A stretch of 64,000 bases of DNA from Patescibacteria group bacterium. Its GTDB lineage: Bacteria > Patescibacteriota > WWE3 > 2-01-FULL-39-13. Where the stretch lies: positions 2,452 to 66,451 of the forward strand of contig JASNYX010000001.1 of NCBI GenBank assembly GCA_048499955.1, in the 5' to 3' direction. The number at the start of each line of letters is the position of its first letter. Within the stretch, counting starts at the first letter, position 1. Below the pieces are notes generated by a model. It saw only the letters and a program-made list of their open reading frames with translations, searched no databases and was not told where the DNA came from. Positions 1-64,000 of the stretch are shown piece by piece. The position numbers and the translations under genes are program-made.

Positions 1-188
1 ATTTCGGAAGAATAGTTGCGGTAGGTCCCGGCAGAAAAACGGATACGGGCGAACTGATAGTTCCGGAAATGAAAGAGGGTGACCTCGTGGTAATTAGCGG
101 AAAATGGGTAGGAGAAAACGTTACCGTAGATGGAGTTGAATATAAAATTGTTTCTAGTTCAGATATTTTAGCGATTGTAAAAAATTAA
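1..188 (+). CDS. groES: Co-chaperonin GroES, C-terminal part (5' end outside window)
   Basis: Frame 3 translates to ...GRIVAVGPGRKTDTGELIVPEMKEGDLVVISGKWVGENVTVDGVEYKIVSSSDILAIVKN*, a typical GroES C-terminus; lies 33 nt upstream of groEL. Confidence 0.85.
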   Translation, partial: FGRIVAVGPGRKTDTGELIVPEMKEGDLVVISGKWVGENVTVDGVEYKIVSSSDILAIVKN

Positions 189-221
189 AAACAATCGCAA
201 ATTTTTGAAAGTTATATACAT

Positions 222-1850
222 ATGGCAAAAAAAATTATTTACGACCAAGAAGCTAGAATCAAACTTAAAAATGGAGTAGATGCAGTTGCAAACGCAGTAG
301 GTGCAACATTAGGTCCGTTAGGTAGAAATGTCGCCATTTCAAAAGAATGGGGCAGTCCGACTTTGACACACGATGGAGTAACAGTCGCCAAAGAAGTCGA
401 ACTTGCTGATCCTTTTGAAAATATGGGTGCCAAGCTTGTAGTTGAAGCCGCTAATAAAACAAACGATGTCGCCGGTGATGGAACAACATCCTCAACTGTT
501 CTTGCGCAAGCAATGGTTGAAGAAGCCCTCAAAAATATAGCAGCAGGTGCAAATCCTATGATTATGCGACGAGGACTTGAAAAAGCTGTAGCAGAACTTG
601 TAGTAGCTATCAAAGAGATGTCCAAGCCTATAAAAACAAAAGAGGAAAAAGCTCAGGTAGCAACAAACTCCGCACAAGATGCAGAAATCGGAAACATAAT
701 AGCGAATGCAATGGAAGAAGTCGGAAACGACGGAATTATTTCGGTCGAAGAAGGCAAAGGTATTTCGATGGAAGAAGCAGAAATCAAAAGCGGATGGGGA
801 TGGGACAATGGATACCTTTCTTCATATTTTGTAACAAACTCCGATAAGATGGAAGCTGAAGTCGAATCACCATACATTCTTATTACGGATAAAAAAATCG
901 AGAACATTCAGGATCTAGTACCGATGCTCGAGAACTTGGTTAAAGTAACTCAAAATCTGGTAATCATTGCAGATGATGTAGGTGGACAAGCTTTAGCTAC
1001 GTTGGTAGTAAATAAACTAAGAGGTACCTTGAAAATTTTAGCGGTTAAAGCACCGGGCTTTGGAGACCGAAGAAAAGCAATGCTTCAAGATATCGCGATT
1101 GTAACCGGTGGTACCGTAATCAGTGAGGATCTTGGTAGAAAGCTGGACTCCATAACAATAGAAGATCTTGGAAGAGCAGACAAAATCACTTCCACTAAAG
1201 ATGAAACACGTATTATCGCCGGAAAAGGTTCTGAAGAATCAATCAAAGACAGAGAATCTCAACTCAGAAGAGAGATCGATGAAACCACAAGTGATTATGA
1301 TAGAGAAAAACTTCAGGAAAGACTCGCTAAACTTGTTGGAGGAGTTGCGATCATCAGAGTCGGTGCTGCAACCGAGTCAGAAATGAAAGAAAAGAAATAT
1401 AGAGTGGAAGATGCGGTTAATGCAACCAAAGCTGCGGTCGCCGAAGGAATAGTCCCCGGAGGAGGAGTTGCTCTACTTAAAGCTAGAAACATACTGAAAG
1501 ATCTTAATCTTGAAGGCGAAGAAAAAATCGGAGCAGATATGCTATACAATGCTCTCGAAATGCCTTTTCGAAAAATCTTAGGAAACGCAGGCTTAGAACC
1601 GGGAAGATACATCAAAGAAGTCGAAGAAAATCTTGATAAAAACATCGGAGTCAACGTGCTTAAGGGTGGAGAACTAGAAGACATGATAAAAGCAGGAGTT
1701 ATTGATCCTGCAAAGGTAACACGAGCCGTCGTTGAAAATGCCGGAAGTGTAACTATTAATATTATGTGTACTTCAGCACTTATTGCTCCGGAAAAAGAAG
1801 ACAAACCTGAACCTGAACATAACCATGGTGCCGGTATGGGAATGATGTAA
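222..1850 (+). CDS. groEL: Chaperonin GroEL (60 kDa), 542 aa with C-terminal GGM-type tail (GAGMGMM)
   Basis: Canonical GroEL sequence over full length (AAGANP, DGTTSS, GGGVALL motifs) and groES-groEL operon order. Confidence 0.97.
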
Positions 1851-1873
1851 CCTTAACTGCTTCCTTGTAGATC

Positions 1874-1905
1874 AAAAAAAGCCCTCAGTACAGAGGGCTT
1901 TTTTG
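1874..1905 (+). terminator. Rho-independent terminator after groEL (A-run, GCCCTC stem, loop, GAGGGC stem, T-run)
   Basis: aaaaaaaGCCCTCagtacaGAGGGCtttttt read directly; perfect 6-bp GC-rich stem flanked by A7/T6, 24 nt after groEL stop. Confidence 0.6.
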
Positions 1906-2006
1906 TTCTTTCAATTAAAAAAGACTAGACAATTTCGAATACTGAATATACACTCTACAGTTCCCTAAAAGAAGATTTATAATGCGTTTCCTGATAAACT
2001 TTTTGT

Positions 2007-3326
2007 ATGAATGAAAATAATTTAACACCCTTGTCTGATAAAAATCCCTTTCCGGAAAATAACCAGAATCAAACTCCGACCAATACGGCAAACAACGGCC
2101 ACTCCGAATCAGAATATGCAGAGAAACAACCTTTAATCAAACCTGGCAAATTGAGGAGGTTAAAAGCGCTAGGAATCGGATTGGCGATCTTTCTTTTTCT
2201 AGGAGTCGTAGCGTTATTCGCAGTTGCATCATTAACTCAAAATTCGCAGATTCCCTTGCCGACAGCTCCGATAGATGATGATACAGAACAAATCGTCGAG
2301 ATGTCGAAAACCCCTCAATTTGCTTATATAAAGAATGGGAAAGAAATATGGGCAGTAGACGTTACCGGTGAGAACAAAATACTTGTACTGGAATTATCGC
2401 CCGTGGAACAAACTTCATTCACCGCATTATCATGGAAATCTCCGGGTAATTTAACCTATACAATATGTCCGGAGCTATCCGGCTCAAACCAAAATTCAAG
2501 CTGCAAAATTAAGACGATAAACCTTGAGAACCGAGCAGTATTTGATGAATTCGAACTAAATGAGCAAATAAAGAAGATGTCTTGGGATATAACCGGTAGG
2601 TATATGGCTATAGTTTCAGAAGATAATGAGAGTACTTACTTCAAGTTGAAAACAGGAACAATAGTTACAACATTAAATCAGTTTTTAAAAATGCCTGATC
2701 CTGCAGGTACAGATTCAAGGGTGTTTTTTACGCCTGATAGTCAGAATGTTATTTTCTCAGCTATTAGTAGGGTAGTCATCGAAAGAACTAACCGTGAAGA
2801 CGAAGTAATCATAACTCCACTTATTAACACTTACCTGCTTAATGGAACAAAGATAGATGAAATTGAGCAAGCAAAAGATCCTTTCTTAATGTCTCCTAAC
2901 CAAATAGGGTATAGGGTTGAAGATCGATTGGTCTATAGAACCCTTGGTGAAAATGAGGACACCGTGATTACCGACCTTAACGGTTTCAGTCCGGCAATTT
3001 CTCCCGATAAAAGCCAAATTGCATACTGGTATGCGGAAGGTAATCTTAATAATGTGATATTAGGAGTTTTTGATGCGAAATTAAATATTCATAGAAATAT
3101 ATTGCGGGGCATAATTCTTCCCCTTTGGTTGGATGATAAAAAAATAGTAGGAATTAAAGCTGATAATTGTGCTTCCAGTAATTGCCAATTGTATCAATTT
3201 CAGACGAACAGCATTTCGATATTCGATCTTTCAAGAGGGAACGTAATACAAATCGATCATGGGAAAAAAATTATAGAACCAACTTTCACTGATTTTTCAG
3301 AAGTAGCTCGTAATCCGTCGGAATAA
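2007..3326 (+). CDS. Membrane-anchored hypothetical protein, N-terminal TM helix then beta-propeller-like (TolB/PD40-like) ectodomain
   Basis: Long ORF with one hydrophobic helix (LAIFLFLGVVALFAVASL) and repeated propeller-like segments (SPDKSQIAYWY, TPDSQNVIFSA); no specific family recognised. Confidence 0.6.
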   Translation: MNENNLTPLSDKNPFPENNQNQTPTNTANNGHSESEYAEKQPLIKPGKLRRLKALGIGLAIFLFLGVVALFAVASLTQNSQIPLPTAPIDDDTEQIVEMSKTPQFAYIKNGKEIWAVDVTGENKILVLELSPVEQTSFTALSWKSPGNLTYTICPELSGSNQNSSCKIKTINLENRAVFDEFELNEQIKKMSWDITGRYMAIVSEDNESTYFKLKTGTIVTTLNQFLKMPDPAGTDSRVFFTPDSQNVIFSAISRVVIERTNREDEVIITPLINTYLLNGTKIDEIEQAKDPFLMSPNQIGYRVEDRLVYRTLGENEDTVITDLNGFSPAISPDKSQIAYWYAEGNLNNVILGVFDAKLNIHRNILRGIILPLWLDDKKIVGIKADNCASSNCQLYQFQTNSISIFDLSRGNVIQIDHGKKIIEPTFTDFSEVARNPSE

Positions 3327-3327
3327 A

Positions 3328-5013
3328 ATGCCAATCAAAGAAGATAGTCAAAGTACACTAGATGTTTTAAGTGCAATAGCCGGAGGAACAGGGCGTAAAC
3401 ACCCGGTTCCCCAAAACGTAATGGATGTTGAATTCAAAGTGGTGGGAGATTTGTCTCTGAGGCAAGTAGCCTACGCTTTTGCCGGAGTTGGAGTCGCATA
3501 TTTGTTTTTTAAATCCGGCCTTCCGAACTTTTGGGCTTATTCTTTAGCCATTTTCTCCCTAGTTGCAGGAGCTGCAATTGCGTTCGTACCTTATGAAGAA
3601 AGAACTTTAGATAAATGGCTGGTGTTATTTATTCGAGGAATGTTCAGACCCACTCAAATGATATGGAGAAAAGACGAGTATTCCCCGGCATACTTTCTTG
3701 CTGATTATGCGGATATTATCAAAAATGAGATCATAACCCTAACTCCAACAAAAAGCAGAAACAAACTGGATGACTATCTTGGACGTCTCCCCGACGACCC
3801 CGATAACATGGATATTTATAGTAAGGATAGAGTCCAGGATATCTTCCTACAAGTTGAGAATTTAAATATAGGAGCCGAAGTCGTCACTAATGATAATCTC
3901 ATCTCAATGAGAGCAAAGGAAGACGAGCCCAAATTAAAATTCCCTGATATTCACACAACAAAACCTGTCGTAACTGCTAACCAAGCTTCTGAAATACAAA
4001 CACCTGCACAAACTTTACCTACCACACCAACAGAAACAGCACCTCCCATAAGCCCTAAAGAACCGCAATTGGTAGTACAAGACAAAATTGATAACCAAAC
4101 AAGAAATGCACCCTCAAGCGAACCATATGTACCACCCAACAAAAATGAAATAGTTAACGCAGAAATTGAAACCAAAAAAGAACTCGTTGAGGCACTTAAC
4201 ACTAACTATGTAGAAGTTGTATCTTCCGATCATATTGATAGACCAATAAAAAATTGGCCAACCGAACTCGACTCACAAATTAAAGGTGAATTTAAAATAA
4301 AAACATCTACCAAACTGCCACCGACAATCGTGGCACAAGATATAAAAGTAATTAAGGAACAAGAAGAATCTCTAGAAAAGAAGGTGCATGAGCTACTTGA
4401 GGTTGCAGATAGAGCTAAGAAAGAATTCCAGGGTAAAGGATTTCAAATTGATAATAATTCGAGAATGGAATTCTACAAGAACAAATACCATGAATTAAAG
4501 CAAGAAAAAGAGACACTCACTACGGAAATAAGCAAAAATACGTCAAGAGTAAATATGCTTGAGGGGCATAAACAAAAAGAACCTCTGGAAAAACAGGTAA
4601 ATGAATTAACAGATAGAAACAAAGAACTTGAAGAAAAACTAATGCAAATACAAGAACAACTTTTCAATCTCCAGAAAAAACCCGAAGAAAAACCGGTTAT
4701 CAAAGAACCGGAACCTCCAAAAGATCGTGTTTTAAATACTTCTGATTCTGAAAATATAAATATTATTAGCGGAACTGTAAAAGGTAAATCAGGTGATCTG
4801 ATAGAAAACGCAGTTGTACTGATTAAGGATTTGCAAGGTAATGTTTCCAGGGCTTTGAAAACTAATAAGCTCGGCCAATTTAAAACCCAAACACCAATGC
4901 CTAACGGTTCATACGACATACACATCATAAAAGGCGGTGAAAACTTTGATATAATTCGTGTTGAAGCCGTTGGTGCAGAAATAAGCCCCGTTTATATGAT
5001 TGGAAAGCCTTAA
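3328..5013 (+). CDS. PrgI/VirB3-like T4SS membrane protein with long coiled-coil/Pro-Thr-rich extension and C-terminal carboxypeptidase-regulatory-like beta domain
   Basis: N-terminal two-helix hydrophobic core (VAYAFAGVGVAYLFF...LAIFSLVAGAAIAFVPY) typical of VirB3/PrgI, directly upstream of VirB4-like ATPase; heptad-rich KE segment; C-terminal SGTVKGKSGDLIENAVVLIKDLQGN beta-sandwich-like segment. Confidence 0.5.
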   Translation: MPIKEDSQSTLDVLSAIAGGTGRKHPVPQNVMDVEFKVVGDLSLRQVAYAFAGVGVAYLFFKSGLPNFWAYSLAIFSLVAGAAIAFVPYEERTLDKWLVLFIRGMFRPTQMIWRKDEYSPAYFLADYADIIKNEIITLTPTKSRNKLDDYLGRLPDDPDNMDIYSKDRVQDIFLQVENLNIGAEVVTNDNLISMRAKEDEPKLKFPDIHTTKPVVTANQASEIQTPAQTLPTTPTETAPPISPKEPQLVVQDKIDNQTRNAPSSEPYVPPNKNEIVNAEIETKKELVEALNTNYVEVVSSDHIDRPIKNWPTELDSQIKGEFKIKTSTKLPPTIVAQDIKVIKEQEESLEKKVHELLEVADRAKKEFQGKGFQIDNNSRMEFYKNKYHELKQEKETLTTEISKNTSRVNMLEGHKQKEPLEKQVNELTDRNKELEEKLMQIQEQLFNLQKKPEEKPVIKEPEPPKDRVLNTSDSENINIISGTVKGKSGDLIENAVVLIKDLQGNVSRALKTNKLGQFKTQTPMPNGSYDIHIIKGGENFDIIRVEAVGAEISPVYMIGKP

Positions 5014-5019
5014 AATTAG

Positions 5020-5715
5020 ATGCCGAAAATTAACTTATCGACACAAAGCCATCTTGATATAGCACAAATCAAAAATAATATCGTGGTACTGAAAAATGGC
5101 GGAGCTGCAGCGATAATAGAAACCAATGCAATTAACTTCGATTTATTGGCAGTACAAGAACAAGATGCGGCAATTGCGGCGTATAGTTCACTCCTGAATT
5201 CCCTTACTTTTCCTATACAAGTAACAATCAGATCAAAAAAGATGGATATCACAGACTATCTGGAAAGGGTAAAAGAATTCGAGGAAAAACAAACGAACCC
5301 AAAAGTTAAAAGCCAAATACAAATGTACAGATCCTTTATTAAAGATGAACTGGTAACAAAAGAAAATGTATTAGAAAAACGATTTTATGTAACCATACCT
5401 TATAAAACTTTCGATCTCGGAAATTCTTCTAGCCCATTAGGGTTCCTTGAAGGATTTTTGGATTTACAACCCAAGCCGAAAACAAAAATAAACGTTGACC
5501 AGATATTAGAAGAAGCTAAAACCGAGTTGGATCCCAAAGTAATATTTTTAATTAAAGAATTTGGTAGGATAGGTATTAAAGCAAATCAAGTAAAAACTCC
5601 CGATCTTATCAAACTATTTTATGAGATTTATAACAGTGAAACAGCACAGAATCAGAGAATTAAAGGCGACATGGAACACTTTACTTCAACTTTAGTAGAA
5701 CCGAAAATTATTTAA
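5020..5715 (+). CDS. Hypothetical protein between VirB3-like and VirB4-like genes (T4SS-associated by position)
   Basis: 231-aa ORF, tightly packed (6-nt and 9-nt gaps) in the same operon; no recognisable motif. Confidence 0.6.
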   Translation: MPKINLSTQSHLDIAQIKNNIVVLKNGGAAAIIETNAINFDLLAVQEQDAAIAAYSSLLNSLTFPIQVTIRSKKMDITDYLERVKEFEEKQTNPKVKSQIQMYRSFIKDELVTKENVLEKRFYVTIPYKTFDLGNSSSPLGFLEGFLDLQPKPKTKINVDQILEEAKTELDPKVIFLIKEFGRIGIKANQVKTPDLIKLFYEIYNSETAQNQRIKGDMEHFTSTLVEPKII

Positions 5716-5724
5716 TAGCTTAAT

Positions 5725-7956
5725 ATGAATTTGCCTTTCCTAAAAAAGAAAACTCCAGAAACAACACCCAACACAAACCAACAAAACAATATTGGGGTTT
5801 CAGTGCCGGGTATGGCTACTTCTACTGCCTCATTAGCAAAACAAACTTCGTCGGCGAAACTTCCTGAAACAGCGGAAAAAGCTCTGGCAAAAGGCATACC
5901 AAGCGTTCAGGATATCATTGCTCCGAGTGCAATAGAGGTGGATTATAACTATGTCAAAATCGGTGATAAATACTTTAGAACTTTATTTGTGTCTGCGTAT
6001 CCACGTTTTGTAGGGGCAAACTGGTTAGAGCCTATTATTAACTTTGATCATGCTTGTACGGTTACGATGTTTTACTACCCGATGAATGCCAGGAATGTTT
6101 TAGATGATTTAAGAAGAAAAATCGCTGAAATGGAGGCGACACTGAGCATGGCGAAAGAGCGGGGGAGAGTCGTTGACCCGGCAGTCCAAGCAGCCTTGGG
6201 GGATGCAAAATCTTTACAGGAACAGCTGGTTAAAGGTATCGAAAGGTTTTTCCACTTTTCATTCTATATTACATTGTCAGCACCAACATTAGAGGAACTA
6301 AACAACGTAAGTTATCAAATGGAATCCACACTGGGCTCTCTTTCTTTAATTTCGAAGAAAGCTACTCTGGACATGGAAAACGCTTTTAAATCGACCCTAC
6401 CATTATGTTTGGATAGGCTGAAAGTCATCAGAAATATGGATACTACTTCGGTAGCAACAACATTTCCTTTTACCTCAAGTGAACTTACCGCCAACGAAGG
6501 TATTTTATATGGAATCAACAAACACAATGGATCACTTATTATCTTCGATAGATTTTCACTTGAAAACGCCAACGCTGTAATTTTTGCTAAATCAGGTTCA
6601 GGTAAATCCTACTTCGTTAAACTGGAAGCCCTAAGATCGTTATTATTCGGAACCGGTGTTATCGTACTTGATCCTGAAACAGAATATAAGAAATTGTGCG
6701 AAGCAGTAGGAGGAGATTACATTGATTTCAGTATTAACACAAAAGCAAAAATAAACCCGTTCGAGCTCTCCGTGACGGAAGACAATGAAGATAATTTAAG
6801 TATGAAAATTCTGAGTCTTCATGCTCTTTTGAAAATCATGTTAGGAGACATGTCCAGTGCGGAAGCTGCCGTGCTTGACCGAGCCTTAATTGATACTTAT
6901 CGACTAAAAGGAATTACACAAGATCCGGCCTCACAACAACATAATGAACCACCTCTGATGGAAGACCTTTATAAAACCCTTCAAGTCATGGAAGAACCTG
7001 AATCAAAGGCATTAGCTGCCAGGCTTGAACGATTCGTAAAAGGTTCTCTTGCCGGTATTTTTGACCAAAGATCTAACCTTGATTTAAGTAATGACTTTAC
7101 TGTTTTTTCTATCCGAAACCTACAAGATGTGCTAAGGCCAATTGCAATGTTTATGATACTTGATTTTATTTGGACTAAAGTCAAATACAATCTTAAACGT
7201 CGAATGCTGATTCTCGACGAAGCATGGACTTTAATGCAATATCCTGACTCGGCCGCTTTCGTATATTCATTAGCGAAAAGAGCTAGAAAATACTATCTTG
7301 GGTTAACAACTATCACTCAAGACGTAAATGACTTTTTAAATTCAGACTATGGAAAAGCAGTAGTAACAAACTCTTCTATTCAAGTTCTCTTAAAGCAGCA
7401 TCCTGCTTCGATGGAGGCGCTTACTGAAATTTTCTACCTCTCAGGTGGGGAAAGGAACTTTTTGCTCTCAGCGGGCATTGGAGAGGGCTTATTCTTTGCA
7501 GGAACCAATCACGTTGCTATGTCAGTTAAGGCTTCGAAACAGGAACACGCACTGATAACTACAAATCCTGCAGAAGTTATGAAGATGCAAAAAGATCAGG
7601 ATATTGAAAAGCTAATTCAGCAAAATATAAACAGCAACAATTTGGCAAACATGCAATCGCAAGCTATGAATAATAATTCCCTAAAGATCAACACAGTTCC
7701 CAACGTACAACCCGGAGTACCACCTGTCACAAACAACAATCCTGGCAGCACTGTAATACCGGTAGTAACACCCATTAACCAGGCACCTATAAATACGCCA
7801 ACCAATGTTGGTCAGGTTAATCCTTATGAAAGTAAATCGGTACCACCGAATAATTCTTCGGTACAAATGCCAAACCCGATGGTAGGCGAAGATCAGGAAA
7901 ACAACTACACAAGTGGCACAATAATGCTGAATCCGAATAGAAATAATCAGGAATAA
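5725..7956 (+). CDS. virB4: VirB4/TrbE/CagE-family type IV secretion ATPase with Q/N/P-rich C-terminal tail
   Basis: Walker A AKSGSGKSY, Walker B LILDEAWTL, overall VirB4 (DUF87) layout; last ~130 aa low-complexity (NNNSLKINTVPNVQPGVPPVTNNNPGS...). Confidence 0.85.
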   Translation: MNLPFLKKKTPETTPNTNQQNNIGVSVPGMATSTASLAKQTSSAKLPETAEKALAKGIPSVQDIIAPSAIEVDYNYVKIGDKYFRTLFVSAYPRFVGANWLEPIINFDHACTVTMFYYPMNARNVLDDLRRKIAEMEATLSMAKERGRVVDPAVQAALGDAKSLQEQLVKGIERFFHFSFYITLSAPTLEELNNVSYQMESTLGSLSLISKKATLDMENAFKSTLPLCLDRLKVIRNMDTTSVATTFPFTSSELTANEGILYGINKHNGSLIIFDRFSLENANAVIFAKSGSGKSYFVKLEALRSLLFGTGVIVLDPETEYKKLCEAVGGDYIDFSINTKAKINPFELSVTEDNEDNLSMKILSLHALLKIMLGDMSSAEAAVLDRALIDTYRLKGITQDPASQQHNEPPLMEDLYKTLQVMEEPESKALAARLERFVKGSLAGIFDQRSNLDLSNDFTVFSIRNLQDVLRPIAMFMILDFIWTKVKYNLKRRMLILDEAWTLMQYPDSAAFVYSLAKRARKYYLGLTTITQDVNDFLNSDYGKAVVTNSSIQVLLKQHPASMEALTEIFYLSGGERNFLLSAGIGEGLFFAGTNHVAMSVKASKQEHALITTNPAEVMKMQKDQDIEKLIQQNINSNNLANMQSQAMNNNSLKINTVPNVQPGVPPVTNNNPGSTVIPVVTPINQAPINTPTNVGQVNPYESKSVPPNNSSVQMPNPMVGEDQENNYTSGTIMLNPNRNNQE

Positions 7957-7962
7957 ATTTCT

Positions 7963-9072
7963 TTACCAGGAAGCCCTCATAGGCATCACAATATACAGGT
8001 AATCGTCATTTCCTGTAACCTTAAAGGCAGCTGGCTTTAACGGATCGTTAGCTTCAAAAGAAATTTCATCACCTTCCGCATTGCTTACAAGGTCTATCAG
8101 ATACTTTGCATTAAATGCAATTTCAATAGGAGTACCTGTGAATTCTCCTTGGACTTTTATGATGTTACTACCGGACTCAGTAGGTTGAGAGCGAACTTCA
8201 ACAAGATCTGCATTCGCAACCATTTTTACCATGTTGTCCTGATCTTTCGAAAATACACTAGCCAACTTAATGGCATTACTCACTTCCGATTTGGCGATTA
8301 AAACTTTGGTATTAAATTCAGAAGGAATAATTGCTCTATAATCAGGATATTCGCCTTCGATCATTCTAAGTTGAGCCTGCATATCTTTCACCCTAAGATT
8401 CACAACATTTCGGTTATTGTTAATAAACATCTCCACATACTCATTTTCGGAAGAAAAAGATTTTACGATATCAGTAAAGGATCGGGAAGGTACAATGCAG
8501 GAAGACTCAAATCCATAGTCTTTATCTAGCTTAATTTTATACTCCGCCATTCTGAAACCATCCGTCACAGCAAGAGTCATCTGATCCTTCGATATCATGA
8601 TATAAATACCGGTTAATACCGGCCTGCTTTCATTTACACCGGGAACAAATTGAATATGCTGAAGTGCCCTCACCAAATCTTCTGATTTAAGCTTCACATG
8701 ATCGCCCTCTTCTATAACTTCAATATCAGGAAACTCTGATGCGGGTAGTGTAGTAAAGGTGGAAGTTATCTTCTCGGTCTGAACGTGAAATTTACCATCT
8801 GCGACGGAGCAATCGACTTTATCTTCGTTTATCTGACCGATGAAGCTTTGTAATAGTTTAGCGGGTATAGTAGTCTCGCCCGGTTGTTCGATGTTGGCAT
8901 TCGTCCATATTGAAATAGTTACCTGCAAGTCAGAAGCGGTCATTTTAATTTGACCCTCTTCAGTTTTAACCAGAATATTGGATAAAGCAGGGATAGCAAC
9001 TTTAGGGTTAACAGCTTTGTTAACAATGTTTACGCCTTTGTTAAAAGGTCCTCTAATAATGCTGAATTTCAT
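7963..9072 (-). CDS. dnaN: DNA polymerase III beta sliding clamp
   Basis: 369-aa three-domain clamp-like sequence (MKFSIIRG..., DGFRMAEY). Sequence check: revcomp of 9061-9072 is ATGAAATTCAGC, and the tail 7963-7974 ttaccaggaagc reverse-complements to ...gct tcc tgg taa (ASW*). The ORF is therefore minus-strand, despite the '+' label in the supplied track. Confidence 0.9.
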   Translation of the reverse strand: MKFSIIRGPFNKGVNIVNKAVNPKVAIPALSNILVKTEEGQIKMTASDLQVTISIWTNANIEQPGETTIPAKLLQSFIGQINEDKVDCSVADGKFHVQTEKITSTFTTLPASEFPDIEVIEEGDHVKLKSEDLVRALQHIQFVPGVNESRPVLTGIYIMISKDQMTLAVTDGFRMAEYKIKLDKDYGFESSCIVPSRSFTDIVKSFSSENEYVEMFINNNRNVVNLRVKDMQAQLRMIEGEYPDYRAIIPSEFNTKVLIAKSEVSNAIKLASVFSKDQDNMVKMVANADLVEVRSQPTESGSNIIKVQGEFTGTPIEIAFNAKYLIDLVSNAEGDEISFEANDPLKPAAFKVTGNDDYLYIVMPMRASW

Positions 9073-9084
9073 ATGTAAATAGAA

Positions 9085-9585
9085 TTACTGAGAATCCACA
9101 CTGATATCCGCACCTGAGTCATTTTCCGAATCCATGGAAATTATAACTTTCCTGTTAGGGCCGTCACCTTCAGAATATGACCTGACCCCTTCGATGGCGT
9201 TGACTACTTCATGCACAATTTTGCGTTCATAACTGCTCATCGGATATAGACTAACGGATTTATTAAGTTCTTTAGCTTTTGAGGCAGCATTCGAAGCCAT
9301 TTCCCTCAATTTTGTTTCCTTATTTTTTCTGTAATTGCTAACATCAATAACTATGGGAGCATGCTCGCCAAGTTCTTTGGATAGAAAAATGTTAATAAGA
9401 AACTGTAAGGAATTTAATGTATGTCCATGATAACCGACTAAAAGGCTATCACTTGTGGTTCTCAAATTAAAATAGAGCTTTTCTTCTGTCGGATGTTCCA
9501 CTTCAGAGGAATACTCAATGTCCAGATATCCTAAAATTTCTGAAAGAAGTTCTTTAACTCGCTGTTCCAGGTTTTGATTTTCCAT
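9085..9585 (-). CDS. jag: Jag/KhpB-like RNA-binding protein (KH + R3H domain)
   Basis: R3H-like segment YERKIVHEVVNAIEGVRSYSEGDGPNRKVII; conserved position downstream of yidC. Confidence 0.8.
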   Translation of the reverse strand: MENQNLEQRVKELLSEILGYLDIEYSSEVEHPTEEKLYFNLRTTSDSLLVGYHGHTLNSLQFLINIFLSKELGEHAPIVIDVSNYRKNKETKLREMASNAASKAKELNKSVSLYPMSSYERKIVHEVVNAIEGVRSYSEGDGPNRKVIISMDSENDSGADISVDSQ

Positions 9586-10336
9586 AATAATTCAAATATA
9601 AGTACTGAAGTGCAGTCAAAACTGTAGACACAAGCCAATACCAAACTAAACCAGCGGGAAGACTAATGCCAATAACTAAAGTTAAAATCGGCATAGTATA
9701 CAACATTTGTTCTTGCATATTATACATAATGTCGTCAACCTTGTCAGGCGTGTTTTCTGCGACTTTCTCTACTTTTTTGGTTGCAGGAGCCATTAATCTG
9801 GATAAATAAAACTGGGCAGCCGCAGCTAAGACCGGTAAAACGTAGTTAGGTCGTGCCAAATCTATGTTGAATAAATTAGTATTTAACTGCTGATCGGGTT
9901 GAAACTTGAGATAATCCCAATTATAAAGCATCGAATTTATCGTATCCAACATTACCTGGTGATCCTGAAAGAGCGTGTTAAAAATGCTGTATAAGGGTGC
10001 CAAAATGAAAATAAAAGTGAACAGCTGAGGCAAACAACCGGACGCAGGATTTATGCCTTCCTGCTTATAAAGCTCCATCTGTTTTTGAGCAAGTTTCTGC
10101 TTGTCATCTTTATATTTTGCCTTCAGTTCATCAAATTTGGGTTTAAGCTCCCTTTGTTTCTTAGCAATCTCATAGGAGTTTTTTGTCATAGGGTAGGTGA
10201 CAACTTTCACAAGCAATGTGACAGCTAAAATAGCGAGTGCCATATTATCAGAACAAAGGTGATAAAAGAAAACCAGAAGGTTGAAGAGAGGATAATATAT
10301 TATGTTGTTCCAAAGGAAAACGATGGGATTTGCCAT
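9554..10336 (-). CDS. yidC: Membrane protein insertase YidC/Oxa1 (short form)
   Basis: Polytopic 260-aa protein with YidC-like helices and a KKQ-rich amphipathic loop; operon position rnpA-yidD-yidC-jag. Confidence 0.85.
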   Translation of the reverse strand: MANPIVFLWNNIIYYPLFNLLVFFYHLCSDNMALAILAVTLLVKVVTYPMTKNSYEIAKKQRELKPKFDELKAKYKDDKQKLAQKQMELYKQEGINPASGCLPQLFTFIFILAPLYSIFNTLFQDHQVMLDTINSMLYNWDYLKFQPDQQLNTNLFNIDLARPNYVLPVLAAAAQFYLSRLMAPATKKVEKVAENTPDKVDDIMYNMQEQMLYTMPILTLVIGISLPAGLVWYWLVSTVLTALQYLYLNYYGKSKPGTAS

Positions 10337-10349
10337 AAATACTACTAAA

Positions 10350-10583
10350 TTATCTCACTGGATCATAACCGCCTTTTGACAAGGGATTGCATCTTAATAT
10401 TCTCCAGAAGCCTAAAAATGACCCTTTAAAAAGTCCGTACTTATCAATTGCCTCATATGTATACTGGGAACAATACGGCTCAAATTTACAAACCCTGATA
10501 CCTAAACCTTTTAGGATTCCTTGATCAAGCGACAGCCATTTTTGGTAGAAGCGTATTAATTTCAGAGCTAATATCTTTAGCAT
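10350..10583 (-). CDS. yidD: Membrane protein insertion efficiency factor YidD
   Basis: 77 aa; [10 protein letters not shown]...[10 protein letters not shown] matches the YidD (DUF37) signature. Confidence 0.85.
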
Positions 10584-10878
10584 TGAGACTTATTTTACCA
10601 CTAAAACCTAAGAGGTTTTTCTTAGGAATAAACACATATCGACCATCAGGAAAATAGTTTAAATTCTCACGAATGGCTTCGGAAATTATTCTTTTCGCCT
10701 TACTTTTAATGACCGCCTTCTTATTGAACTTACTAGATACGATAATCCCAAATTGCTTGCCTCCCTCGGAATGTCTATATGACTTCACCATTAAGTTAGG
10801 AGTATAGAAAGTTTCACCGTTCTGCAAAACTGCCTTGAAGTTATATTTTCCTTTGAGACTAAATTTACGTTGCAACAA
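10525..10878 (-). CDS. rnpA: Ribonuclease P protein component
   Basis: 117-aa basic protein, [24 protein letters not shown] motif typical of RnpA; directly downstream of rpmH. Confidence 0.85.
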
Positions 10879-10902
10879 GGTATTATCCTAGGAAGTTCTA
10901 TA

Positions 10903-11058
10903 TTAATCTTGACGGCCTCTATTAATGGCCAAACGTTTTCGTCCTTTATATCGGCGTCTTTTCAACACATTTCGGCCATCTTTTGAGGACATTCGTTTTA
11001 GGAAACCATGCTTTCTGTTTCCTTTTTTCTTTTTTGGTTGCCAGGTTCTTTTAGGCAT
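10903..11058 (-). CDS. rpmH: 50S ribosomal protein L34 (51 aa; not in the ORF track because it is under 60 aa)
   Basis: Manual minus-strand translation: [51 protein letters not shown], the L34 signature (KRT.QP...HGF..RM....GR.VL.RRR.KGRK.L); 25 nt upstream of rnpA. Confidence 0.85.
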
Positions 11059-11295
11059 AACGAGGGAATTTTAACACAAACTCAACGTTTTTCGTATGGG
11101 AAATTCAATAGATTCAGTTTAATTCAGATAATTTAGTTAATACCTCTAGAAGCTATCTGAAAACCTCAAGAATCCTCATAATTACAACGGATCTAAAAAG
11201 CTTTCCAAAATGAGCTTGAGGCACGGAAAAGTATCGAAAGGACAACGACATCCACCGAAACCGTTTCGAACTTTAGAAAGGTTTTAAGAAGAGTT

Positions 11296-13002
11296 CTAGT
11301 ACGATTCAAACTCAAAATCGTCAATACTTTTGAGGTACTTAACGTGATCTTCCCTAAAATGTTCGTATTTTTTCAGGTTACTACCATTCGTAGATATGAA
11401 ATCTGCGGCAAAATGAGCTCCGATATAGTGAGAAAGTACCACAACAGTAACTCCCGCAGAGTACAATTCAAGAGCATTTTTCATTGTATCCGAGATTACG
11501 ATAATGATCGCTTGGTCATTAATCTTTCTAACCGCCTGACTAATTAGCATGTTGGTTTCTAAATCAGGTATTGTCGAAACAATAAACTTAGAGCTTTTTA
11601 ATGGAAGTTCCCCCAAAAATTCAACATCGGAAGCATCTCCATATTCATAGAGGCCATTCGTGTTCTGTATTTTTCCCGTACAGTTGGGATTGTAATCAAC
11701 CACAAGAAATTTCATGCCTTTTTCCTTAAATAATCTTCCGAATTCCGGACCCGCCCGCTTATATCCGAAGATGATCGCCTCGAAATCTTCTTCCTCGCGT
11801 TTAACTACCTTTCCAACCTTACGAAATTCAAGGAGTGCGAGATACTTTCCAATATAAGAAAATATTTTTTCGGAATATAAGATTAAATATGTAGAACCTG
11901 CGATCGTGAATATTCCTACAAGGGTAATCATAGACAAAATCTCTCTCGATAAATGTCCTGAATCAAAACCAAGCTTTATCAATATAAGAGAAAACTCACT
12001 AATCTGAGCTACTGTAAGCCCGGCCATAAACCCTGTTTTTCTCGTATATCCCATTAGATTTAGAAGTATAAGAACAATAATTGGGTTACCAATAAGAATA
12101 AAAGTGGAAAAAAGAACTGTTGGCGCAAGCAGGGAACTCCAATTATCGAAAACCATTTGATATCCAAGAAGTATAAAAAATAGAGTAATAAAAAAATCTC
12201 GGAGTGGCTTCATTCTTGAGGATATCTCATTAGAATACGGCGTCATTGATAAAGTTACTCCCGCTACTAAAGCACCAATTTCTATAGATAAACCCAAAAT
12301 ATGATATAGCGAGGCAATCATCATTCCCCAAGCCAAAGAAGAAATAAATAAGAATTCCTGAGATTTAGCAAAAAATACCGTCATTCTGGAAAGAACGTGT
12401 GTCGAAAACATGAACAGAAACATTAATAGAAACAAACCTTGCATTAACAGAAACAACAAACTTAATACCGCATCAGTAGAAATTCCACCGTGAAAAGAAC
12501 TCAAGCTTGAAATACCAACTAAGATAATGGTTGCGATTAAATCCTGAACAAGAAGAAAACCAATAGATATTCGTCCATATAATTTATTAACATCGCCCTT
12601 ATCTGAAAGTAGTTTAAGAATGATTATTGTACTGCTGAAAGTAAGTGCAACCGCAATATATATAGATTCAAGCGTACTGAACCCCAATAAAATTCCCAGA
12701 ATATAACCGAATATTGAAGTGAATAATACCTGTCCTACTCCGGTTACGGTTGAAACTACCCCTAACTCTTTTAAAACCTTAGGGCTTAAACCCAAACCGA
12801 CAATGAACAACAATGCAGTTATTCCAAGTTTTGAGAATAATTCCACAACCTCTACAGAGGTTAAGATATTTAAAAAATACGGACCCACTAACAAGCCGGT
12901 GATAATGTACCCGATCACTAAAGGTTGTTTTAAAAACCTCATTACAATCGAAATAAGAAGTGCAACAAAAAGTATTAAGCTTATTTCCGTAAACTGTTCC
13001 AT
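11296..13002 (-). CDS. Kef-type monovalent cation:proton antiporter (CPA2) with C-terminal RCK/TrkA-N domain
   Basis: About 12 TM helices followed by Rossmann-like IIFGYKRAGPEFGRLFKEKGMKFLVVDYNP. Confidence 0.8.
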   Translation of the reverse strand: MEQFTEISLILFVALLISIVMRFLKQPLVIGYIITGLLVGPYFLNILTSVEVVELFSKLGITALLFIVGLGLSPKVLKELGVVSTVTGVGQVLFTSIFGYILGILLGFSTLESIYIAVALTFSSTIIILKLLSDKGDVNKLYGRISIGFLLVQDLIATIILVGISSLSSFHGGISTDAVLSLLFLLMQGLFLLMFLFMFSTHVLSRMTVFFAKSQEFLFISSLAWGMMIASLYHILGLSIEIGALVAGVTLSMTPYSNEISSRMKPLRDFFITLFFILLGYQMVFDNWSSLLAPTVLFSTFILIGNPIIVLILLNLMGYTRKTGFMAGLTVAQISEFSLILIKLGFDSGHLSREILSMITLVGIFTIAGSTYLILYSEKIFSYIGKYLALLEFRKVGKVVKREEEDFEAIIFGYKRAGPEFGRLFKEKGMKFLVVDYNPNCTGKIQNTNGLYEYGDASDVEFLGELPLKSSKFIVSTIPDLETNMLISQAVRKINDQAIIIVISDTMKNALELYSAGVTVVVLSHYIGAHFAADFISTNGSNLKKYEHFREDHVKYLKSIDDFEFESY

Positions 13003-13074
13003 TCTTTTTATTCTACATGAACATGTAACACAAAATCTCGAGTTTTCTTTCTATATACTTCGATTCGGGTAAGC

Positions 13075-13104
13075 TGTGGATAATTTGTAATTGACTGTGG
13101 ATAA
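13075..13104. promoter_or_regulatory. Two perfect DnaA boxes (TGTGGATAA = TTATCCACA) 12 nt apart in the dnaA upstream region
   Basis: tgtggataa at 13075-13083 and 13096-13104 read directly; 13-42 nt upstream of the dnaA ATG. Confidence 0.65.
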
Positions 13105-13116
13105 CTGACGCATACA

Positions 13117-14514
13117 ATGAAGTTTATGACCTCACCTGATCCTGATTTTATTTGGAACGAAGTAAAAGGCGAATTACAAAAAGTGACAAATCCGGCTCAC
13201 TACAAAGCTTATATTCCGGGAACTTTTATCAAGAAAATAGATGAAACAGATTACCTAATAGAAATAACCGCACCAAGCGAATTCCAACGAAATTTTATAG
13301 AAGATCGAATGTATGGCCACATAAAGGATTCAATTTCCAGACTAGTAGGCCCCAAGTACAGGTTAATGTTTAGCGTAACTAAAAAAGAACCGGCCCAAAT
13401 GAGTATTGATGATTTTGGCCCTTTATTCGAACAAAAACAGGAGCAAGAACTTAGTATCCAAAGCGTCAAGCAAGATGCAGGTTTAAATCCTCAATATACT
13501 TTTGAAAGATTTGTTGTCGGTAATCATAATCGTCTTGCCTATGCTGTATCTACAGCTATCGCAGAGAATCCCGGTAAAATTTATAACCCGTTCTTCTTAT
13601 ATTCAGGAGTTGGATTAGGTAAAACACATTTAGTTCAGGCAATCGGGCATAAAATTATTGAAAAACATCCGAATTTAAAAATTCTTTACAAAACAGGTGA
13701 GCAGTTTCTGAATGAAGTTGTAGATGCCATTCGGAAAAATAAAAATGGCCCCATGGATAACAGAAGAAATAATCTTAAAAAGATGTATAGAAATATAGAT
13801 GTCTTGATCGTCGATGATATACACTCGATAGCGGGAAAAGAATCCACACAGGAAGAGTTTTTCCATACATTTAATGCTTTATATATGTCTCAAAAGCAAA
13901 TTATCCTGACTTCAGATAGATCCCCTAAAGAAATAAAAACTTTAGAAGAAAGGTTATCTTCTAGATTTGCCAGTGGCATGATGGCAGATATACAAAAACC
14001 CGACATGGAAACACGTCTGGCCATTCTTAAAGATAGAAACGACGAACTACATTTGAATTTAAATGAGGATGTACTTGAGCATATAGCGGTAATGGTTGAT
14101 ACAAATATTAGGGAGCTGGAAGGGAAACTTCTTCAAACAGCTATCAGAGCCAAAAGTGAAGGAATGGAATTAAATAAAGAAAATGCAACTCAAATAATAG
14201 GCGAGATAGATAAAGCAAAAGGAAAACTTATAACTCCAAATCATATTATGCATGAGGTTTGCCAATTCTATAATGTAACTCAAAAAGAGTTAAAAGGAGC
14301 AAGAAGATTAAAAACAATCGTCGTTCCCAGACAGATATGTATGTATATGCTAAGAGATATCACCAAGATGGGTCTACAATCTATTGGTGAGATCCTAGGG
14401 AAAAAAGATCATACAACGGTTATTCATGCCTTACAAAAGATAGAATTGGAAATCAAAAAAAATTCTCGTGTATTCAAAGAAATAGAAACCATTAGATCCC
14501 GCTTATATCTTTAA
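13117..14514 (+). CDS. dnaA: Chromosomal replication initiator DnaA
   Basis: 465 aa; AAA+ Walker A GVGLGKTHL, Walker B LIVDDIH, C-terminal DNA-binding helix (ICMYMLRDITKMGLQSIGEILGKKDHTTVIHA). Confidence 0.95.
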   Translation: MKFMTSPDPDFIWNEVKGELQKVTNPAHYKAYIPGTFIKKIDETDYLIEITAPSEFQRNFIEDRMYGHIKDSISRLVGPKYRLMFSVTKKEPAQMSIDDFGPLFEQKQEQELSIQSVKQDAGLNPQYTFERFVVGNHNRLAYAVSTAIAENPGKIYNPFFLYSGVGLGKTHLVQAIGHKIIEKHPNLKILYKTGEQFLNEVVDAIRKNKNGPMDNRRNNLKKMYRNIDVLIVDDIHSIAGKESTQEEFFHTFNALYMSQKQIILTSDRSPKEIKTLEERLSSRFASGMMADIQKPDMETRLAILKDRNDELHLNLNEDVLEHIAVMVDTNIRELEGKLLQTAIRAKSEGMELNKENATQIIGEIDKAKGKLITPNHIMHEVCQFYNVTQKELKGARRLKTIVVPRQICMYMLRDITKMGLQSIGEILGKKDHTTVIHALQKIELEIKKNSRVFKEIETIRSRLYL

Positions 14515-14834
14515 ATTAACTTATAAATTTTCCACACCCTTTGTAGTTACTTTATGTATATATATTCAGTAGCAGTATTAGTAGGGGATGTGGATATGTT
14601 TATAACAATTAAATACATTTTAATATCAACATAATTAATATGACATGAATGTGTAAAAGTCGATTTTGCCTATAACAACGCCTATATAAATTCCCCTATT
14701 CAATAAAAACCTGCCGGATGAGCGTTTGTTCTTTCCACAGAATGTTAAAGTTCGGGTTAACTTCTGTTCATTAATTTCCACAGTTACCAACAAAGACCGA
14801 TAGCGTAATCCTATTTTACCAACATAAAGCAACT
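14515..14834. promoter_or_regulatory. Candidate oriC: AT-rich non-coding tract downstream of dnaA with at least four DnaA-box-like 9-mers and an AT-rich putative DNA-unwinding element (DUE)
   Basis: ttttccaca (14528-14536), tgtggatat (14589-14597), tttccacag (14732-14740), tttccacag (14775-14783), each one mismatch from TTATCCACA; AT-rich run 14600-14660; 320 nt without a credible ORF. Confidence 0.4.
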
Positions 14835-14948
14835 ATGGGGTATGGTTATGAAAAAGCCTGTAAAATAAGCACTATAATATGGGTATGTGTGAGGGAATTT
14901 AAATCTTGTTCTTATCAGGTTTATAAATTTGTTCGCATTTTTGCTAAA

Positions 14949-16310
14949 ATGTCTTTAATGGATATGAATCAAATTAACGCTTCTTCAGCTAACATGAGTC
15001 GGAATATTAAGCTTTTTATAATAATTTTTGCCGCAATTGTTTTTGTTTTTGGAATTGTAACCCTGGCTTTTAGGTTTTTTAATCCTGGTGCTGAATTGAT
15101 TCCGGGTCAGAAGACGACTCTTGAGTATTGGGGTTTATTTGAGTCGGAGCAAGTTATGATGCCACTAATTAAACAATATGAGGCAGAGAACCCCGATGTG
15201 AAAATTAACTACGTTGAGAAGTCATTTACAAACTTAGAAGAGTATAAACAAACATTGCTTGCGAGAGCTAAGTCAGGAACTTCTCCGGATATTTATCGAA
15301 TGCACGCTACTTGGTCTCCTAAGTTTTCCAATTATCTTGCTCCCGCCGGAGGGGTTTTGAGTGCACAATCCTTTACGGATAAATTTTATGATCCTGCAAG
15401 AGGGGCATGTGTAAATGAGGTTCAGGAGGTTAAATGTATTCCGCTAATGCATGATGGATTGGTGCTGGCTTATAACGTTGATATGTTTAGGGATTCCGGT
15501 GTTAGTCCGAATATACAATCCTGGGAGGATTTGAGATTGGCTGCTAAAAGGCTTTCCAGATATGAAGATGAAACCGAACGTGTTCTGTTACGTGCTGGGG
15601 TCGGTTTAGGTTCGATCGATAATGTAGACAATTTTTCTGATATTTTGATGATTATGTTTTATCAAAGCGGGATCAATAGATTTGAAGAATTTGCTTCAGA
15701 AAAGGCTCAATCTGCCTTTCGGTTTTATGCAAGCTTTGTAAAAGATGATTATATTTGGGACCACGCCTTCCCCAACTCCATAAATGCATTTGCTTCAGAA
15801 CGGTCTGCAATGGTTTTTGTAAAAACATCACAAATGCTAGATATCCTTGAGATAAATCCAACAATTAATATGGCGGTTCTCCCTGTTCCTCAATTACCTA
15901 AATTGGGTGGGGGTACAACTAGTGACTATTTGGCATCAATATGGGTTGAAACTGTTTCTTCGAATTCTTCTTCAAATAAAAAAGTTGAAGCGTGGAAATT
16001 TCTTGAATGGTTGAGTCGTCCGGAACAGCAGATTGCACGATTCAATGAATCCTCGTTATACAAAAAGTTTGGGGAAGCATACAGCCACAAGCAGTTGAGA
16101 AATAATTTGATTAACGCACCGCTTTTGGGGCCAGTAGTTAAAGTTGCTCCGGTATCTCGAATCTCTATTTTTGCTGATGGAATAGGAAACGATCAATATG
16201 TCAATTTATTAAAGGAGACTGCCGAAAAAATGACTACGTTAGGTGGGGGACAAGAGGACCTGATTTTAGAAGAATTTATTGAAGATTATAAGAAACTCCT
16301 GCAAGAATAA
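14949..16310 (+). CDS. ABC transporter extracellular solute-binding protein (family 1, sugar-type), N-terminal TM/signal anchor
   Basis: SBP-like sequence after a hydrophobic anchor (IIIFAAIVFVFGIVTLAF); the track ORF starts at 14835, but MSLMDM (14949) or MSRNIK (14994) are more plausible starts. Confidence 0.7.
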   Translation: MSLMDMNQINASSANMSRNIKLFIIIFAAIVFVFGIVTLAFRFFNPGAELIPGQKTTLEYWGLFESEQVMMPLIKQYEAENPDVKINYVEKSFTNLEEYKQTLLARAKSGTSPDIYRMHATWSPKFSNYLAPAGGVLSAQSFTDKFYDPARGACVNEVQEVKCIPLMHDGLVLAYNVDMFRDSGVSPNIQSWEDLRLAAKRLSRYEDETERVLLRAGVGLGSIDNVDNFSDILMIMFYQSGINRFEEFASEKAQSAFRFYASFVKDDYIWDHAFPNSINAFASERSAMVFVKTSQMLDILEINPTINMAVLPVPQLPKLGGGTTSDYLASIWVETVSSNSSSNKKVEAWKFLEWLSRPEQQIARFNESSLYKKFGEAYSHKQLRNNLINAPLLGPVVKVAPVSRISIFADGIGNDQYVNLLKETAEKMTTLGGGQEDLILEEFIEDYKKLLQE

Positions 16311-16312
16311 TT

Positions 16313-18631
16313 ATGGAAAAAACATATAATCCCGGTGATTCTGAAATCCGGATATACAATAAATGGCAGAGCTCTAATCTTTTTTCTCCCGAAGGCTTAG
16401 AAGCCATTCGTGAAAAATACGGCTTACATGCAAATGGCCAAACTTATTCTATTTTGATGCCACCTCCAAATGCGAATGCTGCTTTACACTGCGGCCATGC
16501 TACATATTCTTTGCAGGATCTAATGATCAGGTTTAAACGTATGCAAGGTTATGATGTTCTATATTTGCCTGGTACCGATCATGCAGGATTTGAAACCCAG
16601 GTCGTTTATGAACGTAAACTTAAATCAGAAGGAAAAAGTCGCTTTGATTTTGATAGAGAAACTTTCTTTAACGATGTTTTAAATTTTGTTAAGGATAATT
16701 CAACTTTGGCAATCGACCAATTAAAAAAATTAGGGATGAGTGCCGACTGGTCAAGAAACACATTTACTCTTGATCCTTATGTTGTTGATTTCGTATATGA
16801 CACATTTATAAAAATGTATAAAGACGGAATGGTGTACCGGGATGGCTATATGGTTAATTATTCAACCCATTATGGCACCACTTTCAGCGACTTAGAGGTA
16901 GATTATAAAGACACGATTTCTCCTCTTTATTATGTAAAGTATCTAATAAAAGAGATTCCCGATAAATACATTACTGTGGCTACAGTACGGCCCGAAACCA
17001 TATATGCGGATGTTGCAGTTGCTGTTAACCCTGCAGACAAAAGGTATAAACATCTCGTCGGGAAGACAGCTATTAACCCTTTAAACGGAAGAAACATCCC
17101 TATCATTGAAGATGAATACGTTGAAGTTGAATTTGGTACAGGTGCCTTAAAGATAACTCCCGGTCATGATCCAAATGATTATAAAATCGGCAAAAAGTAT
17201 AACCTTGATCTTATTTCTTTAATAAATTTGGATGGAAAAATGAACGAGCATGCAATCGAATGTGCAGGGTTATATCCATCGCAAGCCAGAAAGAAAGCGG
17301 CTGAGATATTGTCGGAAATGGGTGCGTTAGAAAAAGTGGATGAAAAATATCGAAATCGTGTTCTAGTGGATTACAAAGATGGGTTTCCGATAGAGCCCAT
17401 GATTTTGCCTAACTGGTTTATAAATATTGATGAGTTAGCTGATAAGGCAATGGAAGCCATTAATTCGGACCGGGTCAGATTTAATCTTCCTGAATGGAAG
17501 AGAGATATCAGCCGGTGGATAGTCGAAAAGAAGCCTTGGCCAGTAAGTCGTCAAACTGTTTTCGGTATTAGAATTCCGGTTTGGTACAGTGTTGAGCTCA
17601 ACCCCACCTTACAGATTACCTTCATTAACTCTAAAAAAGAAAATATTACGGGTAGTATTAAAAACCTCTTAGCTGAATACCCATTAAGTGAAATAAAAGA
17701 AGGGTTGCAGAAAGTATTTGCTACCGAAAATTCTATTTTTGAAGTTTCTAAGCTTGCTCCTGATGAAAACTTTCTTCCCGAGACTGATACTTTTGATACA
17801 TGGTTTAGTTCCGGCCAGTGGCCCTTTGTTACATTAATTGAAAAGAACTTGAAGAGCGCCTCTGCCGAAGGCTCAGATAGCTTAAACGAGAAATTAAAAG
17901 CGTCAAGTGATTTAAAAAAATATTTCCCTACTGATTTATTGGATTCGGGTTATGACATTATGTTTTTCTGGATTGCCAGAATGATTATGTTCAGTTTGTA
18001 TCTGACTGATGAAGTTCCATTTAAAATGGTTTACTTTCACGGAATGGTCACCGATAAAAAGGGTCAGAAAATGAGCAAAAGTAAGGGAAATGTTGTTAAC
18101 CCTCTCGAAATGGCTGAAAAATACGGGGCAGATTCCTTAAGGATGGGAATCATAGTGGGCGGGAATACCGAAGCCAGAGTGTCCCCTTTTGATGAAGAAA
18201 AAGTTCGTGGCTATCGGAATTTTGCCAATAAAATTTGGAACATGGGTAGATATTTAAATATGAAGATAGATGAGTCCAAGAACGTGCCGGTTTATTCCCC
18301 TGGGATTTCGACTAATTCCGATGACTTGGAAATAATTTCCAAGTTTAACAGTTTGGTTTCATACGTTACCGATCGTATTGAGAAACTTCAATTTAAGCAT
18401 TCAGGTGAGGCGGTTTATCACTTTATTTGGGATGACTTGGCTAACAATTATCTGGAGAAAATTAAAGATCGGAATGATTCTGAAGCTTTAAGTGTGTTTA
18501 GATATGTTTTTAGTGGATGTCTTAAGCTTTTGCATCCGTTTATGCCTTTCGTGACTGAAGCTGTCTGGGAAGAGGTTTCAGAAACGCCGGAAGTTCCCTT
18601 AATAGTTTCGGGCTGGCCTGAATCTGAGTAA
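16313..18631 (+). CDS. valS: Valyl-tRNA synthetase (compact 772-aa form)
   Basis: Class I motifs PPPNANAALHCGHA (HIGH-type), GTDHAGFETQ, DTWFSSGQWPF, KMSKSKGN; the pattern matches ValRS rather than IleRS/LeuRS. Confidence 0.8.
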   Translation: MEKTYNPGDSEIRIYNKWQSSNLFSPEGLEAIREKYGLHANGQTYSILMPPPNANAALHCGHATYSLQDLMIRFKRMQGYDVLYLPGTDHAGFETQVVYERKLKSEGKSRFDFDRETFFNDVLNFVKDNSTLAIDQLKKLGMSADWSRNTFTLDPYVVDFVYDTFIKMYKDGMVYRDGYMVNYSTHYGTTFSDLEVDYKDTISPLYYVKYLIKEIPDKYITVATVRPETIYADVAVAVNPADKRYKHLVGKTAINPLNGRNIPIIEDEYVEVEFGTGALKITPGHDPNDYKIGKKYNLDLISLINLDGKMNEHAIECAGLYPSQARKKAAEILSEMGALEKVDEKYRNRVLVDYKDGFPIEPMILPNWFINIDELADKAMEAINSDRVRFNLPEWKRDISRWIVEKKPWPVSRQTVFGIRIPVWYSVELNPTLQITFINSKKENITGSIKNLLAEYPLSEIKEGLQKVFATENSIFEVSKLAPDENFLPETDTFDTWFSSGQWPFVTLIEKNLKSASAEGSDSLNEKLKASSDLKKYFPTDLLDSGYDIMFFWIARMIMFSLYLTDEVPFKMVYFHGMVTDKKGQKMSKSKGNVVNPLEMAEKYGADSLRMGIIVGGNTEARVSPFDEEKVRGYRNFANKIWNMGRYLNMKIDESKNVPVYSPGISTNSDDLEIISKFNSLVSYVTDRIEKLQFKHSGEAVYHFIWDDLANNYLEKIKDRNDSEALSVFRYVFSGCLKLLHPFMPFVTEAVWEEVSETPEVPLIVSGWPESE

Positions 18632-18636
18632 TACTT

Positions 18637-19211
18637 ATGCCCCTAGACAGAAAGTACGTTTCAAGAGCTGGAGAAAAACTTGAATTCGGTTTGAATCATT
18701 TTGAAATAAACGTAGAAGGTTTAATTTGTGCTGATTTTGGAGCGAGCACAGGCGGTTTCACGGATTGCTTACTAAAGCACGGTGCTGCCAGAGTTTATGC
18801 AGTAGACACAGCTTATGGTGAACTCGATTGGGGATTACGCAACGATTCCAGAGTTATTGTATTAGAAAGAACCAACGTTCTTGACGTTTCGTTACCCGAG
18901 AATCCGGATTTTATATGTTCGGATTTAGGGTGGACCAGGCAGAAAGTATTTTTACCCAAAGCTTTATCCTTATTGAATCAACATGGTGTGCTTGATATCC
19001 CTAATTAAACCTCACTACGAGTCTCCCAAAAATATCTCCAAAAGGGCTTACTGAAACCTGAATATCTTGATGAAGTTCTAGGTGGTGTCTTGAAAGACAT
19101 AACCGATCTGACCTTAGATAATTATGACGTCAGTGAAATAATTGAATCACCTGTATTGGGTGACAAGGCTAAAAACAGGGAATTTCTGATAAAAATCCGT
19201 AAAAAATAAAT
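18637..19211 (+). pseudogene. tlyA: TlyA-family (FtsJ-like) rRNA 2'-O-methyltransferase interrupted by two frameshifts near 18990-19060
   Basis: Frame 1 gives the methyltransferase core (ADFGASTGGFTD...VYAVD) and stops at 19008. Frame 2 (about 18992-19056) reads ISLIKPHYESPKNISKR, the TlyA KPQFE motif. Frame 3 (19051-19211) reads LKPEYLDEVLGGVLKD...SPVLGDKAKNREFLIKIRKK*, the TlyA C-terminus. Confidence 0.5.
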
Positions 19212-19213
19212 TA

Positions 19214-19900
19214 TTATTCTTTATCGGAATCAGCTTTTTTAGATGTATCTTCCGGCTCGGAGACTTCTTTTGCGGTGATAACTCCTACATCGCTTACATC
19301 TGTTGGGCCATCTTCTGATTCTTCAAGTTGTTGTGCAAAATCAACTTTAACCACGACTTCTTCCATGTCAGTAAGGACTTCGACTTTGGAAGTATCAATC
19401 GGAAGGTCTGCCACGGTTAATACGGCTCCGACTTCTTTTAGTTGGCTTGCATCAGCTTCGAGTTCGTGAGGTATGTTTTGAGGAAGGCATCTAACTTCTA
19501 CATATGACAACACGGTGATCAGAATACCTTCGGCTGATTCTATCGGAGGGCATTTGTCTTCGTTTATGACTATCACGGGAACTTCAGCATCAATTTCTTG
19601 CTTCATATCTACCTCGAATAGACCAACGTGAATCGGCTCTAGGTTGAGAGGTTCAACCTGAACCTCAGATATTAGTATGTTCACGGCTTCCGCTTCATCG
19701 ATATTCAGCTTAATAAGAGTTGATTCTCCGGATTCCTTGTATACCTTTTTAAATTCTGAAAGATTTAGAGTCAGGTTTACAACCTCTTTTTCCCCTCTTG
19801 AAGAGCCTCTCGAAAACAATACTGCAGGTATATTACCTTTTCTTCTTAAGCTAGCTACTTTTTTTCCGTTCAGTTTTCTTTTTTGTGCAGATAGTTCCAT
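19214..19900 (-). CDS. rplY: Ribosomal protein L25/general stress protein Ctc with acidic C-terminal tail
   Basis: N-terminus MELSAQKRKLNGKKVASLRRKGNIPAVLF is the L25/Ctc signature; two-domain 228-aa length. Confidence 0.8.
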   Translation of the reverse strand: MELSAQKRKLNGKKVASLRRKGNIPAVLFSRGSSRGEKEVVNLTLNLSEFKKVYKESGESTLIKLNIDEAEAVNILISEVQVEPLNLEPIHVGLFEVDMKQEIDAEVPVIVINEDKCPPIESAEGILITVLSYVEVRCLPQNIPHELEADASQLKEVGAVLTVADLPIDTSKVEVLTDMEEVVVKVDFAQQLEESEDGPTDVSDVGVITAKEVSEPEDTSKKADSDKE

Positions 19901-20284
19901 ATATTCCTTTTTGTTTTTAAAACTTGCTTTAAATTACTGATGTCTTTCATTGATACCGGTTTTGCTTCCGGTTCCTTTATTAGGCTTTTCCGAAATTTTT
20001 CCGCTAAATCTTTTAATAATCTTTCATTTTTTGGTGCCATTTCTCGTTTCAGGTAAAGTTTGATTTTCTGACTTGCTATATGAAAACCAAGTTTTGTCCT
20101 GGGTATTTTCTATCAGATTCAATATTAAATATCTATATTAGAACACATTTCCTTACAAAAGCCTGACTTAACTGCAAAATTCTATCATCAAATTAGAGAT
20201 TTTGCTATATCGGCTTCAATCCGGTTTCATAGAGGGCAGTTTTTTAGTTCACTTTTCGCGAATTGTCGGTTCTGAGGGGGTATT

Positions 20285-22933
20285 TTAAAGCGGGAAGTTA
20301 AGGCTGATATTTTTATCAAAAACCCCTTCATATTGAATCGAGTTGTTATTGGTATTTATGGATGCAGATGGTTTGAAAACCCCGGGAACCCCAAGCGGAT
20401 AATCTAAGTTTACGGTTAGTGGAACATTACCCATAAAAGGGTTCTTTTGCGCTATTATGTGTAAATTTTTACTGTTCACGCTGTCGATTTCCGATGATTC
20501 GTAATTAAAACTTACAGTGCTGAAGCTATTTGATTTTATGATTAGCTCTGTTGAAAACATTGCTTTTCCGGAATAAGACTTCACCAAAACATTTCGTAGT
20601 ATATTTTTCTGCTCATTATCTTCAAACAAGTAGGCCTTATTCAAAAAAACTTCCTTGGGAAGCAACACTTTTACGTTTCGTACAACATCCTGTTGCCCTT
20701 TATTTTCTAAAACTATCGCTAATTCACGCGTATATTGGGCATTATCAGGTTTATTGCCTTTATATTGGAGTCTTACACTCAACAAGTCGGGATCTTCGGA
20801 TATGTTGGAAATTTCGTTGAAAGATGGTTCTATTGATACATAAAAGTAGTCGTCTCCAAGATTAAGAAGGTTACCGTCCCAGTTGTTTGAAGATAGAACG
20901 CTTCTGATTTGTTCGCTTTTATGGTTAAGTACCATCTTTTTAGAGGCGAGGCTTTGGAGAAGCATATTAGTTAGGTCAAATGTCATTCTTTCAGGTAGGC
21001 TTTCAATTAATTCTTTAAAATTCTTTGTCGGATCATTACCGGTATTTAGCTTTTGGCTCAAAGAAAGAAGAAAAGCTTCATCGATTAAAAGTACACCATC
21101 TACTGTTTCTCCTTTTGCATCTTTATATATTTGATAACCTTTTCCTGCCATATTACTGATATTCAGTTCTTCTGCTGATTTTTCAGGTTCAAGAAAGCGG
21201 GAGACATCATCGGTATCAAAATTGTTTAATTCAAGCTGGTCTTTTAGACTCTCTAGAGGTTGTAGATCCGACGCGGTAATTTTTCTGTTGTGCAGTTGAA
21301 GGATCGAGTAACTCTTATAGTGTGGAAAGCTAAGATTTCCGGTGACTTGATATGTGATAAGCAAATATTTTTTTTCTTCGCGGAGTCCGAAAAGTTCAGG
21401 CAAATGTTTTTCCAGATCGCTAAGGGCTTTAACATTATTCTTATTTGACAAAATTTCGTTATTTATTTTATTTACCCAAGAGGTTATCCAAGAGCCTTGT
21501 GATTTTATCGAATTAATATCGTTTTCAAGTGATTGCAAAGTTTCTATAGTGGAATCAAATTCGTTTACACTTGATTCCCCCAGTACGCGGTTATCTCCAC
21601 TTCCGGAGGCGTATGAAAGCAATCCTGTGGAAAGGGATTTAATTGCACGGGCTGATTTTCTGGAGGTGCTAACGAATAATGCTAAATCGTCATTTTTTGT
21701 GTGAAAGAGGCGACTTAGGGTTTTTATAAGAAAGGGAGGATTTCCTTCCGGAATGAATTTTAAAGCGGTTGAGCTTTCTTTTTCGGATTTTAAGACTTCA
21801 TAGTTGCTCAAATACTTAATGGATTGATCAAGGTGTGCGAGTCCTCTGCTTAGTTTAAAGGTATACAAGACCGATGGAGCCGCTAGCACGGCGATCAAGA
21901 TTAAGACTAGTCCGGCTATTTTCATGTTTGCAGTTTTTCGTTTTCTGCGTTGAGGTTTATTTTCTGCGATGGCAGTTTCAAAGACGTCTTCCTTTTGTAA
22001 ATCAGGAAAATTAGACGATCCGGGTGAAGTGTATTTGTCAAAAGTATGATTGTTTAAAACATATACAGGGGTATTGTCAGGCTCATCATATATATCCTGG
22101 GGATTATTTACGGAACTTGAATCCATATCGTATTCTTCGTCGGATGTTCCCAGTGCAGGGATCCCATAGATGTCCAGTAATTCCTTTAGCCCTTTTTCAA
22201 GATCTACTATTGGGTACCAGTTTTCGGGGTAGTTGGTGTCTACGTCAGCAACCATTGTTCTTTCGTAAACATCTTCTCGGTTTGAAAAATCTATTTTAGA
22301 AGGTAGCTCATTTAGGTCGTTAATAAAGTGAGCGAGCTCTATTTCTGTTATGGATTCCTCCGGAAGAAGGGTGAGATTTCTGACTCTAGCAGTTTGGGAG
22401 GAATTAGCAATATATTCAATTGACTTTATAAGGCCATCAAGAAAATCGTTCTCATGAATTAAGTAATATTCTCTGTTGTCATTCGTAACGTTCAAGGGAT
22501 CCCCGCTTACTATTGATTCAAGAAATTCAACTAGCTTATCGCAGGTATTAAGATTTTTCCCGTAGATTTCATCGATTAAAATCTGTGATGCTTTTACTTT
22601 TACCTGTGATGTATATGTATTTATGTAATCTAGATAAAGAGCTGTTGATGATTCAGATTCGCTCGACTCTTTGTATAGGAAGATAAAAGGAACATTAAGT
22701 TTTGCAGCTAGATCAATGAGATTTCTAATTTCCAGAAGATCAGCCTCTTGTGAATTTCTCACTGTGACGCCTAGAGCTGAGTTTGTGTCGATGACCGCTC
22801 CATACGATTTATGCGGGTCAAACTTGAAACTTGTGACATTGGAAATATCTTGGGAAAGGTAGTCCTTGTCGAGTAACGTATTATGCAGGTACTCAGATAT
22901 TTTATTGTTTCCCGAGATAAGGAAGTTGTTCAT
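20285..22933 (-). CDS. Large (882 aa) single-pass membrane protein; cytoplasmic N-terminal region, extracellular C-terminal region (DUF4012-like, tentative)
   Basis: One TM helix (MKIAGLVLILIAVLAAPSVLY) after a basic RRKRK stretch; no catalytic motif recognised. Confidence 0.65.
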   Translation of the reverse strand: MNNFLISGNNKISEYLHNTLLDKDYLSQDISNVTSFKFDPHKSYGAVIDTNSALGVTVRNSQEADLLEIRNLIDLAAKLNVPFIFLYKESSESESSTALYLDYINTYTSQVKVKASQILIDEIYGKNLNTCDKLVEFLESIVSGDPLNVTNDNREYYLIHENDFLDGLIKSIEYIANSSQTARVRNLTLLPEESITEIELAHFINDLNELPSKIDFSNREDVYERTMVADVDTNYPENWYPIVDLEKGLKELLDIYGIPALGTSDEEYDMDSSSVNNPQDIYDEPDNTPVYVLNNHTFDKYTSPGSSNFPDLQKEDVFETAIAENKPQRRKRKTANMKIAGLVLILIAVLAAPSVLYTFKLSRGLAHLDQSIKYLSNYEVLKSEKESSTALKFIPEGNPPFLIKTLSRLFHTKNDDLALFVSTSRKSARAIKSLSTGLLSYASGSGDNRVLGESSVNEFDSTIETLQSLENDINSIKSQGSWITSWVNKINNEILSNKNNVKALSDLEKHLPELFGLREEKKYLLITYQVTGNLSFPHYKSYSILQLHNRKITASDLQPLESLKDQLELNNFDTDDVSRFLEPEKSAEELNISNMAGKGYQIYKDAKGETVDGVLLIDEAFLLSLSQKLNTGNDPTKNFKELIESLPERMTFDLTNMLLQSLASKKMVLNHKSEQIRSVLSSNNWDGNLLNLGDDYFYVSIEPSFNEISNISEDPDLLSVRLQYKGNKPDNAQYTRELAIVLENKGQQDVVRNVKVLLPKEVFLNKAYLFEDNEQKNILRNVLVKSYSGKAMFSTELIIKSNSFSTVSFNYESSEIDSVNSKNLHIIAQKNPFMGNVPLTVNLDYPLGVPGVFKPSASINTNNNSIQYEGVFDKNISLNFPL

Positions 22934-23049
22934 GGCAGGTGTTCAATTGTATGTATTAGTAAGTTTTCAGATTTAAATCTTGATTTAGTTTATCAACTTC
23001 TGCTCAAATATTGTATATCCGAAAAAGATGAATATACTTAGGTAGTCTT

Positions 23050-23469
23050 ATGGAACAATACAACTTATTCACAGATGGCGGATCTAGGGGTAACCCGGGG
23101 CCTGCAGCAATCGGAGGCTGTGTAGTCTCTTTAAATGGCGAGATCTTATTCACTTTCAAAGAATTCATCGGAATAACTACGAACAACGCGGCAGAGTACA
23201 AGGCATTAATTAACGGTCTTATGTTATCTCTAGATAACGAAATTAAAGAATTATCATGTTTTCTTGACAGCGAATTGGTGGTTAAGCAACTCAATGGGCA
23301 ATATAAAGTTAAAAGCCCCGATATCAAGATTTTGTATGATGAGGTAAAAACATTGTCCCGGAAATTTTCAAAGTTAAGTTTTTCACATGTTCCAAGATCA
23401 AAAAATTCTGTGGCAGATAAATTGGTCAACGAGGCATTGGATGCGGAACTTAAAGGATACAAAAATTAA
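23050..23469 (+). CDS. rnhA: Ribonuclease H (RNase HI-like)
   Basis: FTDGGSRGNPGPAAIG active-site start, TNNAAEYKALI, C-terminal SKNSVADKLVN; 139 aa. Confidence 0.85.
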   Translation: MEQYNLFTDGGSRGNPGPAAIGGCVVSLNGEILFTFKEFIGITTNNAAEYKALINGLMLSLDNEIKELSCFLDSELVVKQLNGQYKVKSPDIKILYDEVKTLSRKFSKLSFSHVPRSKNSVADKLVNEALDAELKGYKN

Positions 23470-23522
23470 CTTTTGATATGGTATCTTGTAATCAGGAAAT
23501 AACTTCTGTTAATATTCAGTTA

Positions 23523-25316
23523 ATGCCAATATTGAACAAAAAAATCAGACCCCCTTTTTATTTTTTAGTACTGTCTGCCTTTGTGCTGTTGTTGTTAGGC
23601 AGCAGTAGTCCTGCAAATGCCCAATACACAACCGGAAACATAGTGAGGAATGGAGGATTTACCGGTAGTGTAAGCGATTGGAATTTCAACACAGATACGG
23701 GAGATACATTTACGGTGTTAAAAGGTGGATATCAGGATAGTGACGTAGGAAGAGTAACAATAAAGGCAACGCCTTCAAGCACTCAGGCGAAAGCTCAGGT
23801 ATATCAATTTGGGATGACGTTAAGAGCTCAGACCGAATACACTTTGAGATTCATGGCAAGGTCATCAAGAGCACATAACATAGGGACAGCAGTACACAAC
23901 CATGATTCACCATATACGAACTATGGATTATCAGAGACGGTTGCTTTGACTACAGGATGGAAAGAGTATGTATATAAGTTTAGGACAACGAATAGTTCAT
24001 CGGTAAGTAATGCAAGAGTGAGATTTTTAATGAGTGGCTCAAGAGCGGGAGATACTATAGATATAGAGGGCGTGTATTTAGGTTTAAGTTCACAGGCAAT
24101 GATAACGCCGACACCAACTCCAACTCCAACGCCCACCCCAATTCAATCATCGAAGAGGAGTGTAAGCGGATTACAAGCACTTTACTACTTCACTGAGAAA
24201 ACAGGTAAAGTGATTTACGATAGATCCGGAAATGGTGTTGATTTGAACATTTCAGTTGATACTTCTGTGGCATGTACAGTTGATGGAGCTTTAAGGCTCT
24301 ACGACAAAACCGAAGTTGCCGCTATTCCGGAAAAAGCCGCGAGATTGTCGAACGCAATTAAACAATCCGGGGAATTCACACTTGAAGCTTGGGTAAAACC
24401 CGGAAGCTTAGGTCAGGGGTGGAATATCGTTGGATTAGCTAATCATGGAGACGATGTAAATTTCGCACTGCGACAAATTCCTACGGATTTCTATTCTTTA
24501 AGACTCAGATCTTCTGAGACGAGTGCGAATGGCCTTCCCGCATATAACTCAACAAGAAAGGTTACAGCTAATAATTACGATCATTTAGTGGTTACCAGAA
24601 ATAAATCCGGTATGGTGACCTATTATATAAATGGCACGAAAGTAAATGAAGCGACTGTTGGAGGAAATCTTTCAAATTGGGGCAATGGGTTTAGATTTAT
24701 GTTAGGTGATATAACCGGTGATAATCTTGGTAATGTATCTATCTTACCGGTTTCAACACCAACTCCGACGCCTACACCTACGCCTAGTGCGACACCAAAC
24801 CCTACTGTTACGCCGACACCTACTCCGACGCCTACACCTAGTGGAGTTCAGGCAGTTGGGACAAATTTAATGCCGAATCCCGGATTTGAGTCATCATTAG
24901 GTAGTGACTATGGAAACCATGGAAGTGCAGTTTTTACACATGATAGTGTCAGAAATCGCACGTCCGGAGGCAAGAGATCGTTAAAGATAGTTTCAAATGA
25001 TACCGGATTAACAAGATGGTATAACGCGATTACTAGAGTTACAGCCATTCCTGAATCTAGATATGAGGCTAAAGTTTATGTGAACGTTGCAAGCTTATCC
25101 AATAACGTCAAACTATCCGTTACTTATTGGGATAAAGATCGTGTTTACATAAAAACCTTTGAATCCACTCCTATTGTAAAGACAACAGGAAGTTCATGGG
25201 CATTACTAACGGTTAACTCTACGGCACCAACAAACGCCGCTTATGCCAGACTCGAAATGAGGCTAACCGGTAAAGGTACTGTTTACTTTGATGATATTTC
25301 GTTCGTACCCAGGTAA
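23523..25316 (+). CDS. Secreted multi-domain protein: signal peptide, N- and C-terminal carbohydrate-binding-module-like domains, central LamG/concanavalin-like domain, (Thr-Pro)n linkers
   Basis: Signal peptide MPILNKKIRPPFYFLVLSAFVLLLLGSSSPANA (start moved to 23523 from the track's 23478); CBM4/9-like NGGFTGSVSDWNF and PNPGFESSLGSDYGN; TPTPTPTPTP linkers. Confidence 0.7.
   Translation: MPILNKKIRPPFYFLVLSAFVLLLLGSSSPANAQYTTGNIVRNGGFTGSVSDWNFNTDTGDTFTVLKGGYQDSDVGRVTIKATPSSTQAKAQVYQFGMTLRAQTEYTLRFMARSSRAHNIGTAVHNHDSPYTNYGLSETVALTTGWKEYVYKFRTTNSSSVSNARVRFLMSGSRAGDTIDIEGVYLGLSSQAMITPTPTPTPTPTPIQSSKRSVSGLQALYYFTEKTGKVIYDRSGNGVDLNISVDTSVACTVDGALRLYDKTEVAAIPEKAARLSNAIKQSGEFTLEAWVKPGSLGQGWNIVGLANHGDDVNFALRQIPTDFYSLRLRSSETSANGLPAYNSTRKVTANNYDHLVVTRNKSGMVTYYINGTKVNEATVGGNLSNWGNGFRFMLGDITGDNLGNVSILPVSTPTPTPTPTPSATPNPTVTPTPTPTPTPSGVQAVGTNLMPNPGFESSLGSDYGNHGSAVFTHDSVRNRTSGGKRSLKIVSNDTGLTRWYNAITRVTAIPESRYEAKVYVNVASLSNNVKLSVTYWDKDRVYIKTFESTPIVKTTGSSWALLTVNSTAPTNAAYARLEMRLTGKGTVYFDDISFVPR
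24103..24150 (+). repeat. (ACN-CCN)n tandem repeat encoding a TPTPTPTPTPTP linker
   Basis: acgccgacaccaactccaactccaacgcccacccca read directly; a second longer tract at 24755-24846. Confidence 0.7.
24755..24846 (+). repeat. Second Thr-Pro-rich tandem-repeat tract (TPTPTPTPTPSATPNPTVTPTPTPTPTPS)
   Basis: Degenerate hexanucleotide repeats acn-ccn x ~15 within the same CDS. Confidence 0.7.
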
Positions 25317-25442
25317 GAATAACGCCAGGTACTGAAAATTCTTAATAGCTCCTTCCCGGTGAAAGCCGGGAAAGAGTTCCCCGATCACAGATTTCATAAA
25401 AAAGTTATGTTGTTGAAATTTTGCTACAATTAAATAGTAATT

Positions 25443-26039
25443 ATGAAATCAAGACTCCCTGCTGCTCCACAAGGGGTAACCCTTATAGAGCTCATGATTG
25501 CCATTGCTATCATCATATTGCTTACCGCAATTACAGTCCCCGGTTTTAGCGGATTTGCCCGATCCAGGGAATTCCAAAGATCTTCAGATACCTTCATTGC
25601 CGACCTCAGATCAACCCAAGGGAAAGCCCAGTCAGGAGTTCGATATGCAACCGGTGGTTTTATGAATCATGCTGACGACACTTGGGGACTTACTTTTTAC
25701 TGTTCACCGAGTTCAGGGCAAACCGGTAAATACGATATTATTTATAGGTTCAATGATCCCAACGGTGACGGATCCACTGCGGATAGGCGTACGGAAATTG
25801 TTGCTTCAAGGGTATTAGACGGAAAATCGCTTGCGAATCCCGAACTCTCCGAATTCTTATTTCAATGCTCTCCTGCCGGATTTAGAATCCTATATTTTGA
25901 AAGACTAACGGGTTTAGGGTGGCGTGGTTTTGGTAATTTTAGTTCTGCCTCATTTGTCACATTTCAAATAAGAGACCGTATTTCCAACCGCACACGAAAC
26001 ATAACTATTAATCGTAATGGGAAGTTTGAAGTAAATTAA
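25443..26039 (+). CDS. Type IV prepilin-like protein (pseudopilin/minor pilin)
   Basis: Class III signal: short basic leader ...PQG then VTLIELMIAIAIIILL with Glu at +5. Confidence 0.7.
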   Translation: MKSRLPAAPQGVTLIELMIAIAIIILLTAITVPGFSGFARSREFQRSSDTFIADLRSTQGKAQSGVRYATGGFMNHADDTWGLTFYCSPSSGQTGKYDIIYRFNDPNGDGSTADRRTEIVASRVLDGKSLANPELSEFLFQCSPAGFRILYFERLTGLGWRGFGNFSSASFVTFQIRDRISNRTRNITINRNGKFEVN

Positions 26040-26053
26040 TTATAATAGGTTTA

Positions 26054-26590
26054 ATGCCGAATACTGCTGATTTTAAATTGATCAAGAAAAACTTAAAGGG
26101 TATAACAATAGTCGAGGTTCTTATTTCGGTTACTTTGGCTGTTATGGTAATTACAGCATTAATGGTTTTGAGTGCCGCTACCACAAAAATCAACTCATCG
26201 TCTTTAAGAAGAGTGCAAGCAACTCGTATTGCGACTTTGGCACTAGAGGCAGTTAGATTTTATAGAGATAAAGAATCATATAATGCATTTCCATCGGGAA
26301 CTGTATGCTATACGGTTCCTCAGGACCTTTTGGATCCGACTAAAGCAGATGTTGAAGCATTACCCGGTAATGCAAATACTCCGATTGTTTTGACTGATTG
26401 CTCTACCTTTGCTGATGTACAACTCGAAGGCGCGAGTTTTCAAAGAAAAATCCAAGTTAACCCTGAGGTTTCCGGCTCGAGTTCCAGAAGAATAACAGTA
26501 ATCGTTCGGTGGGAAGAATCTGTCGGTACGAATGAGGGTGGAACTTTTTATCAACAAGTGGCTTTAAATACTATTTTAGGAAATTGGTAA
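26054..26590 (+). CDS. Type IV prepilin-like protein (minor pilin)
   Basis: Leader ...KKNLKG then ITIVEVLISVTLAVMVI, Glu at +5. Confidence 0.7.
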   Translation: MPNTADFKLIKKNLKGITIVEVLISVTLAVMVITALMVLSAATTKINSSSLRRVQATRIATLALEAVRFYRDKESYNAFPSGTVCYTVPQDLLDPTKADVEALPGNANTPIVLTDCSTFADVQLEGASFQRKIQVNPEVSGSSSRRITVIVRWEESVGTNEGGTFYQQVALNTILGNW

Positions 26591-27159
26591 TGATACATTA
26601 CATTGCAAAAAATAAAAAAAGAGCATTTACCCTTATAGAAATGACTATGGCCATTGGACTACTTGCCATGTCCCTTAGTATTACAGGAGGTGTTCTTCTT
26701 TCGGTTGTGAAAAATTTTCAAAAGCAAAATGCTCTCAAAGAGGTTGAGCGTAACGGTGACTTTGTAATTAAGTTACTTGAAGAAAACGTTCGGAAAGCCA
26801 GCTATATATATGTTGATCCAAGCAATTATATGCTTTTGCATATTTCAAGTGTTAGTGGGAGCAGTTATGATGGTAAGTATATAGGGTTTGTAGATCATGC
26901 AGGAACTCCGGACTGCAATGGAAATGATAATTATATGTTTAGTACTTTGGATAGCCTAACCGGACACACTGATAACGCCAATAAAATCACAAATGATACT
27001 CCGGATGGTGTGTTTATTGATCCAAGCACCTTCGAAATAAGAGTGTTTGATCAATTTAAGCCTACTCAGGTATTTGTGCGAATAATAATGCATAGCTGTG
27101 CTGATCCCACAGTTAGTAAAGATTTCCAAACTTTCATTACTGCCAGAGGAACTTATTAA
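26584..27159 (+). CDS. Type IV prepilin-like protein (minor pilin)
   Basis: Leader ...KNKKRA then FTLIEMTMAIGLLAMSL (Phe +1, Glu +5); overlaps previous gene by 7 nt. Confidence 0.7.
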   Translation: MVMIHYIAKNKKRAFTLIEMTMAIGLLAMSLSITGGVLLSVVKNFQKQNALKEVERNGDFVIKLLEENVRKASYIYVDPSNYMLLHISSVSGSSYDGKYIGFVDHAGTPDCNGNDNYMFSTLDSLTGHTDNANKITNDTPDGVFIDPSTFEIRVFDQFKPTQVFVRIIMHSCADPTVSKDFQTFITARGTY

Positions 27160-27161
27160 AT

Positions 27162-27968
27162 ATGACTGATCTTTTGGGAAACAAAAACCAAATAACTCAT
27201 CCACAAGGGCAAGCAACTCTTATTTTCGTCATGGTTACCATGATTGCAGTGTTGGGGATTGCTACCGCAAGTTCGTCTCAGTCGGGCATAAATCTTAGAA
27301 ATACTGTTTATTCGGTACAATCTGAGCAAGCATTATCTTGTGCCGAAGCGGGAGTTGAGAAGCTTCTGGCTCAGTATAGTGGGACAGATACTCCTTTCGC
27401 CTTAGGGGAGGTCATTAATGATGTTGGTACACTTTCTGAAAGTGGTTGTACTTATAGCGCCAGCATACGAAATTTTCCCATTGCTGGAGTGATACACATC
27501 CGTAGACTGGAAGAAAACCATGTTCAGCAACTCGTCAATACTTCACCGGTTACTTTAAACAGTGTCAATATTTTCATGGATCCTCTAAACTCGATTCCGA
27601 CCCGATTTGGTCAGCTTGCAGTGTATATATATCAGCCAAGCGGGATAGTAAACAGAAGAATGCTCCATTGCGGGGATGTTCCTGCTCCTACAGATTTTGA
27701 AACCCCGGTGGCTCCTTCTCCGGATGGTATTTGTAGACATATCGCCTTAGGCCCCATTCCCTCAGGTTCTTTTGTGAGATTCAGAGCACTGAAAAACGAT
27801 TTTAGTATAAGAGTTGGAGGTTGGAGCCGTTCCGGTAATGGTGTTCCCACCGGCTACTACATTAGATCTATTGGAACTTCCGGGAGTGTGGAACGAACTG
27901 TTAGTGCTACCCGATTTTATAGGCAATTACCTGCTTTTTTTGATGAAGCAGTTGTAATTCTGGATTAA
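27162..27968 (+). CDS. PilX-like pilus assembly/minor pilin protein
   Basis: N-terminal hydrophobic helix then SSQSGINLRNTVYSVQSEQALSCAEAGVEKLL, resembling the PilX N-terminal motif (QA..AAEAG). Confidence 0.55.
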   Translation: MTDLLGNKNQITHPQGQATLIFVMVTMIAVLGIATASSSQSGINLRNTVYSVQSEQALSCAEAGVEKLLAQYSGTDTPFALGEVINDVGTLSESGCTYSASIRNFPIAGVIHIRRLEENHVQQLVNTSPVTLNSVNIFMDPLNSIPTRFGQLAVYIYQPSGIVNRRMLHCGDVPAPTDFETPVAPSPDGICRHIALGPIPSGSFVRFRALKNDFSIRVGGWSRSGNGVPTGYYIRSIGTSGSVERTVSATRFYRQLPAFFDEAVVILD

Positions 27969-27999
27969 CCTATAATATAAATTTATACTTGACCCTTAT

Positions 28000-28028
28000 C
28001 ACTCTCGGTGCTAGATTGACAGTGTAGT
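28000..28028 (+). promoter_or_regulatory. Sigma70-like promoter candidate upstream of hsp20 (TTGACC-17 nt-TAGATT)
   Basis: ttgacccttatcactctcggtgctagatt read directly, about 80 nt upstream of the hsp20 ATG. Confidence 0.35.
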
Positions 28029-28108
28029 TGATATTTCCAAAAAACCTAAGACGTTATGGAAATACTTCATTCCCGTATTTCCTATAATTACTTAAGGTTT
28101 TAGATCAT

Positions 28109-28537
28109 ATGATGTTAGTCAGAGATAAAAGAAACCGGCCGTTGGTGCCCTGGTTCAATTTCCCTAGTGTATTTGAAGACTTTGATCTGGATATTAGGCC
28201 CTCTGATTCAGGTCTCAATATGTGGGAAGATGATGAAAAAAATAAAATAATGGTAAGGGCAGCTTTACCCGGAATGAATGAAGACGATATAGATGTACAG
28301 GTTAAAGATGGCCTTCTTACGATAAGAGCGAATAAAGAAGACAGAACAGATAAAGAAGTCGAAGGGAAAAAAGTTCACTCATGGTCAATGAAATCAAGCT
28401 ATTACTACAGCACAGTATTACCGGGGAGTGCGAGCAACGAAGTAGATGCAAATCTTGAAGATGGAGTGCTGACTTTGGAAATCGCCAAGTCCGAAGAATC
28501 TAAGCCCAAGAAGATTCAAGTAAAAAGATCAAAGTAA
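28109..28537 (+). CDS. Hsp20/alpha-crystallin family small heat-shock protein
   Basis: ACD core: MVRAALPGMNEDDIDVQVKDGLLTIRANKE...GVLTLEIAK; 142 aa. Confidence 0.9.
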   Translation: MMLVRDKRNRPLVPWFNFPSVFEDFDLDIRPSDSGLNMWEDDEKNKIMVRAALPGMNEDDIDVQVKDGLLTIRANKEDRTDKEVEGKKVHSWSMKSSYYYSTVLPGSASNEVDANLEDGVLTLEIAKSEESKPKKIQVKRSK

Positions 28538-28548
28538 ATAAATAGTGA

Positions 28549-28579
28549 AGGGGTGCCTCTACCAAGTACAGGTGCCCCT
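28549..28579. terminator. Bidirectional hairpin terminator between convergent hsp20 and the GH5-like giant gene
   Basis: AGGGGTGCCT-tctaccaagtac-AGGTGCCCCT: a 9-10 bp stem with two G-U pairs, U-rich flanks on both strands. Confidence 0.45.
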
Positions 28580-28581
28580 CT

Positions 28582-31500
28582 TTAAAGTTTCATTGTGAGA
28601 AGCTTCTGTTCGTATTTCACTCTAATTCTTTTTAGCTCGTCCTGTACTTTTCGAGGAACTTCTTTGCTGTTTCTCAGTAAATGAGCGTTCTTTTTTGCAA
28701 GTATTTCCAATTCTGATTGTATTTGTGATTTTAATGTTGCTTTTTCTTGTGGCGTTAGGGCGTGGAGAAGAACTTCCCATTTTACTTCTTCATATTCAGG
28801 ATCATTCACAATTCTGCTATTAAATTCGTTTTCGTTATCGAATTCTATATTTTGTTTGAGGAGATTTCTTAGTTGTGAAGCATCTGATTGTAAGGTTAGC
28901 TTTTGAGGGGTCTCATTTTTTGCAGTTTGAGATGAGGTAAAGGATGTCCCGCTTCCAGTGTAACCAGGCATAAAGTCCATTGTGTCGCATAGTCCACTTT
29001 CGCCGACAGTCGCAGGAATTCTCTTTTCTTCTGACAGTGGAGGAGTAAGCATCCTTTGGTGGAGGCAGTAACCGCTCACTTGTGGCTGTTCGAATAGGTA
29101 GTACTCAACATACATAGTTCTTACGTCATCATTCGGGTTACTGAAACCTACATATTGTACTCGGTCTTCATCAAGTGCCTGTGCAGCACTTGATGCACCG
29201 GGTAAAGCCTTGTCAGTTTCAACTTTGTTAATTCCCAATGTTAGTGAGACCGCTTGTTTTGCACTCTGAGGAGTGAAATATCTATCAGTGAAATTCGGAA
29301 GGCTGAACATTGCATCATTTGCATCCATGTGTTTTAGTCCTCTGCCGACCATATCTCCTGTTAATGGATCCGGATAAGTATAGATGAGGTAATGCCTCGA
29401 ATTGAATTTACATATAACTTGGTCAGGGTCAGTTCCGATCACTGCACCTGTTGCATCATAAATAGTTCGTCCATCTTCAACATCACAATTAAGGATTGTG
29501 GATCCAACGAGGGAAGTTACTAGTCCTCCAAGCCAGCTACTTAGGTTCGGGATACTGAAATTCCAATCGGCATCATCGGAAAACGGCAATCTTTCTTCAA
29601 TTCTCGTATTTGCTCGACATTCACCATCAACACATTCTCGTGCTTCTACTAACTCGTTAGCCATAATTTTCTGACAAAGTGCAGGAGGTGCCCATGATTC
29701 ACATACCCTACAATCGATTGGAGGCAATGGTCTATCATCAACAAATTGGCAATGCTCGCCTTCGCATCTGCATGATGCGGTTTGGCTACATCCCGGAACC
29801 CAAGGGGCGTTACTATGATCAATAACAAAGTTGACTTCAAATTTTCCTTCCTGCCTTGGTGTTACAGGTACGGGGCACATATCGCTGATAGATAAGCCGT
29901 ACTGTTCCTTTTCAGTTCCGTCTGGTACATATTTAGGCATCGCACCGGATTGAATAGGACTGCTACAACTTCCGATTTTTATCCCATCAAGGAAGTATTC
30001 AACAGTCCACGAGTAATCAAATAGGTACGGACAGCTCCACGGTTGGGTATCCCAAGCTTTCACTCCATAAGAGTCACCTTTATTTTCTATAAGCAAGCTC
30101 ATATTCTGACAGCCCGGGGATGTTACGGATTGGTATGATCCGTTATTCAATTGTTCTTCATCAACCGCATTTGCGGATGATGGGTACATCAAGCTTTGAA
30201 AGTTATTTGTAGTGTTTGTAGTGTTTACTTTTGGAGGCTCGTATTGAGGCCGTTTGTTCACATTCGACAATACTTCTTCCCTACTAACGTTGGAAAATTG
30301 CACGTCACCACTATCCGCAAGTTGGTTCCCGGGAAGATAAGTTTCGTGGCGAGTGTAGTAACCCTTTCTTGTTCCACCCAACCCAAAATTTGCGAGTCTC
30401 TCTGTTACATATTCATAAAGATTTCCTGTATCTTGAAGTTCCGGAGGTTCCTCATAGAGCATTTGTCCTGTAAATGAAAACAACCTTCCAAAAGACACGC
30501 ATTCAGATTCATCTGCACCTGAATGGCAGTAAAAAGATTCACTATCTCTATCTGCGGGGTTGTACACAACATCTTTTTTCAGACATCTAAATGCAGTTGC
30601 TACATCATCTCCCGGATCAGGTTCTAGATCCGGATCGCATCCAATTCTTTGAATACAAGCGTTAAATCTTAGTACCGGCATGTCAGCCATAAGCCCATAA
30701 GTAGTTTCTCCACTCTCGGTTTTAGTACTAATTCTTCTCCATCTTTCGCTCAAACTTTCATATGTTTCCCCTGATTCCCATTCGATATCAGGTTGTTCTC
30801 CTACTCCATATGGGGGGCTATACGGCTTATAATTAGGGATATTCATAGAAAGGTAAGGGATATTTGCATGTTCCATTTTTGTTCTTTTTTGTATCGAATG
30901 AACCCCGTCGCCCATTGATCCGAACATTGATTTTGCCATTTGTGAAAAATTAGTATGATCATAAGAAGCGGTTAAACTCATTTCAGCAGAAAGCCATCTT
31001 GCTAAATCTCCAATACTATCTCCATCTTCTTTGTCGTTAACTACTGATTCAAGGCTAAAAGGCGGAAAGCCATTATGTCCAACGACTTCTCCTCTGTATC
31101 CAACCCAATCCATATCGATAGGACCTCCACAGAATTTACGATAGTCGTTCTGCATACGACACATTTCAATATTTGTAGCGTATCCTATTACGTTGCCAAA
31201 ACTATCTACGCAAGGTTGATACATCGCACATTGTATTTCGCTCACTGCATATCCCATAAAATTCCCATCTGGTGTCATGCATCTTACAAAAGAGTTTGCT
31301 AACAAAAGTGCTATTTGCTCCGGAGTTAATGGGTGACCGGCTAAATATTCAAGAAGTGCTAACCATGCCAACTTAGGTTGTAAATTAGCATCCAATAAAC
31401 CAAAACCAGGGTTTTGGGCGTCAGAAAACCCATACCACATGACAGAATTAAGTTGGCTACCGCTTAGTAATTGTTGCAAACTGAATACTTGGGCTAGCCA

Positions 31501-32220
31501 GGCCGCTTGTGCAGCTTGATCCGAGGTTGGCCATCCGAACTCTGTTATCCATACGGGAGCTCCTGAGATGCTATTGAGGGCATTTATTTGATCTATGATT
31601 TGTTGAAGTGATCCCGGCTGGCTAGGGTCAGGTATATATGGGTGAATTGCAAATCCGTCTGCTGTTCCTCCTGCTGCGATCACTTGCATAATAAATTGAA
31701 GATCTCCGGAAACAAAACCCGCTGAGATCGTGGCTTGCCCATGAGCTTGCAAAGTTGCGTGTGCTAAACCTAATAGCATTCCGTATGACGCCGCATCCAT
31801 GTATTTTACTGAGTTACTCATGGCATGATCATCAGGTTCGTTCCAAATTTGATACGCGTATAAGCTACCAAAAGTTTGGTATGCGTGTTCTACAACGTTG
31901 GTTGAAAAATGATGTATATAATTAGGGTTGCTTGAACTCCCTTGTGGAAATGCCCCCTGATCTCCGTACTCCCAGTTTATTATTCCGACAACCCTTATTC
32001 CTGCATTTTGTATGCTTTGCACATAGTTCCTTGTGACTTCATCATTTCTAAGCACGATTCGAACCTGTGTAATTCCAGCTTCTACTAGCATTTCCGGGTT
32101 AGGTGAAGCTCCGGGGTTATGGGGATCTAAAGAAATAGCATAAACATTTCCTGCACAAAAAAATAGGAGAGATAAAGATATTAATATTAATGCTGATAAT
32201 CTTTTCAAGCTTAAATACAT
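28582..32220 (-). CDS. Giant secreted protein (~1210 aa): signal peptide, N-terminal GH5-like TIM-barrel glycoside hydrolase domain, long Cys-rich region, C-terminal coiled coil
   Basis: Signal MYLSLKRLSALILISLSLLFFCAGNVYA (start moved to 32220 from the track's 32265); GH5-type motifs IWNEPD (acid/base) and WITEFGW (nucleophile); many CxxC/Cys clusters downstream; KE-rich heptads at the end. Confidence 0.7.
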   Translation of the reverse strand: MYLSLKRLSALILISLSLLFFCAGNVYAISLDPHNPGASPNPEMLVEAGITQVRIVLRNDEVTRNYVQSIQNAGIRVVGIINWEYGDQGAFPQGSSSNPNYIHHFSTNVVEHAYQTFGSLYAYQIWNEPDDHAMSNSVKYMDAASYGMLLGLAHATLQAHGQATISAGFVSGDLQFIMQVIAAGGTADGFAIHPYIPDPSQPGSLQQIIDQINALNSISGAPVWITEFGWPTSDQAAQAAWLAQVFSLQQLLSGSQLNSVMWYGFSDAQNPGFGLLDANLQPKLAWLALLEYLAGHPLTPEQIALLLANSFVRCMTPDGNFMGYAVSEIQCAMYQPCVDSFGNVIGYATNIEMCRMQNDYRKFCGGPIDMDWVGYRGEVVGHNGFPPFSLESVVNDKEDGDSIGDLARWLSAEMSLTASYDHTNFSQMAKSMFGSMGDGVHSIQKRTKMEHANIPYLSMNIPNYKPYSPPYGVGEQPDIEWESGETYESLSERWRRISTKTESGETTYGLMADMPVLRFNACIQRIGCDPDLEPDPGDDVATAFRCLKKDVVYNPADRDSESFYCHSGADESECVSFGRLFSFTGQMLYEEPPELQDTGNLYEYVTERLANFGLGGTRKGYYTRHETYLPGNQLADSGDVQFSNVSREEVLSNVNKRPQYEPPKVNTTNTTNNFQSLMYPSSANAVDEEQLNNGSYQSVTSPGCQNMSLLIENKGDSYGVKAWDTQPWSCPYLFDYSWTVEYFLDGIKIGSCSSPIQSGAMPKYVPDGTEKEQYGLSISDMCPVPVTPRQEGKFEVNFVIDHSNAPWVPGCSQTASCRCEGEHCQFVDDRPLPPIDCRVCESWAPPALCQKIMANELVEARECVDGECRANTRIEERLPFSDDADWNFSIPNLSSWLGGLVTSLVGSTILNCDVEDGRTIYDATGAVIGTDPDQVICKFNSRHYLIYTYPDPLTGDMVGRGLKHMDANDAMFSLPNFTDRYFTPQSAKQAVSLTLGINKVETDKALPGASSAAQALDEDRVQYVGFSNPNDDVRTMYVEYYLFEQPQVSGYCLHQRMLTPPLSEEKRIPATVGESGLCDTMDFMPGYTGSGTSFTSSQTAKNETPQKLTLQSDASQLRNLLKQNIEFDNENEFNSRIVNDPEYEEVKWEVLLHALTPQEKATLKSQIQSELEILAKKNAHLLRNSKEVPRKVQDELKRIRVKYEQKLLTMKL

Positions 32221-32274
32221 AAATGAATTTTTAACATCACATAGTATCACGAATAAACTTCGCACTCTACCATT

Positions 32275-33303
32275 CTATCTCGGCACAGCTTCCATAAGTA
32301 GTGTCACTCTACCGCCGACTGCCGGTCCTGAACTTGCATTTCCTGTAATTATAAAAACAGGAACTAATCTATTATCAAAGGCAAAGTAACCTAGTTCAAC
32401 CTGATCTACCGCTAATGTAGTTATTGGTGCATTCGACATAAATTCCGCTTGAATTATCTGAAACTTTTTTTCACGCAACTCTTTTAGTAGTGTTTCACGA
32501 TTTTTTAATGGAGTGTCGGTTATTTCCGATCCGACAGAACCGATAGTTTCCACATATAAAGTGTTTATAGAAAAATCTGCTGAGTAATTGATAGAAATAT
32601 GATTTGGGGAAGTGCTTCTATCTTTGTCGATTATAGCGAGGTCATTTAGTCTTGCTTCATAAATAATTTCGATTCCGTTTGCTGCTCCGGGCACATTAAC
32701 ATTGTATTGGCGTATTGCCTCCATTCTTTTAAAACCATATCTTGTGGAGGTATAACGTGCCGGATCGAGTCCGAGTGATCTTATTGAGTCGTAACCTCTA
32801 TTTACATAATCCTTCGGATTTTTATTTTCGAAGGATTCGGTGTTAGGCTCAAATTGGTTTTTTCCGTAAGTAAAGATTCCGCGGTCTTTTTCTATTGATA
32901 GAGAATACCCGTTTCCTGATGCATAAATTAGGTCGCCTTGCACAGGGCTATTAACTCTATTGGTAATATTCAAATTCAAAGTTTTGACTAACTTATCTAT
33001 ATTTTCGTCAGTAAAAAAATTTTTCGGAGTGTATTCGTAAACAGGTAAATCGGTTCTATTGGGAAGGGTTTTTTCCAACTCGGGATTCAGCAGTACAGAC
33101 ATTTGGTTAGTCAACCCCTGAAGGGCTTCGGATCCTTTGAATTCATCAGCGAGGTTAACCTGTGCGATATCCGGCAGGTCGGTAGTCGGCGTAGATAATG
33201 AATTAATCATTATCCAGACAACTAGGCCTATGATTAATATCACTAACCCTATACTAAGTGCTTTCGAATTTTTTAACTTATATAAAATATCTGTTAAGTT
33301 CAT
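32275..33303 (-). CDS. Membrane-anchored hypothetical extracellular protein (342 aa)
   Basis: N-terminal TM LSIGLVILIIGLVVWIMI; 9-nt gap to the downstream giant gene (operon). Confidence 0.65.
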   Translation of the reverse strand: MNLTDILYKLKNSKALSIGLVILIIGLVVWIMINSLSTPTTDLPDIAQVNLADEFKGSEALQGLTNQMSVLLNPELEKTLPNRTDLPVYEYTPKNFFTDENIDKLVKTLNLNITNRVNSPVQGDLIYASGNGYSLSIEKDRGIFTYGKNQFEPNTESFENKNPKDYVNRGYDSIRSLGLDPARYTSTRYGFKRMEAIRQYNVNVPGAANGIEIIYEARLNDLAIIDKDRSTSPNHISINYSADFSINTLYVETIGSVGSEITDTPLKNRETLLKELREKKFQIIQAEFMSNAPITTLAVDQVELGYFAFDNRLVPVFIITGNASSGPAVGGRVTLLMEAVPR

Positions 33304-33329
33304 ATTTCTCTATAAATAATCTATCACTA

Positions 33330-36300
33330 TTATGGTGCCGGTCTGTACGGAACATATGGTGGGTTCATCGTTACCGGTTGCCCTGGGTGGCATTCAGGAT
33401 ATCTACCTCCGGATTTTCTGAATTCATAGTGTAAGTGTGGTCCTGTAGAGTTCCCGGTACTTCCGGAAATTCCAATTTCTTGACCTTTTATAATTGGGTC
33501 GCCTGCGTTGACTAGTATTCCTGATAAGTGAGCGTACATTGACCTGAATCCCAACTCAGATATGACTTCAACAAAATTACCATAGCCGCCGTTGCAGGTA
33601 GAATACGCATCGCCTTCTCCGCAACCAGTTCCAATTCTTGCTGTGCCATCGTGTGTAGCATAAATAGTTGAATCTCTGCCAACATTACCAAAATCTATAG
33701 CTTCAACTCCGGAGTGTGAGTATGATCCGTTCGGTCCCTGTGTAACAGTGACAGGGCAAGTTCCCGCACCTGCACATACCGGCCAACCACTCGGGCATCT
33801 TGCACATCCACCGTTTCCAACAGGTATGTTTTCTGAAGCGATAGCGGTTCGGCCTGATTCTTCAACCGTGCCCACCTCAACACTATTGTAGTATGTGTGA
33901 TGTAGTGTTCCTGCATTTAGCTCGTTAAAGTAATCTACCAAGTCAACATATATGACTAACTCTATAGATTCTCCTGCAGGTATGGTTTGCCCAACGAATT
34001 GAGTGGAGATCCATTGAGGGGTAATACTGTCATTTTCTGTATTGACTAGCTTTCCTATGAATCCGGACGAGCCATATGATATTACCTGACCACCTGAGTC
34101 ACATGAAGTTACCATGCTTAAGTTGTCGTCGAATCTGCCGATTGTTACGGTTTGCGTTGATATATTTTGGACTACAATTTTGAAGGCTTTCAGTCGGATT
34201 CCTGCAAAACCTGTAGATTCCTCAGTTTTAGTAACTCTTATGAGTTCGGAGTCTACTCTACCGGAAAGACCTGCCGAAAGTGGCTCATAAGGAGCTATCA
34301 TTCCTCCGATTAAAGCAATTATCAGAGCTACGATAATTCCACAACACCCACAAGGTATGGATATAACAACGAAAAAAGGATAAATAACTATTTTTTTAAC
34401 GAGGTTAATTAGCGAAACTACATCATCTTTAATAGCATTACCTGCACCTCTTAAATCGAATCTCATTAATGATTTCGTAACTTTCCAGATAGTTCCGCCT
34501 GCAAATGTAATTACGTATGAGATTCCTCCTGTGAATATACCTGCAGCTGCCCCAAGGATTTTCGCAATCGTAAGAGCTAAAGCTTTGTTAGACAATAGCT
34601 TGGCCATTACAGGGATTTTAGAAAGCACGGGGAGTGCCAGATTGTCACCAAGTGCTGCCCTTTGTATCATTTTCCCCCACATCCTCATTTTTCTGATGGG
34701 TTTCCAGGTTCTTATTACTTGAGATAGTCCTCTTTCATCTGAAAATCCTAACCTTTTGATGAATTTCTGAACCGGCGCGTACATACTGCCGATAACAGGC
34801 ATACTCGTTAGGGTTTCGCCAAAGATCAAATTCTTATATATATAGTTTCTGATTGCATTAGCACCGCGGTTCCAGCTATCGAGCAATCCGGTATATTGTG
34901 TTTTAAATTGTGCGGCTCTTCCGCTTGCACCAAATTGTTCAAGCCATGCCCAACGATCTTTCGGGTGCATAATGTTTGCACCAAATTTGGAAGCATCGCT
35001 GAGTTCTTCAAGCATTTTCCGACCATTGGCATCAAATATGCTTTTGCCTTGAAAAACCTTATCCAGACTCGCAAAGTCTCCGAGTGAAATTAGTCCTGTA
35101 TTTGGATCTCGAGTGAATAGTCCCGCTTCAGCCATGAAGTCGATAAACTCTTGTTGAGCTGCAGGAAATGGTCCGACTCCACCGGAAGAAAGTAACAATT
35201 GTTTTGTATCATCAAGTCTCTGATAGAAATCATCCAGTTTGGTGAAATCTTCAAACATTTCTTGTGCGTTAAAGCCATAATGAGATAGCTTGTCTGCAAA
35301 ACCTTCGGACTCAATCTTTTGTATAAGAGTGAATGCACCAAAGTCGTCAAGACCTTTTCCTGCATCGTATATCCCGAATCCTTGCCCGCCTTTAACTGTG
35401 TGAAAGTTAAATTTGTTTGCCGGGTTTCCGACTGCATCTTTCACTTCCCATTCAATCGAAACCCTTGAATCAAATAGGCCTGTTTTTTCTAGTAGCTTTG
35501 GGATTCCTTTTAAATCAGATGAGTCCCTAACTTCAAATCTTATGCCTAAGTTCTCGGCGATTTTTTCACCCATAACCGATATCGATGCGTACGTTTTGGC
35601 AATAGGTCTCAAGGCGGGTGGCAGTGTGTCGACTAAGCCTCCCGGAGTGAACGCAGCGCCCCAGTTTTGTATTGATCGAAGTCTTTTATCTATGAAAGGT
35701 AAGGTTGAAATTGCACGAGAAGTACCGAATACTGCTGTAAAATATTTCCCGGCTTGTATGTTTTCGAGTATTTCTTTTGTTGTGGCAGCAGCAAACAGAT
35801 CGTTTCCCATGTCGGCGGTAAGCTTTGCAGCCTTTAGTCTTTTTTTTGCTTTGTTTGTTTCATCTGCGATATATTGATCTTTTGCATAATCTGCAAGCAT
35901 CGAGGCGTCTGCAGGTGAGTGTGTTGCCAAAAGTGTGTTATAGGTTTCGTCCCTAATTTGTACGGATTTTTTTTCTATTGCATCTCGAACGAGTTTGTTT
36001 GCTTTTGCTTCAAAGGTAGTAGAAATTACATATCCGGCAGATAACTCCTGATTAGCCATGTGACGTAAATCTCCATCAACATAGCTTAGTCTTGAATTCC
36101 CTTTATGTTCAAAGTTTGCATAATCCGGAGATCCGGCAGGTAGACGGAATGCTTTATTTTTTGCGGCAACTTTGGCAAGTTCCAGTTCGTCAACATATCG
36201 GGTTGTACCGAGAGTAGGTGATAGCCCTGCCTTATACCATTCTGTAAGTGATACCATCCCGCTTCCTTTTGCGAGTCCCATTTTCAAGTCGATTTCTTCG

Positions 36301-37367
36301 GCTCTCAGAAACTGAGTTACGATGAGTTTTTGTTGGTCATCGAGGGCATTAAAAGTTCCGGGGGCAAAACTCATAGCCCTGTCGATCCTAGAAGGATCTG
36401 ACAACAGACTATCAATGGAATTTCTTTTATCCATTGAGGCATATTGTTCTAATGTAATACGCCCGGATTCGAGCTCGTTCTTTGCTGCAACGGCATACGT
36501 TGTAAGTTCTTTTCTGAAACTGGAGTCAATAACCCGACTTCCGGTTCCGATTTTTGACACAGACTTGCCCAAAACTTTTTCAAGATCCACATCAGCTTCA
36601 CGCATTACGGTTCGCATATAGTCTCTATAAATTTTATTTCTATTGGTGATTCGTGCTCCGGGACTTTCAAGATTGCTGCCCAAGGTCGCGAGACCGGCGG
36701 CTAGCGAAGCATATGTTTTGTATTGATATCGATCGGATTCACTCTGTTCGACGGTTCTTCGGTCTTCCCATACACCCCGATTGTTAGGATCTGCTCCGTT
36801 GGTTTTGTCTATCAATAGTTGGGCTTCAGATTCTTTTCTGCCGGTAACAGGGTTTAGCACTAGGGGAGAGGCTTTTTCAATTGCAGCTCTAAAGGGTTTA
36901 AGAAAAAGACTGTCAGGGTCATCAAGACTTTGTCCTACATCAGTGTATTTTGAATTGGGTACGGCAATATCATCACCGTCTGTTGTTTGACCTCTAACTA
37001 AACGTCCGAGTAGCTCGGCTCGTCGATCTTGAGAAATTTCATCTAGTGAAAGAATGTCGTTCTTTGTTTTTTGAACAAGCTTTTCGATTGTTCTTATCGG
37101 ATCAGAACCTAAATCTTTTAAAGTGAACGCATTGTTAACATATTTTAAATCGCTGAAGGCTTCAGGACCTTCAATTAAAGCTCGGACAATTTCTCTATCT
37201 CCTACTTGAGGGCTAGGGCCTCTCTTGCTCACTAACATGTATATGTTATTTTCGTGCTCTTGTTTTATGATGGCGAGAACTTCTCTTGGGATCGTTGTTG
37301 GCGATCCGAAAACTTCTCTTACCCATTGTTCAAAAGAAATAGGTTCGGGTCTTCTTGGTGGAGGCAT
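33330..37367 (-). CDS. Giant (1345 aa) membrane protein: about 900-aa cytoplasmic N-terminal region, Cys-containing TM segments, extracellular C-terminal M23/LytM metallopeptidase domain
   Basis: No signal peptide; TM segments (ILGAAAGIFTGGISYVITFAGG; FFVVISIPCGCCGIIVALIIALIGGMI); M23 motifs YGNFVEVISELGFRSMYAHLS and GSTGNSTGPHLHYEF. Confidence 0.8.
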   Translation of the reverse strand: MPPPRRPEPISFEQWVREVFGSPTTIPREVLAIIKQEHENNIYMLVSKRGPSPQVGDREIVRALIEGPEAFSDLKYVNNAFTLKDLGSDPIRTIEKLVQKTKNDILSLDEISQDRRAELLGRLVRGQTTDGDDIAVPNSKYTDVGQSLDDPDSLFLKPFRAAIEKASPLVLNPVTGRKESEAQLLIDKTNGADPNNRGVWEDRRTVEQSESDRYQYKTYASLAAGLATLGSNLESPGARITNRNKIYRDYMRTVMREADVDLEKVLGKSVSKIGTGSRVIDSSFRKELTTYAVAAKNELESGRITLEQYASMDKRNSIDSLLSDPSRIDRAMSFAPGTFNALDDQQKLIVTQFLRAEEIDLKMGLAKGSGMVSLTEWYKAGLSPTLGTTRYVDELELAKVAAKNKAFRLPAGSPDYANFEHKGNSRLSYVDGDLRHMANQELSAGYVISTTFEAKANKLVRDAIEKKSVQIRDETYNTLLATHSPADASMLADYAKDQYIADETNKAKKRLKAAKLTADMGNDLFAAATTKEILENIQAGKYFTAVFGTSRAISTLPFIDKRLRSIQNWGAAFTPGGLVDTLPPALRPIAKTYASISVMGEKIAENLGIRFEVRDSSDLKGIPKLLEKTGLFDSRVSIEWEVKDAVGNPANKFNFHTVKGGQGFGIYDAGKGLDDFGAFTLIQKIESEGFADKLSHYGFNAQEMFEDFTKLDDFYQRLDDTKQLLLSSGGVGPFPAAQQEFIDFMAEAGLFTRDPNTGLISLGDFASLDKVFQGKSIFDANGRKMLEELSDASKFGANIMHPKDRWAWLEQFGASGRAAQFKTQYTGLLDSWNRGANAIRNYIYKNLIFGETLTSMPVIGSMYAPVQKFIKRLGFSDERGLSQVIRTWKPIRKMRMWGKMIQRAALGDNLALPVLSKIPVMAKLLSNKALALTIAKILGAAAGIFTGGISYVITFAGGTIWKVTKSLMRFDLRGAGNAIKDDVVSLINLVKKIVIYPFFVVISIPCGCCGIIVALIIALIGGMIAPYEPLSAGLSGRVDSELIRVTKTEESTGFAGIRLKAFKIVVQNISTQTVTIGRFDDNLSMVTSCDSGGQVISYGSSGFIGKLVNTENDSITPQWISTQFVGQTIPAGESIELVIYVDLVDYFNELNAGTLHHTYYNSVEVGTVEESGRTAIASENIPVGNGGCARCPSGWPVCAGAGTCPVTVTQGPNGSYSHSGVEAIDFGNVGRDSTIYATHDGTARIGTGCGEGDAYSTCNGGYGNFVEVISELGFRSMYAHLSGILVNAGDPIIKGQEIGISGSTGNSTGPHLHYEFRKSGGRYPECHPGQPVTMNPPYVPYRPAP

Positions 37368-37567
37368 ACTTATAAATGATTTTATCAGATTCTGTTGAGA
37401 TCCTGCTTAAGCAACATTTTGAATTTTCAAAATTTATGTTATGAGTTTGTAATTGAATTTATTTGAATATTAAATATTGTTAAGGTATCATACTCTGTTC
37501 GGTGTAGTATTTAATAAGTGATGATTGTCAATCAACTCATCTTCGATTATCATTTTTTTAAACGACA

Positions 37568-39094
37568 ATGCAAATAATAAAAACCTTAACCACTACAATT
37601 AATATCGTGCAAAGCAAGTTGCAAAGACATCGAATGATTTTATATGTAGTGTTTGTTGCTTTCCTTGCCTTTACACAAACTGCTATCTTTGCCCAAAATA
37701 ACGCTAATCAGCAAGCTCCATCAATGGAAGAAAGTACGCAAATACCCGTGTATGCACCATCCGGAACTTCAGGTGTGAACAGCCCGGCTACCGGCGAGAA
37801 GTCAAACTTGCAGAACCTGACTTCTCCTGATCAGGCAGATGCTCAAATATTCCAAACATTAACGAGAACCGTTAGTAGCATGTATAGCTTTTTTTGCTCA
37901 GTTGGATCTCTAAACGGTGCAGGTGAATGTGAAATAACTCGTCCGATGTGGGCGGCAAGTCTTTTAGTAAAGGATTTGCTAATTGATATGGCGTTCGTGT
38001 CTATTTGTTCTAAGACAGGTGAAGAGGTGGTTTCAGATCGTGCTTGCGGTAATGCGGCTTTAACTGCTCAATTATTAGAAAATCCTCAGGCTCTACGCGG
38101 AACTCCGGAGAATCCCTATGTGAGATTTGAGGGAGATGGAGCATTTTTTATAGCTTCTAACTTCCATTCGGTTGCAAACGAACCTCCTATCCCCACTGAT
38201 TTAGCACTTTTTATTGATGATACTTTCCAAGATACTATAATGCCGGGTTCATCAGCGTATGCACAAGGAATTTTCGTGGAACCATATAGAGCTTTTGTAA
38301 TTCGAGGTTGGAGATTGTCTAGAAATATTGCACTTTCACTGTTAGGTGCCTTCGTTGGTATAGCCGCGTTAATGGTGATGTTCAGAACTCAGATTGCACC
38401 AAAGGTCGCGGTTTCCGTTTATAGCGTTTTGCCTATGATACCTATCTCGTTAGGACTAATATTACTTTCGTATCCGATATTATCTTTGATATACGGATTT
38501 ATTCCCCCGTTCGTTGGGTTCGTAATGGCTTTTAGCAGTACGATTATTGTTGAGGTGTTTAGCATTTCCGGAGGAGTTGCAAATTTGGCATCCCTTGCAT
38601 TTACCGGGTTGATTCTTAGTGCGGCATCAGGCGGAACTTTCACTTTAATTATCGCTATTTTAGCGGCACTTGGAGTTGGAATTCTATTTATATTGGGATT
38701 AACAATCTTGTGGCAGCTATGTAAGATTTTTGCATCTTTGATATTTTATACTTTTGCTGCGCCTTTCGTTTTCCTTATGGCTGTTATTCCCGGTAAGAGT
38801 GGGCTCATCATGAATTTTTTCAAAAAAATTGCAGTTGATGTTTTTACAGTTCCGGCAATCATACTTATGGCAACCTTAGGTTTTGCGATAATTGCTTACG
38901 GTCCGGACTCTGCTGATATTTTCAGTTGGAATATCGGAGCCAGTTTTGCCGCGGTTGGTTTTACCTTCTTCGCATCATTTATTAAGCTTTTCATTGGTAT
39001 GGGTATTTTGTGGAATGCGAAAAATGCTCGAGGTAGCATTGAACGGTTGATGGGAGCCGGTAACCTTTGGGGAATGGATCCACCCAAGAGATAA
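37568..39094 (+). CDS. Polytopic membrane protein, VirB6/TrbL-like (signal peptide, ~250-aa periplasmic domain, 6-7 TM helices)
   Basis: Architecture only (no motif): cleavable-looking leader MILYVVFVAFLAFTQTAIFAQ, then a dense TM bundle from aa ~255 to 480; divergent from the M23 giant operon. Confidence 0.45.
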   Translation: MQIIKTLTTTINIVQSKLQRHRMILYVVFVAFLAFTQTAIFAQNNANQQAPSMEESTQIPVYAPSGTSGVNSPATGEKSNLQNLTSPDQADAQIFQTLTRTVSSMYSFFCSVGSLNGAGECEITRPMWAASLLVKDLLIDMAFVSICSKTGEEVVSDRACGNAALTAQLLENPQALRGTPENPYVRFEGDGAFFIASNFHSVANEPPIPTDLALFIDDTFQDTIMPGSSAYAQGIFVEPYRAFVIRGWRLSRNIALSLLGAFVGIAALMVMFRTQIAPKVAVSVYSVLPMIPISLGLILLSYPILSLIYGFIPPFVGFVMAFSSTIIVEVFSISGGVANLASLAFTGLILSAASGGTFTLIIAILAALGVGILFILGLTILWQLCKIFASLIFYTFAAPFVFLMAVIPGKSGLIMNFFKKIAVDVFTVPAIILMATLGFAIIAYGPDSADIFSWNIGASFAAVGFTFFASFIKLFIGMGILWNAKNARGSIERLMGAGNLWGMDPPKR

Positions 39095-39111
39095 TCTTTT
39101 AGACTTTCAAT

Positions 39112-39140
39112 AAAAGGCACCACATCAGGTGCCTTTTTTT
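39112..39140. terminator. Bidirectional rho-independent terminator (aaaaGGCACC-acatca-GGTGCCttttttt) between convergent genes
   Basis: Perfect 6-bp GC stem with A4/T7 flanks, read directly. Confidence 0.55.
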
Positions 39141-39189
39141 ATTCATGCATAAGCTAGCTAACTTTATATCTTGGAAAAAGTTTTGTTGT

Positions 39190-39630
39190 TTATGGAGTGG
39201 TAAAGCTATCTAACCAGTCGAGAACTGAGTTAAGCGGATTGATCCAGAGAGATAAATCTCCAAGGCCAAGAAGTTTAAATACCAAGTTTAATACGGTTCC
39301 GCCTGCTCCTACTGCAAGTAGCAAAAATATAATTGTATAGAACCATTGAGTCGGCATCTGTTCCAGTTCTTTTGAATTTTCTCTATTTATAACTGTGTGG
39401 AATATCCTCCACATCAGAACCACTATTGCGATCCCTATCATCAAATATTGAACAATCTGCCAGGCCCTGGGGATCATGCACTTTAAAAAAGCTCCCAACA
39501 TAGGGGGAGTTCCGGCATTGATGCTGCCATAACAGTTTGTCTGAGCGTATGAAGCTTCAGGCAAAACAGTCGAAAGTACTGCAGCAAATAAAATAATGAG
39601 TGTTATAAAATATCCGTCTTTTGTGTGCAT
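39190..39630 (-). CDS. Small secreted two-helix membrane protein, VirB2/TrbC-pilin-like
   Basis: Signal peptide (ITLIILFAAVLSTVLPEASYAQ) plus two hydrophobic helices separated by a short polar loop; 146 aa. Confidence 0.5.
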   Translation of the reverse strand: MHTKDGYFITLIILFAAVLSTVLPEASYAQTNCYGSINAGTPPMLGAFLKCMIPRAWQIVQYLMIGIAIVVLMWRIFHTVINRENSKELEQMPTQWFYTIIFLLLAVGAGGTVLNLVFKLLGLGDLSLWINPLNSVLDWLDSFTTP

Positions 39631-39753
39631 AACAACTACGATAATTATACCTTAAGAAAATTGTTAAGTTAATGGGGGCAAATCACAGGTCCCGAAGAGT
39701 TTTCCCAATTATGGTAAGTATTCATCAGTTTAATTTTCTGTTAGAATTTTTTT

Positions 39754-40059
39754 GTGAATATTCCTAGTAAATTTATTCTTATATTTTTATTTGTCTTCGC
39801 TTTTTTAGCTTCGGCTACTAAGGTTTCCGCTCAGTGGAATCCGGAAACAGGTGGTGTGAACGAGCCAGCGACTCAAATACAGTTGAGGCCGTACAATATG
39901 GTTGATATGGGAGATGGTACGAATACAAATTCCCAGCCTGTGTATCAAATCGTGGGATATATAAATTCTGCTCACGTTTTTGATCGACCGGGAAATTTCC
40001 TCGATGATAATTTCTATTTGTATATCAAAGAAGATGATATTAAAAATTGCGACAATTGA
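39754..40059 (+). CDS. Small secreted protein (signal peptide); same frame as the next ORF, separated by a single in-frame TGA (possible 5' part of one gene)
   Basis: Signal FILIFLFVFAFLASATKVSAQ. 40105-39754 = 351 nt = 117 codons, and the 45-nt gap (FNAAGSSLSHNITNL) has no further stop. Confidence 0.5.
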   Translation: MNIPSKFILIFLFVFAFLASATKVSAQWNPETGGVNEPATQIQLRPYNMVDMGDGTNTNSQPVYQIVGYINSAHVFDRPGNFLDDNFYLYIKEDDIKNCDN

Positions 40060-40104
40060 TTTAATGCAGCAGGCTCTAGTCTGTCGCACAACATTACCAA
40101 TTTA

Positions 40105-40728
40105 ATGAGGTCTGAGGATGGTGTTTACCATGGCTTATACATCGATATGACCCTTACTCTTGATTTTGTTCATCCTGCTAAGGTTGAGCTTTGGGAAGAA
40201 GATTTCCTCGGATTTGATGATCATTATTTCACAGTTTCAGACAGTTATAGCTTTCCTGATCAAAGAGCGTGTTTAGCTGCCCGGCTTTGCGGAACAGATG
40301 CTTGGATGGCCGGGGCTGACATTGAAGGTCCTGGTGGTCCGGGGGGGCCCGGAGGTCCGGGTGGTCCTCCGCCAGGAGATGGTGGTGATCCAAGCCCACC
40401 TGGGGGCGGTGGAGGAAATACTGGAGGTGCTCCGGAACTGAGTCTTATAGGTGGTTGTGGCCAAGGAGTGACAGTGACAGATGGAGAAGGCATTGTAGCT
40501 TGTGTAAAGGGTTGGAGTAAAAATCTGACGATTATACTCGTCGGACTTGGAATCGTAAGTGCGATCTTTATACTTCCTTGGATCGGGCTTCTTTATGCGA
40601 GCGGTAATCCCGGTAACTTCCAGAAGGCGAACGATATCCTTTTCTCGTGGATCTCGGGATTATTGTTGTTGGTATTGTCCGGTGCGATTATCACGATCGT
40701 AGGGAGAGATATTTTCGGTGCAACCTAA
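40105..40728 (+). CDS. Gly/Pro-rich linker protein with C-terminal VirB2-like two-helix pilin domain (no signal peptide of its own)
   Basis: GPGGPGGPGGPGGPPPGDGGDPSPPGGGGG linker, then LTIILVGLGIVSAIFILPWIGLLYASGNP...ILFSWISGLLLLVLSGAIITIV; the WIG motif is shared with the 43381 and 43843 paralogs. Confidence 0.55.
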   Translation: MRSEDGVYHGLYIDMTLTLDFVHPAKVELWEEDFLGFDDHYFTVSDSYSFPDQRACLAARLCGTDAWMAGADIEGPGGPGGPGGPGGPPPGDGGDPSPPGGGGGNTGGAPELSLIGGCGQGVTVTDGEGIVACVKGWSKNLTIILVGLGIVSAIFILPWIGLLYASGNPGNFQKANDILFSWISGLLLLVLSGAIITIVGRDIFGAT

Positions 40729-40801
40729 GGGTCTCCCCTTTTTAATGAACTCTTATTAACAAATTCATACCTCTTTCATATTGTTATGGTAGGTTTTTTC
40801 C

Positions 40802-41344
40802 ATGCCGGGAAAAAACCTTAAACGACAGCTATTACCAAATGGAATTTACCATGCTTATAATCGAGGCTTCGAAAAGCGAGAAGTATTCAAGGATGGTGCG
40901 GATTATTTAAACTATACTGAGCTAGTTAGACAGGAAATCATAAAAAATCCGGGAAAAGTCATCATATACGCATATTGTTTGTTGCCGAATCATTTTCATT
41001 TCTTAATAAAGCAGAGTAGTAAATATGATATGCCAAGGTTTATGCAGGTTGTGACCGCCGAATATACCCGCTATTTCAATCACAGATACAAACGTTATGG
41101 CAGATTATGGGAAAATGCATACCGTGCGGTACTGATTAAAGATCACTATCAATTTGTTACGGTGCAAAACTACATTCATCGAAATCCATCAGATATCACT
41201 GAAAATATAGAAAAATATCCGTATTCAAGTTACGGACACTATAAACATAGATTTAAACTGGATTTCATTAAAAAGGGGAGACCCCTAAGACCTCTATCGC
41301 CATCTACCGAGCCCCTATCATTTCCGAACCTCGATATTGAATAA
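40802..41344 (+). mobile_element. tnpA: IS200/IS605-family HuH (Y1) transposase TnpA, possibly RAYT-like (180 aa)
   Basis: YHAYNRG start, HuH motif LLPNHFHFLI, catalytic Tyr context VQNYIHRNP; 3' end overlaps the convergent SpoIID-like gene by 27 nt. Confidence 0.7.
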
Positions 41345-43153
41345 CGCACTTTTTAGTTGAAGTGCTCCCGGGGCTCGAAGATTAAAGATTGCTCTGAAAT
41401 CTTCTCCTGAAAATTTCAGCTCGCCTTTATTTGTTGTGATTCTAACTTCAGATGTGAATCCGCTGCTGGAGTAGCTGACTTTTACATCGCTGACTTCTTT
41501 GATGCCGCTTTCTTCGCGAACTTTATCCATGCTCCAGGTTCCGTCGATGTTTTTGCCCCAACAGCTCTTGGCGTCTAGTTGTGAAAGATGTGTCTGGTTA
41601 TTACTACTTTCTTTGTAAAGAACTACCGCCCCAACAATATCTGCAAATTCTTTTTCGCTTAACCAAGGATGGCTTCTTGAGCACGATTGGCCGCTTCTGG
41701 TTTTATACCAACCTTTATAGAACCATGGCGAAGAAGCTTTGCTCTCGTATGCTTTGCTTGTCCAGCATTCCCGTGATCCGCATTCTGTATCCCAACCGCC
41801 TCCTGTGTTGTGCCCGTTACTTGAGTATCCATAGTTGTAGCCACCTGAAGTAGCGGCGTAATAAGTCGAAAAGATTTGTCCGGTTTTCTTGCTGACAAGC
41901 ACCTGTTTCTTAGTTTTTGAAACAGCATCGTGCCATCTGGCGGCACTCGAACTTGTGGCTTTACTTTCCGACCATACTTGGCAGTTTTCTGTTGTGCATA
42001 TTGTTCCCGGAATACTTGAGCTACCCATAGCCCATCCTTGTCGTGCCAATGCATAGGTTCGGGCTGCAACTGCTTGTGCTTTTAAGGCTTCAATCGGCCA
42101 ACTTGAGGGCATCTCTGCCATGCCTTTTAGGTATTTGCCTTCAAAACTCATAGTGCCTTTGTCGGTTTTGATATTATCGGGAACTTCAACTTCCTTGATT
42201 TCTACGTCGCCGTAGTATGCTCTGAGTATTTGTTTATAGTCTTGCCCGGCATCGGCTCGGCCCTTGGCTCCATACTGGCTCATACCTTTTCTATGAGGTG
42301 CTCCGAAAGAAAACCCTGCAAAGGCTTTTTTAAAGCCGGGGTTAAATCCGGCACCGGAACTTGCGTCTCCTGTTGAGGGCACATCTCCAACGCTAGTCGA
42401 GAAGGTTTCTGTTTTCTCATCAAGCAGACCTTTTTGTGCTGCAGACAGCTCACTTAATTTTCTTTGAATTTGTTGTTTCTCTTGCTGTAGTGCTAATTGC
42501 TTTTGTGATACCGAAGAAAGGTCATTTTGTGTCGCTGCAACTTGAGCAGCAAGTCTGGCGGAAAGAGCTTGAAGACTTTTTTTCTGTCCTTCTGCCTGAG
42601 TTTTAAGACCTTCTATTTCGGTTTTAGCATCTTCGTACCCTTTAATTTCTTTTCCTACCAGTTCGATTAGGTTATTGGAGGTATCTATAAAAGCAAAATA
42701 ATAGTTTGCGATCTGTGATCCTTCCGATAGACTTCCCCCTGTAAAAAAAAGATCCATAAAGTTTCTTTGAGTTGCAATGTACATGTCTCGAAGGACAATA
42801 TCTTTCACTTTACTTTTCTCATCAAGTTCATCTTTTTTGATCTCAAGCTTTCGGGATAGATTGGAAATATCAGCAGATAGCTCGTTTATTTGAGATTCAA
42901 CGGAGTTTATCTGGGATTGTGTGACAGTAAGGTTCTTTGAAAAGTTGTTCAAATTTGCGGTGATTTCATTCGCTTTTGCTTTTACTTTTTCTAATTCTGT
43001 CTCTTTTGTTACTAATTCTTTTGTCTTTTTTTGAATCTCTTTATCTAGATCATCTTCAGCACGAGAAAGGCCGACGCCCCAGAGCGATAGCAGCAATATT
43101 GAAAGCGTTATATAGAATATAATCCCTAAAGATCCCTTATATTGATATTTCAT
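41318..43153 (-). CDS. Secreted coiled-coil + SpoIID/LytB-domain protein (peptidoglycan remodelling)
   Basis: Signal/TM then ~250 aa of heptad coiled coil (PcsB-like), then the SpoIID/LytB signature WPIEALKAQAVAARTYAL and a Cys/Trp-rich C-terminus. Confidence 0.7.
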   Translation of the reverse strand: MKYQYKGSLGIIFYITLSILLLSLWGVGLSRAEDDLDKEIQKKTKELVTKETELEKVKAKANEITANLNNFSKNLTVTQSQINSVESQINELSADISNLSRKLEIKKDELDEKSKVKDIVLRDMYIATQRNFMDLFFTGGSLSEGSQIANYYFAFIDTSNNLIELVGKEIKGYEDAKTEIEGLKTQAEGQKKSLQALSARLAAQVAATQNDLSSVSQKQLALQQEKQQIQRKLSELSAAQKGLLDEKTETFSTSVGDVPSTGDASSGAGFNPGFKKAFAGFSFGAPHRKGMSQYGAKGRADAGQDYKQILRAYYGDVEIKEVEVPDNIKTDKGTMSFEGKYLKGMAEMPSSWPIEALKAQAVAARTYALARQGWAMGSSSIPGTICTTENCQVWSESKATSSSAARWHDAVSKTKKQVLVSKKTGQIFSTYYAATSGGYNYGYSSNGHNTGGGWDTECGSRECWTSKAYESKASSPWFYKGWYKTRSGQSCSRSHPWLSEKEFADIVGAVVLYKESSNNQTHLSQLDAKSCWGKNIDGTWSMDKVREESGIKEVSDVKVSYSSSGFTSEVRITTNKGELKFSGEDFRAIFNLRAPGALQLKSALFNIEVRK

Positions 43154-43380
43154 CGGCGTTCCGCCTGCCGTTTAACTGACTTCAGGAACCGGCAGGTGCT
43201 AGAATTCGTCCCTTACATTATAACCCATTCTACAAATTGCCTGTTGCATAGCAACTGTTGTGATTTTATACTTTCTAGTTTAGAATTTATGCAGGACAAG
43301 GAAAAAGTGGAGGTTTGGCCTTCACGCCGGCTGGAAAACACGGTTGGCAGTCATAAATTTATACATATTAAGGAGGTGCT

Positions 43381-43815
43381 ATGACAAAATTAACAAGAAT
43401 TAATACTTCTTTATTCACTAAAGCTGGTTATGTTGTGGTAGCGGCTCTGGCCTTTGTGACTAAAGCGTATGCCCAAGCTGTTCCTTCTGGATCAATAGTT
43501 GTTCCATCTAACAGATTTGGAAGCATCACTAATTTGCAGACACTGTTTCAATGGATCTTTAATTTCCTTCGATGGATAGGATGGGTTGGGGTAGTACTCG
43601 GTATTTTATGGATTATCGTTGTTTTGATATACAAGATATTCTTCGCCCCAGATAGCGAAGAAGCCATGAAGAATGTTCAAAGCCAGCTTACAAAAGCTGT
43701 CTTGGTTGTTATCGCCGGACTATTACTAGTGAGTATGGGATATATCGTCACGACAGTGTTCACACTGTTTGGTGCTGGAACCGTGCCTCCGTTAAATTTA
43801 GATCCGACTATTTAA
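43381..43815 (+). CDS. VirB2/TrbC-like T4SS pilin candidate (signal peptide + two TM helices)
   Basis: Leader ...AALAFVTKAYAQA; FNFLRWIGWVGVVLGILWIIVVLIY - loop - AVLVVIAGLLLVSMGYIVTTVF; SD-like aaggagg 6 nt upstream of the ATG. Confidence 0.6.
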   Translation: MTKLTRINTSLFTKAGYVVVAALAFVTKAYAQAVPSGSIVVPSNRFGSITNLQTLFQWIFNFLRWIGWVGVVLGILWIIVVLIYKIFFAPDSEEAMKNVQSQLTKAVLVVIAGLLLVSMGYIVTTVFTLFGAGTVPPLNLDPTI

Positions 43816-43842
43816 GGTTTTGTAACCGAATTTCAAGAGGGG

Positions 43843-44229
43843 GTGATTATTTACCCCCTCTTGACTCAATGTATGTTCATAACAAAGGCACTTGCGCAAA
43901 TAACTGTAGAAAGCGTGGGAGTTGATCCAACAGGATTAGGCAATATTAGTAGTATTGCCGGGTTTTTTTTCTGGGGGTTAAATTTCCTTAGGTGGATAGG
44001 ATGGGCGGGTGTCGTCTTGGGCACTTTATACACGATTGTCACGATAATATATAATCTTTGGACCGCAGAAGATGCGAGTTCCTCATATGAAATTGTAGTC
44101 AAAAGCATTAGGAAGACAATTGTTATCTCAGTTCTCGGTTTAGTTTTGGTCTCTATCGCTGGAGTGATTTCGATTATTGCAGGTCTATTCGGTGCGAGCG
44201 TGCCATTCAAACTCCCTTTTACTCCTTGA
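43843..44229 (+). CDS. VirB2/TrbC-like pilin paralog
   Basis: LNFLRWIGWAGVVLGTLYTIVTIIY - loop - TIVISVLGLVLVSIAGVISIIAGLF; tandem with the 43381 paralog (shared FLRWIGW.GVVLG motif). Confidence 0.6.
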   Translation: MIIYPLLTQCMFITKALAQITVESVGVDPTGLGNISSIAGFFFWGLNFLRWIGWAGVVLGTLYTIVTIIYNLWTAEDASSSYEIVVKSIRKTIVISVLGLVLVSIAGVISIIAGLFGASVPFKLPFTP

Positions 44230-44417
44230 TAGTCTTTCTCTTTCCGATTAACTTGTAAAATTTCCCTCAAAGTAATAAATTAGGCAGTTTTGGTTCAAAT
44301 AGTAGAAATATCCGGCGAATAGTAGATATATTAATGTGATCGCTAGTCCGGCTTGAGAAAATCTTGTCTTACCGAAGTTGAGGTGAAATTTCATATCAGC
44401 TAGAATGATATTATCTT

Positions 44418-45497
44418 ATGAATAAAATTGCTTCACTTTTTATTATCAGTTTTATTTTCTTTGTAGCAATTGGGTTTCTCTTCAGAAATACTTGGAAAAA
44501 CAGCTTCCTTACAACTAACAATCAACCTCAGGCAATCTATTTTATACGAGATGGCGATCTGTGGTATTTGAATAAAGATACCTCTAATATTAATCAGATT
44601 ACTGATTTGGGTGGCATAGAAGAGTATTGGGTCTTTGAATCCGGAGCCGTCGTAATAAAACGTATTAACTATGAGTCTCATCGCCTAGTAGCGGAGCTTC
44701 TTTATTCTCAAGACAGTTTAAAAACATTTGAAGTAGTTGTTAATAAAACCTTTGAATTCAGTAATCGACCTGATGACATTTACCCCCATTTTGAATTTAA
44801 AGTTTCTGTTGCACCGGATGGGAATAGTTTAGTATATGGTGGTGATTTCTCAGATAGCCTTCAACTTTATGATTTACAAAAAAAATCCACGATTGATTTA
44901 CAACACAAATCGATCTTCGAGTTTGCCTTATCTCGCGATGGAAAGCGTTTAGCTTTTATCAAAGATGCAAACATTGAAGTCCTCGATTTGCCTACGGGTG
45001 ATCAACTTGCGAAAACCGAATTCATTCGCGGGAATGTTTCATACGAAAGTTTTATGAATCCTCAAAAATTAGTCGGATGGACAGCAGATGGGTTATCAGT
45101 CATTTACTTGCATGGTAATTATGGCCAAGGTATGCCTGTAAGTAAGTCAGTTCAGCATTTATATGCGTTTGATATTCCAAACAACCTAGTGCATAAGTTA
45201 AGTAAATCGGAAGAGGGACTGATCGATAACCCCACAAGTGATCTATCTATGGGCGGTTATCTCTACTATGTAACTAGTAAGGCTAATTTTCAGAAAAGTG
45301 CTTGGAGATTGAACTTGGATAATTACGAAATCGTAGAGGTTCCGGACCTAATTAATATGCAAGTTGTATTGAACTCGGGGCAAGGTCTAATTTTTTCGAA
45401 GAGAGGATTTGAAAATAATAGCCATGAAATTTGGAAGTCTGATCTGTTAGGTAAGAATGCCCAGATATTGATTGAGAACGGTACAATTTCGAAGTGA
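44418..45497 (+). CDS. Membrane-anchored beta-propeller-like (TolB/PD40-like) hypothetical protein
   Basis: N-terminal TM (ASLFIISFIFFVAIGFLF) then WD-like repeats; same architecture as the 2007-3326 protein; its 3' end is duplicated (degenerately) 5 kb downstream. Confidence 0.65.
   Translation: MNKIASLFIISFIFFVAIGFLFRNTWKNSFLTTNNQPQAIYFIRDGDLWYLNKDTSNINQITDLGGIEEYWVFESGAVVIKRINYESHRLVAELLYSQDSLKTFEVVVNKTFEFSNRPDDIYPHFEFKVSVAPDGNSLVYGGDFSDSLQLYDLQKKSTIDLQHKSIFEFALSRDGKRLAFIKDANIEVLDLPTGDQLAKTEFIRGNVSYESFMNPQKLVGWTADGLSVIYLHGNYGQGMPVSKSVQHLYAFDIPNNLVHKLSKSEEGLIDNPTSDLSMGGYLYYVTSKANFQKSAWRLNLDNYEIVEVPDLINMQVVLNSGQGLIFSKRGFENNSHEIWKSDLLGKNAQILIENGTISK
45385..45460. repeat. Left copy of an imperfect direct repeat (att-like) inside the 3' end of the 44418-45497 gene
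   Basis: gtctaattttttcgaa ... tggaagtctgatctgttaggtaagaatgc matches 50415-50490 (16/16 and 28/29 nt, same 47-nt spacing); weaker colinear similarity extends about 60 nt upstream. Confidence 0.55.
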
Positions 45498-45507
45498 AAA
45501 CAAGGTA

Positions 45508-46764
45508 TTATCGTCTTTGTAATAAGCTTTTTATTGAAGATAAGTCAAAACCTTTTTTCCCGGATTCGAGTTTCTGAATTTTTTGTAGTAACGTTCTTGC
45601 ATTAGGACTCCCATGCTCGCTATTTGCCCATGCTGTCGAAACTTCCTTTAGTCGCCCCTGTATCGCTTCCATTAGGTCTTCTTCTTTGAAAGATCTGCTA
45701 AAAGCGAATTTTTGAGCTTCTTCTGCTAAATATTGTCTTCTGACTTCAGGATCATCGCTATATAGATTCCGAAGGTAGTTTCCTATCGTGTAATCTTGGT
45801 CGCCATCTTGCTGTGTTCCATCCCCCATTTCGCTTATACCTTCAGATAATAAATGTAAAACCATTAAATTTACCCTGAATGGTTTGCCGTCTTTTCCGAT
45901 TACCGTAAAATCGGGGTTTTTAAAGATTCTGCCGAAATGAAACCCGCTGTTCAGAAATGGAGAGGGAATCCCATTTAGTTTTGTTACTCTTGAGTCTACA
46001 TGTCTAGCTTGACAACCTCTAGCGCTGAGTCTGTACCAATTGCTGGGATCGCTTTCAGTCCAGTTCATAATATCTGCAAGATGGTTTGCAATGAACTCCT
46101 GCTCATCGCCATATATGTTTACCGGATTTGTAAAGTTGATTTTTTTGTATTCTGCCCATAGTTGTTTATAAACAGCATTTATTTGAACTAATCGTGGATT
46201 CTTTTCCCGACTACTTGATCCATAGAGATTCTCGAGGGGATAGTCAAGGTTAGCCGCACACGCTCTAAGAAAATTAACCTTATGTTCGATATGCATAGGA
46301 AGAGCATAGTTGGAAGAAATGAGCATGCTTAATACGTCTTTCCTAAACTCGTCTGATTCTATTCTTTCATCTCCATACATTTCGGGATTCGCTCGCTGGA
46401 ATTCTTTAATCATATCGAGTTCCTCCTGTGTTAGGAATTTTCTTTGTCCATAATTTACGCCGTTAATGGTTACATTTAAGAGTGGTTTTTCAACACTAGG
46501 AAACGGGTAGTTGTTAAATACAAACCCGGCATTAAGTAGTTGCTCTCTTGTCAAATTGCCTATAGAAATGTCTTCTGCTGAAACTCCGGTTTCCAGTAAT
46601 GTAACGAATTCAGGATCATCTTTGGTGATTTTTCCTGAAGGTATTACTTCTAGAGGGTCGTGAGGTGGTTGGCTTTCTTGTATGACAAGCATTTCATAAA
46701 TACTATCTAGTGGGTTTTCGTTTAAATCCTCTTCTTCTAAGGTTTGGGGCAGATGGGTTGCCAT
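45508..46764 (-). CDS. Hypothetical protein (418 aa), first gene inside the putative inserted segment
   Basis: Long intact ORF, no recognisable catalytic motif (no tyrosine or serine recombinase signatures). Confidence 0.6.
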   Translation of the reverse strand: MATHLPQTLEEEDLNENPLDSIYEMLVIQESQPPHDPLEVIPSGKITKDDPEFVTLLETGVSAEDISIGNLTREQLLNAGFVFNNYPFPSVEKPLLNVTINGVNYGQRKFLTQEELDMIKEFQRANPEMYGDERIESDEFRKDVLSMLISSNYALPMHIEHKVNFLRACAANLDYPLENLYGSSSREKNPRLVQINAVYKQLWAEYKKINFTNPVNIYGDEQEFIANHLADIMNWTESDPSNWYRLSARGCQARHVDSRVTKLNGIPSPFLNSGFHFGRIFKNPDFTVIGKDGKPFRVNLMVLHLLSEGISEMGDGTQQDGDQDYTIGNYLRNLYSDDPEVRRQYLAEEAQKFAFSRSFKEEDLMEAIQGRLKEVSTAWANSEHGSPNARTLLQKIQKLESGKKGFDLSSIKSLLQRR

Positions 46765-47019
46765 AATGTTTTGCTGCTAATTTAGCTGAGATTTAAAACA
46801 ATCAGCTTAATATAAGCATTTAAATTATAACTCAAGTTTGATCTAATTAATTGAATTTCGCCACAAGTAGCTGTACAGCAAATTTATTATGGAATATAAT
46901 AATTGCCTGTATAAATTCCTTCCCTTAGAACGGAAATACTCGTAATATAGAGGATTCGACCCACAGTTATGGCTCAAGAATAACGACCTTAGACCTAGTG
47001 GACGTAATTAATAAATTAT

Positions 47020-48393
47020 ATGACAAGCAACGAAATTAAACAGAGACTCAAAGAATATTTTTCCTCATGCTCTGATATGAATTTAGTGAGCGTTTGTTTG
47101 ACAGGCTCGTCTTTAACTAAGCCCCTCTCTGAAGTGGGTGATATAGACTTGGCGTTTATCCTAAAAATAATAGACCATGAAAGTTTGGTACAACTTAGTG
47201 AATACATTTCAGATTTAGAAAAGATTTTTAACAAAAAAATTGGATTTAGTGTACTTTCTGAGGATGAAATTACAAGGGCTAGAGATACCGGCTACTTCCT
47301 TATTGAGGGAAGAAGTGCGAACTATGCAGACGATTTTAAGAATTGTGAAAGCGTTTATGGAGCTTCACTAGGCATAGAAAATATTGAGTTCAATAGTGAC
47401 CCAATAAGTTCCTACTCGAGTTTGAATCGGGTTTTTCATAATCTTGTAAAAGCCATTGTTGTAAAGAATCATGATATAAAAACAATCGAGAAACTAATAA
47501 CAAAGGCTATAAAAATAGTAAATTATAAAACTTTTCAAGATGAGTCAGATTTAAAAAAGCATAGGATAACTAATCAGGATTTTACCAGTGTGAAAGATAT
47601 TTTTTCTAATAAGAAGCAAGGGCAACAATTAGATTCAAAGGAAATTTCCTCTATTTTAAATTTCGTGAACAACCTGAGGACCTATTTGGCAGAAGATATT
47701 ACTAAGCAAAGCATATTTTCCTATGGTATACGTCCTAATAACCTGCCTCCTGAAACAAAATTTATTTTTATTTCGGGTGTAAATCTTTCGGGAAAGTCGA
47801 CTGTTTCACGCAAACTTGCCGGAATCTTAAATTACAATCTTATTCACCTTGACAGCATAAAAGATTCATACAAATCCGTGTACGATTTCCTTGAAATGAA
47901 CACCGTTGATGCTCATCAGGTTATGCCGCACCTTGAGGATTTGAACTTATCCCATGACCGGAAATTGATTCTTAGCTACCAACAAATCAGCAATATTCTT
48001 ATGTACCACCTGAGGTTAATGCTTAAGCCTCTGGCTGTTAAAGGGAAAAGTTGCATTATCGAAGGTTTACATCTTGATCCAGTCGGGCTTAAGTATTTTA
48101 CTGATTATTTCGAAAGCCAAGGAGTGGAAGTTCAAAAATATTATTTATCTACGGATATTCATGATGCATATCAAAATCTTGAACAACTGAAAAAAGAAAA
48201 TGCACCACATAGAGATTTTAAGAAATTCGAATATAAAATTTCCAAGGACAATCCTAATAATGTTTGGCTCATCGATAAACATTTTAAGGAAAGTGCCGAT
48301 AAATATGGCTGGCAGATAATTAAAAACCCACACGGATATTTAGATCAAACTATTTTCGACATTTATTCAAAGATAATATCTTTCCCCCGATGA
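47020..48393 (+). CDS. Fusion protein: N-terminal Pol-beta-superfamily nucleotidyltransferase (NTase) plus C-terminal P-loop (CoaE/PNK-like) kinase domain
   Basis: NTase motif GSSLTKPLSEVGDIDL (GS-x10-DhD); Walker A FISGVNLSGKSTVSRKLA, then IIEGLHLD. Confidence 0.7.
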   Translation: MTSNEIKQRLKEYFSSCSDMNLVSVCLTGSSLTKPLSEVGDIDLAFILKIIDHESLVQLSEYISDLEKIFNKKIGFSVLSEDEITRARDTGYFLIEGRSANYADDFKNCESVYGASLGIENIEFNSDPISSYSSLNRVFHNLVKAIVVKNHDIKTIEKLITKAIKIVNYKTFQDESDLKKHRITNQDFTSVKDIFSNKKQGQQLDSKEISSILNFVNNLRTYLAEDITKQSIFSYGIRPNNLPPETKFIFISGVNLSGKSTVSRKLAGILNYNLIHLDSIKDSYKSVYDFLEMNTVDAHQVMPHLEDLNLSHDRKLILSYQQISNILMYHLRLMLKPLAVKGKSCIIEGLHLDPVGLKYFTDYFESQGVEVQKYYLSTDIHDAYQNLEQLKKENAPHRDFKKFEYKISKDNPNNVWLIDKHFKESADKYGWQIIKNPHGYLDQTIFDIYSKIISFPR

Positions 48394-49433
48394 TGAAATT
48401 AGAATCAATAGATCTGGGCAACTACAACTCTGAATTAATAGAACCACCGATTCCTATTAATCCCCTTAATCGCCATGAAACATATGTTTATAAATTAATT
48501 ACCACGAACGGTGTCTTTGCGTTATATGTTTCAAATCGATTACCAAAATTTCCCCATACTCAGGAGTATTTATCAGAAATAATAGAATCCAATTTCCCGA
48601 AAATAAAAACACCAACTTATATAAAGTCATTTAATGGAGATTTTTATATAGAAAAGATAGTGGATCAACAAACATATTATTTAAGTGTCAAAAAGTGGAT
48701 CGATGGAAATCCCTACACAAATAAGCTCAGCGAGTTGAAAAATTCGGCACAAGCTCTTGCTTCCATACATGGTGTCTCTGCAGATTATAGAATCGACAAA
48801 GATCTTTCATTAAAAAATAAAAGCGGATTAAATAAATCATTTTCACTTGGATCTGATATGCTCTTTATCGAGTATCTGGACCTTTTTTTATCAAAACATC
48901 GTAAATCTAATCGTGTATGTAGCTGGATAGAAAAAAATAAGAAAACTTTAATAAAAGAGTGGCAAGAGTGCATAAGTTTTTACAACGCAGACATATATTC
49001 GAAGCTCCCACGAGGTATACTTCATGGCGATTTTACTCCGCAAAATATTTTATTTGAAAATGATTTTGTTGTAGGAGTTCTTGATTTCAACTCCATCAAA
49101 TACGATGCGTACTTACGGGAAATCGTTTGGTCTGCTTTGACATTCTCGCAAAGTAAAAGTTCCTCGAGCACGTTGAGTTTTGAGAGATTCGCAACCTTTA
49201 TTAAGGAGTATGTTCGTATGGCAGAGAATTCGGATTCTTACTCCGATGATTATCTTGATTATTGTTATGAGGTTTCTATTTCCAGATGTTTGAAAGTTTT
49301 TAAGAATTTGATAAAGAAGGACGTAACCGACTCATGGTACTTGTCGGAATATCTTGAAGGAAATATGAGAAATATTGATTTTCTACTTACAGAACGAAGC
49401 CGGATTTCCTGTCGGAAGAATTATTCCAGATAA
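48390..49433 (+). CDS. Aminoglycoside phosphotransferase (APH)/choline-kinase-fold phosphotransferase
   Basis: Brenner motif ILHGDFTPQNILF and VVGVLDFNS (DxD metal-binding); 4-nt overlap with the upstream fusion gene (operon). Confidence 0.7.
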   Translation: MMKLESIDLGNYNSELIEPPIPINPLNRHETYVYKLITTNGVFALYVSNRLPKFPHTQEYLSEIIESNFPKIKTPTYIKSFNGDFYIEKIVDQQTYYLSVKKWIDGNPYTNKLSELKNSAQALASIHGVSADYRIDKDLSLKNKSGLNKSFSLGSDMLFIEYLDLFLSKHRKSNRVCSWIEKNKKTLIKEWQECISFYNADIYSKLPRGILHGDFTPQNILFENDFVVGVLDFNSIKYDAYLREIVWSALTFSQSKSSSSTLSFERFATFIKEYVRMAENSDSYSDDYLDYCYEVSISRCLKVFKNLIKKDVTDSWYLSEYLEGNMRNIDFLLTERSRISCRKNYSR

Positions 49434-49447
49434 GTAATATTGGTAAA

Positions 49448-49699
49448 GTGAAAATTATTGAAGTGGGGGATGACTCTTTAACAATAGATGTTATTGAGGA
49501 TCAGAGCTTTGATGGGGAATTTTATCCGAGAATCCCTGTCGATAGATTATTAATTAAAGATGAAATTTGCACTTCAGGGTTCCCGCTTGCAATGGATGTT
49601 GAGTATGATTATTGTTTTAACATTGAGAATCAGGGTGATATTATCGCTTTAAAATATATAATCCAAGGAAGAAGTACTTTTCCTAACCCTAATCGGTAA
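49448..49699 (+). CDS. Small hypothetical protein (83 aa), third gene of the NTase-kinase operon
   Basis: Starts 14 nt after the upstream stop; acidic; no motif. Confidence 0.4.
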   Translation: MKIIEVGDDSLTIDVIEDQSFDGEFYPRIPVDRLLIKDEICTSGFPLAMDVEYDYCFNIENQGDIIALKYIIQGRSTFPNPNR

Positions 49700-49959
49700 C
49701 TTTTTATTGAAGAAGATTATGATTTTAACAAAAAAAGACCTGTGAAGGGCTTTTATGGTGGGGAGTCTAGACGACCATTGGAATCAAATAGCTGAGTTCA
49801 GTTATGGGCCAGAGGATGTTTGTGAAATAGAAAAAATGTCCAATAGTGATCTGCTTTGTATATGAAGAGTCGATTTGACTCTAATACTTAGCTTTTCACT
49901 AGCAAGGACTTGGTTTTACCCAAGTGTTGGACAGACGTCCTTGCCTTTGTCGATACTAA

Positions 49960-50170
49960 CTACAGATCTTCGATCCAGGTGAAGTCGAATGAATAGCCCT
50001 CTGGGGGTGAGCCCGCAGCTTTCTTCAGCGGCTTTTCTGGGTCATTGACCCAGAAGGGAACCTGGTAGGTTCCTTTGTCAATTTCATGAACGATGGGGTA
50101 TTGCCCATCACTTTCTCGAGGCCCGTACTTCCGAAAGAAGACCTTGTAGGTACTATTTTTATTAGCCATG
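49960..50170 (-). CDS. Small hypothetical protein (70 aa) with a strong Shine-Dalgarno sequence
   Basis: aaggag 6 nt upstream of the ATG at 50170 (MANKNSTYKVFF...). The track ORF extends to 50217, but the SD supports the internal start. Confidence 0.5.
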
Positions 50171-50350
50171 TTTTCTCCTTTTTGGCTAATTACAGCATGA
50201 AAAATCGACCCGCTCATTTTATCCTATAGTAGTTAGTTTTTCAATTGGGAAATAGGTTCAATGTTTTAGAGTGTTTAGCGGTAATGCCTGAACTGATACC
50301 ACATACGTAGGTCAAATTTACAGAAAAGTACTTGGAAACTAAGTTAAGAA

Positions 50351-50503
50351 AATTTCGAAATGGAAGAAGTATCAGGATTGGCTAATGTTAAGTATGTTTC
50401 TAGTGACGATAATAGTCTAATTTTTTCGAAAACCGATGCTTTAAACCAACCCACTTAGATATGGAAGTCTGATCTGTTAGGTAGAAATGCTGAAATTGTT
50501 TAG
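50351..50503 (+). pseudogene. Decayed duplicate of the 3' end of the TolB-like gene (right att-like repeat); no intact reading frame
   Basis: Colinear similarity to 45321-45460 with two near-identical blocks (50415-50430, 50462-50490); lies in a 525-nt gene-free stretch. Confidence 0.5.
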
Positions 50504-50742
50504 ATAATGTCGAATGCTATCAATGGAGATGAACGATACTTGAATTTTGTATGAACTCGATTATTTTTGAGTATTGAAGCCTAAATGTGTGTTAGATATA
50601 CTGTTGCTTGTCAAACTTGCAAAGGTAGATAGGTATTACCACCTAAATTTTTCTTGTTTAATGAATATTTAGTTCCCTCCCAAAGCTCTAAATCCTCTCC
50701 TTAATTATATTTGAGTGAAGAAGATTATTCGCTTAACCGCTA

Positions 50743-51810
50743 ATGGATAGACAGACTCCGCTTGTGCAATTGTTAAAGTCAACCAGCACTATAATTCCCT
50801 CATCAAATAACGCTAATCTTGATACTTTTATGTTCGAAACCCCTCTATTGGCAGAGCTGACTAAAAAGATAACAGAACTATATAAAGATGATCTTGTTTT
50901 CGCATTATTATTTGGGTCTAGAGTAGATGGTGAGTTTAAACAAAACAGTGATTACGATATTTTGATTGTTGAGAAGTCTCCCTATAAAGATCAATCTAGA
51001 CACGAACAAATAAAGAGGATTTTTATAGAGTTACAGGAAAAGGAAGAGTTGAAGGTTGATTATGATTATCCCGGGGAATACATAGATATTTTTACATTGA
51101 ATAAAGCTATTTTAGGTTACGGTTTTGTTTATGACGATAAAGAAGTCATCATTGAGAAAGTCGGAGCAAAAGACTGGAATAGATTTAATGAATATAGGCA
51201 ATGGTTATCTGCAATGTCAGGCCCCAACATATTATTGGCCGGAAATATAAAAGATTTTGTTGAATATAAAGAGCGGGCAATTAAAACTTTAATCAAACTA
51301 GTGATTTGTAAAAGGGACTTTACTTTTAAAGACTCGAGTGAATTAGTAGATCTGCTTGTTTTGGGTGGGAAAGAGTACTTGGGTATGAAAAATATACCGA
51401 GTGTCAGAAAATACCTCGAGGATCTTATTGAATTAGTTCTCCATGAATTAATTCAAGAAAACATAATAATAAAAGGGGATAACAAATTCCATGTTAATTT
51501 TGAAATATGTGTAAAATCTATTGAGCTATTAATATCTACAGATGAAAACGAATTTCGTAAAAGTTTTTTTGGGGGTATTACGGATTTTGATAAACAAGTA
51601 ATCACTGATGTGGTATCAGATAATCTGAGTTATGTTAGTAGTTTGAATAAGACTATCGACTACAGGTCAGATAAAGATTTACAAGAAGATATTTCTGAAG
51701 ATTTGCCAATGGACGCAACTGGACATTATAATGTTCAGAAACAATACGCTTCAATTCGGTTAGAAATACAAAATATAAATCAAACCGTCCGGGATATTGC
51801 TTTTTCCTGA
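50743..51810 (+). CDS. Nucleotidyltransferase-domain protein (MNT/KNTase-like NTase with ~200-aa C-terminal extension)
   Basis: LLFGSRVDGEFKQNSDYDILIV (GS-x9-DhD). Confidence 0.7.
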   Translation: MDRQTPLVQLLKSTSTIIPSSNNANLDTFMFETPLLAELTKKITELYKDDLVFALLFGSRVDGEFKQNSDYDILIVEKSPYKDQSRHEQIKRIFIELQEKEELKVDYDYPGEYIDIFTLNKAILGYGFVYDDKEVIIEKVGAKDWNRFNEYRQWLSAMSGPNILLAGNIKDFVEYKERAIKTLIKLVICKRDFTFKDSSELVDLLVLGGKEYLGMKNIPSVRKYLEDLIELVLHELIQENIIIKGDNKFHVNFEICVKSIELLISTDENEFRKSFFGGITDFDKQVITDVVSDNLSYVSSLNKTIDYRSDKDLQEDISEDLPMDATGHYNVQKQYASIRLEIQNINQTVRDIAFS

Positions 51811-53056
51811 TGGAAATTCTATCTCAGGATTAGTCGGAAACATCAATGAAATCTTTGCGAATCAGAATCTTATTGCTACAACAAAGAGCGCTCCAAGTGG
51901 TACTTTTGTTGAAATACAAACTATTGAATGGTTCAGGAAACTAGTTGGGTATCCTGTTATTGGGAGACCTGAGGATGCATTAGGTGCCGGCGGAGCATTT
52001 GTATTTGGAGGTACTATGGCAAACACTATCAGCTTAATGGCTGCTAGAGAAAAAGCCTTTCCCGGATGCAAGAAAAAAGGGCTAACTTCATTTAATGAAA
52101 AGCCTGTTCTATTAGTCGCTGAAAATACAATTAATCATTATTCACATGCAGGCGCTTTTGGTTGGCTAGGATTAGGTGAGGACAATATTGTTGAAGTATC
52201 GATTACAGAAGACTTTAGGCTTGATCAAAACGATCTTAAAAAGAAACTGAAAAAATATAAAAATGACTCAGGTTATAAAATAATTGCATTAGTAGCTCAA
52301 GCGGGAGATTCCAGAACAACAACTATTGAAGACTTCGACGCAATTTCAAAGATAACCAAACAATTTGGTGTATGGTTACATGTTGATGCTTGTCATGGAG
52401 GAGTTTTGATCTTTTCGAATAAACATAAACACAAATTAAAGGGAATGGAATTGGCCGATTCCATTAGTATGGATCCTCATAAAGGTTTGGCAGTTACGTA
52501 TCCCGCAAGTCTTGTACTGGTTAAAGATAGAGAAAGTTTGGGTCTTATTGCAAAACATACTGATATTACAATTAATAAAGGGAGCTTTGATCTTGGTCAA
52601 ATGACGCCAATGATTGGAAGTAAGCCATTTATTGCTTTGAAATTATGGTTTTTGATTAAATCGTTGGGAATCAAAAATATCGGTAAAATAATTGATTCAA
52701 GAATGGATCTAGCTCAGAGTTGGAAAAGGAAAATAGATGACTCGAAATATTTCAGATCGCTAAATGACATTGAATTAAATAGTGTCGTTTTTAGTTTATG
52801 CCCGAAAAAGATTAAGACTATTGATGATTCGAAAAAACTTAGTGAGTTAAATAAAGCACTTCATGACGCTGTCTATAAAGATGGTTATATGTGTATACAC
52901 AATTTTGATATTGTTGATTACAAAAATGTTTTGAAGTTTGGAAAAGTTAAAATCAGAACGTTAGGTGCAATTTTTGGGAATCCGTTAACGGATGAATATG
53001 ATTTCAATGCATATATTAATTATTTAGAATCTGTAGCAGAGAGATATATAAGATGA
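51797..53056 (+). CDS. Pyridoxal-phosphate-dependent group II amino-acid decarboxylase
   Basis: FGGTMANTISL, HVDACHGG, and the PLP-lysine motif SISMDPHKGL. Confidence 0.8.
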   Translation: MLFPDGNSISGLVGNINEIFANQNLIATTKSAPSGTFVEIQTIEWFRKLVGYPVIGRPEDALGAGGAFVFGGTMANTISLMAAREKAFPGCKKKGLTSFNEKPVLLVAENTINHYSHAGAFGWLGLGEDNIVEVSITEDFRLDQNDLKKKLKKYKNDSGYKIIALVAQAGDSRTTTIEDFDAISKITKQFGVWLHVDACHGGVLIFSNKHKHKLKGMELADSISMDPHKGLAVTYPASLVLVKDRESLGLIAKHTDITINKGSFDLGQMTPMIGSKPFIALKLWFLIKSLGIKNIGKIIDSRMDLAQSWKRKIDDSKYFRSLNDIELNSVVFSLCPKKIKTIDDSKKLSELNKALHDAVYKDGYMCIHNFDIVDYKNVLKFGKVKIRTLGAIFGNPLTDEYDFNAYINYLESVAERYIR

Positions 53057-53967
53057 TTATTATCACCCCATATCATGCCAAAAAAAATCATCATGACTTT
53101 GGTAAAAGACAAAAATATTTAACAGAAACAATTAGCTCAATTGACAAACAAAATCTTCACAGCTTAACTCATATCATTGTTGATGACGGTAGTACTGATA
53201 ACTTTTGCGACACAATTAAAACTGTTTATACCACCACAGAGAGAATTTGGCTTAGGCGTGAAAAACTAGCGGGTGAAATTCTAACTTGCACAAATGCGTT
53301 AAATTTCGGAATCAAATATATCTTAGATAATCCAGACCGATTTAAAGATAGCGAACTCGTAACATTTATTCACTCTGATGATTTAGCCATTAGCCTAGGC
53401 GATCGAGAAGATTTTATGGTTAGGAATAATCTGGATTTTATGTATTCGGATGCATTGATATTCTTTGATGATCGTGAGTATGGCTTTTTATGGGAAGGTT
53501 TACCGATTAATACAAATAACATCGAGAAAAAACTTTGGATTCAAGGGAGAATGCCATATATAACAATGACTTGGAAGCTTTCGCTAGTAAAAGACCTAAT
53601 AAAACAGAATAAGCAAAAATACGCACAGGAAGCTCTTCTTGACCCTTATGTTGGTTGTGGAGAGGATGTCGATCTTGCAATTAATACATTGAAGTTCATA
53701 GAAGATAGTGAATACAAGGGAGGGTATTTGCCTGAAATTACTGCGGCTTACAGAATTCATGGTAAATCATTAGCAGAAATACGTGATCAAAAAATCAGAA
53801 AGAATGAAGAAAATTCTGTTCTTCAAAAACATTTCGGAAGACATAGTATTAAGTTGCTTCATATTCAAAGATTTATAAATAGGCCTTGGTTGTACTTTCC
53901 TCTTTTCAGAAAGTTTAAGAAATCAATTAAATTGAAAGTTAGTGATTATTTACACAAAAATGCATAA
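53053..53967 (+). CDS. Family 2 glycosyltransferase
   Basis: SLTHIIVDDGSTDN (GT2 DDGSTD motif), DxD-like HSDD; 4-nt overlap with the decarboxylase. Confidence 0.8.
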   Translation: MIIITPYHAKKNHHDFGKRQKYLTETISSIDKQNLHSLTHIIVDDGSTDNFCDTIKTVYTTTERIWLRREKLAGEILTCTNALNFGIKYILDNPDRFKDSELVTFIHSDDLAISLGDREDFMVRNNLDFMYSDALIFFDDREYGFLWEGLPINTNNIEKKLWIQGRMPYITMTWKLSLVKDLIKQNKQKYAQEALLDPYVGCGEDVDLAINTLKFIEDSEYKGGYLPEITAAYRIHGKSLAEIRDQKIRKNEENSVLQKHFGRHSIKLLHIQRFINRPWLYFPLFRKFKKSIKLKVSDYLHKNA

Positions 53968-54946
53968 ACAATATTTACTCATAAGTTTCTTTGTTACGAA
54001 TCCCGATGCACTTGCGAAACTTAAAGCTCAGTGGTTGGGTAATGAAGAACAGAAAGACAGAAAATTTCTCGGACGTTCAGAAGAGGAAACTGCTGAAGTT
54101 ACGAACGAGCAGTTAGGTGGAAAAGTGATTTTAGTTGATCCCGAGAATTTTGAGAGAGGCATATTGCACGAAATAGATATTCCGGTTCCTATGGGATTGG
54201 TTTTCGATGAAAGAAGTAATAGTTTATTGGTTACTAGTGACTTTGATGTTTATAGCTTATCGAAAGGAAATTATAAGACGCATATATCCAATGGGTTGTT
54301 TAATAATTTGCACAGTATTTCAGTAAATAATCATGGAGATTTATTAGTTACATCTACCGGCCTTGATTCCATCTTGCAATTTGATTCGGAATCAAAAGAC
54401 TTAAAATGGAAATGGTTAGGTACTCATAATGGTTATAATAAGACTCCGGAAGGAGAAGGAGTAATGCCTATCGATGAAACATTCGATTATAGAAATAGAA
54501 CTATCGCAACTTCTGATCAAACCACTCATGTAAATAGCGCAATATTCGAAAATGATTATATTCTTGCAACTTTTTTCCATCAGGGAGAATTGGTCAAAAT
54601 AGATACAAATACCGGTAAAGTGAGCACGATTCTTGGGAACATGAAGTCTCCGCACGCTATAAGAAAAACCGATTTTGGTTATTCAGTTGTTGATACCAGA
54701 AACAACAAAGTAATGCTTTTAGATCATGAGTTCAAAATTATAAAAGAGATTTCAAATGACTATGATTGGGTGCAAGATGCGATTGAAATCGACAATCAGT
54801 TTTACATTGCTGATGCAAATAATGGAAATATCGAGAAAGTTGACTTGGATGGCATCAGTAAAGCAAAGTTCGTGTGGGATCCAAACTCTTGGAAAGTCGG
54901 TGGTTTAGCAACATTAGATGCTGATAAGATTGATTTGGTATTTTAA
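53960..54946 (+). CDS. Beta-propeller (NHL/SMP-30-like) hypothetical protein
   Basis: Repeated blade-like segments (LLVTSTGLDSILQFD; YIADANNGNIEKVD); start taken at MHKQYL (the track starts at 53942). Confidence 0.6.
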   Translation: MHKQYLLISFFVTNPDALAKLKAQWLGNEEQKDRKFLGRSEEETAEVTNEQLGGKVILVDPENFERGILHEIDIPVPMGLVFDERSNSLLVTSDFDVYSLSKGNYKTHISNGLFNNLHSISVNNHGDLLVTSTGLDSILQFDSESKDLKWKWLGTHNGYNKTPEGEGVMPIDETFDYRNRTIATSDQTTHVNSAIFENDYILATFFHQGELVKIDTNTGKVSTILGNMKSPHAIRKTDFGYSVVDTRNNKVMLLDHEFKIIKEISNDYDWVQDAIEIDNQFYIADANNGNIEKVDLDGISKAKFVWDPNSWKVGGLATLDADKIDLVF

Positions 54947-54951
54947 GTAGT

Positions 54952-56031
54952 TCAAAAATAGCTTGTCCATTTTTTGGCGATGATATCCCAACTTTCTTGC
55001 ATTGCACTTTTAATAAATACATTTCGTAATGAGTTTTTATCTTTTTGATTATAAATTTGAGGAAGGTTGTTGTTTTTTATGAAATCAATAATTGTGTATG
55101 CAAGTTTTTGCTGAGTATTTTGATCAAATGGATTTCCATCAACTTTAATACTGTAATCTTTTTCGGATAAAGCCGCCCAATTTGTTGTAAATGGTATACA
55201 CCCTGCCATTGCTGCTTGTCGAACAGTAATGCAGTCTATTTCCAACATTGTACAACCATAATATAAAATATTCGCTTTGTGGTTAGCTTCAATTAGTGTT
55301 TCTATTCCAACGCGACCATATTCAGTAATACCCGGTTGATTCATAAGGTCAATCATTTTTGCTTTCCATTTTTGTTTTTCAATATCATTGCTGTAAACAG
55401 CGTTAAATAAATCCCAACCATAATATATATCCAGCGTGATATCGGGTAGTTCCTTTTTTAAAATCGGCCATCCGTATGTAAGCATATACTCAAGGCCACG
55501 GTAATAGCTTGAAGCATAGATTAATTTTTTTGGGTCACGATTAACGTGATTTGTGCTTGCAAATTTAACATCTGCTCCATTGGGAATTATTACAAACTTT
55601 TCTTCGGGAATTAAAGGTAATAAGTTTCTTTGGAATTCAGATTTAACAAAAATTCTATCAATCTTGTCTAATCTATTTTGTGTATACTCCTCTTGCTGTG
55701 GAGTGTCGTGCAAATCAAGAATAAGTAGGGATGCAGATAAGTTCATATCTACGAAACTGGGTTCTCTCCATAGTATTAGTATGTTGTATTTATCTTGAGG
55801 ATTAAATTTCTTGTAATCATAATATGTAATACCTTCGTATATACCTTCATGTTGTCCAATATTGCTGTATACTGTTACTTCGTACCCGAGAGATTTCCAA
55901 ATTTTTGATAGGTAAATTACCGCAGTTTGAGATCCTCCAAGACCGGTTTTTAACGAATTGGGAGACCAGTATTCTGATGTTTCCCCAGTGTAGTAGACGA
56001 TGGAATTTTTCGGCCAAATTTTTTGAGTCAT
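54952..56031 (-). CDS. GT-B fold (GT4-like) glycosyltransferase
   Basis: C-terminal EYGRVGIETLIEANHKANILYYG...AAMAGCIPFTT nucleotide-sugar-binding pattern; start taken at MTQKIW (the track's 56088 start overlaps the divergent gene). Confidence 0.65.
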   Translation of the reverse strand: MTQKIWPKNSIVYYTGETSEYWSPNSLKTGLGGSQTAVIYLSKIWKSLGYEVTVYSNIGQHEGIYEGITYYDYKKFNPQDKYNILILWREPSFVDMNLSASLLILDLHDTPQQEEYTQNRLDKIDRIFVKSEFQRNLLPLIPEEKFVIIPNGADVKFASTNHVNRDPKKLIYASSYYRGLEYMLTYGWPILKKELPDITLDIYYGWDLFNAVYSNDIEKQKWKAKMIDLMNQPGITEYGRVGIETLIEANHKANILYYGCTMLEIDCITVRQAAMAGCIPFTTNWAALSEKDYSIKVDGNPFDQNTQQKLAYTIIDFIKNNNLPQIYNQKDKNSLRNVFIKSAMQESWDIIAKKWTSYF

Positions 56032-56041
56032 AGATTTTCTA

Positions 56042-56983
56042 TTGAATAAGTATAATACCTCAATGCAAATTAACAATTTAGAAAACAAGATAAAAAATTT
56101 GATATCGAAGACTCACCCCGAACTTTCATTGTCGGAAGTTATCAAAATGTCGTTAGGTATATCTACAAATGTATACAGGCTTAGTACTTCTGATGGAATT
56201 TATTATTTCCGAATTCCGAAAAACATTAATGAAAATATTTCCGGTGAAGTATTAATTTTGCAAAGATTGCAAGAGAAAGGAATGAAAGTTCCAAAAGTAA
56301 TCGGCCATGAAAACTTTTGTCACGAATTAGATGGGTATTCATACTATATAACTTCCGAAATTAAAGGTACTCCAATTGATAACACAAATAGGGATACGGT
56401 TTTACATGATGCAGGTTCTCAGCTTGCATTGTTAAATTCGATTGAATATCCGGGATTTGGTGGTATAACCAGATATCAGGAAAATATTGAATCTGTAAGT
56501 GGACATTTAAATTCATATAGTGATTTCATTCTCTATAAATGGGAAAGTCACTTAAATAAATTGCAAAATAAAGGTATCCTTTCTGACAACAAAATAGTTT
56601 CGATTACAAAATTGCTCCGTGATAATCACGATTTCTTTAATCAATTGCAGGGATACTTAATGCACGGAGATCTTAATGTTAATCACATTTATTCACACAA
56701 GGGAAATTTTTCGGGATTTATTGATTTTAGTGATTGCAGAATTGCAAATAAATTTTTTGATTTAGCCTATTTCAAGATTTGTAACCGGGAAGACTTCGCT
56801 TCATTAGTAAATGGTTATGCAAAAGTTAATCCACAGATATTAAATGAAATTAATGGTCTAGACTTTTTAATTACTACTTTAATTGTTGGTATAAGAATTG
56901 TTTCTTCGCTAATTGATAATGAACAAGATTTGGTGAAAGTTTCTCAGGTTAGAAGTCTGATTTTAGAGCTTGATTCTATATAG
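56042..56983 (+). CDS. APH/choline-kinase-fold phosphotransferase (second copy in region)
   Basis: YLMHGDLNVNHIY and GFIDFSD motifs. Confidence 0.7.
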   Translation: MNKYNTSMQINNLENKIKNLISKTHPELSLSEVIKMSLGISTNVYRLSTSDGIYYFRIPKNINENISGEVLILQRLQEKGMKVPKVIGHENFCHELDGYSYYITSEIKGTPIDNTNRDTVLHDAGSQLALLNSIEYPGFGGITRYQENIESVSGHLNSYSDFILYKWESHLNKLQNKGILSDNKIVSITKLLRDNHDFFNQLQGYLMHGDLNVNHIYSHKGNFSGFIDFSDCRIANKFFDLAYFKICNREDFASLVNGYAKVNPQILNEINGLDFLITTLIVGIRIVSSLIDNEQDLVKVSQVRSLILELDSI

Positions 56984-57025
56984 ATATAGAGATGTCAGAA
57001 TTTAATTTATAAGTTGGGGAATATA

Positions 57026-57430
57026 TGGTGGAGATGGGGGGAATCGAACCCCCATGCTAAAAGCTTAATCAAATAAAAGTTACATGCTTAACGGTTTTAA
57101 TAATTTGTATATTCTGGAAAACCGTAAAATTAATATACAAATTTGATAATTTTTCTCTGATTTGGTTGGCCTGACAAGTGATTGATCAGAGGAACTTCCT
57201 TTAAAATGCCCGAGGGCAAAAAAAAGGGAAACGCGAGGTTTCTCTTGTCAAACTGCTGAATAAGGATAAATCCGTTTGTAGTGGCTAACTTATGCTATCG
57301 CGTAAGCGGGCACCATTACATCAGCATATTCATCTGCATTGTTTGCATTTATATTTTTGACAGTTTTAAGACTTAACGGTCTGCATGTTCTATTTGAAAT
57401 GTACTTCTAGGCGATGCCTGAAACATCCCC
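57026..57430 (-). ncRNA. ssrA: tmRNA (SsrA), about 405 nt
   Basis: Minus-strand 5' GGGGAUGUUUCAGG... and 3' ...GGGGGUUCGAUUCCCCCCAUCUCCACCA (T-arm plus encoded CCA). The 7-bp acceptor stem includes the G3-U pair. Putative tag ORF GCA AAC AAU GCA GAU GAA UAU GCU... resembles E. coli ANDENYA. smpB lies immediately upstream. Confidence 0.8.
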
Positions 57431-57536
57431 AAGCGAAAAGAATTATATCAAGAATATGCCTGATTTGTCAAAGATTCGTGAGGATTGCTAATGACCTGCG
57501 TAATAAATCAGATGGGGATTAAACAACATAAAATGC

Positions 57537-57989
57537 CTAGTTATAGCGGTTTTTTACAGTTTTGCGGATTTCTTTTTCTTGTTGCTTTTTGATCAGATCT
57601 TGTTTCTTCTGGTGCTTTTGTTTGCCTCTTGCTAGCCCTGCAAGGAGTTTTAGAAGTCTTCCCTGGGTGTATATTTTTAAAGGTACTAAGGTGAATCCTT
57701 TTTGCTCGATTTTTCCTGAAAGGCTTTTTATTTCCTCTTTGTTTAATAGTAGCTGCCTGGATCTTACCGGATCATAGTGGAATAATGCTGCCGCTTTAGA
57801 ATATTTAGGTAAATTGAAATTCACCAAATACGGCTTGCCTTTGGTGATTCTAATATAGGCACCTCTTAGCGATCCTCGGCCTTCTTTTATAGATTTAACC
57901 TCATGACCCTGGAGTTTCATTCCGGCTTCGATCTTCTCCACGACTTCATAGTCCCTATAAGCTTTTCGGTTTACTATATATACTGGCAT
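57537..57989 (-). CDS. smpB: SsrA-binding protein SmpB
   Basis: MPVYIVNRKAYRDYEVVEKIEAGMKLQGHEVKSIKEGRGSL is the SmpB N-terminal signature; the track ORF begins 5 codons upstream at a TTG (58004). Confidence 0.85.
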   Translation of the reverse strand: MPVYIVNRKAYRDYEVVEKIEAGMKLQGHEVKSIKEGRGSLRGAYIRITKGKPYLVNFNLPKYSKAAALFHYDPVRSRQLLLNKEEIKSLSGKIEQKGFTLVPLKIYTQGRLLKLLAGLARGKQKHQKKQDLIKKQQEKEIRKTVKNRYN

Positions 57990-58040
57990 GTGCTGATTAT
58001 ACAAGGGAAAGGCCCAATATTATACCGTTATGGAGGAGCC

Positions 58041-59852
58041 CTAATTCGGAGATTTATATAATTTACCGCCTTTTAGAAATAGTATCTCTGTTTTTGAAGT
58101 GCTCTTTAGCAAAGCAAATTTTTCGGGAGTGTCGATATCCTGATCTTCGGCAAGTTTAATGCGTTTTACCAAAGACATATTAGTTTTACCGAAAACAATA
58201 ACTTCTTTGGTTTCTTTGTCGAGAATATAGATGTTTTGGTTGTCCATTTCCATATGTGCGGGGCTTTTTAAGTGTTCTGAGAGATCATAAGAGGTTGTTT
58301 TGTTTCCGCCATAATATTTGTCGACTGTTTTATTGTTTAACACGTATACATTGCTATCGACCGTTATAGCTGTAGGGAAATTCAGAGTTCCGCCTTTTAG
58401 CCATACTTCAGCGGTTTCAGACTGGAGCGGTAACGAATGAATGTTATTTGTTGTTAATATGTAAGCTTTGTTTAAATATGGGTAAACATCCACGACATTA
58501 TTAATTTCCTCAAGTAAATATTTATCTACCTTGTCAGGTGTTTTGGTATTTACTACATGAAGCACTTTATTCGCGTAAACATAGCAGAGCTTGTCGTCGC
58601 ATTCGAGATATTCGAAGTTGTCTATATTGCTCAAAACGGCCTTCATTTCTGAATTAACAGGATTAAATTCGTAAAGGGTTCCTTGTGCTTTATCGAATAG
58701 AATCGGCTCTGTTGCTCTTCCTGATAATGCGTATATCGAGAGTTCACTACTTAATGATTTAGGGTCAAGGAGTACCGGATGTAAATCATTGACCTCGGGT
58801 GTATTCGCAATTTCAGATTTGACCTCGGGATCCTGAACAATTCTAAGGCCATTTGTTACGCTTGCTTGTAGTTCAATTTGTTGTGAACGTTTTTGAAGCA
58901 AATAGTACCCGGTAAAAGTTAAGAAGACAATGGCAGCCAAACCTATGGTGAACTTTACAGGTCTCATGTTTTTTTTACGGTTGGATAATCGTTTTGCGGT
59001 TTCTGTGGTGCTTCTTTCTATATTTTGATTTGAGGAAATCAATCCGCTAATCGAAGAAACCGGGGCAGTCTTTTTCCTCTGATATATATTAAATTTTTCC
59101 GACAGGCGAGGAACTCTAAATAGCGACTCTTTTACTTTTCCGATTTTATCGGGCAAGGAGCCTTTCATGTAAAGTTTTGTGAGCATTGAATTACCCGAGC
59201 CCGAACTTTCTTTTCCTGTGCTCCCTGCTATTTTTATTAATGTGGCAGCTATAAGATTTTTGTCGGGGTGTTCTGCTACCAACTGAGGAATTTCATTCAA
59301 GGCACCGATAATTTCTTGCGGGGGAAAGGTACTTGCAAACTTTTCTGTTCCAATTACGATGACATCTTCTAAATCAAGAATACTTGAGCTGGTCCATATT
59401 TCTCCGGAAGTTGAAGGTGTACCGGCAATATTTCTTACGCCTGATCCTCGTATAAGATATGCCGCGGGTTTACCAATATAGCTGACATACAAAACCTTAT
59501 TCCAGATTAGTGCTGTACAGAAAGAAACTTCAATATTCGAGTTTTGTTCCAAGTCTTTATCTTTGATCGAAAGCAACACCTGATACGCTCTGCTTAAGGC
59601 TTTCTCTATGGCATTGAGTGGTGTTTCGTCGGTGTTTCTATAATAGCTGTCACGGATATTATCGAGGAAAATTTTTAATGCAGGTTGAGCTTCAAAATGT
59701 TCATTTGATTCAAGACTTACTACGGTGAAAAGCTTGCCGCGTTTTTTGGAAAGCTCGGGGTCTTCCACGTCAAAAAAATGGGTCAGGGATAATTGCTTCT
59801 TATTATTCGGATCAACGTCCAGAATATTTTGAATCTTCAGGTTTAGTTCCAT
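58041..59852 (-). CDS. Hypothetical single-pass membrane protein (603 aa), cytoplasmic N-domain, extracellular beta-rich C-domain
   Basis: TM FTIGLAAIVFLTFTGYYLL in the middle; no motif recognised. Confidence 0.6.
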   Translation of the reverse strand: MELNLKIQNILDVDPNNKKQLSLTHFFDVEDPELSKKRGKLFTVVSLESNEHFEAQPALKIFLDNIRDSYYRNTDETPLNAIEKALSRAYQVLLSIKDKDLEQNSNIEVSFCTALIWNKVLYVSYIGKPAAYLIRGSGVRNIAGTPSTSGEIWTSSSILDLEDVIVIGTEKFASTFPPQEIIGALNEIPQLVAEHPDKNLIAATLIKIAGSTGKESSGSGNSMLTKLYMKGSLPDKIGKVKESLFRVPRLSEKFNIYQRKKTAPVSSISGLISSNQNIERSTTETAKRLSNRKKNMRPVKFTIGLAAIVFLTFTGYYLLQKRSQQIELQASVTNGLRIVQDPEVKSEIANTPEVNDLHPVLLDPKSLSSELSIYALSGRATEPILFDKAQGTLYEFNPVNSEMKAVLSNIDNFEYLECDDKLCYVYANKVLHVVNTKTPDKVDKYLLEEINNVVDVYPYLNKAYILTTNNIHSLPLQSETAEVWLKGGTLNFPTAITVDSNVYVLNNKTVDKYYGGNKTTSYDLSEHLKSPAHMEMDNQNIYILDKETKEVIVFGKTNMSLVKRIKLAEDQDIDTPEKFALLKSTSKTEILFLKGGKLYKSPN

Positions 59853-59878
59853 TGCGTACTACGCTTTTTAGTTTATCT

Positions 59879-60211
59879 TTATAAAGCCAAAATGGCAAAA
59901 GCGAGACAGCATATAACTGCGATAAGGTGTGCATATCCTAAGATATAAATGTATTTATTGGTTGAAGACTTTATTGTTTGCGTCATTAAGCCAATCTGTT
60001 TTATCACCATTACAGCCACTATCAAGTATCCCATTAAAAAAATAATTAACAGGATTTTCACTATATCATATAGGTAATTTTGGATAGATGCTCCCAAAAG
60101 CGATTGAATTATTGCATTTGCATCCCCAGGAGGTGATAACAATACGTCTTGACTAAAGTTGAAGTTTTGAACTAATAAATTATCTGCCATTTGTTTTTTT
60201 GAATTCCTCAA
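59879..60211 (-). CDS. Small membrane protein (hypothetical)
   Basis: Two hydrophobic helices; overlaps the upstream gene by 32 nt, so the true start may be MADNLL. Confidence 0.45.
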   Translation of the reverse strand: MRNSKKQMADNLLVQNFNFSQDVLLSPPGDANAIIQSLLGASIQNYLYDIVKILLIIFLMGYLIVAVMVIKQIGLMTQTIKSSTNKYIYILGYAHLIAVICCLAFAILAL

Positions 60212-60737
60212 CTAAGTCTGTGAATTTATCATGAACTAGTCCTGGTTTGGGGATGTCATGGAATTCGAATTCGGTCTTCTGCGCAGCTGTTTGAACAAAT
60301 ATATGTCCATAGTCAAAAAGTACATGTAAAAACTTATGGGTTTCGTATGTTGCATCTTCGATTTGTCCCAAAGACGTTTCCGAAATTCTTTTTGTCCATA
60401 ATCCTTTAAAATCAACATCAATCAGGCGTTTATCGGTAATTATATAAACGTTAAAATACCAAGTAAGGAAAGACTCAAAAGTAATAAACATTGTAACGAG
60501 GTACCAAAGAAGGAGTACCACCATTTGGATTCCGGGATTTATAAACTCGAACGTATTAATACCATTTGACATCAGGATCACCATGATAATCGGGGGGAGT
60601 AAAACGAGAAAAATCGCTGTGATAATCCAAGCAATATTGGTAATTGGGTGTTTTCTTAACACGAAATAGAGTGTTTCCCCTGATTCTTGGGATTCGAAGG
60701 TTAAATCTTTGGGTTTTTCAATTATTGACTCGAACAT
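60180..60737 (-). CDS. Bacterial PH-domain (YdbS/YdbT, DUF304-like) membrane protein
   Basis: Two TM helices then WYFNVYIITDKRLIDVDFKGLWTKRISETSLGQIEDA, typical of the bPH_2 fold. Confidence 0.65.
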   Translation of the reverse strand: MFESIIEKPKDLTFESQESGETLYFVLRKHPITNIAWIITAIFLVLLPPIIMVILMSNGINTFEFINPGIQMVVLLLWYLVTMFITFESFLTWYFNVYIITDKRLIDVDFKGLWTKRISETSLGQIEDATYETHKFLHVLFDYGHIFVQTAAQKTEFEFHDIPKPGLVHDKFTDLVEEFKKTNGR

Positions 60738-60797
60738 ATATAGCCTAATTATACTCTAATTTCGGACTAAACGTGTATTTGTAAGAATTATGATGTT

Positions 60798-61499
60798 TTA
60801 TCCAAACCTCTTTAAGTCTTTCAATAATGCATATGCACAGACTTCTCTAGCTCCGTGTCTTTTTAATGTCTCTGCACAAGCCATAAGTGTTGCCCCTGTA
60901 GTACAAATATCATCTATAAGTAGAATGCTTTTTCCTTCAATAAGTGGTATTAACTTGGAATCGGTAATGTATTTGTTTATTATGTTTTGAAATCGACTTT
61001 CCCTTCTGAGTTCTTTTTGTTGTTTGTTTCTTAAGTTTTTGTTAATTCTTAAGAGAGGTAGTATCTTGATATTCAACTGAGCCGCTATGTTTCGGCTAAT
61101 ATACTTGCTTTGGTCAACCAGTCTCGATTTGCTAGTTGCCGGAATAGGCACGAGATAGTCGGGGTTATTTCGTAGTTCATTTTTTATAAAGTTATTATCT
61201 ATTAACACTTCGAGATAACGGTAAGCTTGGTTTCCGGATTTTGCTCTGTTTATGATTCTTTTTGCAGTTCTGTCGTAGGCATATAGGCATAGGAATTTAT
61301 CAACTGTCTTATTGTTGTAATTCCTCTTGCAGATTTCGTGTGTTTTGCCATCTATTGATAAATTTTCGCAAATTAGGCACATTGGAAAATCAATGTGTAT
61401 CAGTCGATTCTTGCATTTGATACAGAGTCTGCTACCATAATTTCCGCAGGCTATACATTTTGCAGGGAACAGTATTTTAGGTAAGTCTTTCCATCTCAT
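60798..61499 (-). CDS. comFC: ComF-family protein (zinc-ribbon + phosphoribosyltransferase-like domain)
   Basis: N-terminal double Cys pairs (CIACGNYGSRLCIKCK...CLICE), C-terminal PRTase loop ILLIDDICTTGATL. Confidence 0.75.
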   Translation of the reverse strand: MRWKDLPKILFPAKCIACGNYGSRLCIKCKNRLIHIDFPMCLICENLSIDGKTHEICKRNYNNKTVDKFLCLYAYDRTAKRIINRAKSGNQAYRYLEVLIDNNFIKNELRNNPDYLVPIPATSKSRLVDQSKYISRNIAAQLNIKILPLLRINKNLRNKQQKELRRESRFQNIINKYITDSKLIPLIEGKSILLIDDICTTGATLMACAETLKRHGAREVCAYALLKDLKRFG

Positions 61500-61602
61500 T
61501 ACTTATGAATATCATTTGTAATGAAAAACCCTGTTAACATCTGATAAAATAGTTAGATACAGTTTGTGAATTTTAGACAGCCGCCAAAGATTTTGTATCG
61601 TT

Positions 61603-63447
61603 ATGAAAACTAAAAAGAAAGACAATAAGTTCAACATGAACAATATGATGAATAAAGGGAGAAATGTTAATCCTTTTGTTATTTTAATCGCCGGTCTGAT
61701 TTTCTGGAGCGTCATTTCGATGTTTTCCGATCCTTTTTCTAAAAATACACAGAATATTTCCATTAATGAGGCCCTTTCTTTGATAAGAGGCGGTGAAGTC
61801 GAACGTGTAACCATCGAAAACGATAACGTAAAAATGGAGCTGAAAAATGGGGAAGAAGTTTCAACTACAAAAGAAGCTCAAATAAGTTTTTACGAACTCT
61901 TAAGTTTACAGAATATTGATCCTGATTTAGTTGCCGAAGGTATCTATGAAAACCGTAGATTTCCTTGGATCGAAATTATTTCGGGTGTCGCGTTTCCGAT
62001 TTTAAGTATCGCCTTTTTATGGTGGATTTTCCGCCAGGCAGGAAGATCAAGTGGTGGTCTATTTAGTATAGGTAAATCCAAGGCGAGACTATTTTCTAAA
62101 GGTGCAGTTAAAAAAGTAGGATTTGATGATGTTGCGGGTGTTGGAGAAGTTAAGGCTGAACTTGTTGAAATTGTGGATTTTCTGCAGCGACCAGAAAAAT
62201 ATAGAAAGCTTGGTGCAAGAATTCCAAAAGGGGTTTTGTTAATTGGCCCTTCTGGTGTTGGAAAAACATTGCTTGCGAGAGCTATTGCCGGTGAAGCGGA
62301 CGTTCCGTTTTATTCAGTTGCAGGGAGCGAATTTATTGAAATGATTGTTGGAGTTGGATCTGCAAGAGTTCGTGATCTCTTTAAGACCGCTAAGGAAACC
62401 TCTCCCTCGTTGGTTTTTATTGATGAAATAGATGCTATCGGTCGGCATAGAGGGCGTGCGATGGCAGTGAGTAACGACGAGCGTGAACAGACCTTAAATC
62501 AAATTCTTGTTGAAATGGATGGCTTTGACACTAGAGATAATGTAATTATCATCGCAGCAACAAATAGGCCGGATATGCTTGATCCTGCATTGGTTAGACC
62601 GGGTAGGTTTGATCGTCATATCAGAGTGGATCTTCCAAATGTCGAAGAACGAAAGGAAATCATTCAGATACACAAAAAAGGTAAGCCTATGTCTGAATCT
62701 GTAGATTTGGAAAAAATTGCTAAGCAAACGGTCGGTTTCAGCGGTGCAGATCTTGAAAACATGTTAAATGAGGCGGCTATCCTTGCTGCGAGGCGAGGTG
62801 CCACTGAAATTGAAATGAAGGATGTTTCAGAGGCTTCAACTAAAGTCCGATTAGGGCCGGGTAGAAAGCTATTGCAATCTGACCAGGAAAGAAAAGTTAC
62901 CGCATACCACGAGGCAGGGCATGCGTTAGTTTCCGCAAAAACAAAGTTTTCCGATCCGGTAAATAAAGTGACTATTGTTTCAAGGTCGATGTCGCTTGGG
63001 CATACACAGTACGAGCCTGATGATAATTATACTAATCAAACAAAGAGTAAATTAATCGCTTTAATACGAGGGTTATTGGGAGGTAGAGCTGCGGAAGAAG
63101 TTGTATTTAATGAACTTACCGTCGGTGCATCAAATGATATTGAAAGAGCGACACTGATTGCCCGAAAGATGGTTACCGACTTAGGGATGAGCTCGCTAGG
63201 CCCTGTAAACTACGTTAATGACAATGCCGGTATGTGGGAAGCGAACCCTGAATCTAAATCAATTGGGTATAGTGACGAGACTGCAAGGCAAATTGATGCC
63301 GAAATTAAAAATATTATTAAAACTGAGTACGAAGAAGCGAGAAAAATCCTTCAAACACATAGGGAAACACTCGATGTGATTGCTCGTGAGCTATTAGAGA
63401 AGGAAACCCTAGAGCAGGACGAACTAGAGCTTATATTGGCTCAATAA
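61603..63447 (+). CDS. ftsH: ATP-dependent zinc metalloprotease FtsH
   Basis: N-terminal TMs, AAA+ Walker A GPSGVGKT, Walker B FIDEIDA, second region of homology (SRH), zinc site HEAGHALV. Confidence 0.95.
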
Positions 63448-63698
63448 CAGCTTATTCTCCAAACCACTTTCATCCTTATATTTTTTTTAAAACGATATTG
63501 AGGATAACTCCCACATGTAGTTAATTAATAGTTATAGCCCGCGAGGGGAAGTGTCCTGTTCGAGTTGGTAAACGTTCCTGCCCAACCGTTTGGACCTCAT
63601 TCATTTCAACCAGATCGGCTATTTTTTTAATTTCTGTAGTTTATCTTTCAATAGAGCTTGGGCAAAATATTGAACGATACCCTGCCAAAATCCAAAAT

Positions 63699-64000
63699 AT
63701 GAGAACTCCAAAAACAACGGAGAAGATCCTCGTTAAGCAAGAGTACAAGACTTTACGGAAGGTCGATGAGATCAACGTTTCCGAAAACGCTAAAGAGATA
63801 TTTAAAAGAAGATATTTTTTAAAGGATCGAGATGGAAAACCTATTGAAACTTTAACTCAGGCTTTTAAACGTGTTGCGTATTTCGTGGCGGAGGGAGAAA
63901 AAACCCAGAAACTTCGCGACCAATACGGTGAATATTTTTATGATTTGATGACTGATTTAAGGTTTGTACCGAACTCTCCCACTTGGACCGGTGCGAATAC
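63699..64000 (+). CDS. Ribonucleotide reductase large subunit, N-terminal part (3' end outside window; probably class II/B12-dependent type)
   Basis: Manual translation: MRTPKTTEKILVKQEYKTLRKVDEINVSENAKEIFKRRYFLKDRDGKPIETLTQAFKRVAYFVAEG...RFVPNSPTWTGAN. The ...NSPT...G motif and the N-terminal helices are RNR hallmarks; no ATP cone. Confidence 0.7.
   Translation, partial: MRTPKTTEKILVKQEYKTLRKVDEINVSENAKEIFKRRYFLKDRDGKPIETLTQAFKRVAYFVAEGEKTQKLRDQYGEYFYDLMTDLRFVPNSPTWTGAN

Follow-up and report, generated by a model that had tools for sequence, protein, structure and literature searches.

A likely accessory gene block beside the tmRNA gene of a Patescibacteria-like bacterium and its possible route of entry

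The window analyzed here is a 64,000-nt stretch of DNA in which a comparatively AT-rich group of genes lies directly against the tmRNA gene (ssrA) at its 3′ end, raising the question of whether these genes were inserted at this site and whether ssrA itself served as the point of entry. The initial annotation had read the region as an old, degraded island at an ssrA attachment site. The host is an uncultured, ultra-small CPR/Patescibacteria-like bacterium.

The tmRNA gene, its flanks, and the composition of the block

ARAGORN and Rfam (RF00023, 116.3 bits, full length) both placed the tmRNA gene, with the tag ANNADEYADVMVPAYAIA, on the minus strand at 57026..57430. Its 3′ CCA end therefore lies at 57026 and faces lower coordinates, as annotated previously, and forms the right-hand junction of the block. 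A consensus sigma-70-type promoter (57442..57471, minus strand; TTGACA-18-TATAAT plus an extended TG) that would serve ssrA was predicted; it matched the consensus at 12 of 12 positions and was the best within 43-58 kb. On the far side, smpB (57537..57989, minus strand; Pfam SmpB, 2.5e-44) is the first conserved core gene beyond ssrA and is followed by genes for a lineage-specific protein of ~603 aa, DUF5657, a ComF-like PRTase, and FtsH, in agreement with the earlier placement of smpB and core genes on this side of the tmRNA. SmpB was 100% identical to P0001 and 77-52% identical to the proteins of relatives with the same upstream synteny, and the order FtsH-ComF-186 aa-DUF5657-~606 aa-SmpB-tmRNA was kept in L071, L072, L073, L074, L077-L080, L086, and L090-L092.

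The left side of the slot is marked by the core gene of a SpoIID-domain protein (41318..43153, minus strand; Pfam SpoIID, 3e-19), which has 57-64% identical orthologues in many relatives and adjoins the tmRNA region in L073 and L086. Two small genes for two-TM pilin-like membrane proteins (43381-43815 and 43843-44229, plus strand) form the conserved left flank. A 139-aa protein of L086 matched 43432-43806 (42% identity, 7e-24) and 43936-44190 (28%, 1e-6), and equivalents of the pair stand before SpoIID in L073, L086, and L087. The block thus delimited, 12.8 kb in length (44230..57025), fills the space between the second of these pilin-like genes and the 3′ end of the tmRNA.

The GC content of the block was 0.344, compared with 0.379 and 0.411 in its flanks, which bears out the description of an AT-richer region facing the tmRNA end; the stretch at 47-57 kb had the lowest GC content of any 10 kb in the window (0.338 versus 0.380 overall). 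A statistical comparison of GC, as suggested previously, showed that the block genes differ: gene GC was 0.334-0.342 in the block and 0.388 in the 42 ORFs outside it (p = 5e-5 to 2e-5 by the Mann-Whitney test, about 1e-5), and GC3 was 0.29-0.30 versus 0.345 (p = 1e-4 to 5e-5). The tetranucleotide distance between the block and the rest of the window was 0.0154, no larger than the 0.015-0.0165 found for 22-42 kb, indicating that the compositional deviation is real but modest. The tetranucleotide signatures of the block and the rest of the window were correlated at 0.968, and this closeness suggests either a similar donor or a long residence. The region had also been called motif-rich, which was not borne out: the repeats of the window comprised only trivial tandem repeats and dispersed repeats at chance level. 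The reported absence of an integrase was confirmed: no integrase or phage family was matched in the block in Pfam, NCBIfam, PHROGs, or PADLOC, and family searches found no excisionase, replication, or transfer genes there.

Gene content and mosaic structure of the block

The first block gene (44418..45497, plus strand; GC 0.364) encodes a 359-aa membrane-anchored beta-propeller protein (DPPIV_N/TolB-like; Pfam DPPIV_N, 1.3e-6) with a hydrophobic segment at its N-terminus, which is not a predicted enzyme. The next gene (45508..46764, minus strand) encodes a 418-aa protein and is the only sizeable block ORF without a family match in Pfam, NCBIfam, PHROGs, or PADLOC; its single-sequence AlphaFold model was unusable (pLDDT 33.6). 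It is followed on the plus strand by genes for a 457-aa NTase/P-loop kinase (47020..48393), with a weak N-terminal MntA-like NTase match (NCBIfam, 4e-3), an AAA_33-like kinase domain (Pfam, 3e-4), and no PDB match by sequence; a 347-aa APH-family small-molecule kinase (48390..49433; Pfam APH, 9.5e-11) that is homoserine-kinase-II/CotI-like (NCBIfam homoserine kinase, 6e-11, far under the family cut-off); and an 83-aa product without family hits, taken from the ORF list (49448..49699), which closes the left module.

The right module begins with a 355-aa Pol-beta-superfamily nucleotidyltransferase (50743..51810, plus strand; Pfam NTP_transf_2, 8e-8; Polbeta, 1e-7) and a 419-aa group II PLP-dependent decarboxylase (51797..53056, plus strand; Pfam Pyridoxal_deC, 2.6e-48), whose PDB relatives are DABA, glutamate, and aromatic amino-acid decarboxylases (down to 8e-42). 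The two form a common CPR gene pair that adjoins argS in other lineages, and other CPR genomes have homologues of the nucleotidyltransferase in fusion with the decarboxylase; the predicted role of the nucleotidyltransferase is that of a functional partner of the adjoining decarboxylase. Among 5.8 billion proteins, and its own contig aside, the best non-self homologue of the decarboxylase was just 54% identical, in comparison with 77-81% identity between core proteins of L071 and those of the window. Downstream lie genes for a 304-aa family 2 glycosyltransferase (53053..53967, plus strand; weak matches to Pfam Glycos_transf_2, 1.2e-4, and NCBIfam TuaG-like, 7e-5), a 334-aa putative beta-propeller-like protein (53942..54946, plus strand; weak ASST/DUF6923, Pfam 2e-4 and 3e-4, below the cut-offs), a 378-aa GT4-like glycosyltransferase (54952..56088, minus strand; weak match to Pfam Glyco_transf_4, 1.8e-4, below the cut-off), and a 313-aa APH-family kinase (56042..56983, plus strand; Pfam APH, 5e-16; PDB APH(3′), 2e-3; NCBIfam APH(3′), 4e-10, below the cut-off). 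This last gene is convergent with the tmRNA 3′ end, with 42 nt between them.

In sum, two nucleotidyltransferases, three kinases, one PLP decarboxylase, and two glycosyltransferases were predicted, none with a predicted membrane-spanning segment. These weak, domain-level matches point most likely to a cargo for making a small molecule or glycoconjugate, or for decorating one, with an amine in phospho- or nucleotidyl-activated form. Such a product would vary the cell surface between strains.

The two modules are separated by a 1-kb junction or scar segment (49700..50742), which has at its two ends a 13-nt direct repeat, TGAAGAAGATTAT (at 49707 and 50715; family D1), estimated to be at about chance level for 15 kb, and has no Rfam match. 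GC peaks here at 0.43-0.53 (49900-50200). The segment contains a GC-rich 69-aa orphan gene (MANKN...; 49960..50169, minus strand, ORF open to 50217) that is the most compositionally foreign piece of the block (GC 0.47, GC3 0.535); three homologues, two of them of 70-71 aa, were found among 1.84 billion representatives and none in phage or plasmid collections. It also contains a pseudogene fragment (50297..50500, plus strand) with two in-frame stops, the 3′ remnant of a paralogue of the 359-aa propeller (residues 284-351; tblastn identity 46% over 68 aa, E = 1e-12 to 1e-14), and this pair includes a 32-nt repeat of 91% identity (family D2). Since GC changes stepwise between the block genes, giving two GC-distinct modules, and since the orphan gene and the pseudogene fragment lie at their junction, the block is a mosaic and probably did not arise in a single integration event. 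A string at 49756-49789, which the initial annotation had noted as tmRNA-3′-like and distrusted, was rightly set aside: its gapped local score of 17.5 was under that of many chance hits.

The same site in relatives and the junction at the tmRNA end

In seven groups of relatives, the upstream side of ssrA was conserved and the DNA after the tmRNA was different each time, with similarity breaking off at the CCA. L073 has nothing extra: SpoIID comes straight after the tmRNA, its terminator, and three small membrane genes, and tblastx showed the window to be collinear with L073 over 64000-57540 and 42970-36555, with no counterpart between. The slot of L086 holds 4.1 kb of unrelated mannosyltransferase-like/PMT_2 (glycosyltransferase-like) cargo, which starts beyond a retained ssrA terminator. 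The flanks of the block (the two pilin-like genes, SpoIID, and an M23 peptidase) are collinear with both L073 and L086. Toxin-antitoxin/Abi genes (PIN, AbiEi/AbiEii) occupy the slot in L078 and L079, and in these two and L086 the cargo is likewise AT-richer than its own flanks. An unchanged gene order across the lineage and a lack of compositional difference would together have counted against an island; the block genes differ in GC, as given above, and gene order is not kept, since the site lacks the block in L073 and L086 and has other cargo in L071, L072, L078, and L079.

L071 and L072, the closest relatives by SmpB identity among those with flanking sequence, carry elements headed by a 511-512-aa serine recombinase, whose best NCBIfam match is CcrB. 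The recombinase ORF stops within the tmRNA gene, and its C-terminus, ...NMVEMGGIEPPC, is encoded antisense to the 3′ end of that gene; the remainder of the elements comprises an AAA_25 ATPase, an HTH protein, and a radical SAM protein. As judged from these CcrB-like elements, fused to the tmRNA 3′ end, ssrA is used as an attachment site within the lineage. A protein search found no homologue of the block proteins in any locus of the SmpB/SpoIID relatives; because the L071 and L072 loci end inside the elements, absence of the block in the closest relative is taken from this search. Several assemblies break at the site: L090-L092 and L093 stop 84-178 nt past the tmRNA, L094 does not reach the tmRNA but stops at the end of smpB, and L087 and L088 begin at the small genes. 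With the block missing at the site in every relative examined, the locus fits an ordinary, now-immobile genomic island of the known hot-spot kind.

A directly repeated copy of the ssrA 3′ end had been proposed as a mark of integration and was searched for window-wide; none was found. The tmRNA 3′ 28-mer matched only itself at up to three mismatches, the best non-self BLAST match of the tmRNA 3′ end in the window was 12 nt (E = 0.28), and the best gapped local score across the block was 22, against a shuffle mean of 22.9. Of the island proposal, an accessory lineage-specific insertion exactly at the ssrA 3′ end stood; arrival through an ssrA attB may have occurred, though neither an att repeat nor a recombinase remnant was found. 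The "old, degraded" reading fared similarly: the integrase is absent, and tblastn detected no remnant of a former recombinase, the 11 residues that it did match being encoded by any tmRNA 3′ end; the one hint, a weak one, comes from a 36-nt spacer.

This spacer, which separates the tmRNA from the APH gene (56988..57023), weakly resembles the L072 element end, the terminal sequence coding for the recombinase C-terminus (score 27, shuffle p = 0.0135, uncorrected for 7 comparisons), and did not significantly resemble the L071 element end; it may be an integration scar. L073, L080, L086, and L091 have a terminator hairpin after the tmRNA, and no terminator-like site was found at this place in the window, which points to a derived state here.

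Origin of the block

Taken together, it is very likely that the block is an accessory insertion in a hot spot adjacent to ssrA, and the best overall explanation, which we consider probable, is a horizontally acquired, now-immobile block in a hypervariable slot, with ssrA on one side and, on the other, a conserved cluster of cell-envelope genes (the small pilin-like genes, SpoIID, and the M23 peptidase). Arrival by ssrA-specific integration is plausible, though we advance it only tentatively. By this route, DNA would have entered at ssrA through site-specific recombination, in an element like those intact in L071 and L072, where the ORF of a large serine recombinase of the CcrB/DsiB type extends into the 3′ end of the tmRNA. 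Loss of the integration module, and of any att repeat, would have come later, and further recombination would have remodelled the cargo, as seen in the two GC-distinct modules and the 1-kb scar between them, which contains the GC-rich orphan and the pseudogene fragment.

A rather unlikely alternative to ssrA-specific integration is that the slot, lying between the convergent 3′ ends of ssrA and the small membrane genes, simply tolerates insertions, which would have accumulated piecemeal, either by homologous recombination in the conserved genes on both sides or by illegitimate joins at microhomology, the proximity of ssrA being incidental for this block. The lack of an integrase, att repeat, or recombinase remnant is consistent with such turnover, as are the mosaic with its internal scar, 13-nt microhomology bounds, and enclosed gene fragment, a tetranucleotide signature near that of the host, and a nucleotidyltransferase-decarboxylase pair that is not typical mobile-element cargo; moreover, the position of the L086 cargo beyond the terminator indicates that not all slot cargo joined at the tmRNA end. 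However, only a few nucleotides separate the CCA from the foreign DNA of the window, and the native terminator has been lost, as in L071 and L072, and this state is what integration at the ssrA 3′ end produces. The intact ssrA-targeting recombinase elements of these two relatives and the weak likeness of the spacer to the L072 element end also argue against turnover alone.

It is improbable that the block is ancestral, a reading in which L073 and L086 would have lost it by deletion and the elements would have displaced or hidden it in L071 and L072. Although the distal sides of the latter two loci lie out of view and the block genes are, one fragment excepted, intact and densely packed, the block is missing wherever the site is readable, at SmpB identities of 52-61%, and no decarboxylase orthologue above 54% identity occurs in a database that holds the assemblies of the relatives. 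The low GC and GC3 relative to core genes and the missing terminator also speak against ancestry. Still less credible is an assembly artefact, with DNA of another organism placed in a metagenomic contig by a join at a repeat or variable site. The source appears metagenome-derived (a 141-kb contig), and it is exactly here that the assemblies of relatives break; however, both flanks belong to the same lineage in the order and orientation of L073 and L086, so that an artefact would require two independent mis-joins. The records place SmpB, the decarboxylase, and SpoIID together on one 141,221-bp contig, and the oligonucleotide correlation given above also argues against a foreign join.

Low-GC variable loci for surface polysaccharides or glycosylation, such as O-antigen and capsule loci, sit between conserved genes. 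The block resembles them in its glycosyltransferases and sugar/amine-activating enzymes, low GC, and fixed position, as well as in gene sets that differ between relatives, the L086 slot also being glycosyltransferase-like; unlike them, it has no recognised flippase, polymerase, chain-length, or nucleotide-sugar synthase genes. Islander-type islands, the general concept of which is set out in PMC4383910, carry a tyrosine integrase, and the tRNA or tmRNA gene that they split is regenerated. The block similarly abuts the 3′ end of a single-copy ssrA, is lacking in relatives, is AT-richer, and has niche- or surface-type cargo, but it lacks an integrase, whether of the tyrosine or another type, its far end is not marked by a displaced tmRNA fragment, and an Islander-type algorithm would not call it.

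In Dehalococcoides, the large serine recombinase of the ssrA islands, DsiB, is CcrB-like, and attL lies embedded in the dsiB gene; these islands leave a 20-bp repeat and accrete in tandem, and some have no integration modules (PMC3146451). The target and side of ssrA are the same, with a highly variable region downstream of the gene. Unlike these islands, the block has neither a recombinase nor a 20-bp ssrA repeat, and it belongs to another phylum and carries other cargo. The L071 and L072 elements are closer, as a CcrB-like recombinase of ~512 aa lies against ssrA with the tmRNA end in its ORF, although their AAA_25 ATPase, HTH, and radical SAM genes differ from the DsiA/RecF/ParB/Mom module.

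The tmRNA gene and the block beside it

A full-length tmRNA gene (ssrA) carrying the tag ANNADEYADVMVPAYAIA was located on the minus strand at 57026-57430 (ARAGORN and Rfam agree, 116 bits), with a perfect TTGACA-18-TATAAT promoter match on the same strand at 57471-57442. This places its CCA end at 57026, pointing towards lower coordinates. Beyond the gene, on the opposite side, come smpB and the genes for a ~603-aa lineage-specific protein, a DUF5657 protein, a ComF-like phosphoribosyltransferase, and FtsH. The gene nearest to the CCA end (56042-56983) encodes an APH-family kinase and is convergent with the tmRNA gene, with 42 nt between them. The gene predictions and family searches thus agree with the initial annotation on the strand and end of ssrA, with smpB and core genes opposite, and the accessory block, delimited here to 44230-57025, does lie directly against the 3' part of the gene, as it described. 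We conclude that this accessory block was very probably acquired, is now immobile, and occupies a hot spot next to ssrA.

Between 44418 and 56983, the ORFs encode, in the left part, a membrane-anchored beta-propeller protein, a 418-aa protein, an NTase/P-loop kinase, an APH kinase, and an 83-aa ORF, and in the right part, a Pol-beta-type nucleotidyltransferase, a group II PLP decarboxylase, GT2 and GT4-like glycosyltransferases, a second propeller-like protein, and the terminal APH kinase. Searches of Pfam, NCBIfam, PHROGs, and PADLOC assigned none of them to an integrase, recombinase, transposase, phage, or defence family, and the absence of an integrase noted from the sequence was thereby upheld. 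The 418-aa ORF was checked as a hidden recombinase; it had no family match, and its single-sequence AlphaFold model reached a pLDDT of 33.6. A defence-island reading of the NTases and kinases was rejected, as PADLOC gave only domain-level matches to a candidate system.

The block was also described as AT-richer than its surroundings, and quantification supported this. The mean GC of its genes (nine to eleven) was 0.334-0.342 compared with 0.388 in the other 42 ORFs of the window (Mann-Whitney p = 2e-5 to 5e-5), the decrease was seen at all three codon positions, and GC3 was 0.29-0.30 compared with 0.345 elsewhere (p = 5e-5 to 1e-4). The lowest-GC 10-kb stretch of the window is 47-57 kb. The shift is modest: the tetranucleotide profile of the block correlated with that of the rest of the window at 0.968, and its distance of 0.0154 was equalled by the higher-GC region at 22-42 kb. 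The description of the block as motif-rich was not sustained, as its tandem and motif repeats were only trivial.

Within the block, the two leftmost genes have near-core GC values (0.364 and 0.391), and the remaining genes range from 0.305 to 0.350. A gene-poor 1-kb segment (49700-50742) is bounded by a 13-nt repeat, a length close to chance expectation, and an Rfam scan of it gave nothing credible. It contains a 69-aa orphan gene with a good RBS (49960-50169, minus strand), whose GC of 0.47 and GC3 of 0.535 stand in a neighbourhood of 0.33 GC. Only three homologues of the orphan were found among 1.84 billion representative proteins, and none in the phage and plasmid collections; one of the three is a Big_9/cadherin-repeat protein of 765 aa, the hit listing seven matched stretches. 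The same segment contains a 204-nt pseudogene fragment with two in-frame stops (50297-50500, plus strand), left over from the 3' end of a gene paralogous to the propeller gene at 44418-45497; it matches the C-terminal 68 residues of that protein, 5 kb upstream, with 46% identity over 68 aa (E = 1e-12). This fragment marks an old rearrangement junction within the block, and a check for two duplicated modules revealed no other paralogy between the block halves. The GC steps, the orphan gene, and the pseudogene fragment together indicate that the block was built or remodelled in more than one step.

Contents of the site in relatives

Relatives were collected through homologues of SmpB, the ~606-aa neighbour protein, and SpoIID. 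A 141-kb NCBI contig encodes a protein that matches the SmpB of the window at 100% identity, and the decarboxylase and SpoIID lie on this contig too. A scan of genome contigs with SmpB returned distant taxa only, the best being a Patescibacteria SAG at 43%, which was useless for synteny. The order FtsH, ComF, a 186-aa protein, DUF5657, the ~606-aa protein, SmpB, and tmRNA was kept in all relatives reached.

Synteny is the decisive evidence, and the site between the ssrA 3' end and the small pilin-like genes and SpoIID held five distinct contents, one of them that of the window. In L073, a relative's locus with 61% SmpB identity, the tmRNA is followed by a terminator hairpin, three small two-TM genes, and SpoIID. 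In tblastx, collinearity with the window extends over both flanks (64000-57540 and 42970-36555), and the block is missing at the L073 site, where ssrA, the terminator, and the small genes run directly to SpoIID. In L086, a 945-kb genome, the tmRNA and its terminator are followed by a 4.1-kb stretch with unrelated genes of mannosyltransferase-like, YggT-like, and PMT_2 types, and then by two small genes and SpoIID. L071, on contig JAXOUH010011869.1, which continues for about 5 kb past the locus, and L072, on ERR5954412_2877, have SmpB identities of 77% and 66% and carry homologous mobile elements that start with a 511-512-aa serine recombinase. In L078 and L079 (SmpB about 52%), PIN and AbiEi/AbiEii genes follow the tmRNA. 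The upstream flank was common to all five states, and the downstream flank was conserved in L073 and L086. No homologues of the block proteins were found in the loci of these relatives. The synteny and protein searches thus indicate that the block is lineage specific and that the site turns over throughout the family. The cargo of relatives is likewise AT-richer than its flanks (in L086, for example, 0.299 compared with 0.36-0.39).

Several further observations concern this site. Of five independent metagenome contigs of one relative (L090-L094), four stop 84-178 nt past the tmRNA and the fifth, L094, stops at smpB, and two contigs of another relative (L087 and L088) begin at the small pilin-like genes; such assembly breaks are as expected of strain-variable DNA. 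The genes after ssrA in the more distant L078 (L078:12782-16763) and L079 (L079:12983-14435) belong to PIN-domain and AbiE toxin-antitoxin or abortive-infection types, and L078 has a duplicated pair of 449-aa and 184-aa genes (13532-15422 and 16859-18746). In the window, the regions 3328-7956 and 28582-44229 hold T4SS-like genes (a PrgI-family protein and a TraG/VirB4-like ATPase) and a conserved envelope cluster with a 1345-aa M23 peptidase, a SpoIID protein with a coiled-coil N terminus, and small T4SS-pilin-like proteins; its 1227-aa and 882-aa proteins had no family match. Synteny of the 36.5-43 kb part of the cluster (M23 peptidase and SpoIID) holds in L073 and, judged from gene calls, in L086 and L087.

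The ssrA junction and possible routes of entry

When the tmRNA ends and downstream flanks were aligned, the similarity between the window and its relatives ended at the CCA. A GC-stem/T-run terminator directly follows the tmRNA in four relatives (L073, L080, L086, and L091), and no recognisable intrinsic terminator was found at 56984-57025 in the window or after the tmRNA in the element-bearing L071 and L072. These two features indicate that the foreign DNA of the window starts within a few nucleotides of the tmRNA end. Lacking a terminator, ssrA would be transcribed on into the convergent APH gene, antisense to it, unless 3' processing is enough.

In L071 and L072, a region with a ~512-aa CcrB-like large serine recombinase lies against ssrA (L071:6979-8889 and L072:7341-9202). 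The recombinase gene overlaps ssrA by 35 nt, and the strand opposite the acceptor and T arm of the tmRNA codes for its C-terminal residues (NMVEMGGIEPPC / NMVEMAGIEPAY). In NCBIfam, both proteins matched CcrB best, the PDB match was the TP901-1 integrase catalytic domain, and the genes that follow encode an AAA_25 ATPase, an HTH protein, and other element proteins. The 42-nt spacer beside the tmRNA of the window aligned with the L072 element end over 36 columns (56988-57023; score 27, shuffle p = 0.0135, uncorrected for seven comparisons) and gave no alignment signal with L071. This alignment offers only a hint that the spacer could be a scar of an integration module.

Searches of the window for a direct repeat matching the 3' end of ssrA gave nothing above chance. 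The terminal 28 nt, with up to three mismatches, occurred only once (itself); BLAST of the last 100 nt gave a best non-self match of 12 nt (E = 0.28); and a gap-tolerant scan reached a block maximum of 22 compared with a shuffle mean of 22.9. The string at 49756, which the initial annotation had already doubted as an ssrA repeat, was rejected, its score of 17.5 lying at chance level and under many chance matches elsewhere. No ssrA repeats were found in the visible cargo of L071, L072, L078, L079, or L086, the elements of L071 and L072 extending past the loci, and tblastn with the recombinases of the relatives detected no remnant in the window beyond the tmRNA overlap. In IMG/VR, CcrB-like ssrA elements were sought with a single protein, without a match, and with an alignment, which gave one irrelevant 24% match. 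Of the 19 viral contigs with the exact tmRNA 3' 28-mer, none encodes a protein related to the recombinase or to the proteins of the window.

In Dehalococcoides, ssrA islands carry the CcrB homologue DsiB, whose gene contains attL, and they lie in tandem downstream of ssrA, some without integration modules (PMC3146451). The recombinase ORF of L071 and L072, running into the tmRNA, resembles this dsiB/attL arrangement (PMC3146451). The window differs from this type in having neither a CcrB-like recombinase beside ssrA, which L071 and L072 have, nor an ssrA-derived repeat. Compared with Islander-type islands, the block is similar in abutting the 3' part of the tmRNA gene, in having an empty site in relatives, and in its deviating composition, but it has no integrase gene and no displaced target-gene fragment at its distal boundary. 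As in integration hot spots, an upstream flank conserved throughout is combined with differing contents between the flanks and with mobile-element or defence genes in some genomes. The locus behaves like a tmRNA-associated genomic island. The integrase and the displaced ssrA fragment, both missing here, are defining traits of the Islander and Dehalococcoides types, and integrase-less cargo in an ssrA hot spot is the more fitting label.

How the block arrived can be stated only tentatively. Entry by ssrA-specific integration is the favoured route, to which we give somewhat less than an even chance; it draws on where the junction lies (at the CCA), on the loss of the terminator, on the elements still intact in relatives, and on the weak scar. 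A CcrB-like element would have entered through ssrA, the integration module would then have been lost, and the block would have been remodelled later. The main rival, turnover of the site by homologous or illegitimate recombination without an ssrA-specific step, is a possible but rather unlikely origin; it draws on the lack of an att repeat and of an integrase in the block, on the terminator kept in L086, and on the mosaic structure of the block. That the block is ancestral and was lost in the relatives is highly improbable given the composition shift and the synteny data, and the latter also argue against a mis-assembly, which we find barely credible. Beyond entry through ssrA itself, it is conceivable, if doubtful, that this CPR lineage has its own ssrA-targeting integrative elements, driven by a CcrB/DsiB-like recombinase that ends inside the tmRNA gene, and that the block is an accreted, integrase-less island of that system, bringing a split NTase-decarboxylase/kinase/glycosyltransferase pathway, not described before, that would decorate the surface in a strain-specific way. 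Such a system would be among the first mapped site-specific island systems in Patescibacteria-like bacteria.

Cargo and its counterparts in other CPR bacteria

To our knowledge, little is known about gene gain and loss in the reduced genomes of CPR/Patescibacteria-like bacteria, and a literature search found no description of tmRNA-linked islands in them and no report of the cargo of this host lineage or of CcrB-like ssrA elements in CPR relatives. The empty site, the intact serine-recombinase elements, and the integrase-less cargo across relatives indicate that a classical ssrA hot spot operates in such a lineage. The phenomenon itself is well known; what is new here is the lineage that hosts it, its specific cargo, and the presence of CcrB-like ssrA elements in CPR relatives. 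The locus is of an expected kind, without a new mechanism, and its use lies in being a clearly bounded example and a marker site at which strains can be compared.

Among the domain matches in the block, those of the decarboxylase and APH proteins were clear, and those of the GT2, GT4, P-loop kinase, and propeller proteins fell below curated cut-offs. No membrane-spanning segment was predicted in the three kinases, the second NTase-like domain, or the two glycosyltransferases. With most matches below curated thresholds, the most economical reading of the domain content is that the cargo may be a pathway making or attaching an activated amine or sugar on a glycoconjugate or small molecule. The L086 cargo in the same site is likewise glycosylation related. 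The cell surface is central for episymbiotic bacteria, and this glycosylation and amine-chemistry cargo probably affects it.

The NTase and decarboxylase genes (50743-53056) are separate and overlapping in the window. Besides its own contig, the decarboxylase had no homologue of more than 54% identity among 5.8 billion proteins, although the core proteins of L071 reach 77-81%. In Saccharimonadales and other CPR contigs, the homologues are single 716-734-aa fusion proteins (L075:10001-12184 and L076:4875-7058, for example) or differently split pairs (L084:6406-8677). The NTase and decarboxylase make up one unit, which looks like a conserved CPR enzyme, and the pair is thus part of the CPR gene pool and was moved to the block. 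In four contexts, the NTase-decarboxylase gene lies directly upstream of argS and is preceded by TauD (often) or PHP genes.

Follow-up and report, generated by a model that had tools for sequence, protein, structure and literature searches.

NTases (nucleotidyltransferases) of the ANT(3'')/ANT(9)/AadA and Lnu types have a GS-x10-DxD motif, a conserved glutamate ~40 residues further on, and a core that is followed by a helical domain. Kinases with the APH fold, such as AmiN, APH(9), choline kinase, and type II homoserine kinase, are recognizable by a beta3 lysine, an HGDxxxxN motif, and the aspartate of a DF(N) motif. Some APH-fold kinases act on peptides, as is the case for class V lanthipeptide kinases. 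Two group-transfer activities can also be joined in one protein that acts on one small molecule, as in NadR, HldE, PAPS synthase, CoA synthase, and AAC(6')-APH(2''). The combination of a kinase-NTase fusion with translational coupling is typical of consecutive pathway steps (HldE, NadR, PAPSS, COASY). A further group of kinases, of the COG2074 type, includes 2-phosphoglycerate kinase (2PGK), mevalonate-3-phosphate 5-kinase (M3P5K), and plant LPA1. Members of this group phosphorylate small phospho-metabolites (PMC5177888, PMC6417671, PMC10690619), and the activity of M3P5K has been described (PMC5177888). Here, we describe a pair of overlapping genes that appears to bring all three of these superfamilies together. 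The pair lies in a 64,000-nt stretch of DNA, which we refer to as "the window." Its most likely role is the modification of a small molecule, not phage defense.

Layout of the locus

The features of the locus, in window coordinates, are:

45267..45470, + strand: intact 3' end (codons 284-351) of the beta-propeller gene at 44418-45497; left bracket of the inserted segment
45508..46764, - strand: orphan gene, 418 aa, on the inserted segment, divergent from gene 1
46765..47019, no strand: intergenic region between the divergent orphan and gene 1, containing a promoter candidate (-35/-10) at 46872-46900
47020..48393, + strand: gene 1, a 457-aa ORF; predicted Pol-beta NTase + helical domain + P-loop kinase fusion
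47020..47274, + strand: predicted NTase core of gene 1, residues 1-85
47275..47739, + strand: helical middle domain and linker of gene 1, residues 86-240; no family match
47740..48393, + strand: 2PGK-like P-loop kinase domain of gene 1 (predicted), residues 241-457
48390..49433, + strand: gene 2, a 347-aa ORF; predicted APH-fold kinase, sharing ATGA with the end of gene 1
49448..49699, + strand: gene 3 candidate, 83 aa, acidic, GTG start codon; unproven as a member
49960..50169, - strand: ORF of 69 aa within the inserted segment, of atypical base composition and preceded by a Shine-Dalgarno site
50297..50500, + strand: pseudogene relic of the beta-propeller gene end; right bracket

Translation of the ORFs places the 4-nt overlap between genes 1 and 2 at ATGA, such that the fusion is translationally coupled to the gene for the APH-fold kinase. 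All three ORFs, the overlap, and every motif quoted in a preliminary description of this DNA are found at the coordinates given there. Genes 1 and 2 are beyond chance, because they are long ORFs in DNA of 34% GC and have homologues (37% identical for gene 1 and 30% for gene 2) with invariant catalytic residues. Upstream of gene 1, a promoter-like sequence (TGTACA-17-TATAAT) occurs without excess over shuffle expectation, and there is no riboswitch or structured leader (no Rfam match, no stable fold).

Gene 3 starts 14 nt past the gene 2 stop codon and encodes a protein with a pI of 4.1 (16 D+E vs 7 K+R). It is a singleton cluster with no family match in Pfam, PADLOC, NCBIfam, or PHROG, and no similar ORF follows the APH gene in one of the other loci described below (L001). 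Antisense ORFs as long as 100-160 aa often arise spuriously in the window. For these reasons, gene 3 does not rise beyond chance on its own, and it is an unsupported singleton ORF. The three-gene operon proposed in the preliminary description is thus reduced to a conserved unit of genes 1 and 2.

An inserted segment

The pair sits on a segment of ~4.8 kb. On one side of it is the 3' end of a beta-propeller gene, and on the other is a decayed relic of that gene end. The relic corresponds to the last 68 codons (tblastn E 1.5e-12, 46% identity) and has two in-frame stops. The cores of the brackets at the DNA level are a 16-nt exact match and a 32-nt match with 91% identity, at a spacing of 5030 nt. 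Since a relic of the same gene end lies at the far side, the relic supports insertion of the segment, as the preliminary description had suspected. The GC content of the segment is slightly under that of the window. The segment lies near the tmRNA gene; a tmRNA-targeted island was considered and rejected, as neither an integrase nor a repeat of the tmRNA 3' end was found.

Two further genes share the segment. The 418-aa orphan has no match in Pfam, NCBIfam, PADLOC, PHROG, or the PDB. The 69-aa ORF, likewise with no family matches, has a GC content of 0.49 and a GC3 of 0.57, vs ~0.38 and ~0.33 for the window, and is preceded by an AAGGAG motif; most genes in the window have no Shine-Dalgarno sequence. 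This near absence of Shine-Dalgarno sites, a DUF5657 match, and the many orphan genes are the only hints of a CPR/Patescibacteria-type genome.

Further downstream, between 50.7 and 57 kb, is a cluster encoding an ANT-like NTase, a group II PLP decarboxylase (Pfam E 2.6e-48), a GT2 glycosyltransferase, a propeller protein, a GT4 glycosyltransferase, and an APH(3')-like kinase. The genes of this cluster have a low GC content similar to that of the pair. Between the two lie the gene relic, a 1-kb gap, and the foreign-looking ORF on the opposite strand. We considered whether the downstream NTase and PLP decarboxylase are one frameshifted fusion, and rejected this, as joining the frames left the Pfam match unextended.

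The NTase half of gene 1

The N-terminal half of gene 1 contains the motif LTGSSLTKPLSEVGDIDL, i.e., G29 S30, ten residues, and D41-I-D43-L in the translation, which fits the Pol-beta superfamily pattern hG[GS]-x9-13-Dh[DE]h. E83, 40 residues past D43, is likely the third catalytic carboxylate. In an alignment of the three known fusions (see below), G29, S30, D41, D43, and E83 are invariant. An AF2 model of the protein (pLDDT 71) has three domains, the first of which is an alpha-beta-alpha-beta-alpha-beta core (helix 3-15, strand 22-28, helix 29-32, strand 42-48, helix 53-70, strand 74-80) with pLDDT 80-91. The assignment of a Pol-beta-type NTase in the preliminary description is therefore borne out by the invariant motif and the predicted core.

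Profile matches to this half are faint. The window protein matches NTP_transf_2 (E 0.0075, 17.1 bits; gathering score 21) and Polbeta (E 0.029, 15.0 bits; gathering score 26.9) in Pfam, and one homologue, P0006, reaches 25.0 bits against the 26.9 cut-off. The best NCBIfam match of the NTase half is MntA (E 0.0016-0.0044, 16.9-18.3 bits; cut-off 60). P0006 matches ANT(9) (E 3.2e-5) and AadA (E 1.4e-3). The curated NCBIfam score for ANT(3'')/ANT(9) lies far above this (23.3 vs 340 bits for P0006), and the window protein is absent from the matches to these models. By sequence, the NTase is best described as a divergent Pol-beta member, placed at the superfamily level only.

The middle domain is helical in the model (residues 128-235), with low confidence for residues 90-126. 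Six of its residues (Y102, F106, Y113, G114, R137, and H140) are invariant across the three fusions. A kinship between this NTase and the downstream NTase at 50743-51810 was considered and rejected, as their alignment is limited to the GS...DxD core.

The kinase half of gene 1

The Walker A motif of gene 1, GVNLSGKST, spans residues 253-261 (G253-T261), and IIEGLHLD spans residues 346-353. The domain also has D278-S279 and an E348-G349-x-H-L-x-P354 motif. Full-domain matches to the NCBIfam 2-phosphoglycerate kinase models (PRK04220/PRK12337, COG2074) were obtained for P0006 (1.6e-10) and for the proteins P0002 (1.4e-8) and P0007 (1.5e-28). The kinase domain from the window itself matches with E 0.01, covering residues 10-212 of 218. 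This domain and the homologues P0006 and P0002 are all far under the equivalog cut-off of 343 bits, at 15-41 bits. P0006 also matches M3P5K (E 6.5e-5). All other profile matches of the kinase domain are confined to the P-loop, including a weak one to Zeta_toxin (E 0.024). CoaE (TIGR00152/PF01121), GrpB (PF04229), and PNK are absent from the Pfam and NCBIfam matches; for the isolated domains, this holds for all matches with E <=10. The preliminary description was thus right about a P-loop kinase, and its label "CoaE/PNK-like" was dropped in favor of 2PGK-like, given the full-domain matches. The domain is probably related to 2PGK at the family or superfamily level and is no orthologue.

The matches of gene 1 to NTP_transf_2, AAA_33, and 2PGK all fall under curated thresholds. 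Its putative placement in these families is based on motifs, the fold of the model, and transitive links through matches of its homologues.

Gene 2 encodes a predicted APH-fold kinase

Gene 2 passes the Pfam APH family (PF01636) with E 9.5e-11 and 42.3 bits vs a gathering score of 23.2. The motifs LHGDFTPQN (H212, D214, N219) and LDFN (D232) are complete, the beta3 lysine is K35, and all five of these residues are invariant between gene 2 and the APH protein of L001. We conclude, as did the preliminary description, that gene 2 encodes an APH-fold kinase, with what appears from its sequence to be a complete set of catalytic residues.

Named APH subfamilies are another matter. The best NCBIfam match is homoserine kinase PRK05231 (E 6.4e-11), at 41.8 vs 271 bits and over the catalytic core, and APH(3')-I scores 12.7 against 400 bits; gene 2 reaches no NCBIfam curated cut-off for APH(3'), homoserine kinase II, CotI, or Mph. 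With Foldseek, the best matches of the gene 2 model are the amicoumacin kinase AmiN, APH(9), and choline kinases. This is a low-confidence model (pLDDT 51), too low to place the protein in a subfamily. With gene 2 as the profile query, 5.8 billion proteins gave only the one partner-linked homologue.

A rare pair with conserved coupling

When 1.84 billion representative proteins were searched exhaustively with HMMER, only two copies of the fusion were found besides that in the window. Other searches were word-indexed searches, scans of genomes, metagenomes, and viral contigs, and tblastn against plasmids and phages. All searches together yielded the same two extra loci, both on short contigs, and the family has three members in ~15 billion predicted proteins. 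P0006 shares the domain architecture of gene 1, as does the L001 fusion once its NTase portion is restored across a homopolymer frameshift.

In each locus, a second gene overlaps the end of the fusion. In L001, the overlap is 14 nt and the gene encodes an APH protein 30% identical to gene 2. In L003, the overlap is 8 nt, and the encoded N-terminus is collinear with gene 2 and keeps the beta3 lysine. The gene at the end of the fusion is a confirmed APH homologue in L001 and a probable one in L003. The flanking genes are unrelated among the three loci. Genes 1 and 2 thus form the conserved unit, since an end-overlapping partner is present in all three loci while the flanks differ. The other two loci are on contigs of 2.3-3.7 kb, such that "self-contained" refers to their upstream flanks and 165 nt downstream. 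Upstream of the fusion in L001 is a Cys-rich 89-aa ORF. A 243-aa protein also encoded upstream in L001 was considered as NDK-like; Pfam and the PDB gave no support.

Both the fusion and its coupling to gene 2 therefore stand as originally described. The view that the pair cannot be assigned to a described system also holds: no Pfam, NCBIfam, PADLOC, or PHROG family covers it at a curated level, and only three members are known. Resistance families likewise give no match at curated cut-offs.

Possible functions

The three ATP/NTP-dependent transferase sites of genes 1 and 2 are predicted to be intact, with catalytic residues kept in the only known relatives. We lean slightly toward the view that the two genes are a self-contained, horizontally moved cassette, with three predicted active sites working on one hydroxyl-bearing small molecule. 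In such a scheme, the APH-fold kinase would transfer a first phosphate onto a hydroxyl of the substrate, the 2PGK-like domain would add a second phosphate, and the NTase domain would transfer an NMP onto the same molecule, at either a hydroxyl or a phosphate. The 2PGK-like domain is cast as the second kinase because its characterized relatives (2-phosphoglycerate kinase and M3P5K) phosphorylate metabolites that are already phosphorylated; the order of the three reactions is purely one that we infer. Our preferred version is the inactivation or salvage of an external polyol-type compound, e.g., an aminocyclitol- or aminoglycoside-like xenobiotic. This appeals to us more than a step of some larger biosynthetic pathway, because the cassette is accessory, very rare, and self-contained, and because characterized relatives of two of its domains modify antibiotics (ANT, APH, AmiN). 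Two considerations count against inactivation: we know of no 2PGK-type kinase that is a resistance enzyme, and three modifications of one xenobiotic exceed the normal need for detoxification.

Given the genes at 50.7-57 kb, the cassette may have a role in biosynthesis or envelope decoration. It would then make a nucleotide-activated, phosphorylated head group, with which the neighboring glycosyltransferase/decarboxylase cluster decorates the envelope. Either the kinase would act before the NTase, as for HldE and NadR, or adenylylation would precede phosphorylation, as in PAPS and CoA synthesis. By analogy with those enzymes, the kinase-NTase fusion and the coupling would fit consecutive pathway steps, and an NTase, a decarboxylase, glycosyltransferases, and an APH-type kinase are encoded directly downstream at a similarly low GC content. 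However, the separately bracketed 4.8-kb segment sets the cassette apart from that cluster, its neighbors are unrelated in the two other loci, and no ANT-type Pol-beta NTase is known to us to make NDP-activated precursors. We consider this role unlikely. A housekeeping enzyme in disguise, such as a dephospho-CoA kinase fusion of the GrpB-CoaE type or a PNK that heals RNA ends, is far less probable still and is effectively refuted. Over their full length, the domains match no profiles other than those of 2PGK-type kinases, and CoaE, GrpB, and PNK are absent from the searches described above. Moreover, the gene is on an inserted segment, and a family of only three members in ~15 billion proteins is incompatible with a core function. 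Neither of the signs that the preliminary description named as fatal to its proposal is seen: GrpB and CoaE give no match, and the acidic residues of the NTase are intact and conserved.

The preliminary description also raised a role in defense. As a new anti-phage or abortive-infection module, the pair would use its NTase to produce a nucleotide signal or to modify nucleic acid or tRNA, with the kinases as effector or regulator. The pair is indeed rare and accessory, on an inserted segment near tmRNA, and Pol-beta NTases and kinases are present in many defense systems. Weak PADLOC matches to VakA (9.4e-5, 43 residues) and PDC-S09 (0.0096) involve only the P-loop and the NTase core. Nonetheless, we found no positive evidence for defense. 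There is no significant match to PADLOC-DB v2.0.0, which covers systems described up to 2023, among the three genes and 15 neighboring proteins, save for the downstream NTase, which matches the candidate model PDC-S09 over its core only (6.9e-12, residues 34-103). A scan of ten flanking proteins gave no match at all. There is no match in PHROG or, by tblastn, in phages or plasmids. The proteins lack nuclease, TIR, SIR2, transmembrane, and other effector domains, and the kinase resembles metabolite kinases more closely than PNK. No defense genes lie nearby, and the surroundings do not form a defense island. A defense function is therefore improbable. We give a similarly low probability to a protein- or peptide-directed system, in which, as in a toxin-antitoxin-like pair, an MntA-like NTase neutralizes a kinase toxin, or a small protein (possibly the gene 3 product) is AMPylated or phosphorylated. 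Its attractions are that MntA is the best NCBIfam match of the NTase half, that Zeta_toxin weakly matches the P-loop, that a small acidic ORF follows the pair in the window and the Cys-rich ORF precedes the fusion in L001, and that peptide-acting APH-fold kinases exist. On the other side, the MntA score is far under the 60-bit cut-off, the NTase carries a helical domain of ~150 aa that sets it apart from minimal MNTs, gene 3 is not conserved, the Zeta_toxin match extends no further than the P-loop, and there is no HEPN, lyase, or cyclase partner.

In the boldest form of the small-molecule reading, which we regard as decidedly doubtful, the pair would be a new, self-contained system of three active sites that yields a nucleotide-linked, doubly phosphorylated product by a PAPS/CoA-like logic, and would represent new antibiotic or toxin inactivation, signaling, or defense chemistry in ultra-small CPR-type bacteria. 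If active, the proteins would represent a new architecture, with an ANT-type NTase fused to a 2PGK-type kinase and an APH-fold partner, and probably a chemistry, of substrate or of product, that is new to three large superfamilies of transferases. An active cassette might also show how bacteria with reduced genomes handle exogenous compounds. With three copies known, its practical weight is limited.

Comparison with known systems

The NTase half of gene 1 resembles the ANT(3'')/ANT(9)/AadA and Lnu enzymes in its motif, in the position of its glutamate, and in having a helical domain after the core. It differs in that the helical domain has no detectable similarity, the module is fused to a kinase, and the score is 23 vs 340 bits. 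As for the type VII toxin-antitoxin system MntA/HepT, the MntA score is under its cut-off and there is no HEPN gene in the segment. The kinase half has GKST, DS[IL][KR], and EG[VLI]HLxP in common with 2PGK-like P0007. It differs from the 2PGK family in having no ATP-cone and in being fused to an NTase, and its host appears to be a mesophilic bacterium of the CPR type and neither an archaeon nor a plant. Gene 2 has the beta3 lysine, HGDxxxxN motif, and DF(N) aspartate of AmiN, APH(9), choline kinase, and type II homoserine kinase, whereas it reaches the cut-off of no named subfamily. As a whole, the pair may be likened, by analogy, to NadR, HldE, PAPS synthase, CoA synthase, and AAC(6')-APH(2'') in joining group-transfer activities that would act on one small molecule. 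In NadR, HldE, and the PAPS and CoA synthases, however, the NTase is of the Rossmann HxGH type or an ATP sulfurylase and the kinases are of other families; the NTase here is of the Pol-beta type, and there is no sequence relationship between the two.

A rare two-gene unit

ORF calling and translation bore out the coordinates, the start/stop overlap and the motifs given in the preliminary description:

47020-48393, gene 1, 457 aa
48390-49433, gene 2, 347 aa; ATGA shared between its start and the gene 1 stop
49448-49699, gene 3, 83 aa; GTG start, 14 nt 3' of gene 2

In gene 1, the nucleotidyltransferase (NTase) motif consists of G29-S30, 10 residues, and D41-I-D43, and the kinase motifs are GVNLSGKST (residues 253-261) and IIEGLHLD (346-353). 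Gene 2 encodes LHGDFTPQN (211-219) and LDFN (231-234). The gene 3 product is acidic (pI 4.1), as had been stated.

Among 5.8 billion clusters, a word-indexed search returned only the gene 1 protein itself and one relative. Exhaustive HMMER searching of 1.84 billion representatives at 50% identity gave five matches in total: the gene 1 protein, P0002 (37% identity to gene 1), P0006 (25% identity, equal length, same architecture), and two proteins with the kinase domain alone in common. As called, P0002 has 381 aa and lacks the NTase part; its NTase core (GLTGSGTFKPIDEIGDIDL) is encoded immediately upstream in a different frame, with an A8 homopolymer between, so each of the three loci conserves the fusion that had been proposed for gene 1. 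In the Logan contig of the P0002 locus (L001, 1185-1425), the A8 run (ATGAAAAAAAACTC) puts the NTase part out of frame with the ATG, so the gene caller gave a truncated protein; this is a true frameshift or else a homopolymer error in the assembly.

The partner gene accompanies the fusion. In L001, an APH gene overlaps the fusion end, and its product shares 30% identity with that of gene 2 across 323 residues (E 4e-40), with K35, H212, D214, N219 and D232 invariant. In the third locus, L003, the downstream gene overlaps the fusion by 8 nt, and the 70 residues available from it are collinear with both APH N-termini, including the beta3 lysine, making it a probable APH homologue. Because the three loci have unrelated genes 5' of the pair, and neither L001 nor L003 contains sequences like gene 3 or like two other ORFs near the pair (a 418-aa orphan and a 69-aa ORF), the conserved unit is genes 1 and 2. 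The proposed three-gene operon is supported for this pair and not for gene 3, which forms a singleton cluster and had no match in any profile library searched. Spurious ORFs of 100-160 aa are frequent in the window, and gene 3 is a candidate ORF and an unproven, candidate cassette member.

L001 has no open frame in the 165 nt past its APH gene. Two ORFs lie 5' of its fusion homologue, at 3-272 (89 aa) and 458-1189 (a 243-aa orphan), neither with a match in Pfam or PDB. The 89-aa product is acidic, and its terminal tail (CNCDCPRCDIGAHCSGCSWWD) is rich in Cys, which recalls the precursors of modified peptides.

Domains of the encoded proteins

Pfam matches to gene 1 were all sub-threshold: residues 7-82 matched NTP_transf_2 (E 0.0075) and residues 249-393 matched AAA_33 (E 3e-4). 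In an AlphaFold2 model built from an alignment of four sequences (pLDDT 71), residues 1-85 form an alpha-beta-alpha-beta-alpha-beta NTase core (pLDDT 80-91), residues 128-235 a helical domain and residues 247-452 a Rossmann-like P-loop domain.

The kinase domain had been described as CoaE- or PNK-like. The NCBIfam 2-phosphoglycerate kinase (2PGK) model PRK04220 matches the entire kinase domain of P0006 (E 1.6e-10), P0002 (1.4e-8) and the 2PGK-like relative P0007 (1.5e-28), and 203 of 218 residues of the isolated window domain (E 0.01); P0006 also matches mevalonate-3-phosphate 5-kinase. Since all other matches of the isolated window domain are confined to the ~30-residue P-loop, the kinase is, by profile comparison, 2PGK-like (COG2074 type), not CoaE- or PNK-like. 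Even at E up to 10, isolated domains matched no GrpB, CoaE or PNK family, which removes a GrpB-CoaE or similar housekeeping enzyme. Residues G258-K-S-T261, D278-S279, E348-G349, L352 and P354 are invariant in the three fusions.

The NTase half most resembles antibiotic-type NTases and minimal MNTs: that of P0006 matches ANT(9) (E 3.2e-5) and AadA (1.4e-3), and that of the window matches MntA (E 0.0016), all far under curated cut-offs. G29, S30, D41, D43 and E83 are invariant in the three fusions, so that the acidic residues of the NTase are retained. E83 lies 40 residues past the DxD, which we take to be the spacing of the catalytic base in ANT enzymes. Gene 2 matches Pfam APH above the gathering score (E 9.5e-11), and amicoumacin kinase and APH(9) rank first against its low-confidence model. 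The suggested ANT/APH-type resemblance is upheld for the NTase half and gene 2 as nearest relatives, and no resistance family was matched at a curated cut-off, which excludes a named resistance enzyme.

Genomic setting

The description of the surrounding DNA as an inserted segment is supported by a gene end and its decayed relic, which bracket ~4.8 kb (45498-50296):

45267-45470, last 68 codons of a beta-propeller gene (C-terminus of gene 44418-45497)
49960-50169, minus strand, 69-aa ORF (MANKNSTYKVFFRKYGPRESDGQYPIVHEIDKGTYQVPFWVNDPEKPLKKAAGSPPEGYSFDFTWIEDL); GC 0.49, GC3 0.57
50297-50500, pseudogene relic of the beta-propeller gene end; tblastn E 1.5e-12, 46% aa identity, two in-frame stops

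Exact or near-exact DNA cores of gene end and relic are spaced 5030 nt apart. The segment contains the 418-aa orphan gene (minus strand), genes 1-3 and the 69-aa ORF, which has no family match, has one of the window's few clear Shine-Dalgarno sequences (AAGGAG) and looks foreign to its surroundings by composition. The GC content of genes 1-3 (0.34-0.35) differs weakly from that of most of the window (~0.38-0.41). Recombination likely introduced the cargo along with a diverged version of the gene end; alternatively, the relic may be an old, decayed tandem paralogue.

Other features of the window are as follows:

40802-41344, IS200/Y1-type transposase gene (Pfam Y1_Tnp E 2e-12)
40726-40752 / 41261-41287, associated 27-nt inverted repeats, 93% complementary
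57026-57430 and 57537-58004, both minus strand, tmRNA gene next to smpB; tag peptide ANNADEYADVMVPAYAIA

The tmRNA gene lies 7 kb away and directly adjoins a low-GC cluster; a search of the window turned up neither an integrase nor a repeat of the tmRNA 3' end. Comparison with PHROGs, phage genomes and plasmids gave no match, arguing against a phage or plasmid element. The gene 1 leader has no Rfam family or unusually stable fold, so riboswitch control was rejected. The window looks to be from a reduced, orphan-rich genome and is consistent with a CPR/Patescibacteria type, given DUF5657, ComF-like, FtsH, SmpB and tmRNA genes, the near absence of Shine-Dalgarno sites (most genes have none) and several very large orphan proteins (e.g., 1345 aa, with a C-terminal M23 peptidase, and 1227 aa).

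Possible function

The two genes of the cassette are translationally coupled and move together as a unit, and between them they carry three transferase active sites, all intact. A single hydroxyl-rich small molecule may be the substrate of all three: the APH-fold enzyme would add a first phosphate, the 2PGK-like domain a second, in keeping with its family's phospho-metabolite substrates, and the ANT-like domain an NMP. We favor the view that the cassette modifies an exogenous compound, either inactivating or salvaging it, since it is an accessory and extremely rare unit that seems not to depend on its neighbors, since antibiotic-modifying enzymes are the nearest relatives of two of its domains, and since amicoumacin kinase and APH(9) lead the matches to the low-confidence gene 2 model.

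The main rival is biosynthetic activation tied to the adjacent glycosyltransferase cluster. This low-GC cluster (50743-56983) encodes a second ANT-like NTase (355 aa), a PLP decarboxylase, GT2, a propeller-like protein, GT4 (minus strand) and an APH(3')-like kinase, and may serve to tailor the envelope or small molecules. The group II decarboxylase is PanP/DABA-decarboxylase-like, has a TTG start, lacks the first ~44 Pfam positions and overlaps the NTase gene by 14 nt; a single frameshifted NTase-decarboxylase fusion was tested and found no support. A defense role, to which the preliminary description had likened the cassette, is less likely: PADLOC-DB v2 models matched it only locally, at the P-loop or NTase core, ten further flanking proteins matched nothing there, and the downstream NTase (50743-51810) gave only a core-restricted match to candidate model PDC-S09 (6.9e-12). 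Protein-directed activity and a housekeeping role are also less likely than modification of an exogenous compound. The preliminary observation is confirmed, and its interpretation is partly supported.

Characterized members of the 2PGK family phosphorylate small metabolites in which a phosphate is already present, i.e., 2-phosphoglycerate (PMC10690619) and mevalonate 3-phosphate (PMC5177888); plant LPA1, a weak homologue, is implicated in phytate synthesis (PMC6417671). The fusion-plus-partner architecture, which as far as could be tested has not been described previously, is built from well-known superfamilies.

Follow-up and report, generated by a model that had tools for sequence, protein, structure and literature searches.

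The segment at positions 50743-56983 of the window (the whole stretch of DNA that was analysed, 64 kb in length) raises the question of what an AT-rich group of genes for a nucleotidyltransferase (NTase), a PLP decarboxylase, two glycosyltransferases, a beta-propeller protein and a kinase might produce. The original prediction was a surface-glycan decoration with a phospho-amine.

Locus organization and base composition

Four open reading frames overlap on the plus strand between 50743 and 54946 (by 14, 4 and 26 nt in turn), beginning with an NTase ORF (ORF1, 50743-51810) and a decarboxylase ORF (ORF2, 51797-53056). The GT-B gene on the minus strand (54952-56088) runs towards the propeller gene and away from the kinase gene APH2 (56042-56983, plus strand). 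All ORF coordinates were borne out on recheck, as were the predicted domains: Pol-beta/ANT-type NTase, group II PLP decarboxylase, GT-A, beta-propeller, GT-B/GT4-like glycosyltransferase and APH-fold kinase. The motifs DDGSTD and S-x-DPHK (here S-M-DPHK) are present in the translations, whereas the NTase motif is spaced FGS-x10-DYD and not x9. The segment is indeed AT-rich, though less so than was estimated by eye, with a GC content of 33.2% in 50743-56983 and 33.8% in 47020-56983 against 38.8% in the remainder of the window, where the lowest value for any segment of equal size is 35.3%. A tmRNA gene (57026-57430, minus strand; ARAGORN and Rfam RF00023, 116 bits) marks the right edge of the low-GC segment, with 43 nt between its 3' end and that of APH2; a search of the rest of the window for a direct repeat of the tmRNA 3' end found none. 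Among the 1.84 billion representative proteins searched, related proteins form very few clusters at 50% identity. This scarcity, the lowest GC of the window and the adjacency to tmRNA give the stretch its accessory character, and it is a real cassette, common to other Patescibacteria/CPR. A low-GC sub-cluster to its left (47020-49699, plus strand; 33.6-34.5% GC) possibly belongs to the same island. It holds an NTase + P-loop kinase fusion (47020-48393, plus strand; weak PF01909, AAA_33 and a Walker A motif), a second APH-fold kinase (48390-49433, plus strand; APH, 42 bits) and an 83-aa ORF, with homologues in none of the related loci examined.

The core gene and its frameshift

Judged from the reading frames and from homologues, ORF1 and ORF2 are a single gene (50743-53056, plus strand) split by a 1-nt frameshift and encoding a predicted bifunctional protein, a Pol-beta/ANT-type NTase joined to a group II PLP decarboxylase (PF01909, PF18765 and PF00282 in Pfam). 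The two had been taken for separate genes, so the four predicted plus-strand genes become three. When one T is deleted, a 770-aa protein results, 95% of which aligns collinearly with the single-chain proteins P0001-P0003 (41-46% identity); the single-chain form, 735-802 aa long, occurs in more than 25 relatives. In a PDB profile search the decarboxylase fold begins at residue ~261-270 of the fusion, within ORF1, and the frameshift cuts inside this fold. The +1 site is a T5 homopolymer (51801-51805, plus strand), where the sequence reads GCT TTT TCC TGA; with one T fewer, RDIAFPDGNSISG is restored and aligns with AFPD(S)GNS of the homologues. The homologues are continuous across the site. A conserved programmed shift at the T5 run is unlikely, since the copies in L103 and P0021 are broken at other sites. 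With its core gene split in this way, the cassette as assembled has probably lost some or all of its activity, unless the additional T was introduced during assembly. Translation probably begins at the ATG near 50830 (M30); residues 1-31 are modelled with low confidence and are missing from homologues. All fusions keep G58-S59, D70-x-D72 and D106/E112 in the NTase and H465, D548 and K580 (of DPHK) in the decarboxylase.

The NTase domain matches NTP_transf_2 (33 bits, Pfam cutoff 21). A structural model of moderate quality (pLDDT 68; TM-scores of matches 0.2-0.39) gave Foldseek matches that include ANT(9)/AadA and Tam41 (E 5e-5 to 7e-4) as well as MntA; the closest full-length matches are small-molecule or lipid NTases. 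With ANT(9)/AadA, among its best Foldseek matches, the domain shares the two-domain architecture (NTase plus helical domain) and the canonical G-S...D-x-D. Tam41, a mitochondrial and bacterial CDP-diacylglycerol synthase, likewise combines a Pol-beta NTase fold with a C-terminal domain of helices and gave the top TM-scores to the model (0.30-0.39). It moves CMP to a phosphate acceptor, which makes the Pol-beta fold capable of nucleotidylating a phosphate to a CDP-alcohol, and it retains one of three acidic residues (PMC11646218). The window NTase, unlike Tam41, has the classical acidic set, so that an ANT-type mechanism with a hydroxyl as the attacking group fits at least as well as one with a phosphate. 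Tam41 differs further in its membrane lipid substrate and in sequence (15-17% identity).

The decarboxylase domain matches Pyridoxal_deC with 165 bits (E 2.6e-48). The fold of the GAD/CSAD/GADL1/PanP/DABA-decarboxylase branch is matched over its full length (E 1e-59 to 1e-43), and the PLP lysine (DPHK), the HVDA aspartate and the HYSH histidine are kept. The protein differs from this branch in its fusion to an NTase and in scoring below all equivalog cutoffs (PanP 169 bits against 606, DABA-DC 110 against 900, MfnA 85 against 299); these scores and the accessory low-GC setting set it apart from a housekeeping decarboxylase in a core context. Its nearest families are DABA-DC, GAD, CSAD and PanP.

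The kinase and the likeness to resistance enzymes

APH2 is predicted to be an APH-fold small-molecule kinase from its match to PF01636 (59.6 bits, cutoff 23.2) and its motifs HGD..N and IDFSD. It has orthologues in L001, L096 and L104 (35-38% identity); APH(3'), hygromycin kinase and Mph are distant matches only (E 1e-4 to 1e-5). The APH and ANT folds, with ANT(9)/AadA among the top structural matches, would suit a resistance or detoxification island, in which NTases, kinases and glycosyltransferases inactivate an antibiotic or a toxic amino-acid analogue and the decarboxylase destroys the amino-acid part. Two NTase/kinase pairs inside 10 kb, the low GC, the mobile-element settings of actinomycete relatives (see below) and glyoxalase/bleomycin-resistance-like neighbours in L100 and L101 agree with such a role. 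It is nevertheless considered improbable, as the bit scores are about 10-fold under the family cutoffs and far under all curated ones: 31.4 against 340 for ANT(9), 24 against 500 for Mph, and, for the kinases, 39.7 against 205 for APH(3'). The window NTase is fused to a decarboxylase, and the genes stand in a conserved glycosyltransferase cassette, not in the integron or transposon context of resistance genes. PADLOC gave nothing above noise, and plasmid- or phage-type context is absent at the locus. The many orders in which decarboxylase, kinase and NTase are fused argue for consecutive steps on one metabolite rather than for independent inactivators.

Glycosyltransferases and beta-propeller protein

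The GT-A (GT2-like) glycosyltransferase gene (53053-53967, plus strand) falls slightly under the Pfam GT2 threshold (22.5 bits against 23.3). A profile of six sequences matches the GT-A structures of chondroitin synthase and GalT1 (E 6e-7) and also heparosan synthase and SpsA, and DDGS, SDD and GCGEDVD are unchanged in the six homologues. This gene is the commonest partner of the core gene. A GT2-like gene is found in at least 11 loci and GT-A lies directly 3' of the fusion in L001, L003, L006, L007, L009, L087, L089, L093, L096 and L104; GT9 and GT2 genes occur near the core in L012, L014 and L015, and glycosyltransferases are present in most cassette variants. The next gene (53942-54946, plus strand) encodes a predicted NHL-like beta-propeller of ~6 blades. 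Its sequence matches are weak (NHL, ASST, ScyE) and its AF2 model is poor (pLDDT 46), all-beta with ~24 strands; all of the top 50 Foldseek matches to this model are beta-propellers. An orthologue with 45% identity occupies the same position in L001. The GT-B (GT4-like) gene (54952-56088, minus strand) likely starts at M20 (56031). It has a partial match to PF13439 (22 bits), its residues 47-375 match the Glycos_transf_1 region of P0014 in phmmer (E 5e-21), and its translation shows GLGGSQTAV and E-x7-Q motifs; a PDB sequence search gave no match. Orthologues in L001 and L096 are each 50% identical.

Related loci

The full order of fusion, GT-A, propeller, GT-B and APH genes was found in one independent contig (L001) at 35-54% amino acid identity, a conservation beyond chance, and partial versions occur in L096 and L104, which supports the prediction that the gene set is one functional unit. 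Proteins of the same decarboxylase clade show the orders decarboxylase-NTase (P0023, P0025, P0026, P0027, P0031, P0065, P0072, P0098), decarboxylase-APH-NTase (P0030, P0033) and kinase-decarboxylase (P0035, P0042, P0048, P0054, P0066). The decarboxylase is followed by an adjacent gene for an APH-NTase fusion in L004 and for a kinase-NTase fusion in L013. Fusions in nearly every order, the NTase-decarboxylase form included, argue for a single pathway of the three activities, and they strongly back the predicted decarboxylation, phosphorylation and nucleotidyl activation of one substrate. Sulfotransferase, radical SAM, GT9 and APH genes are frequent partners. The PHP-fusion-ArgRS and actinomycete relatives described below have neither kinase nor glycosyltransferase, which makes these two steps tailoring and not core.

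Linkage to argS

The tight association of relatives with argS, which is almost universal among them, was unforeseen, and neither a pure glycan-decoration model nor the pathway proposed below explains it. The argS gene adjoins the cassette in at least six Patescibacteria architectures and in L013, the smallest version being a tightly packed PHP-fusion-ArgRS (L011/L094), and tRNA-Arg(UCU) adjoins the cluster in L003 and L010. In three actinomycete genera a decarboxylase-methyltransferase-NTase-ArgRS cassette lies on mobile-element-like regions: flanked by two IS copies in Gandjariella, amid serine recombinases and a Replic_Relax gene in Saccharomonospora, and amid serine-type recombinases and an IS transposase in Haloechinothrix. 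The window copy abuts tmRNA and not argS, with no other tRNA gene near; argS, PHP and methyltransferase genes are absent from the 64 kb.

Such linkage would fit a family whose product is an antimetabolite related to arginine or an inhibitor of ArgRS, such as a hydroxylated, decarboxylated, nucleotidylated arginine analogue, a reading judged rather unlikely. The adjacent ArgRS would be a compatible or immune target enzyme, the kinase, NTase, glycosyl-, methyl- and sulfotransferases would serve tailoring or self-protection, and the PHP phosphatase would unmask the product. Precedents exist, in that aaRS genes within clusters mark aaRS inhibitors, ArgRS included (bioRxiv 10.64898/2025.12.02.691738), and that hydroxyarginine is mistranslated, with genes for translation fidelity present in clusters for non-canonical amino acids (PMC13149037). 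Like the tiarin and trifolitoxin clusters with their cluster-encoded ArgRS (bioRxiv 10.64898/2025.12.02.691738), the relatives co-locate argS with biosynthetic-type enzymes, in the actinomycetes within mobile-element-like regions. The argS genes beside relatives' cassettes may also be compared with the resistant aaRS copies of the agrocin 84, albomycin and indolmycin clusters. A TauD-type dioxygenase upstream of the fusion in L099 and the glyoxalase/bleomycin-resistance-like genes of L100 and L101 point the same way. However, the cassette is without RiPP precursor, YcaO, NRPS or siderophore machinery, and the window has no argS, PHP or methyltransferase gene. The Patescibacteria ArgRS genes look like normal housekeeping genes that have diverged strongly, with 25-31% identity from one lineage to another, the actinomycete type also stands alone in unrelated contexts, and the nearest solved decarboxylases use Glu, CSA, Asp, DABA or Lys, not Arg.

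The argS and tRNA-Arg(UCU) neighbours would also be accounted for if the NTase-decarboxylase acted on translation components, by an agmatidine-like amine modification of tRNA-Arg or another tRNA or by AMPylation of ArgRS. Pol-beta NTases include tRNA- and protein-modifying enzymes, with MntA among the structural matches, and methyltransferases and GT2/GT4-type enzymes are also known in tRNA modification. This is held to be very improbable: no RNA-binding domain was found, small-molecule or lipid NTases are the nearest full-length structural matches of the NTase, the sulfotransferase, radical SAM, GT9 and APH partners suit metabolite tailoring, and the window copy is remote from argS and tRNA genes, tmRNA excepted.

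Proposed pathway

The reading preferred here, held tentatively, is that of an uncharacterised accessory biosynthetic cassette, mainly of Patescibacteria (CPR), which might make a nucleotide-activated phospho-amine for a glycosyl acceptor. The core enzyme, an ANT/Tam41-like NTase with a decarboxylase, would work alongside the APH-fold kinase. The kinase would phosphorylate a hydroxyl-bearing amino acid, or an amino-alcohol or amine derived from it; the NTase would link the substrate to a nucleotide as an NDP- or NMP-linked ester; and the fused PLP domain would alpha-decarboxylate it to the activated phospho-amine. In the window variant GT-A, GT-B and the propeller protein would build or decorate the acceptor; a glycan of the cell envelope and a small glycoside are both candidates for it. 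The likeliest product would be an amine derived from an amino acid, activated by a phospho or nucleotidyl group and attached to a glycoconjugate. All components score below the thresholds of the characterised equivalogs, resistance and housekeeping families included, so we infer every substrate assignment, and likewise the order of steps and the acceptor. Gene content, core fusion, frameshift, synteny and the repeated joining of the three activities are observed directly. The original prediction is supported in part: the single unit and the action of the three activities on one substrate stand, the recurrent glycosyltransferases agree with it, and the LicC-type NTase does not hold.

The closest parallels are the Kennedy/Lic system (LicA choline kinase, LicC cytidylyltransferase and LicD transferase) and the route of plants and Plasmodium (serine decarboxylase, ethanolamine kinase, phosphoethanolamine methyltransferase and cytidylyltransferase). 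The cassette shares with these the activities of group II PLP decarboxylase, APH/choline-kinase-fold kinase and nucleotidyltransferase, and many relatives have a SAM methyltransferase and glycan-building enzymes near the core. The comparison with LicC breaks down at the fold of the NTase, which is Pol-beta/MNT/ANT-type (Tam41-like), as opposed to the NTP_transferase of LicC or the HIGH-motif cytidylyltransferase of CCT/ECT. LicB and LicD matches are absent, and the plant serine decarboxylase is matched at E 7e-4 only. The relatives' methyltransferases have no detectable similarity to any solved structure, and hence no link to phosphoethanolamine methyltransferases was found. The cassette also departs from the Kennedy/Lic pattern in the fusion of its NTase to the decarboxylase and in the argS linkage of its relatives.

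Gene content of the low-GC segment

On the plus strand, the low-GC segment of the window encodes ORF1 (50743-51810, 355 aa), the NTase end of the core gene, ORF2 (51797-53056, 419 aa), its decarboxylase part, a GT2-like glycosyltransferase (53053-53967, 304 aa), a probable beta-propeller protein (53942-54946, 334 aa) and the APH-fold kinase APH2 (56042-56983, 313 aa). A GT4-like glycosyltransferase (54952-56088, 378 aa) lies on the minus strand. The ORFs read from the window coincide exactly with those of the original prediction, and its NTase, group II PLP decarboxylase and APH-fold kinase domain calls are confirmed by Pfam and NCBIfam; the GT2, GT4-like and propeller calls have weaker support than these three, yet hold. 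The four plus-strand genes described there reduce to three, as the NTase and decarboxylase ORFs form a single frameshifted gene, so that two called genes should be annotated as one. The AT-richness noted earlier is real in that the segment is the lowest-GC part of the window (33.2% GC vs 38.8% elsewhere, other same-size segments all having at least 35.3%), but the contrast is smaller than the figures counted by eye. The low-GC stretch begins at approximately 47020 and ends 43 nt short of the 3' end of the adjoining tmRNA gene (57026-57430, minus strand).

The core gene and its frameshift

The core gene encodes a nucleotidyltransferase (NTase) of the Pol-beta type fused to a group II PLP decarboxylase. 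The Pfam match of ORF2 opens only at profile position 45, with a stop codon upstream in its own frame. The 3' end of ORF1 reads GAT ATT GCT TTT TCC TGA, and dropping one T from the T5 run at 51801-51805 merges ORF1 and ORF2 into a 770-aa protein, which is used here for residue numbering. A database search with this protein returned three single-chain proteins of 740-761 aa (41-46% identity, 95% of the query covered), and the alignment passes unbroken through the junction (RDIAF-PD-GNS in the window, xYxAF-PDSGNS in the homologues). In a profile search of solved structures the decarboxylase fold is aligned from fusion residue ~261-270 on; the first ~85-90 decarboxylase residues are thus encoded by ORF1, and the frameshift cuts the domain. 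An intact decarboxylase chain with its N-terminal fold segment is absent from the window, the parts being separated by the 1-nt frameshift at 51801-51805. In over 25 additional genomic and metagenomic loci the fusion is always a single ORF.

The extra T results either from faulty assembly or from genuine slippage that inactivates the gene. The sole other contig of the same population (L005, SRR21762701), 100% identical in sequence, begins downstream of the T-run. A programmed +1 frameshift at UUU-UCC-UGA, with tRNA-Phe re-pairing on U3-U5, was rejected as the leading reading because the homologues are uninterrupted there. The fusion gene is also broken in L103 (3767-5045) and in the related protein P0021, in both cases at other positions, which makes a conserved programmed frameshift unlikely. 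Broken copies account for 3 of the roughly 35 seen; frequent inactivation or proneness to assembly errors may explain this. A near-consensus (11/12) sigma-70-type promoter site is located at 51703-51732 (plus strand), ~65 nt upstream of the TTG of the decarboxylase ORF, in a region where promoter-like sites total no more than expected by chance.

Domains of the fusion protein

The decarboxylase half belongs to PF00282 (165 bits, E 2.6e-48, cutoff 27; profile positions 45-374 of 375). Its best PDB profile match (E 1e-59) is 8zpi, a chain deposited as 'diaminobutyrate-2-oxoglutarate transaminase'; 2qma, a bifunctional DABA transaminase/decarboxylase, was found at E 1.6e-43 and GAD at ~1e-50. The Schiff-base lysine K580 (S-x-D-P-H-K), D548 at the pyridine nitrogen (H-V-D-A) and the PLP-stacking H465 are invariant across the aligned homologues. 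DABA, Glu, cysteine sulfinate, Asp or Lys are the substrates of the closest decarboxylases of solved structure. The NCBIfam equivalog cutoffs were missed for PanP (168.6 bits vs 606), L-2,4-diaminobutyrate decarboxylase (110.5 vs 900) and MfnA (85.4 vs 299).

The NTase half matches PF01909 (33.0 bits, cutoff 21) and PF18765 (32.1 bits, cutoff 26.9), which places it in the Pol-beta superfamily. G58-S59-x10-D70-Y-D72 together with D106/E112 are invariant among the fusions, as are the catalytic residues of the decarboxylase half. The AF2 model of ORF1 (core pLDDT 80-90, overall 68) matches the two-domain ANT(9)/AadA adenylyltransferases and the CDP-diacylglycerol synthase Tam41, followed by MntA. 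The ANT family-profile match is confined to the ~55-residue NTase core, and the resistance cutoffs were missed for ANT(9) (31.4 bits vs 340) and ANT(3'')-II (21.3 vs 400). Neither NTase of the window matches an NTP_transferase-type family (LicC; GlmU/RmlA-like) in Pfam or NCBIfam at E ≤ 0.01; LicC membership was rejected on fold, and the LicC cytidylyltransferase analogy of the original prediction gives way to a Pol-beta-fold NTase. Tam41 demonstrates that this fold can nucleotidylate a phosphate, giving a CDP-alcohol, and has itself lost two of the three acidic residues (PMC11646218). In contrast to Tam41, the window enzyme retains the classical acidic set, so that either an ANT-like hydroxyl acceptor or a Tam41-like phosphate acceptor is conceivable.

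Kinases, glycosyltransferases and propeller protein

Both APH-fold kinases of the window, APH2 and APH1 (347 aa, encoded in the upstream sub-cluster), match PF01636, with 59.6 and 42.3 bits, respectively (cutoff 23.2), and their translations contain the catalytic motifs HGDLNVNH..IDFSD (APH2) and HGDFTPQN..LDFN (APH1). The best NCBIfam match of APH1 is alternative homoserine kinase. Neither kinase matches the choline-kinase profile PF01633 at E ≤ 0.01, and their PDB matches are at E 6e-5 or weaker. Antibiotic-kinase cutoffs were missed for APH(3') (39.7 bits vs 205) and Mph(E)/(G) (23.8 vs 500). Membership in an ANT or APH resistance family was rejected on these scores.

The GT2-like protein scores just under the cutoff of PF00535 (22.5 bits vs 23.3). 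Searched as a profile, six orthologous sequences retrieve GT-A structures at E 6e-7 to 1.6e-6, and the DDGS and SDD motifs are invariant in the orthologues; the protein very likely has a GT-A fold. The GT4-like protein has a partial, sub-threshold match to PF13439 over 38 residues (22.1 bits vs 28.5) and no solved relative by sequence in the PDB search. Its full length can be aligned (E 5e-21) with the Glycos_transf_1 (PF00534) region of the multidomain glycosyltransferase P0014; its E-x7-E motif reads E283-x7-Q291. The propeller protein has weak NHL (E 7e-4) and ASST matches. Its AF2 model is poor (pLDDT 46) and all-beta with ~24 strands, and the top 50 Foldseek matches of the model are all beta-propellers.

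Conservation of the cassette and domain fusions

The cassette is conserved in the 8.6-kb contig L001, derived from an unrelated sample, which carries the fusion, GT2-like, propeller, GT4-like (minus strand) and APH genes in the same order with 35-54% identity. Shorter versions comprise fusion, GT2-like, APH and GT4-like genes (L096) or fusion, GT2-like and APH genes (L104). Among labelled genomes, the fusion is carried by Saccharibacteria, Nomurabacteria and Roizmanbacteria; related stand-alone decarboxylases are found in Amesbacteria, other Patescibacteria, one Legionellales-like contig and actinomycetes. Among 1.84 billion representative proteins searched exhaustively by profile, only a handful of 50%-identity clusters show the architecture with an N-terminal NTase, and a full-text literature search returned no description of a Pol-beta NTase-group II decarboxylase fusion. 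The enzyme families themselves are known; as far as we could find, neither the fused architecture nor its modular recombination with kinases nor its linkage to argS has been described.

Besides the NTase-decarboxylase order of the window family, the same decarboxylase clade includes single chains in the order decarboxylase-NTase (eight representatives), decarboxylase-APH kinase-NTase (P0030, 1170 aa; P0033, 1076 aa) and kinase-decarboxylase (five representatives, ~1020 aa). In other loci the domains are encoded by adjacent genes, the decarboxylase being followed by an APH-NTase fusion in L004 and by a kinase-NTase fusion in L013. The recurrence of covalent fusions in differing orders is strong evidence that decarboxylase, NTase and kinase act on one metabolite. 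It also makes the three enzyme activities directly testable as one pathway. A resistance or detoxification island is an alternative reading of the segment, but these covalent fusions speak against it, as do scores roughly tenfold below the ANT and APH cutoffs.

In the Patescibacteria loci L012, L014 and L015, the decarboxylase is followed by a protein whose C-terminal half is kinase-like. This partner of ~846 aa (L012 11614-14154, L014 10849-13374; split around the decarboxylase gene in L015, 8665-9789 and 11376-12692) may replace the Pol-beta NTase next to the stand-alone decarboxylase. Its N-terminal ~345 aa have no family match and carry an H-A-H-I-F motif that recalls HIT/GalT nucleotidyl enzymes.

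A PHP phosphoesterase is encoded immediately upstream of the core gene in most Patescibacteria loci. Other partners near the core gene in relatives include SAM methyltransferases, a PAPS-type sulfotransferase, radical-SAM/SPASM proteins, a TauD-type dioxygenase, GT9 and GT2 pairs, APH/choline-kinase-like kinases and glyoxalase-like proteins. Such variable partners form the pattern of a tailoring-rich biosynthetic cluster. A role of the cassette methyltransferases like that of phosphoethanolamine methyltransferase was rejected, as similarity to the solved structures is nil. Cassette relatives were not found on viral contigs. A known anti-phage defence system was rejected as well: the sole PADLOC match is to the generic MNT-type NTase PDC-S09 (E 7e-12), without a partner gene.

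Proposed pathway

The best-supported reading, which we hold tentatively, is a biosynthetic pathway in which an APH kinase, the NTase and the PLP decarboxylase are coupled to glycosyl chemistry. The APH-fold kinase would phosphorylate an amino acid, or an amine or amino-alcohol derived from one, the ANT/Tam41-like NTase would nucleotidylate the phosphorylated substrate, and the fused PLP domain would then decarboxylate it. In the variant of the window and L001, the predicted GT-A and GT-B glycosyltransferases and the propeller protein would couple the product to glycosyl chemistry. The original prediction, an amine formed by decarboxylation, phosphorylated, activated by the NTase and transferred onto a surface glycan, comes close to this pathway apart from the LicC analogy; we infer the substrate, the step order and the acceptor, which may be a surface glycan or a small glycoside. 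CPR bacteria (Patescibacteria) have tiny genomes and little biosynthetic capacity, so a conserved, horizontally mobile cassette for a modified amine or glycoconjugate likely matters for their envelope or for the way they interact with host bacteria.

Linkage to argS

In many relatives the cassette is flanked by argS, the gene for arginyl-tRNA synthetase (ArgRS): L001, L003, L007/L009/L087/L089, L011/L094, L088, L091/L092, L095, L096 and L013. The argS-flanked cassettes of Patescibacteria represent at least six different architectures, of which the tightly packed PHP-fusion-ArgRS arrangement of L011 is the minimal version. The argS-adjacent loci overall also include L016, L087-L096 and L119-L121 (e.g., L011 5660-7459; L016 13098-14861). 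Between lineages with ~50% identical decarboxylase domains, the ArgRS proteins share only 25-31% identity. A tRNA-Arg(UCU) gene is adjacent in L003 (6518-6594) and L010 (2540-2611).

A four-gene cassette of decarboxylase, methyltransferase, NTase and ArgRS is conserved across three actinomycete genera. In Gandjariella thermophila it is flanked on both sides by a DDE-transposase IS, the two copies being direct (L016 4338-6349 and 15030-17041). In the other two genera (L119 and L120/L121 flanks) the cassette is accompanied by the same divergent cytidine/dCMP deaminase gene; its surroundings include serine recombinases and a Replic_Relax gene in Saccharomonospora, and serine-type recombinases plus an IS transposase in Haloechinothrix (H. 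halophila, GCA_000504245.1). These flanks suggest that the actinomycete cassette is cargo of mobile elements. ArgRS proteins of this type share 75-93% identity in numerous actinomycetes and also occur alone in unrelated contexts; the Gandjariella ArgRS, considered as an accessory orphan, may therefore be an accessory or a housekeeping copy.

The linkage could point to a new aaRS-directed chemistry. A rival reading, an arginine-related antimetabolite or ArgRS-inhibitor pathway with the neighbouring ArgRS as the matched or immune enzyme, has precedents: aaRS genes, ArgRS among them, mark inhibitor clusters (bioRxiv 10.64898/2025.12.02.691738), and translation-fidelity genes are carried by clusters for non-canonical amino acids (PMC13149037). 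A system modifying translation components is a further rival reading. We consider it unlikely that the cassette family is functionally coupled to ArgRS and makes an arginine-mimicking, nucleotide-linked metabolite in ultra-small Patescibacteria and on actinomycete mobile elements. Under such coupling, the product would inhibit ArgRS or be a non-canonical analogue of arginine, and the adjacent ArgRS would be matched or immune. If true, the cassette family would stand for a new class of chemistry directed at aaRSs, the first pathway of this kind in CPR bacteria, and the window would hold an argS-uncoupled, frameshifted, glycosylating variant. The window copy is an exception to the argS linkage: argS, PHP and methyltransferase genes or their remnants are absent from the whole 64 kb, including the 1-kb spacer at 49700-50742.

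Surroundings of the cassette

Just upstream in the same low-GC stretch, a second sub-cluster (47020-49699, plus strand) encodes an NTase and P-loop-kinase fusion, APH1 and an 83-aa ORF; it has no homologue in any of the related loci. The fusion protein (457 aa) combines a Pol-beta-type NTase motif at its N-terminus with a P-loop (AAA_33-like) kinase at its C-terminus, an arrangement reminiscent of donor synthesis of the PAPS synthase and COASY type. The spacer that parts the two sub-clusters (49700-50742, 1 kb) has a higher GC content, 37.4%, and its only ORF (49960-50217, minus strand) encodes ~69 aa from the second Met, without family match. Immediately to the left of the low-GC stretch are a 418-aa protein without family match (45508-46764, minus strand) and a putative beta-propeller protein with weak DPPIV_N, PD40 and Vgb_lyase matches (44418-45497, plus strand).

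Integration of an island targeted to the tmRNA gene was rejected, since repeats of at least 11 nt of the tmRNA 3' end are not beyond chance and no integrase is located nearby. A gene for an IS200-like Y1 transposase (PF01797, E 2e-12) is present at 40802-41344 (plus strand), ~6 kb upstream of the low-GC segment. The tmRNA gene is immediately preceded by a sigma-70-type promoter that fits the consensus perfectly (12/12; 57442-57471, minus strand), reading TTGACA-18-TATAAT and including an extended TG.
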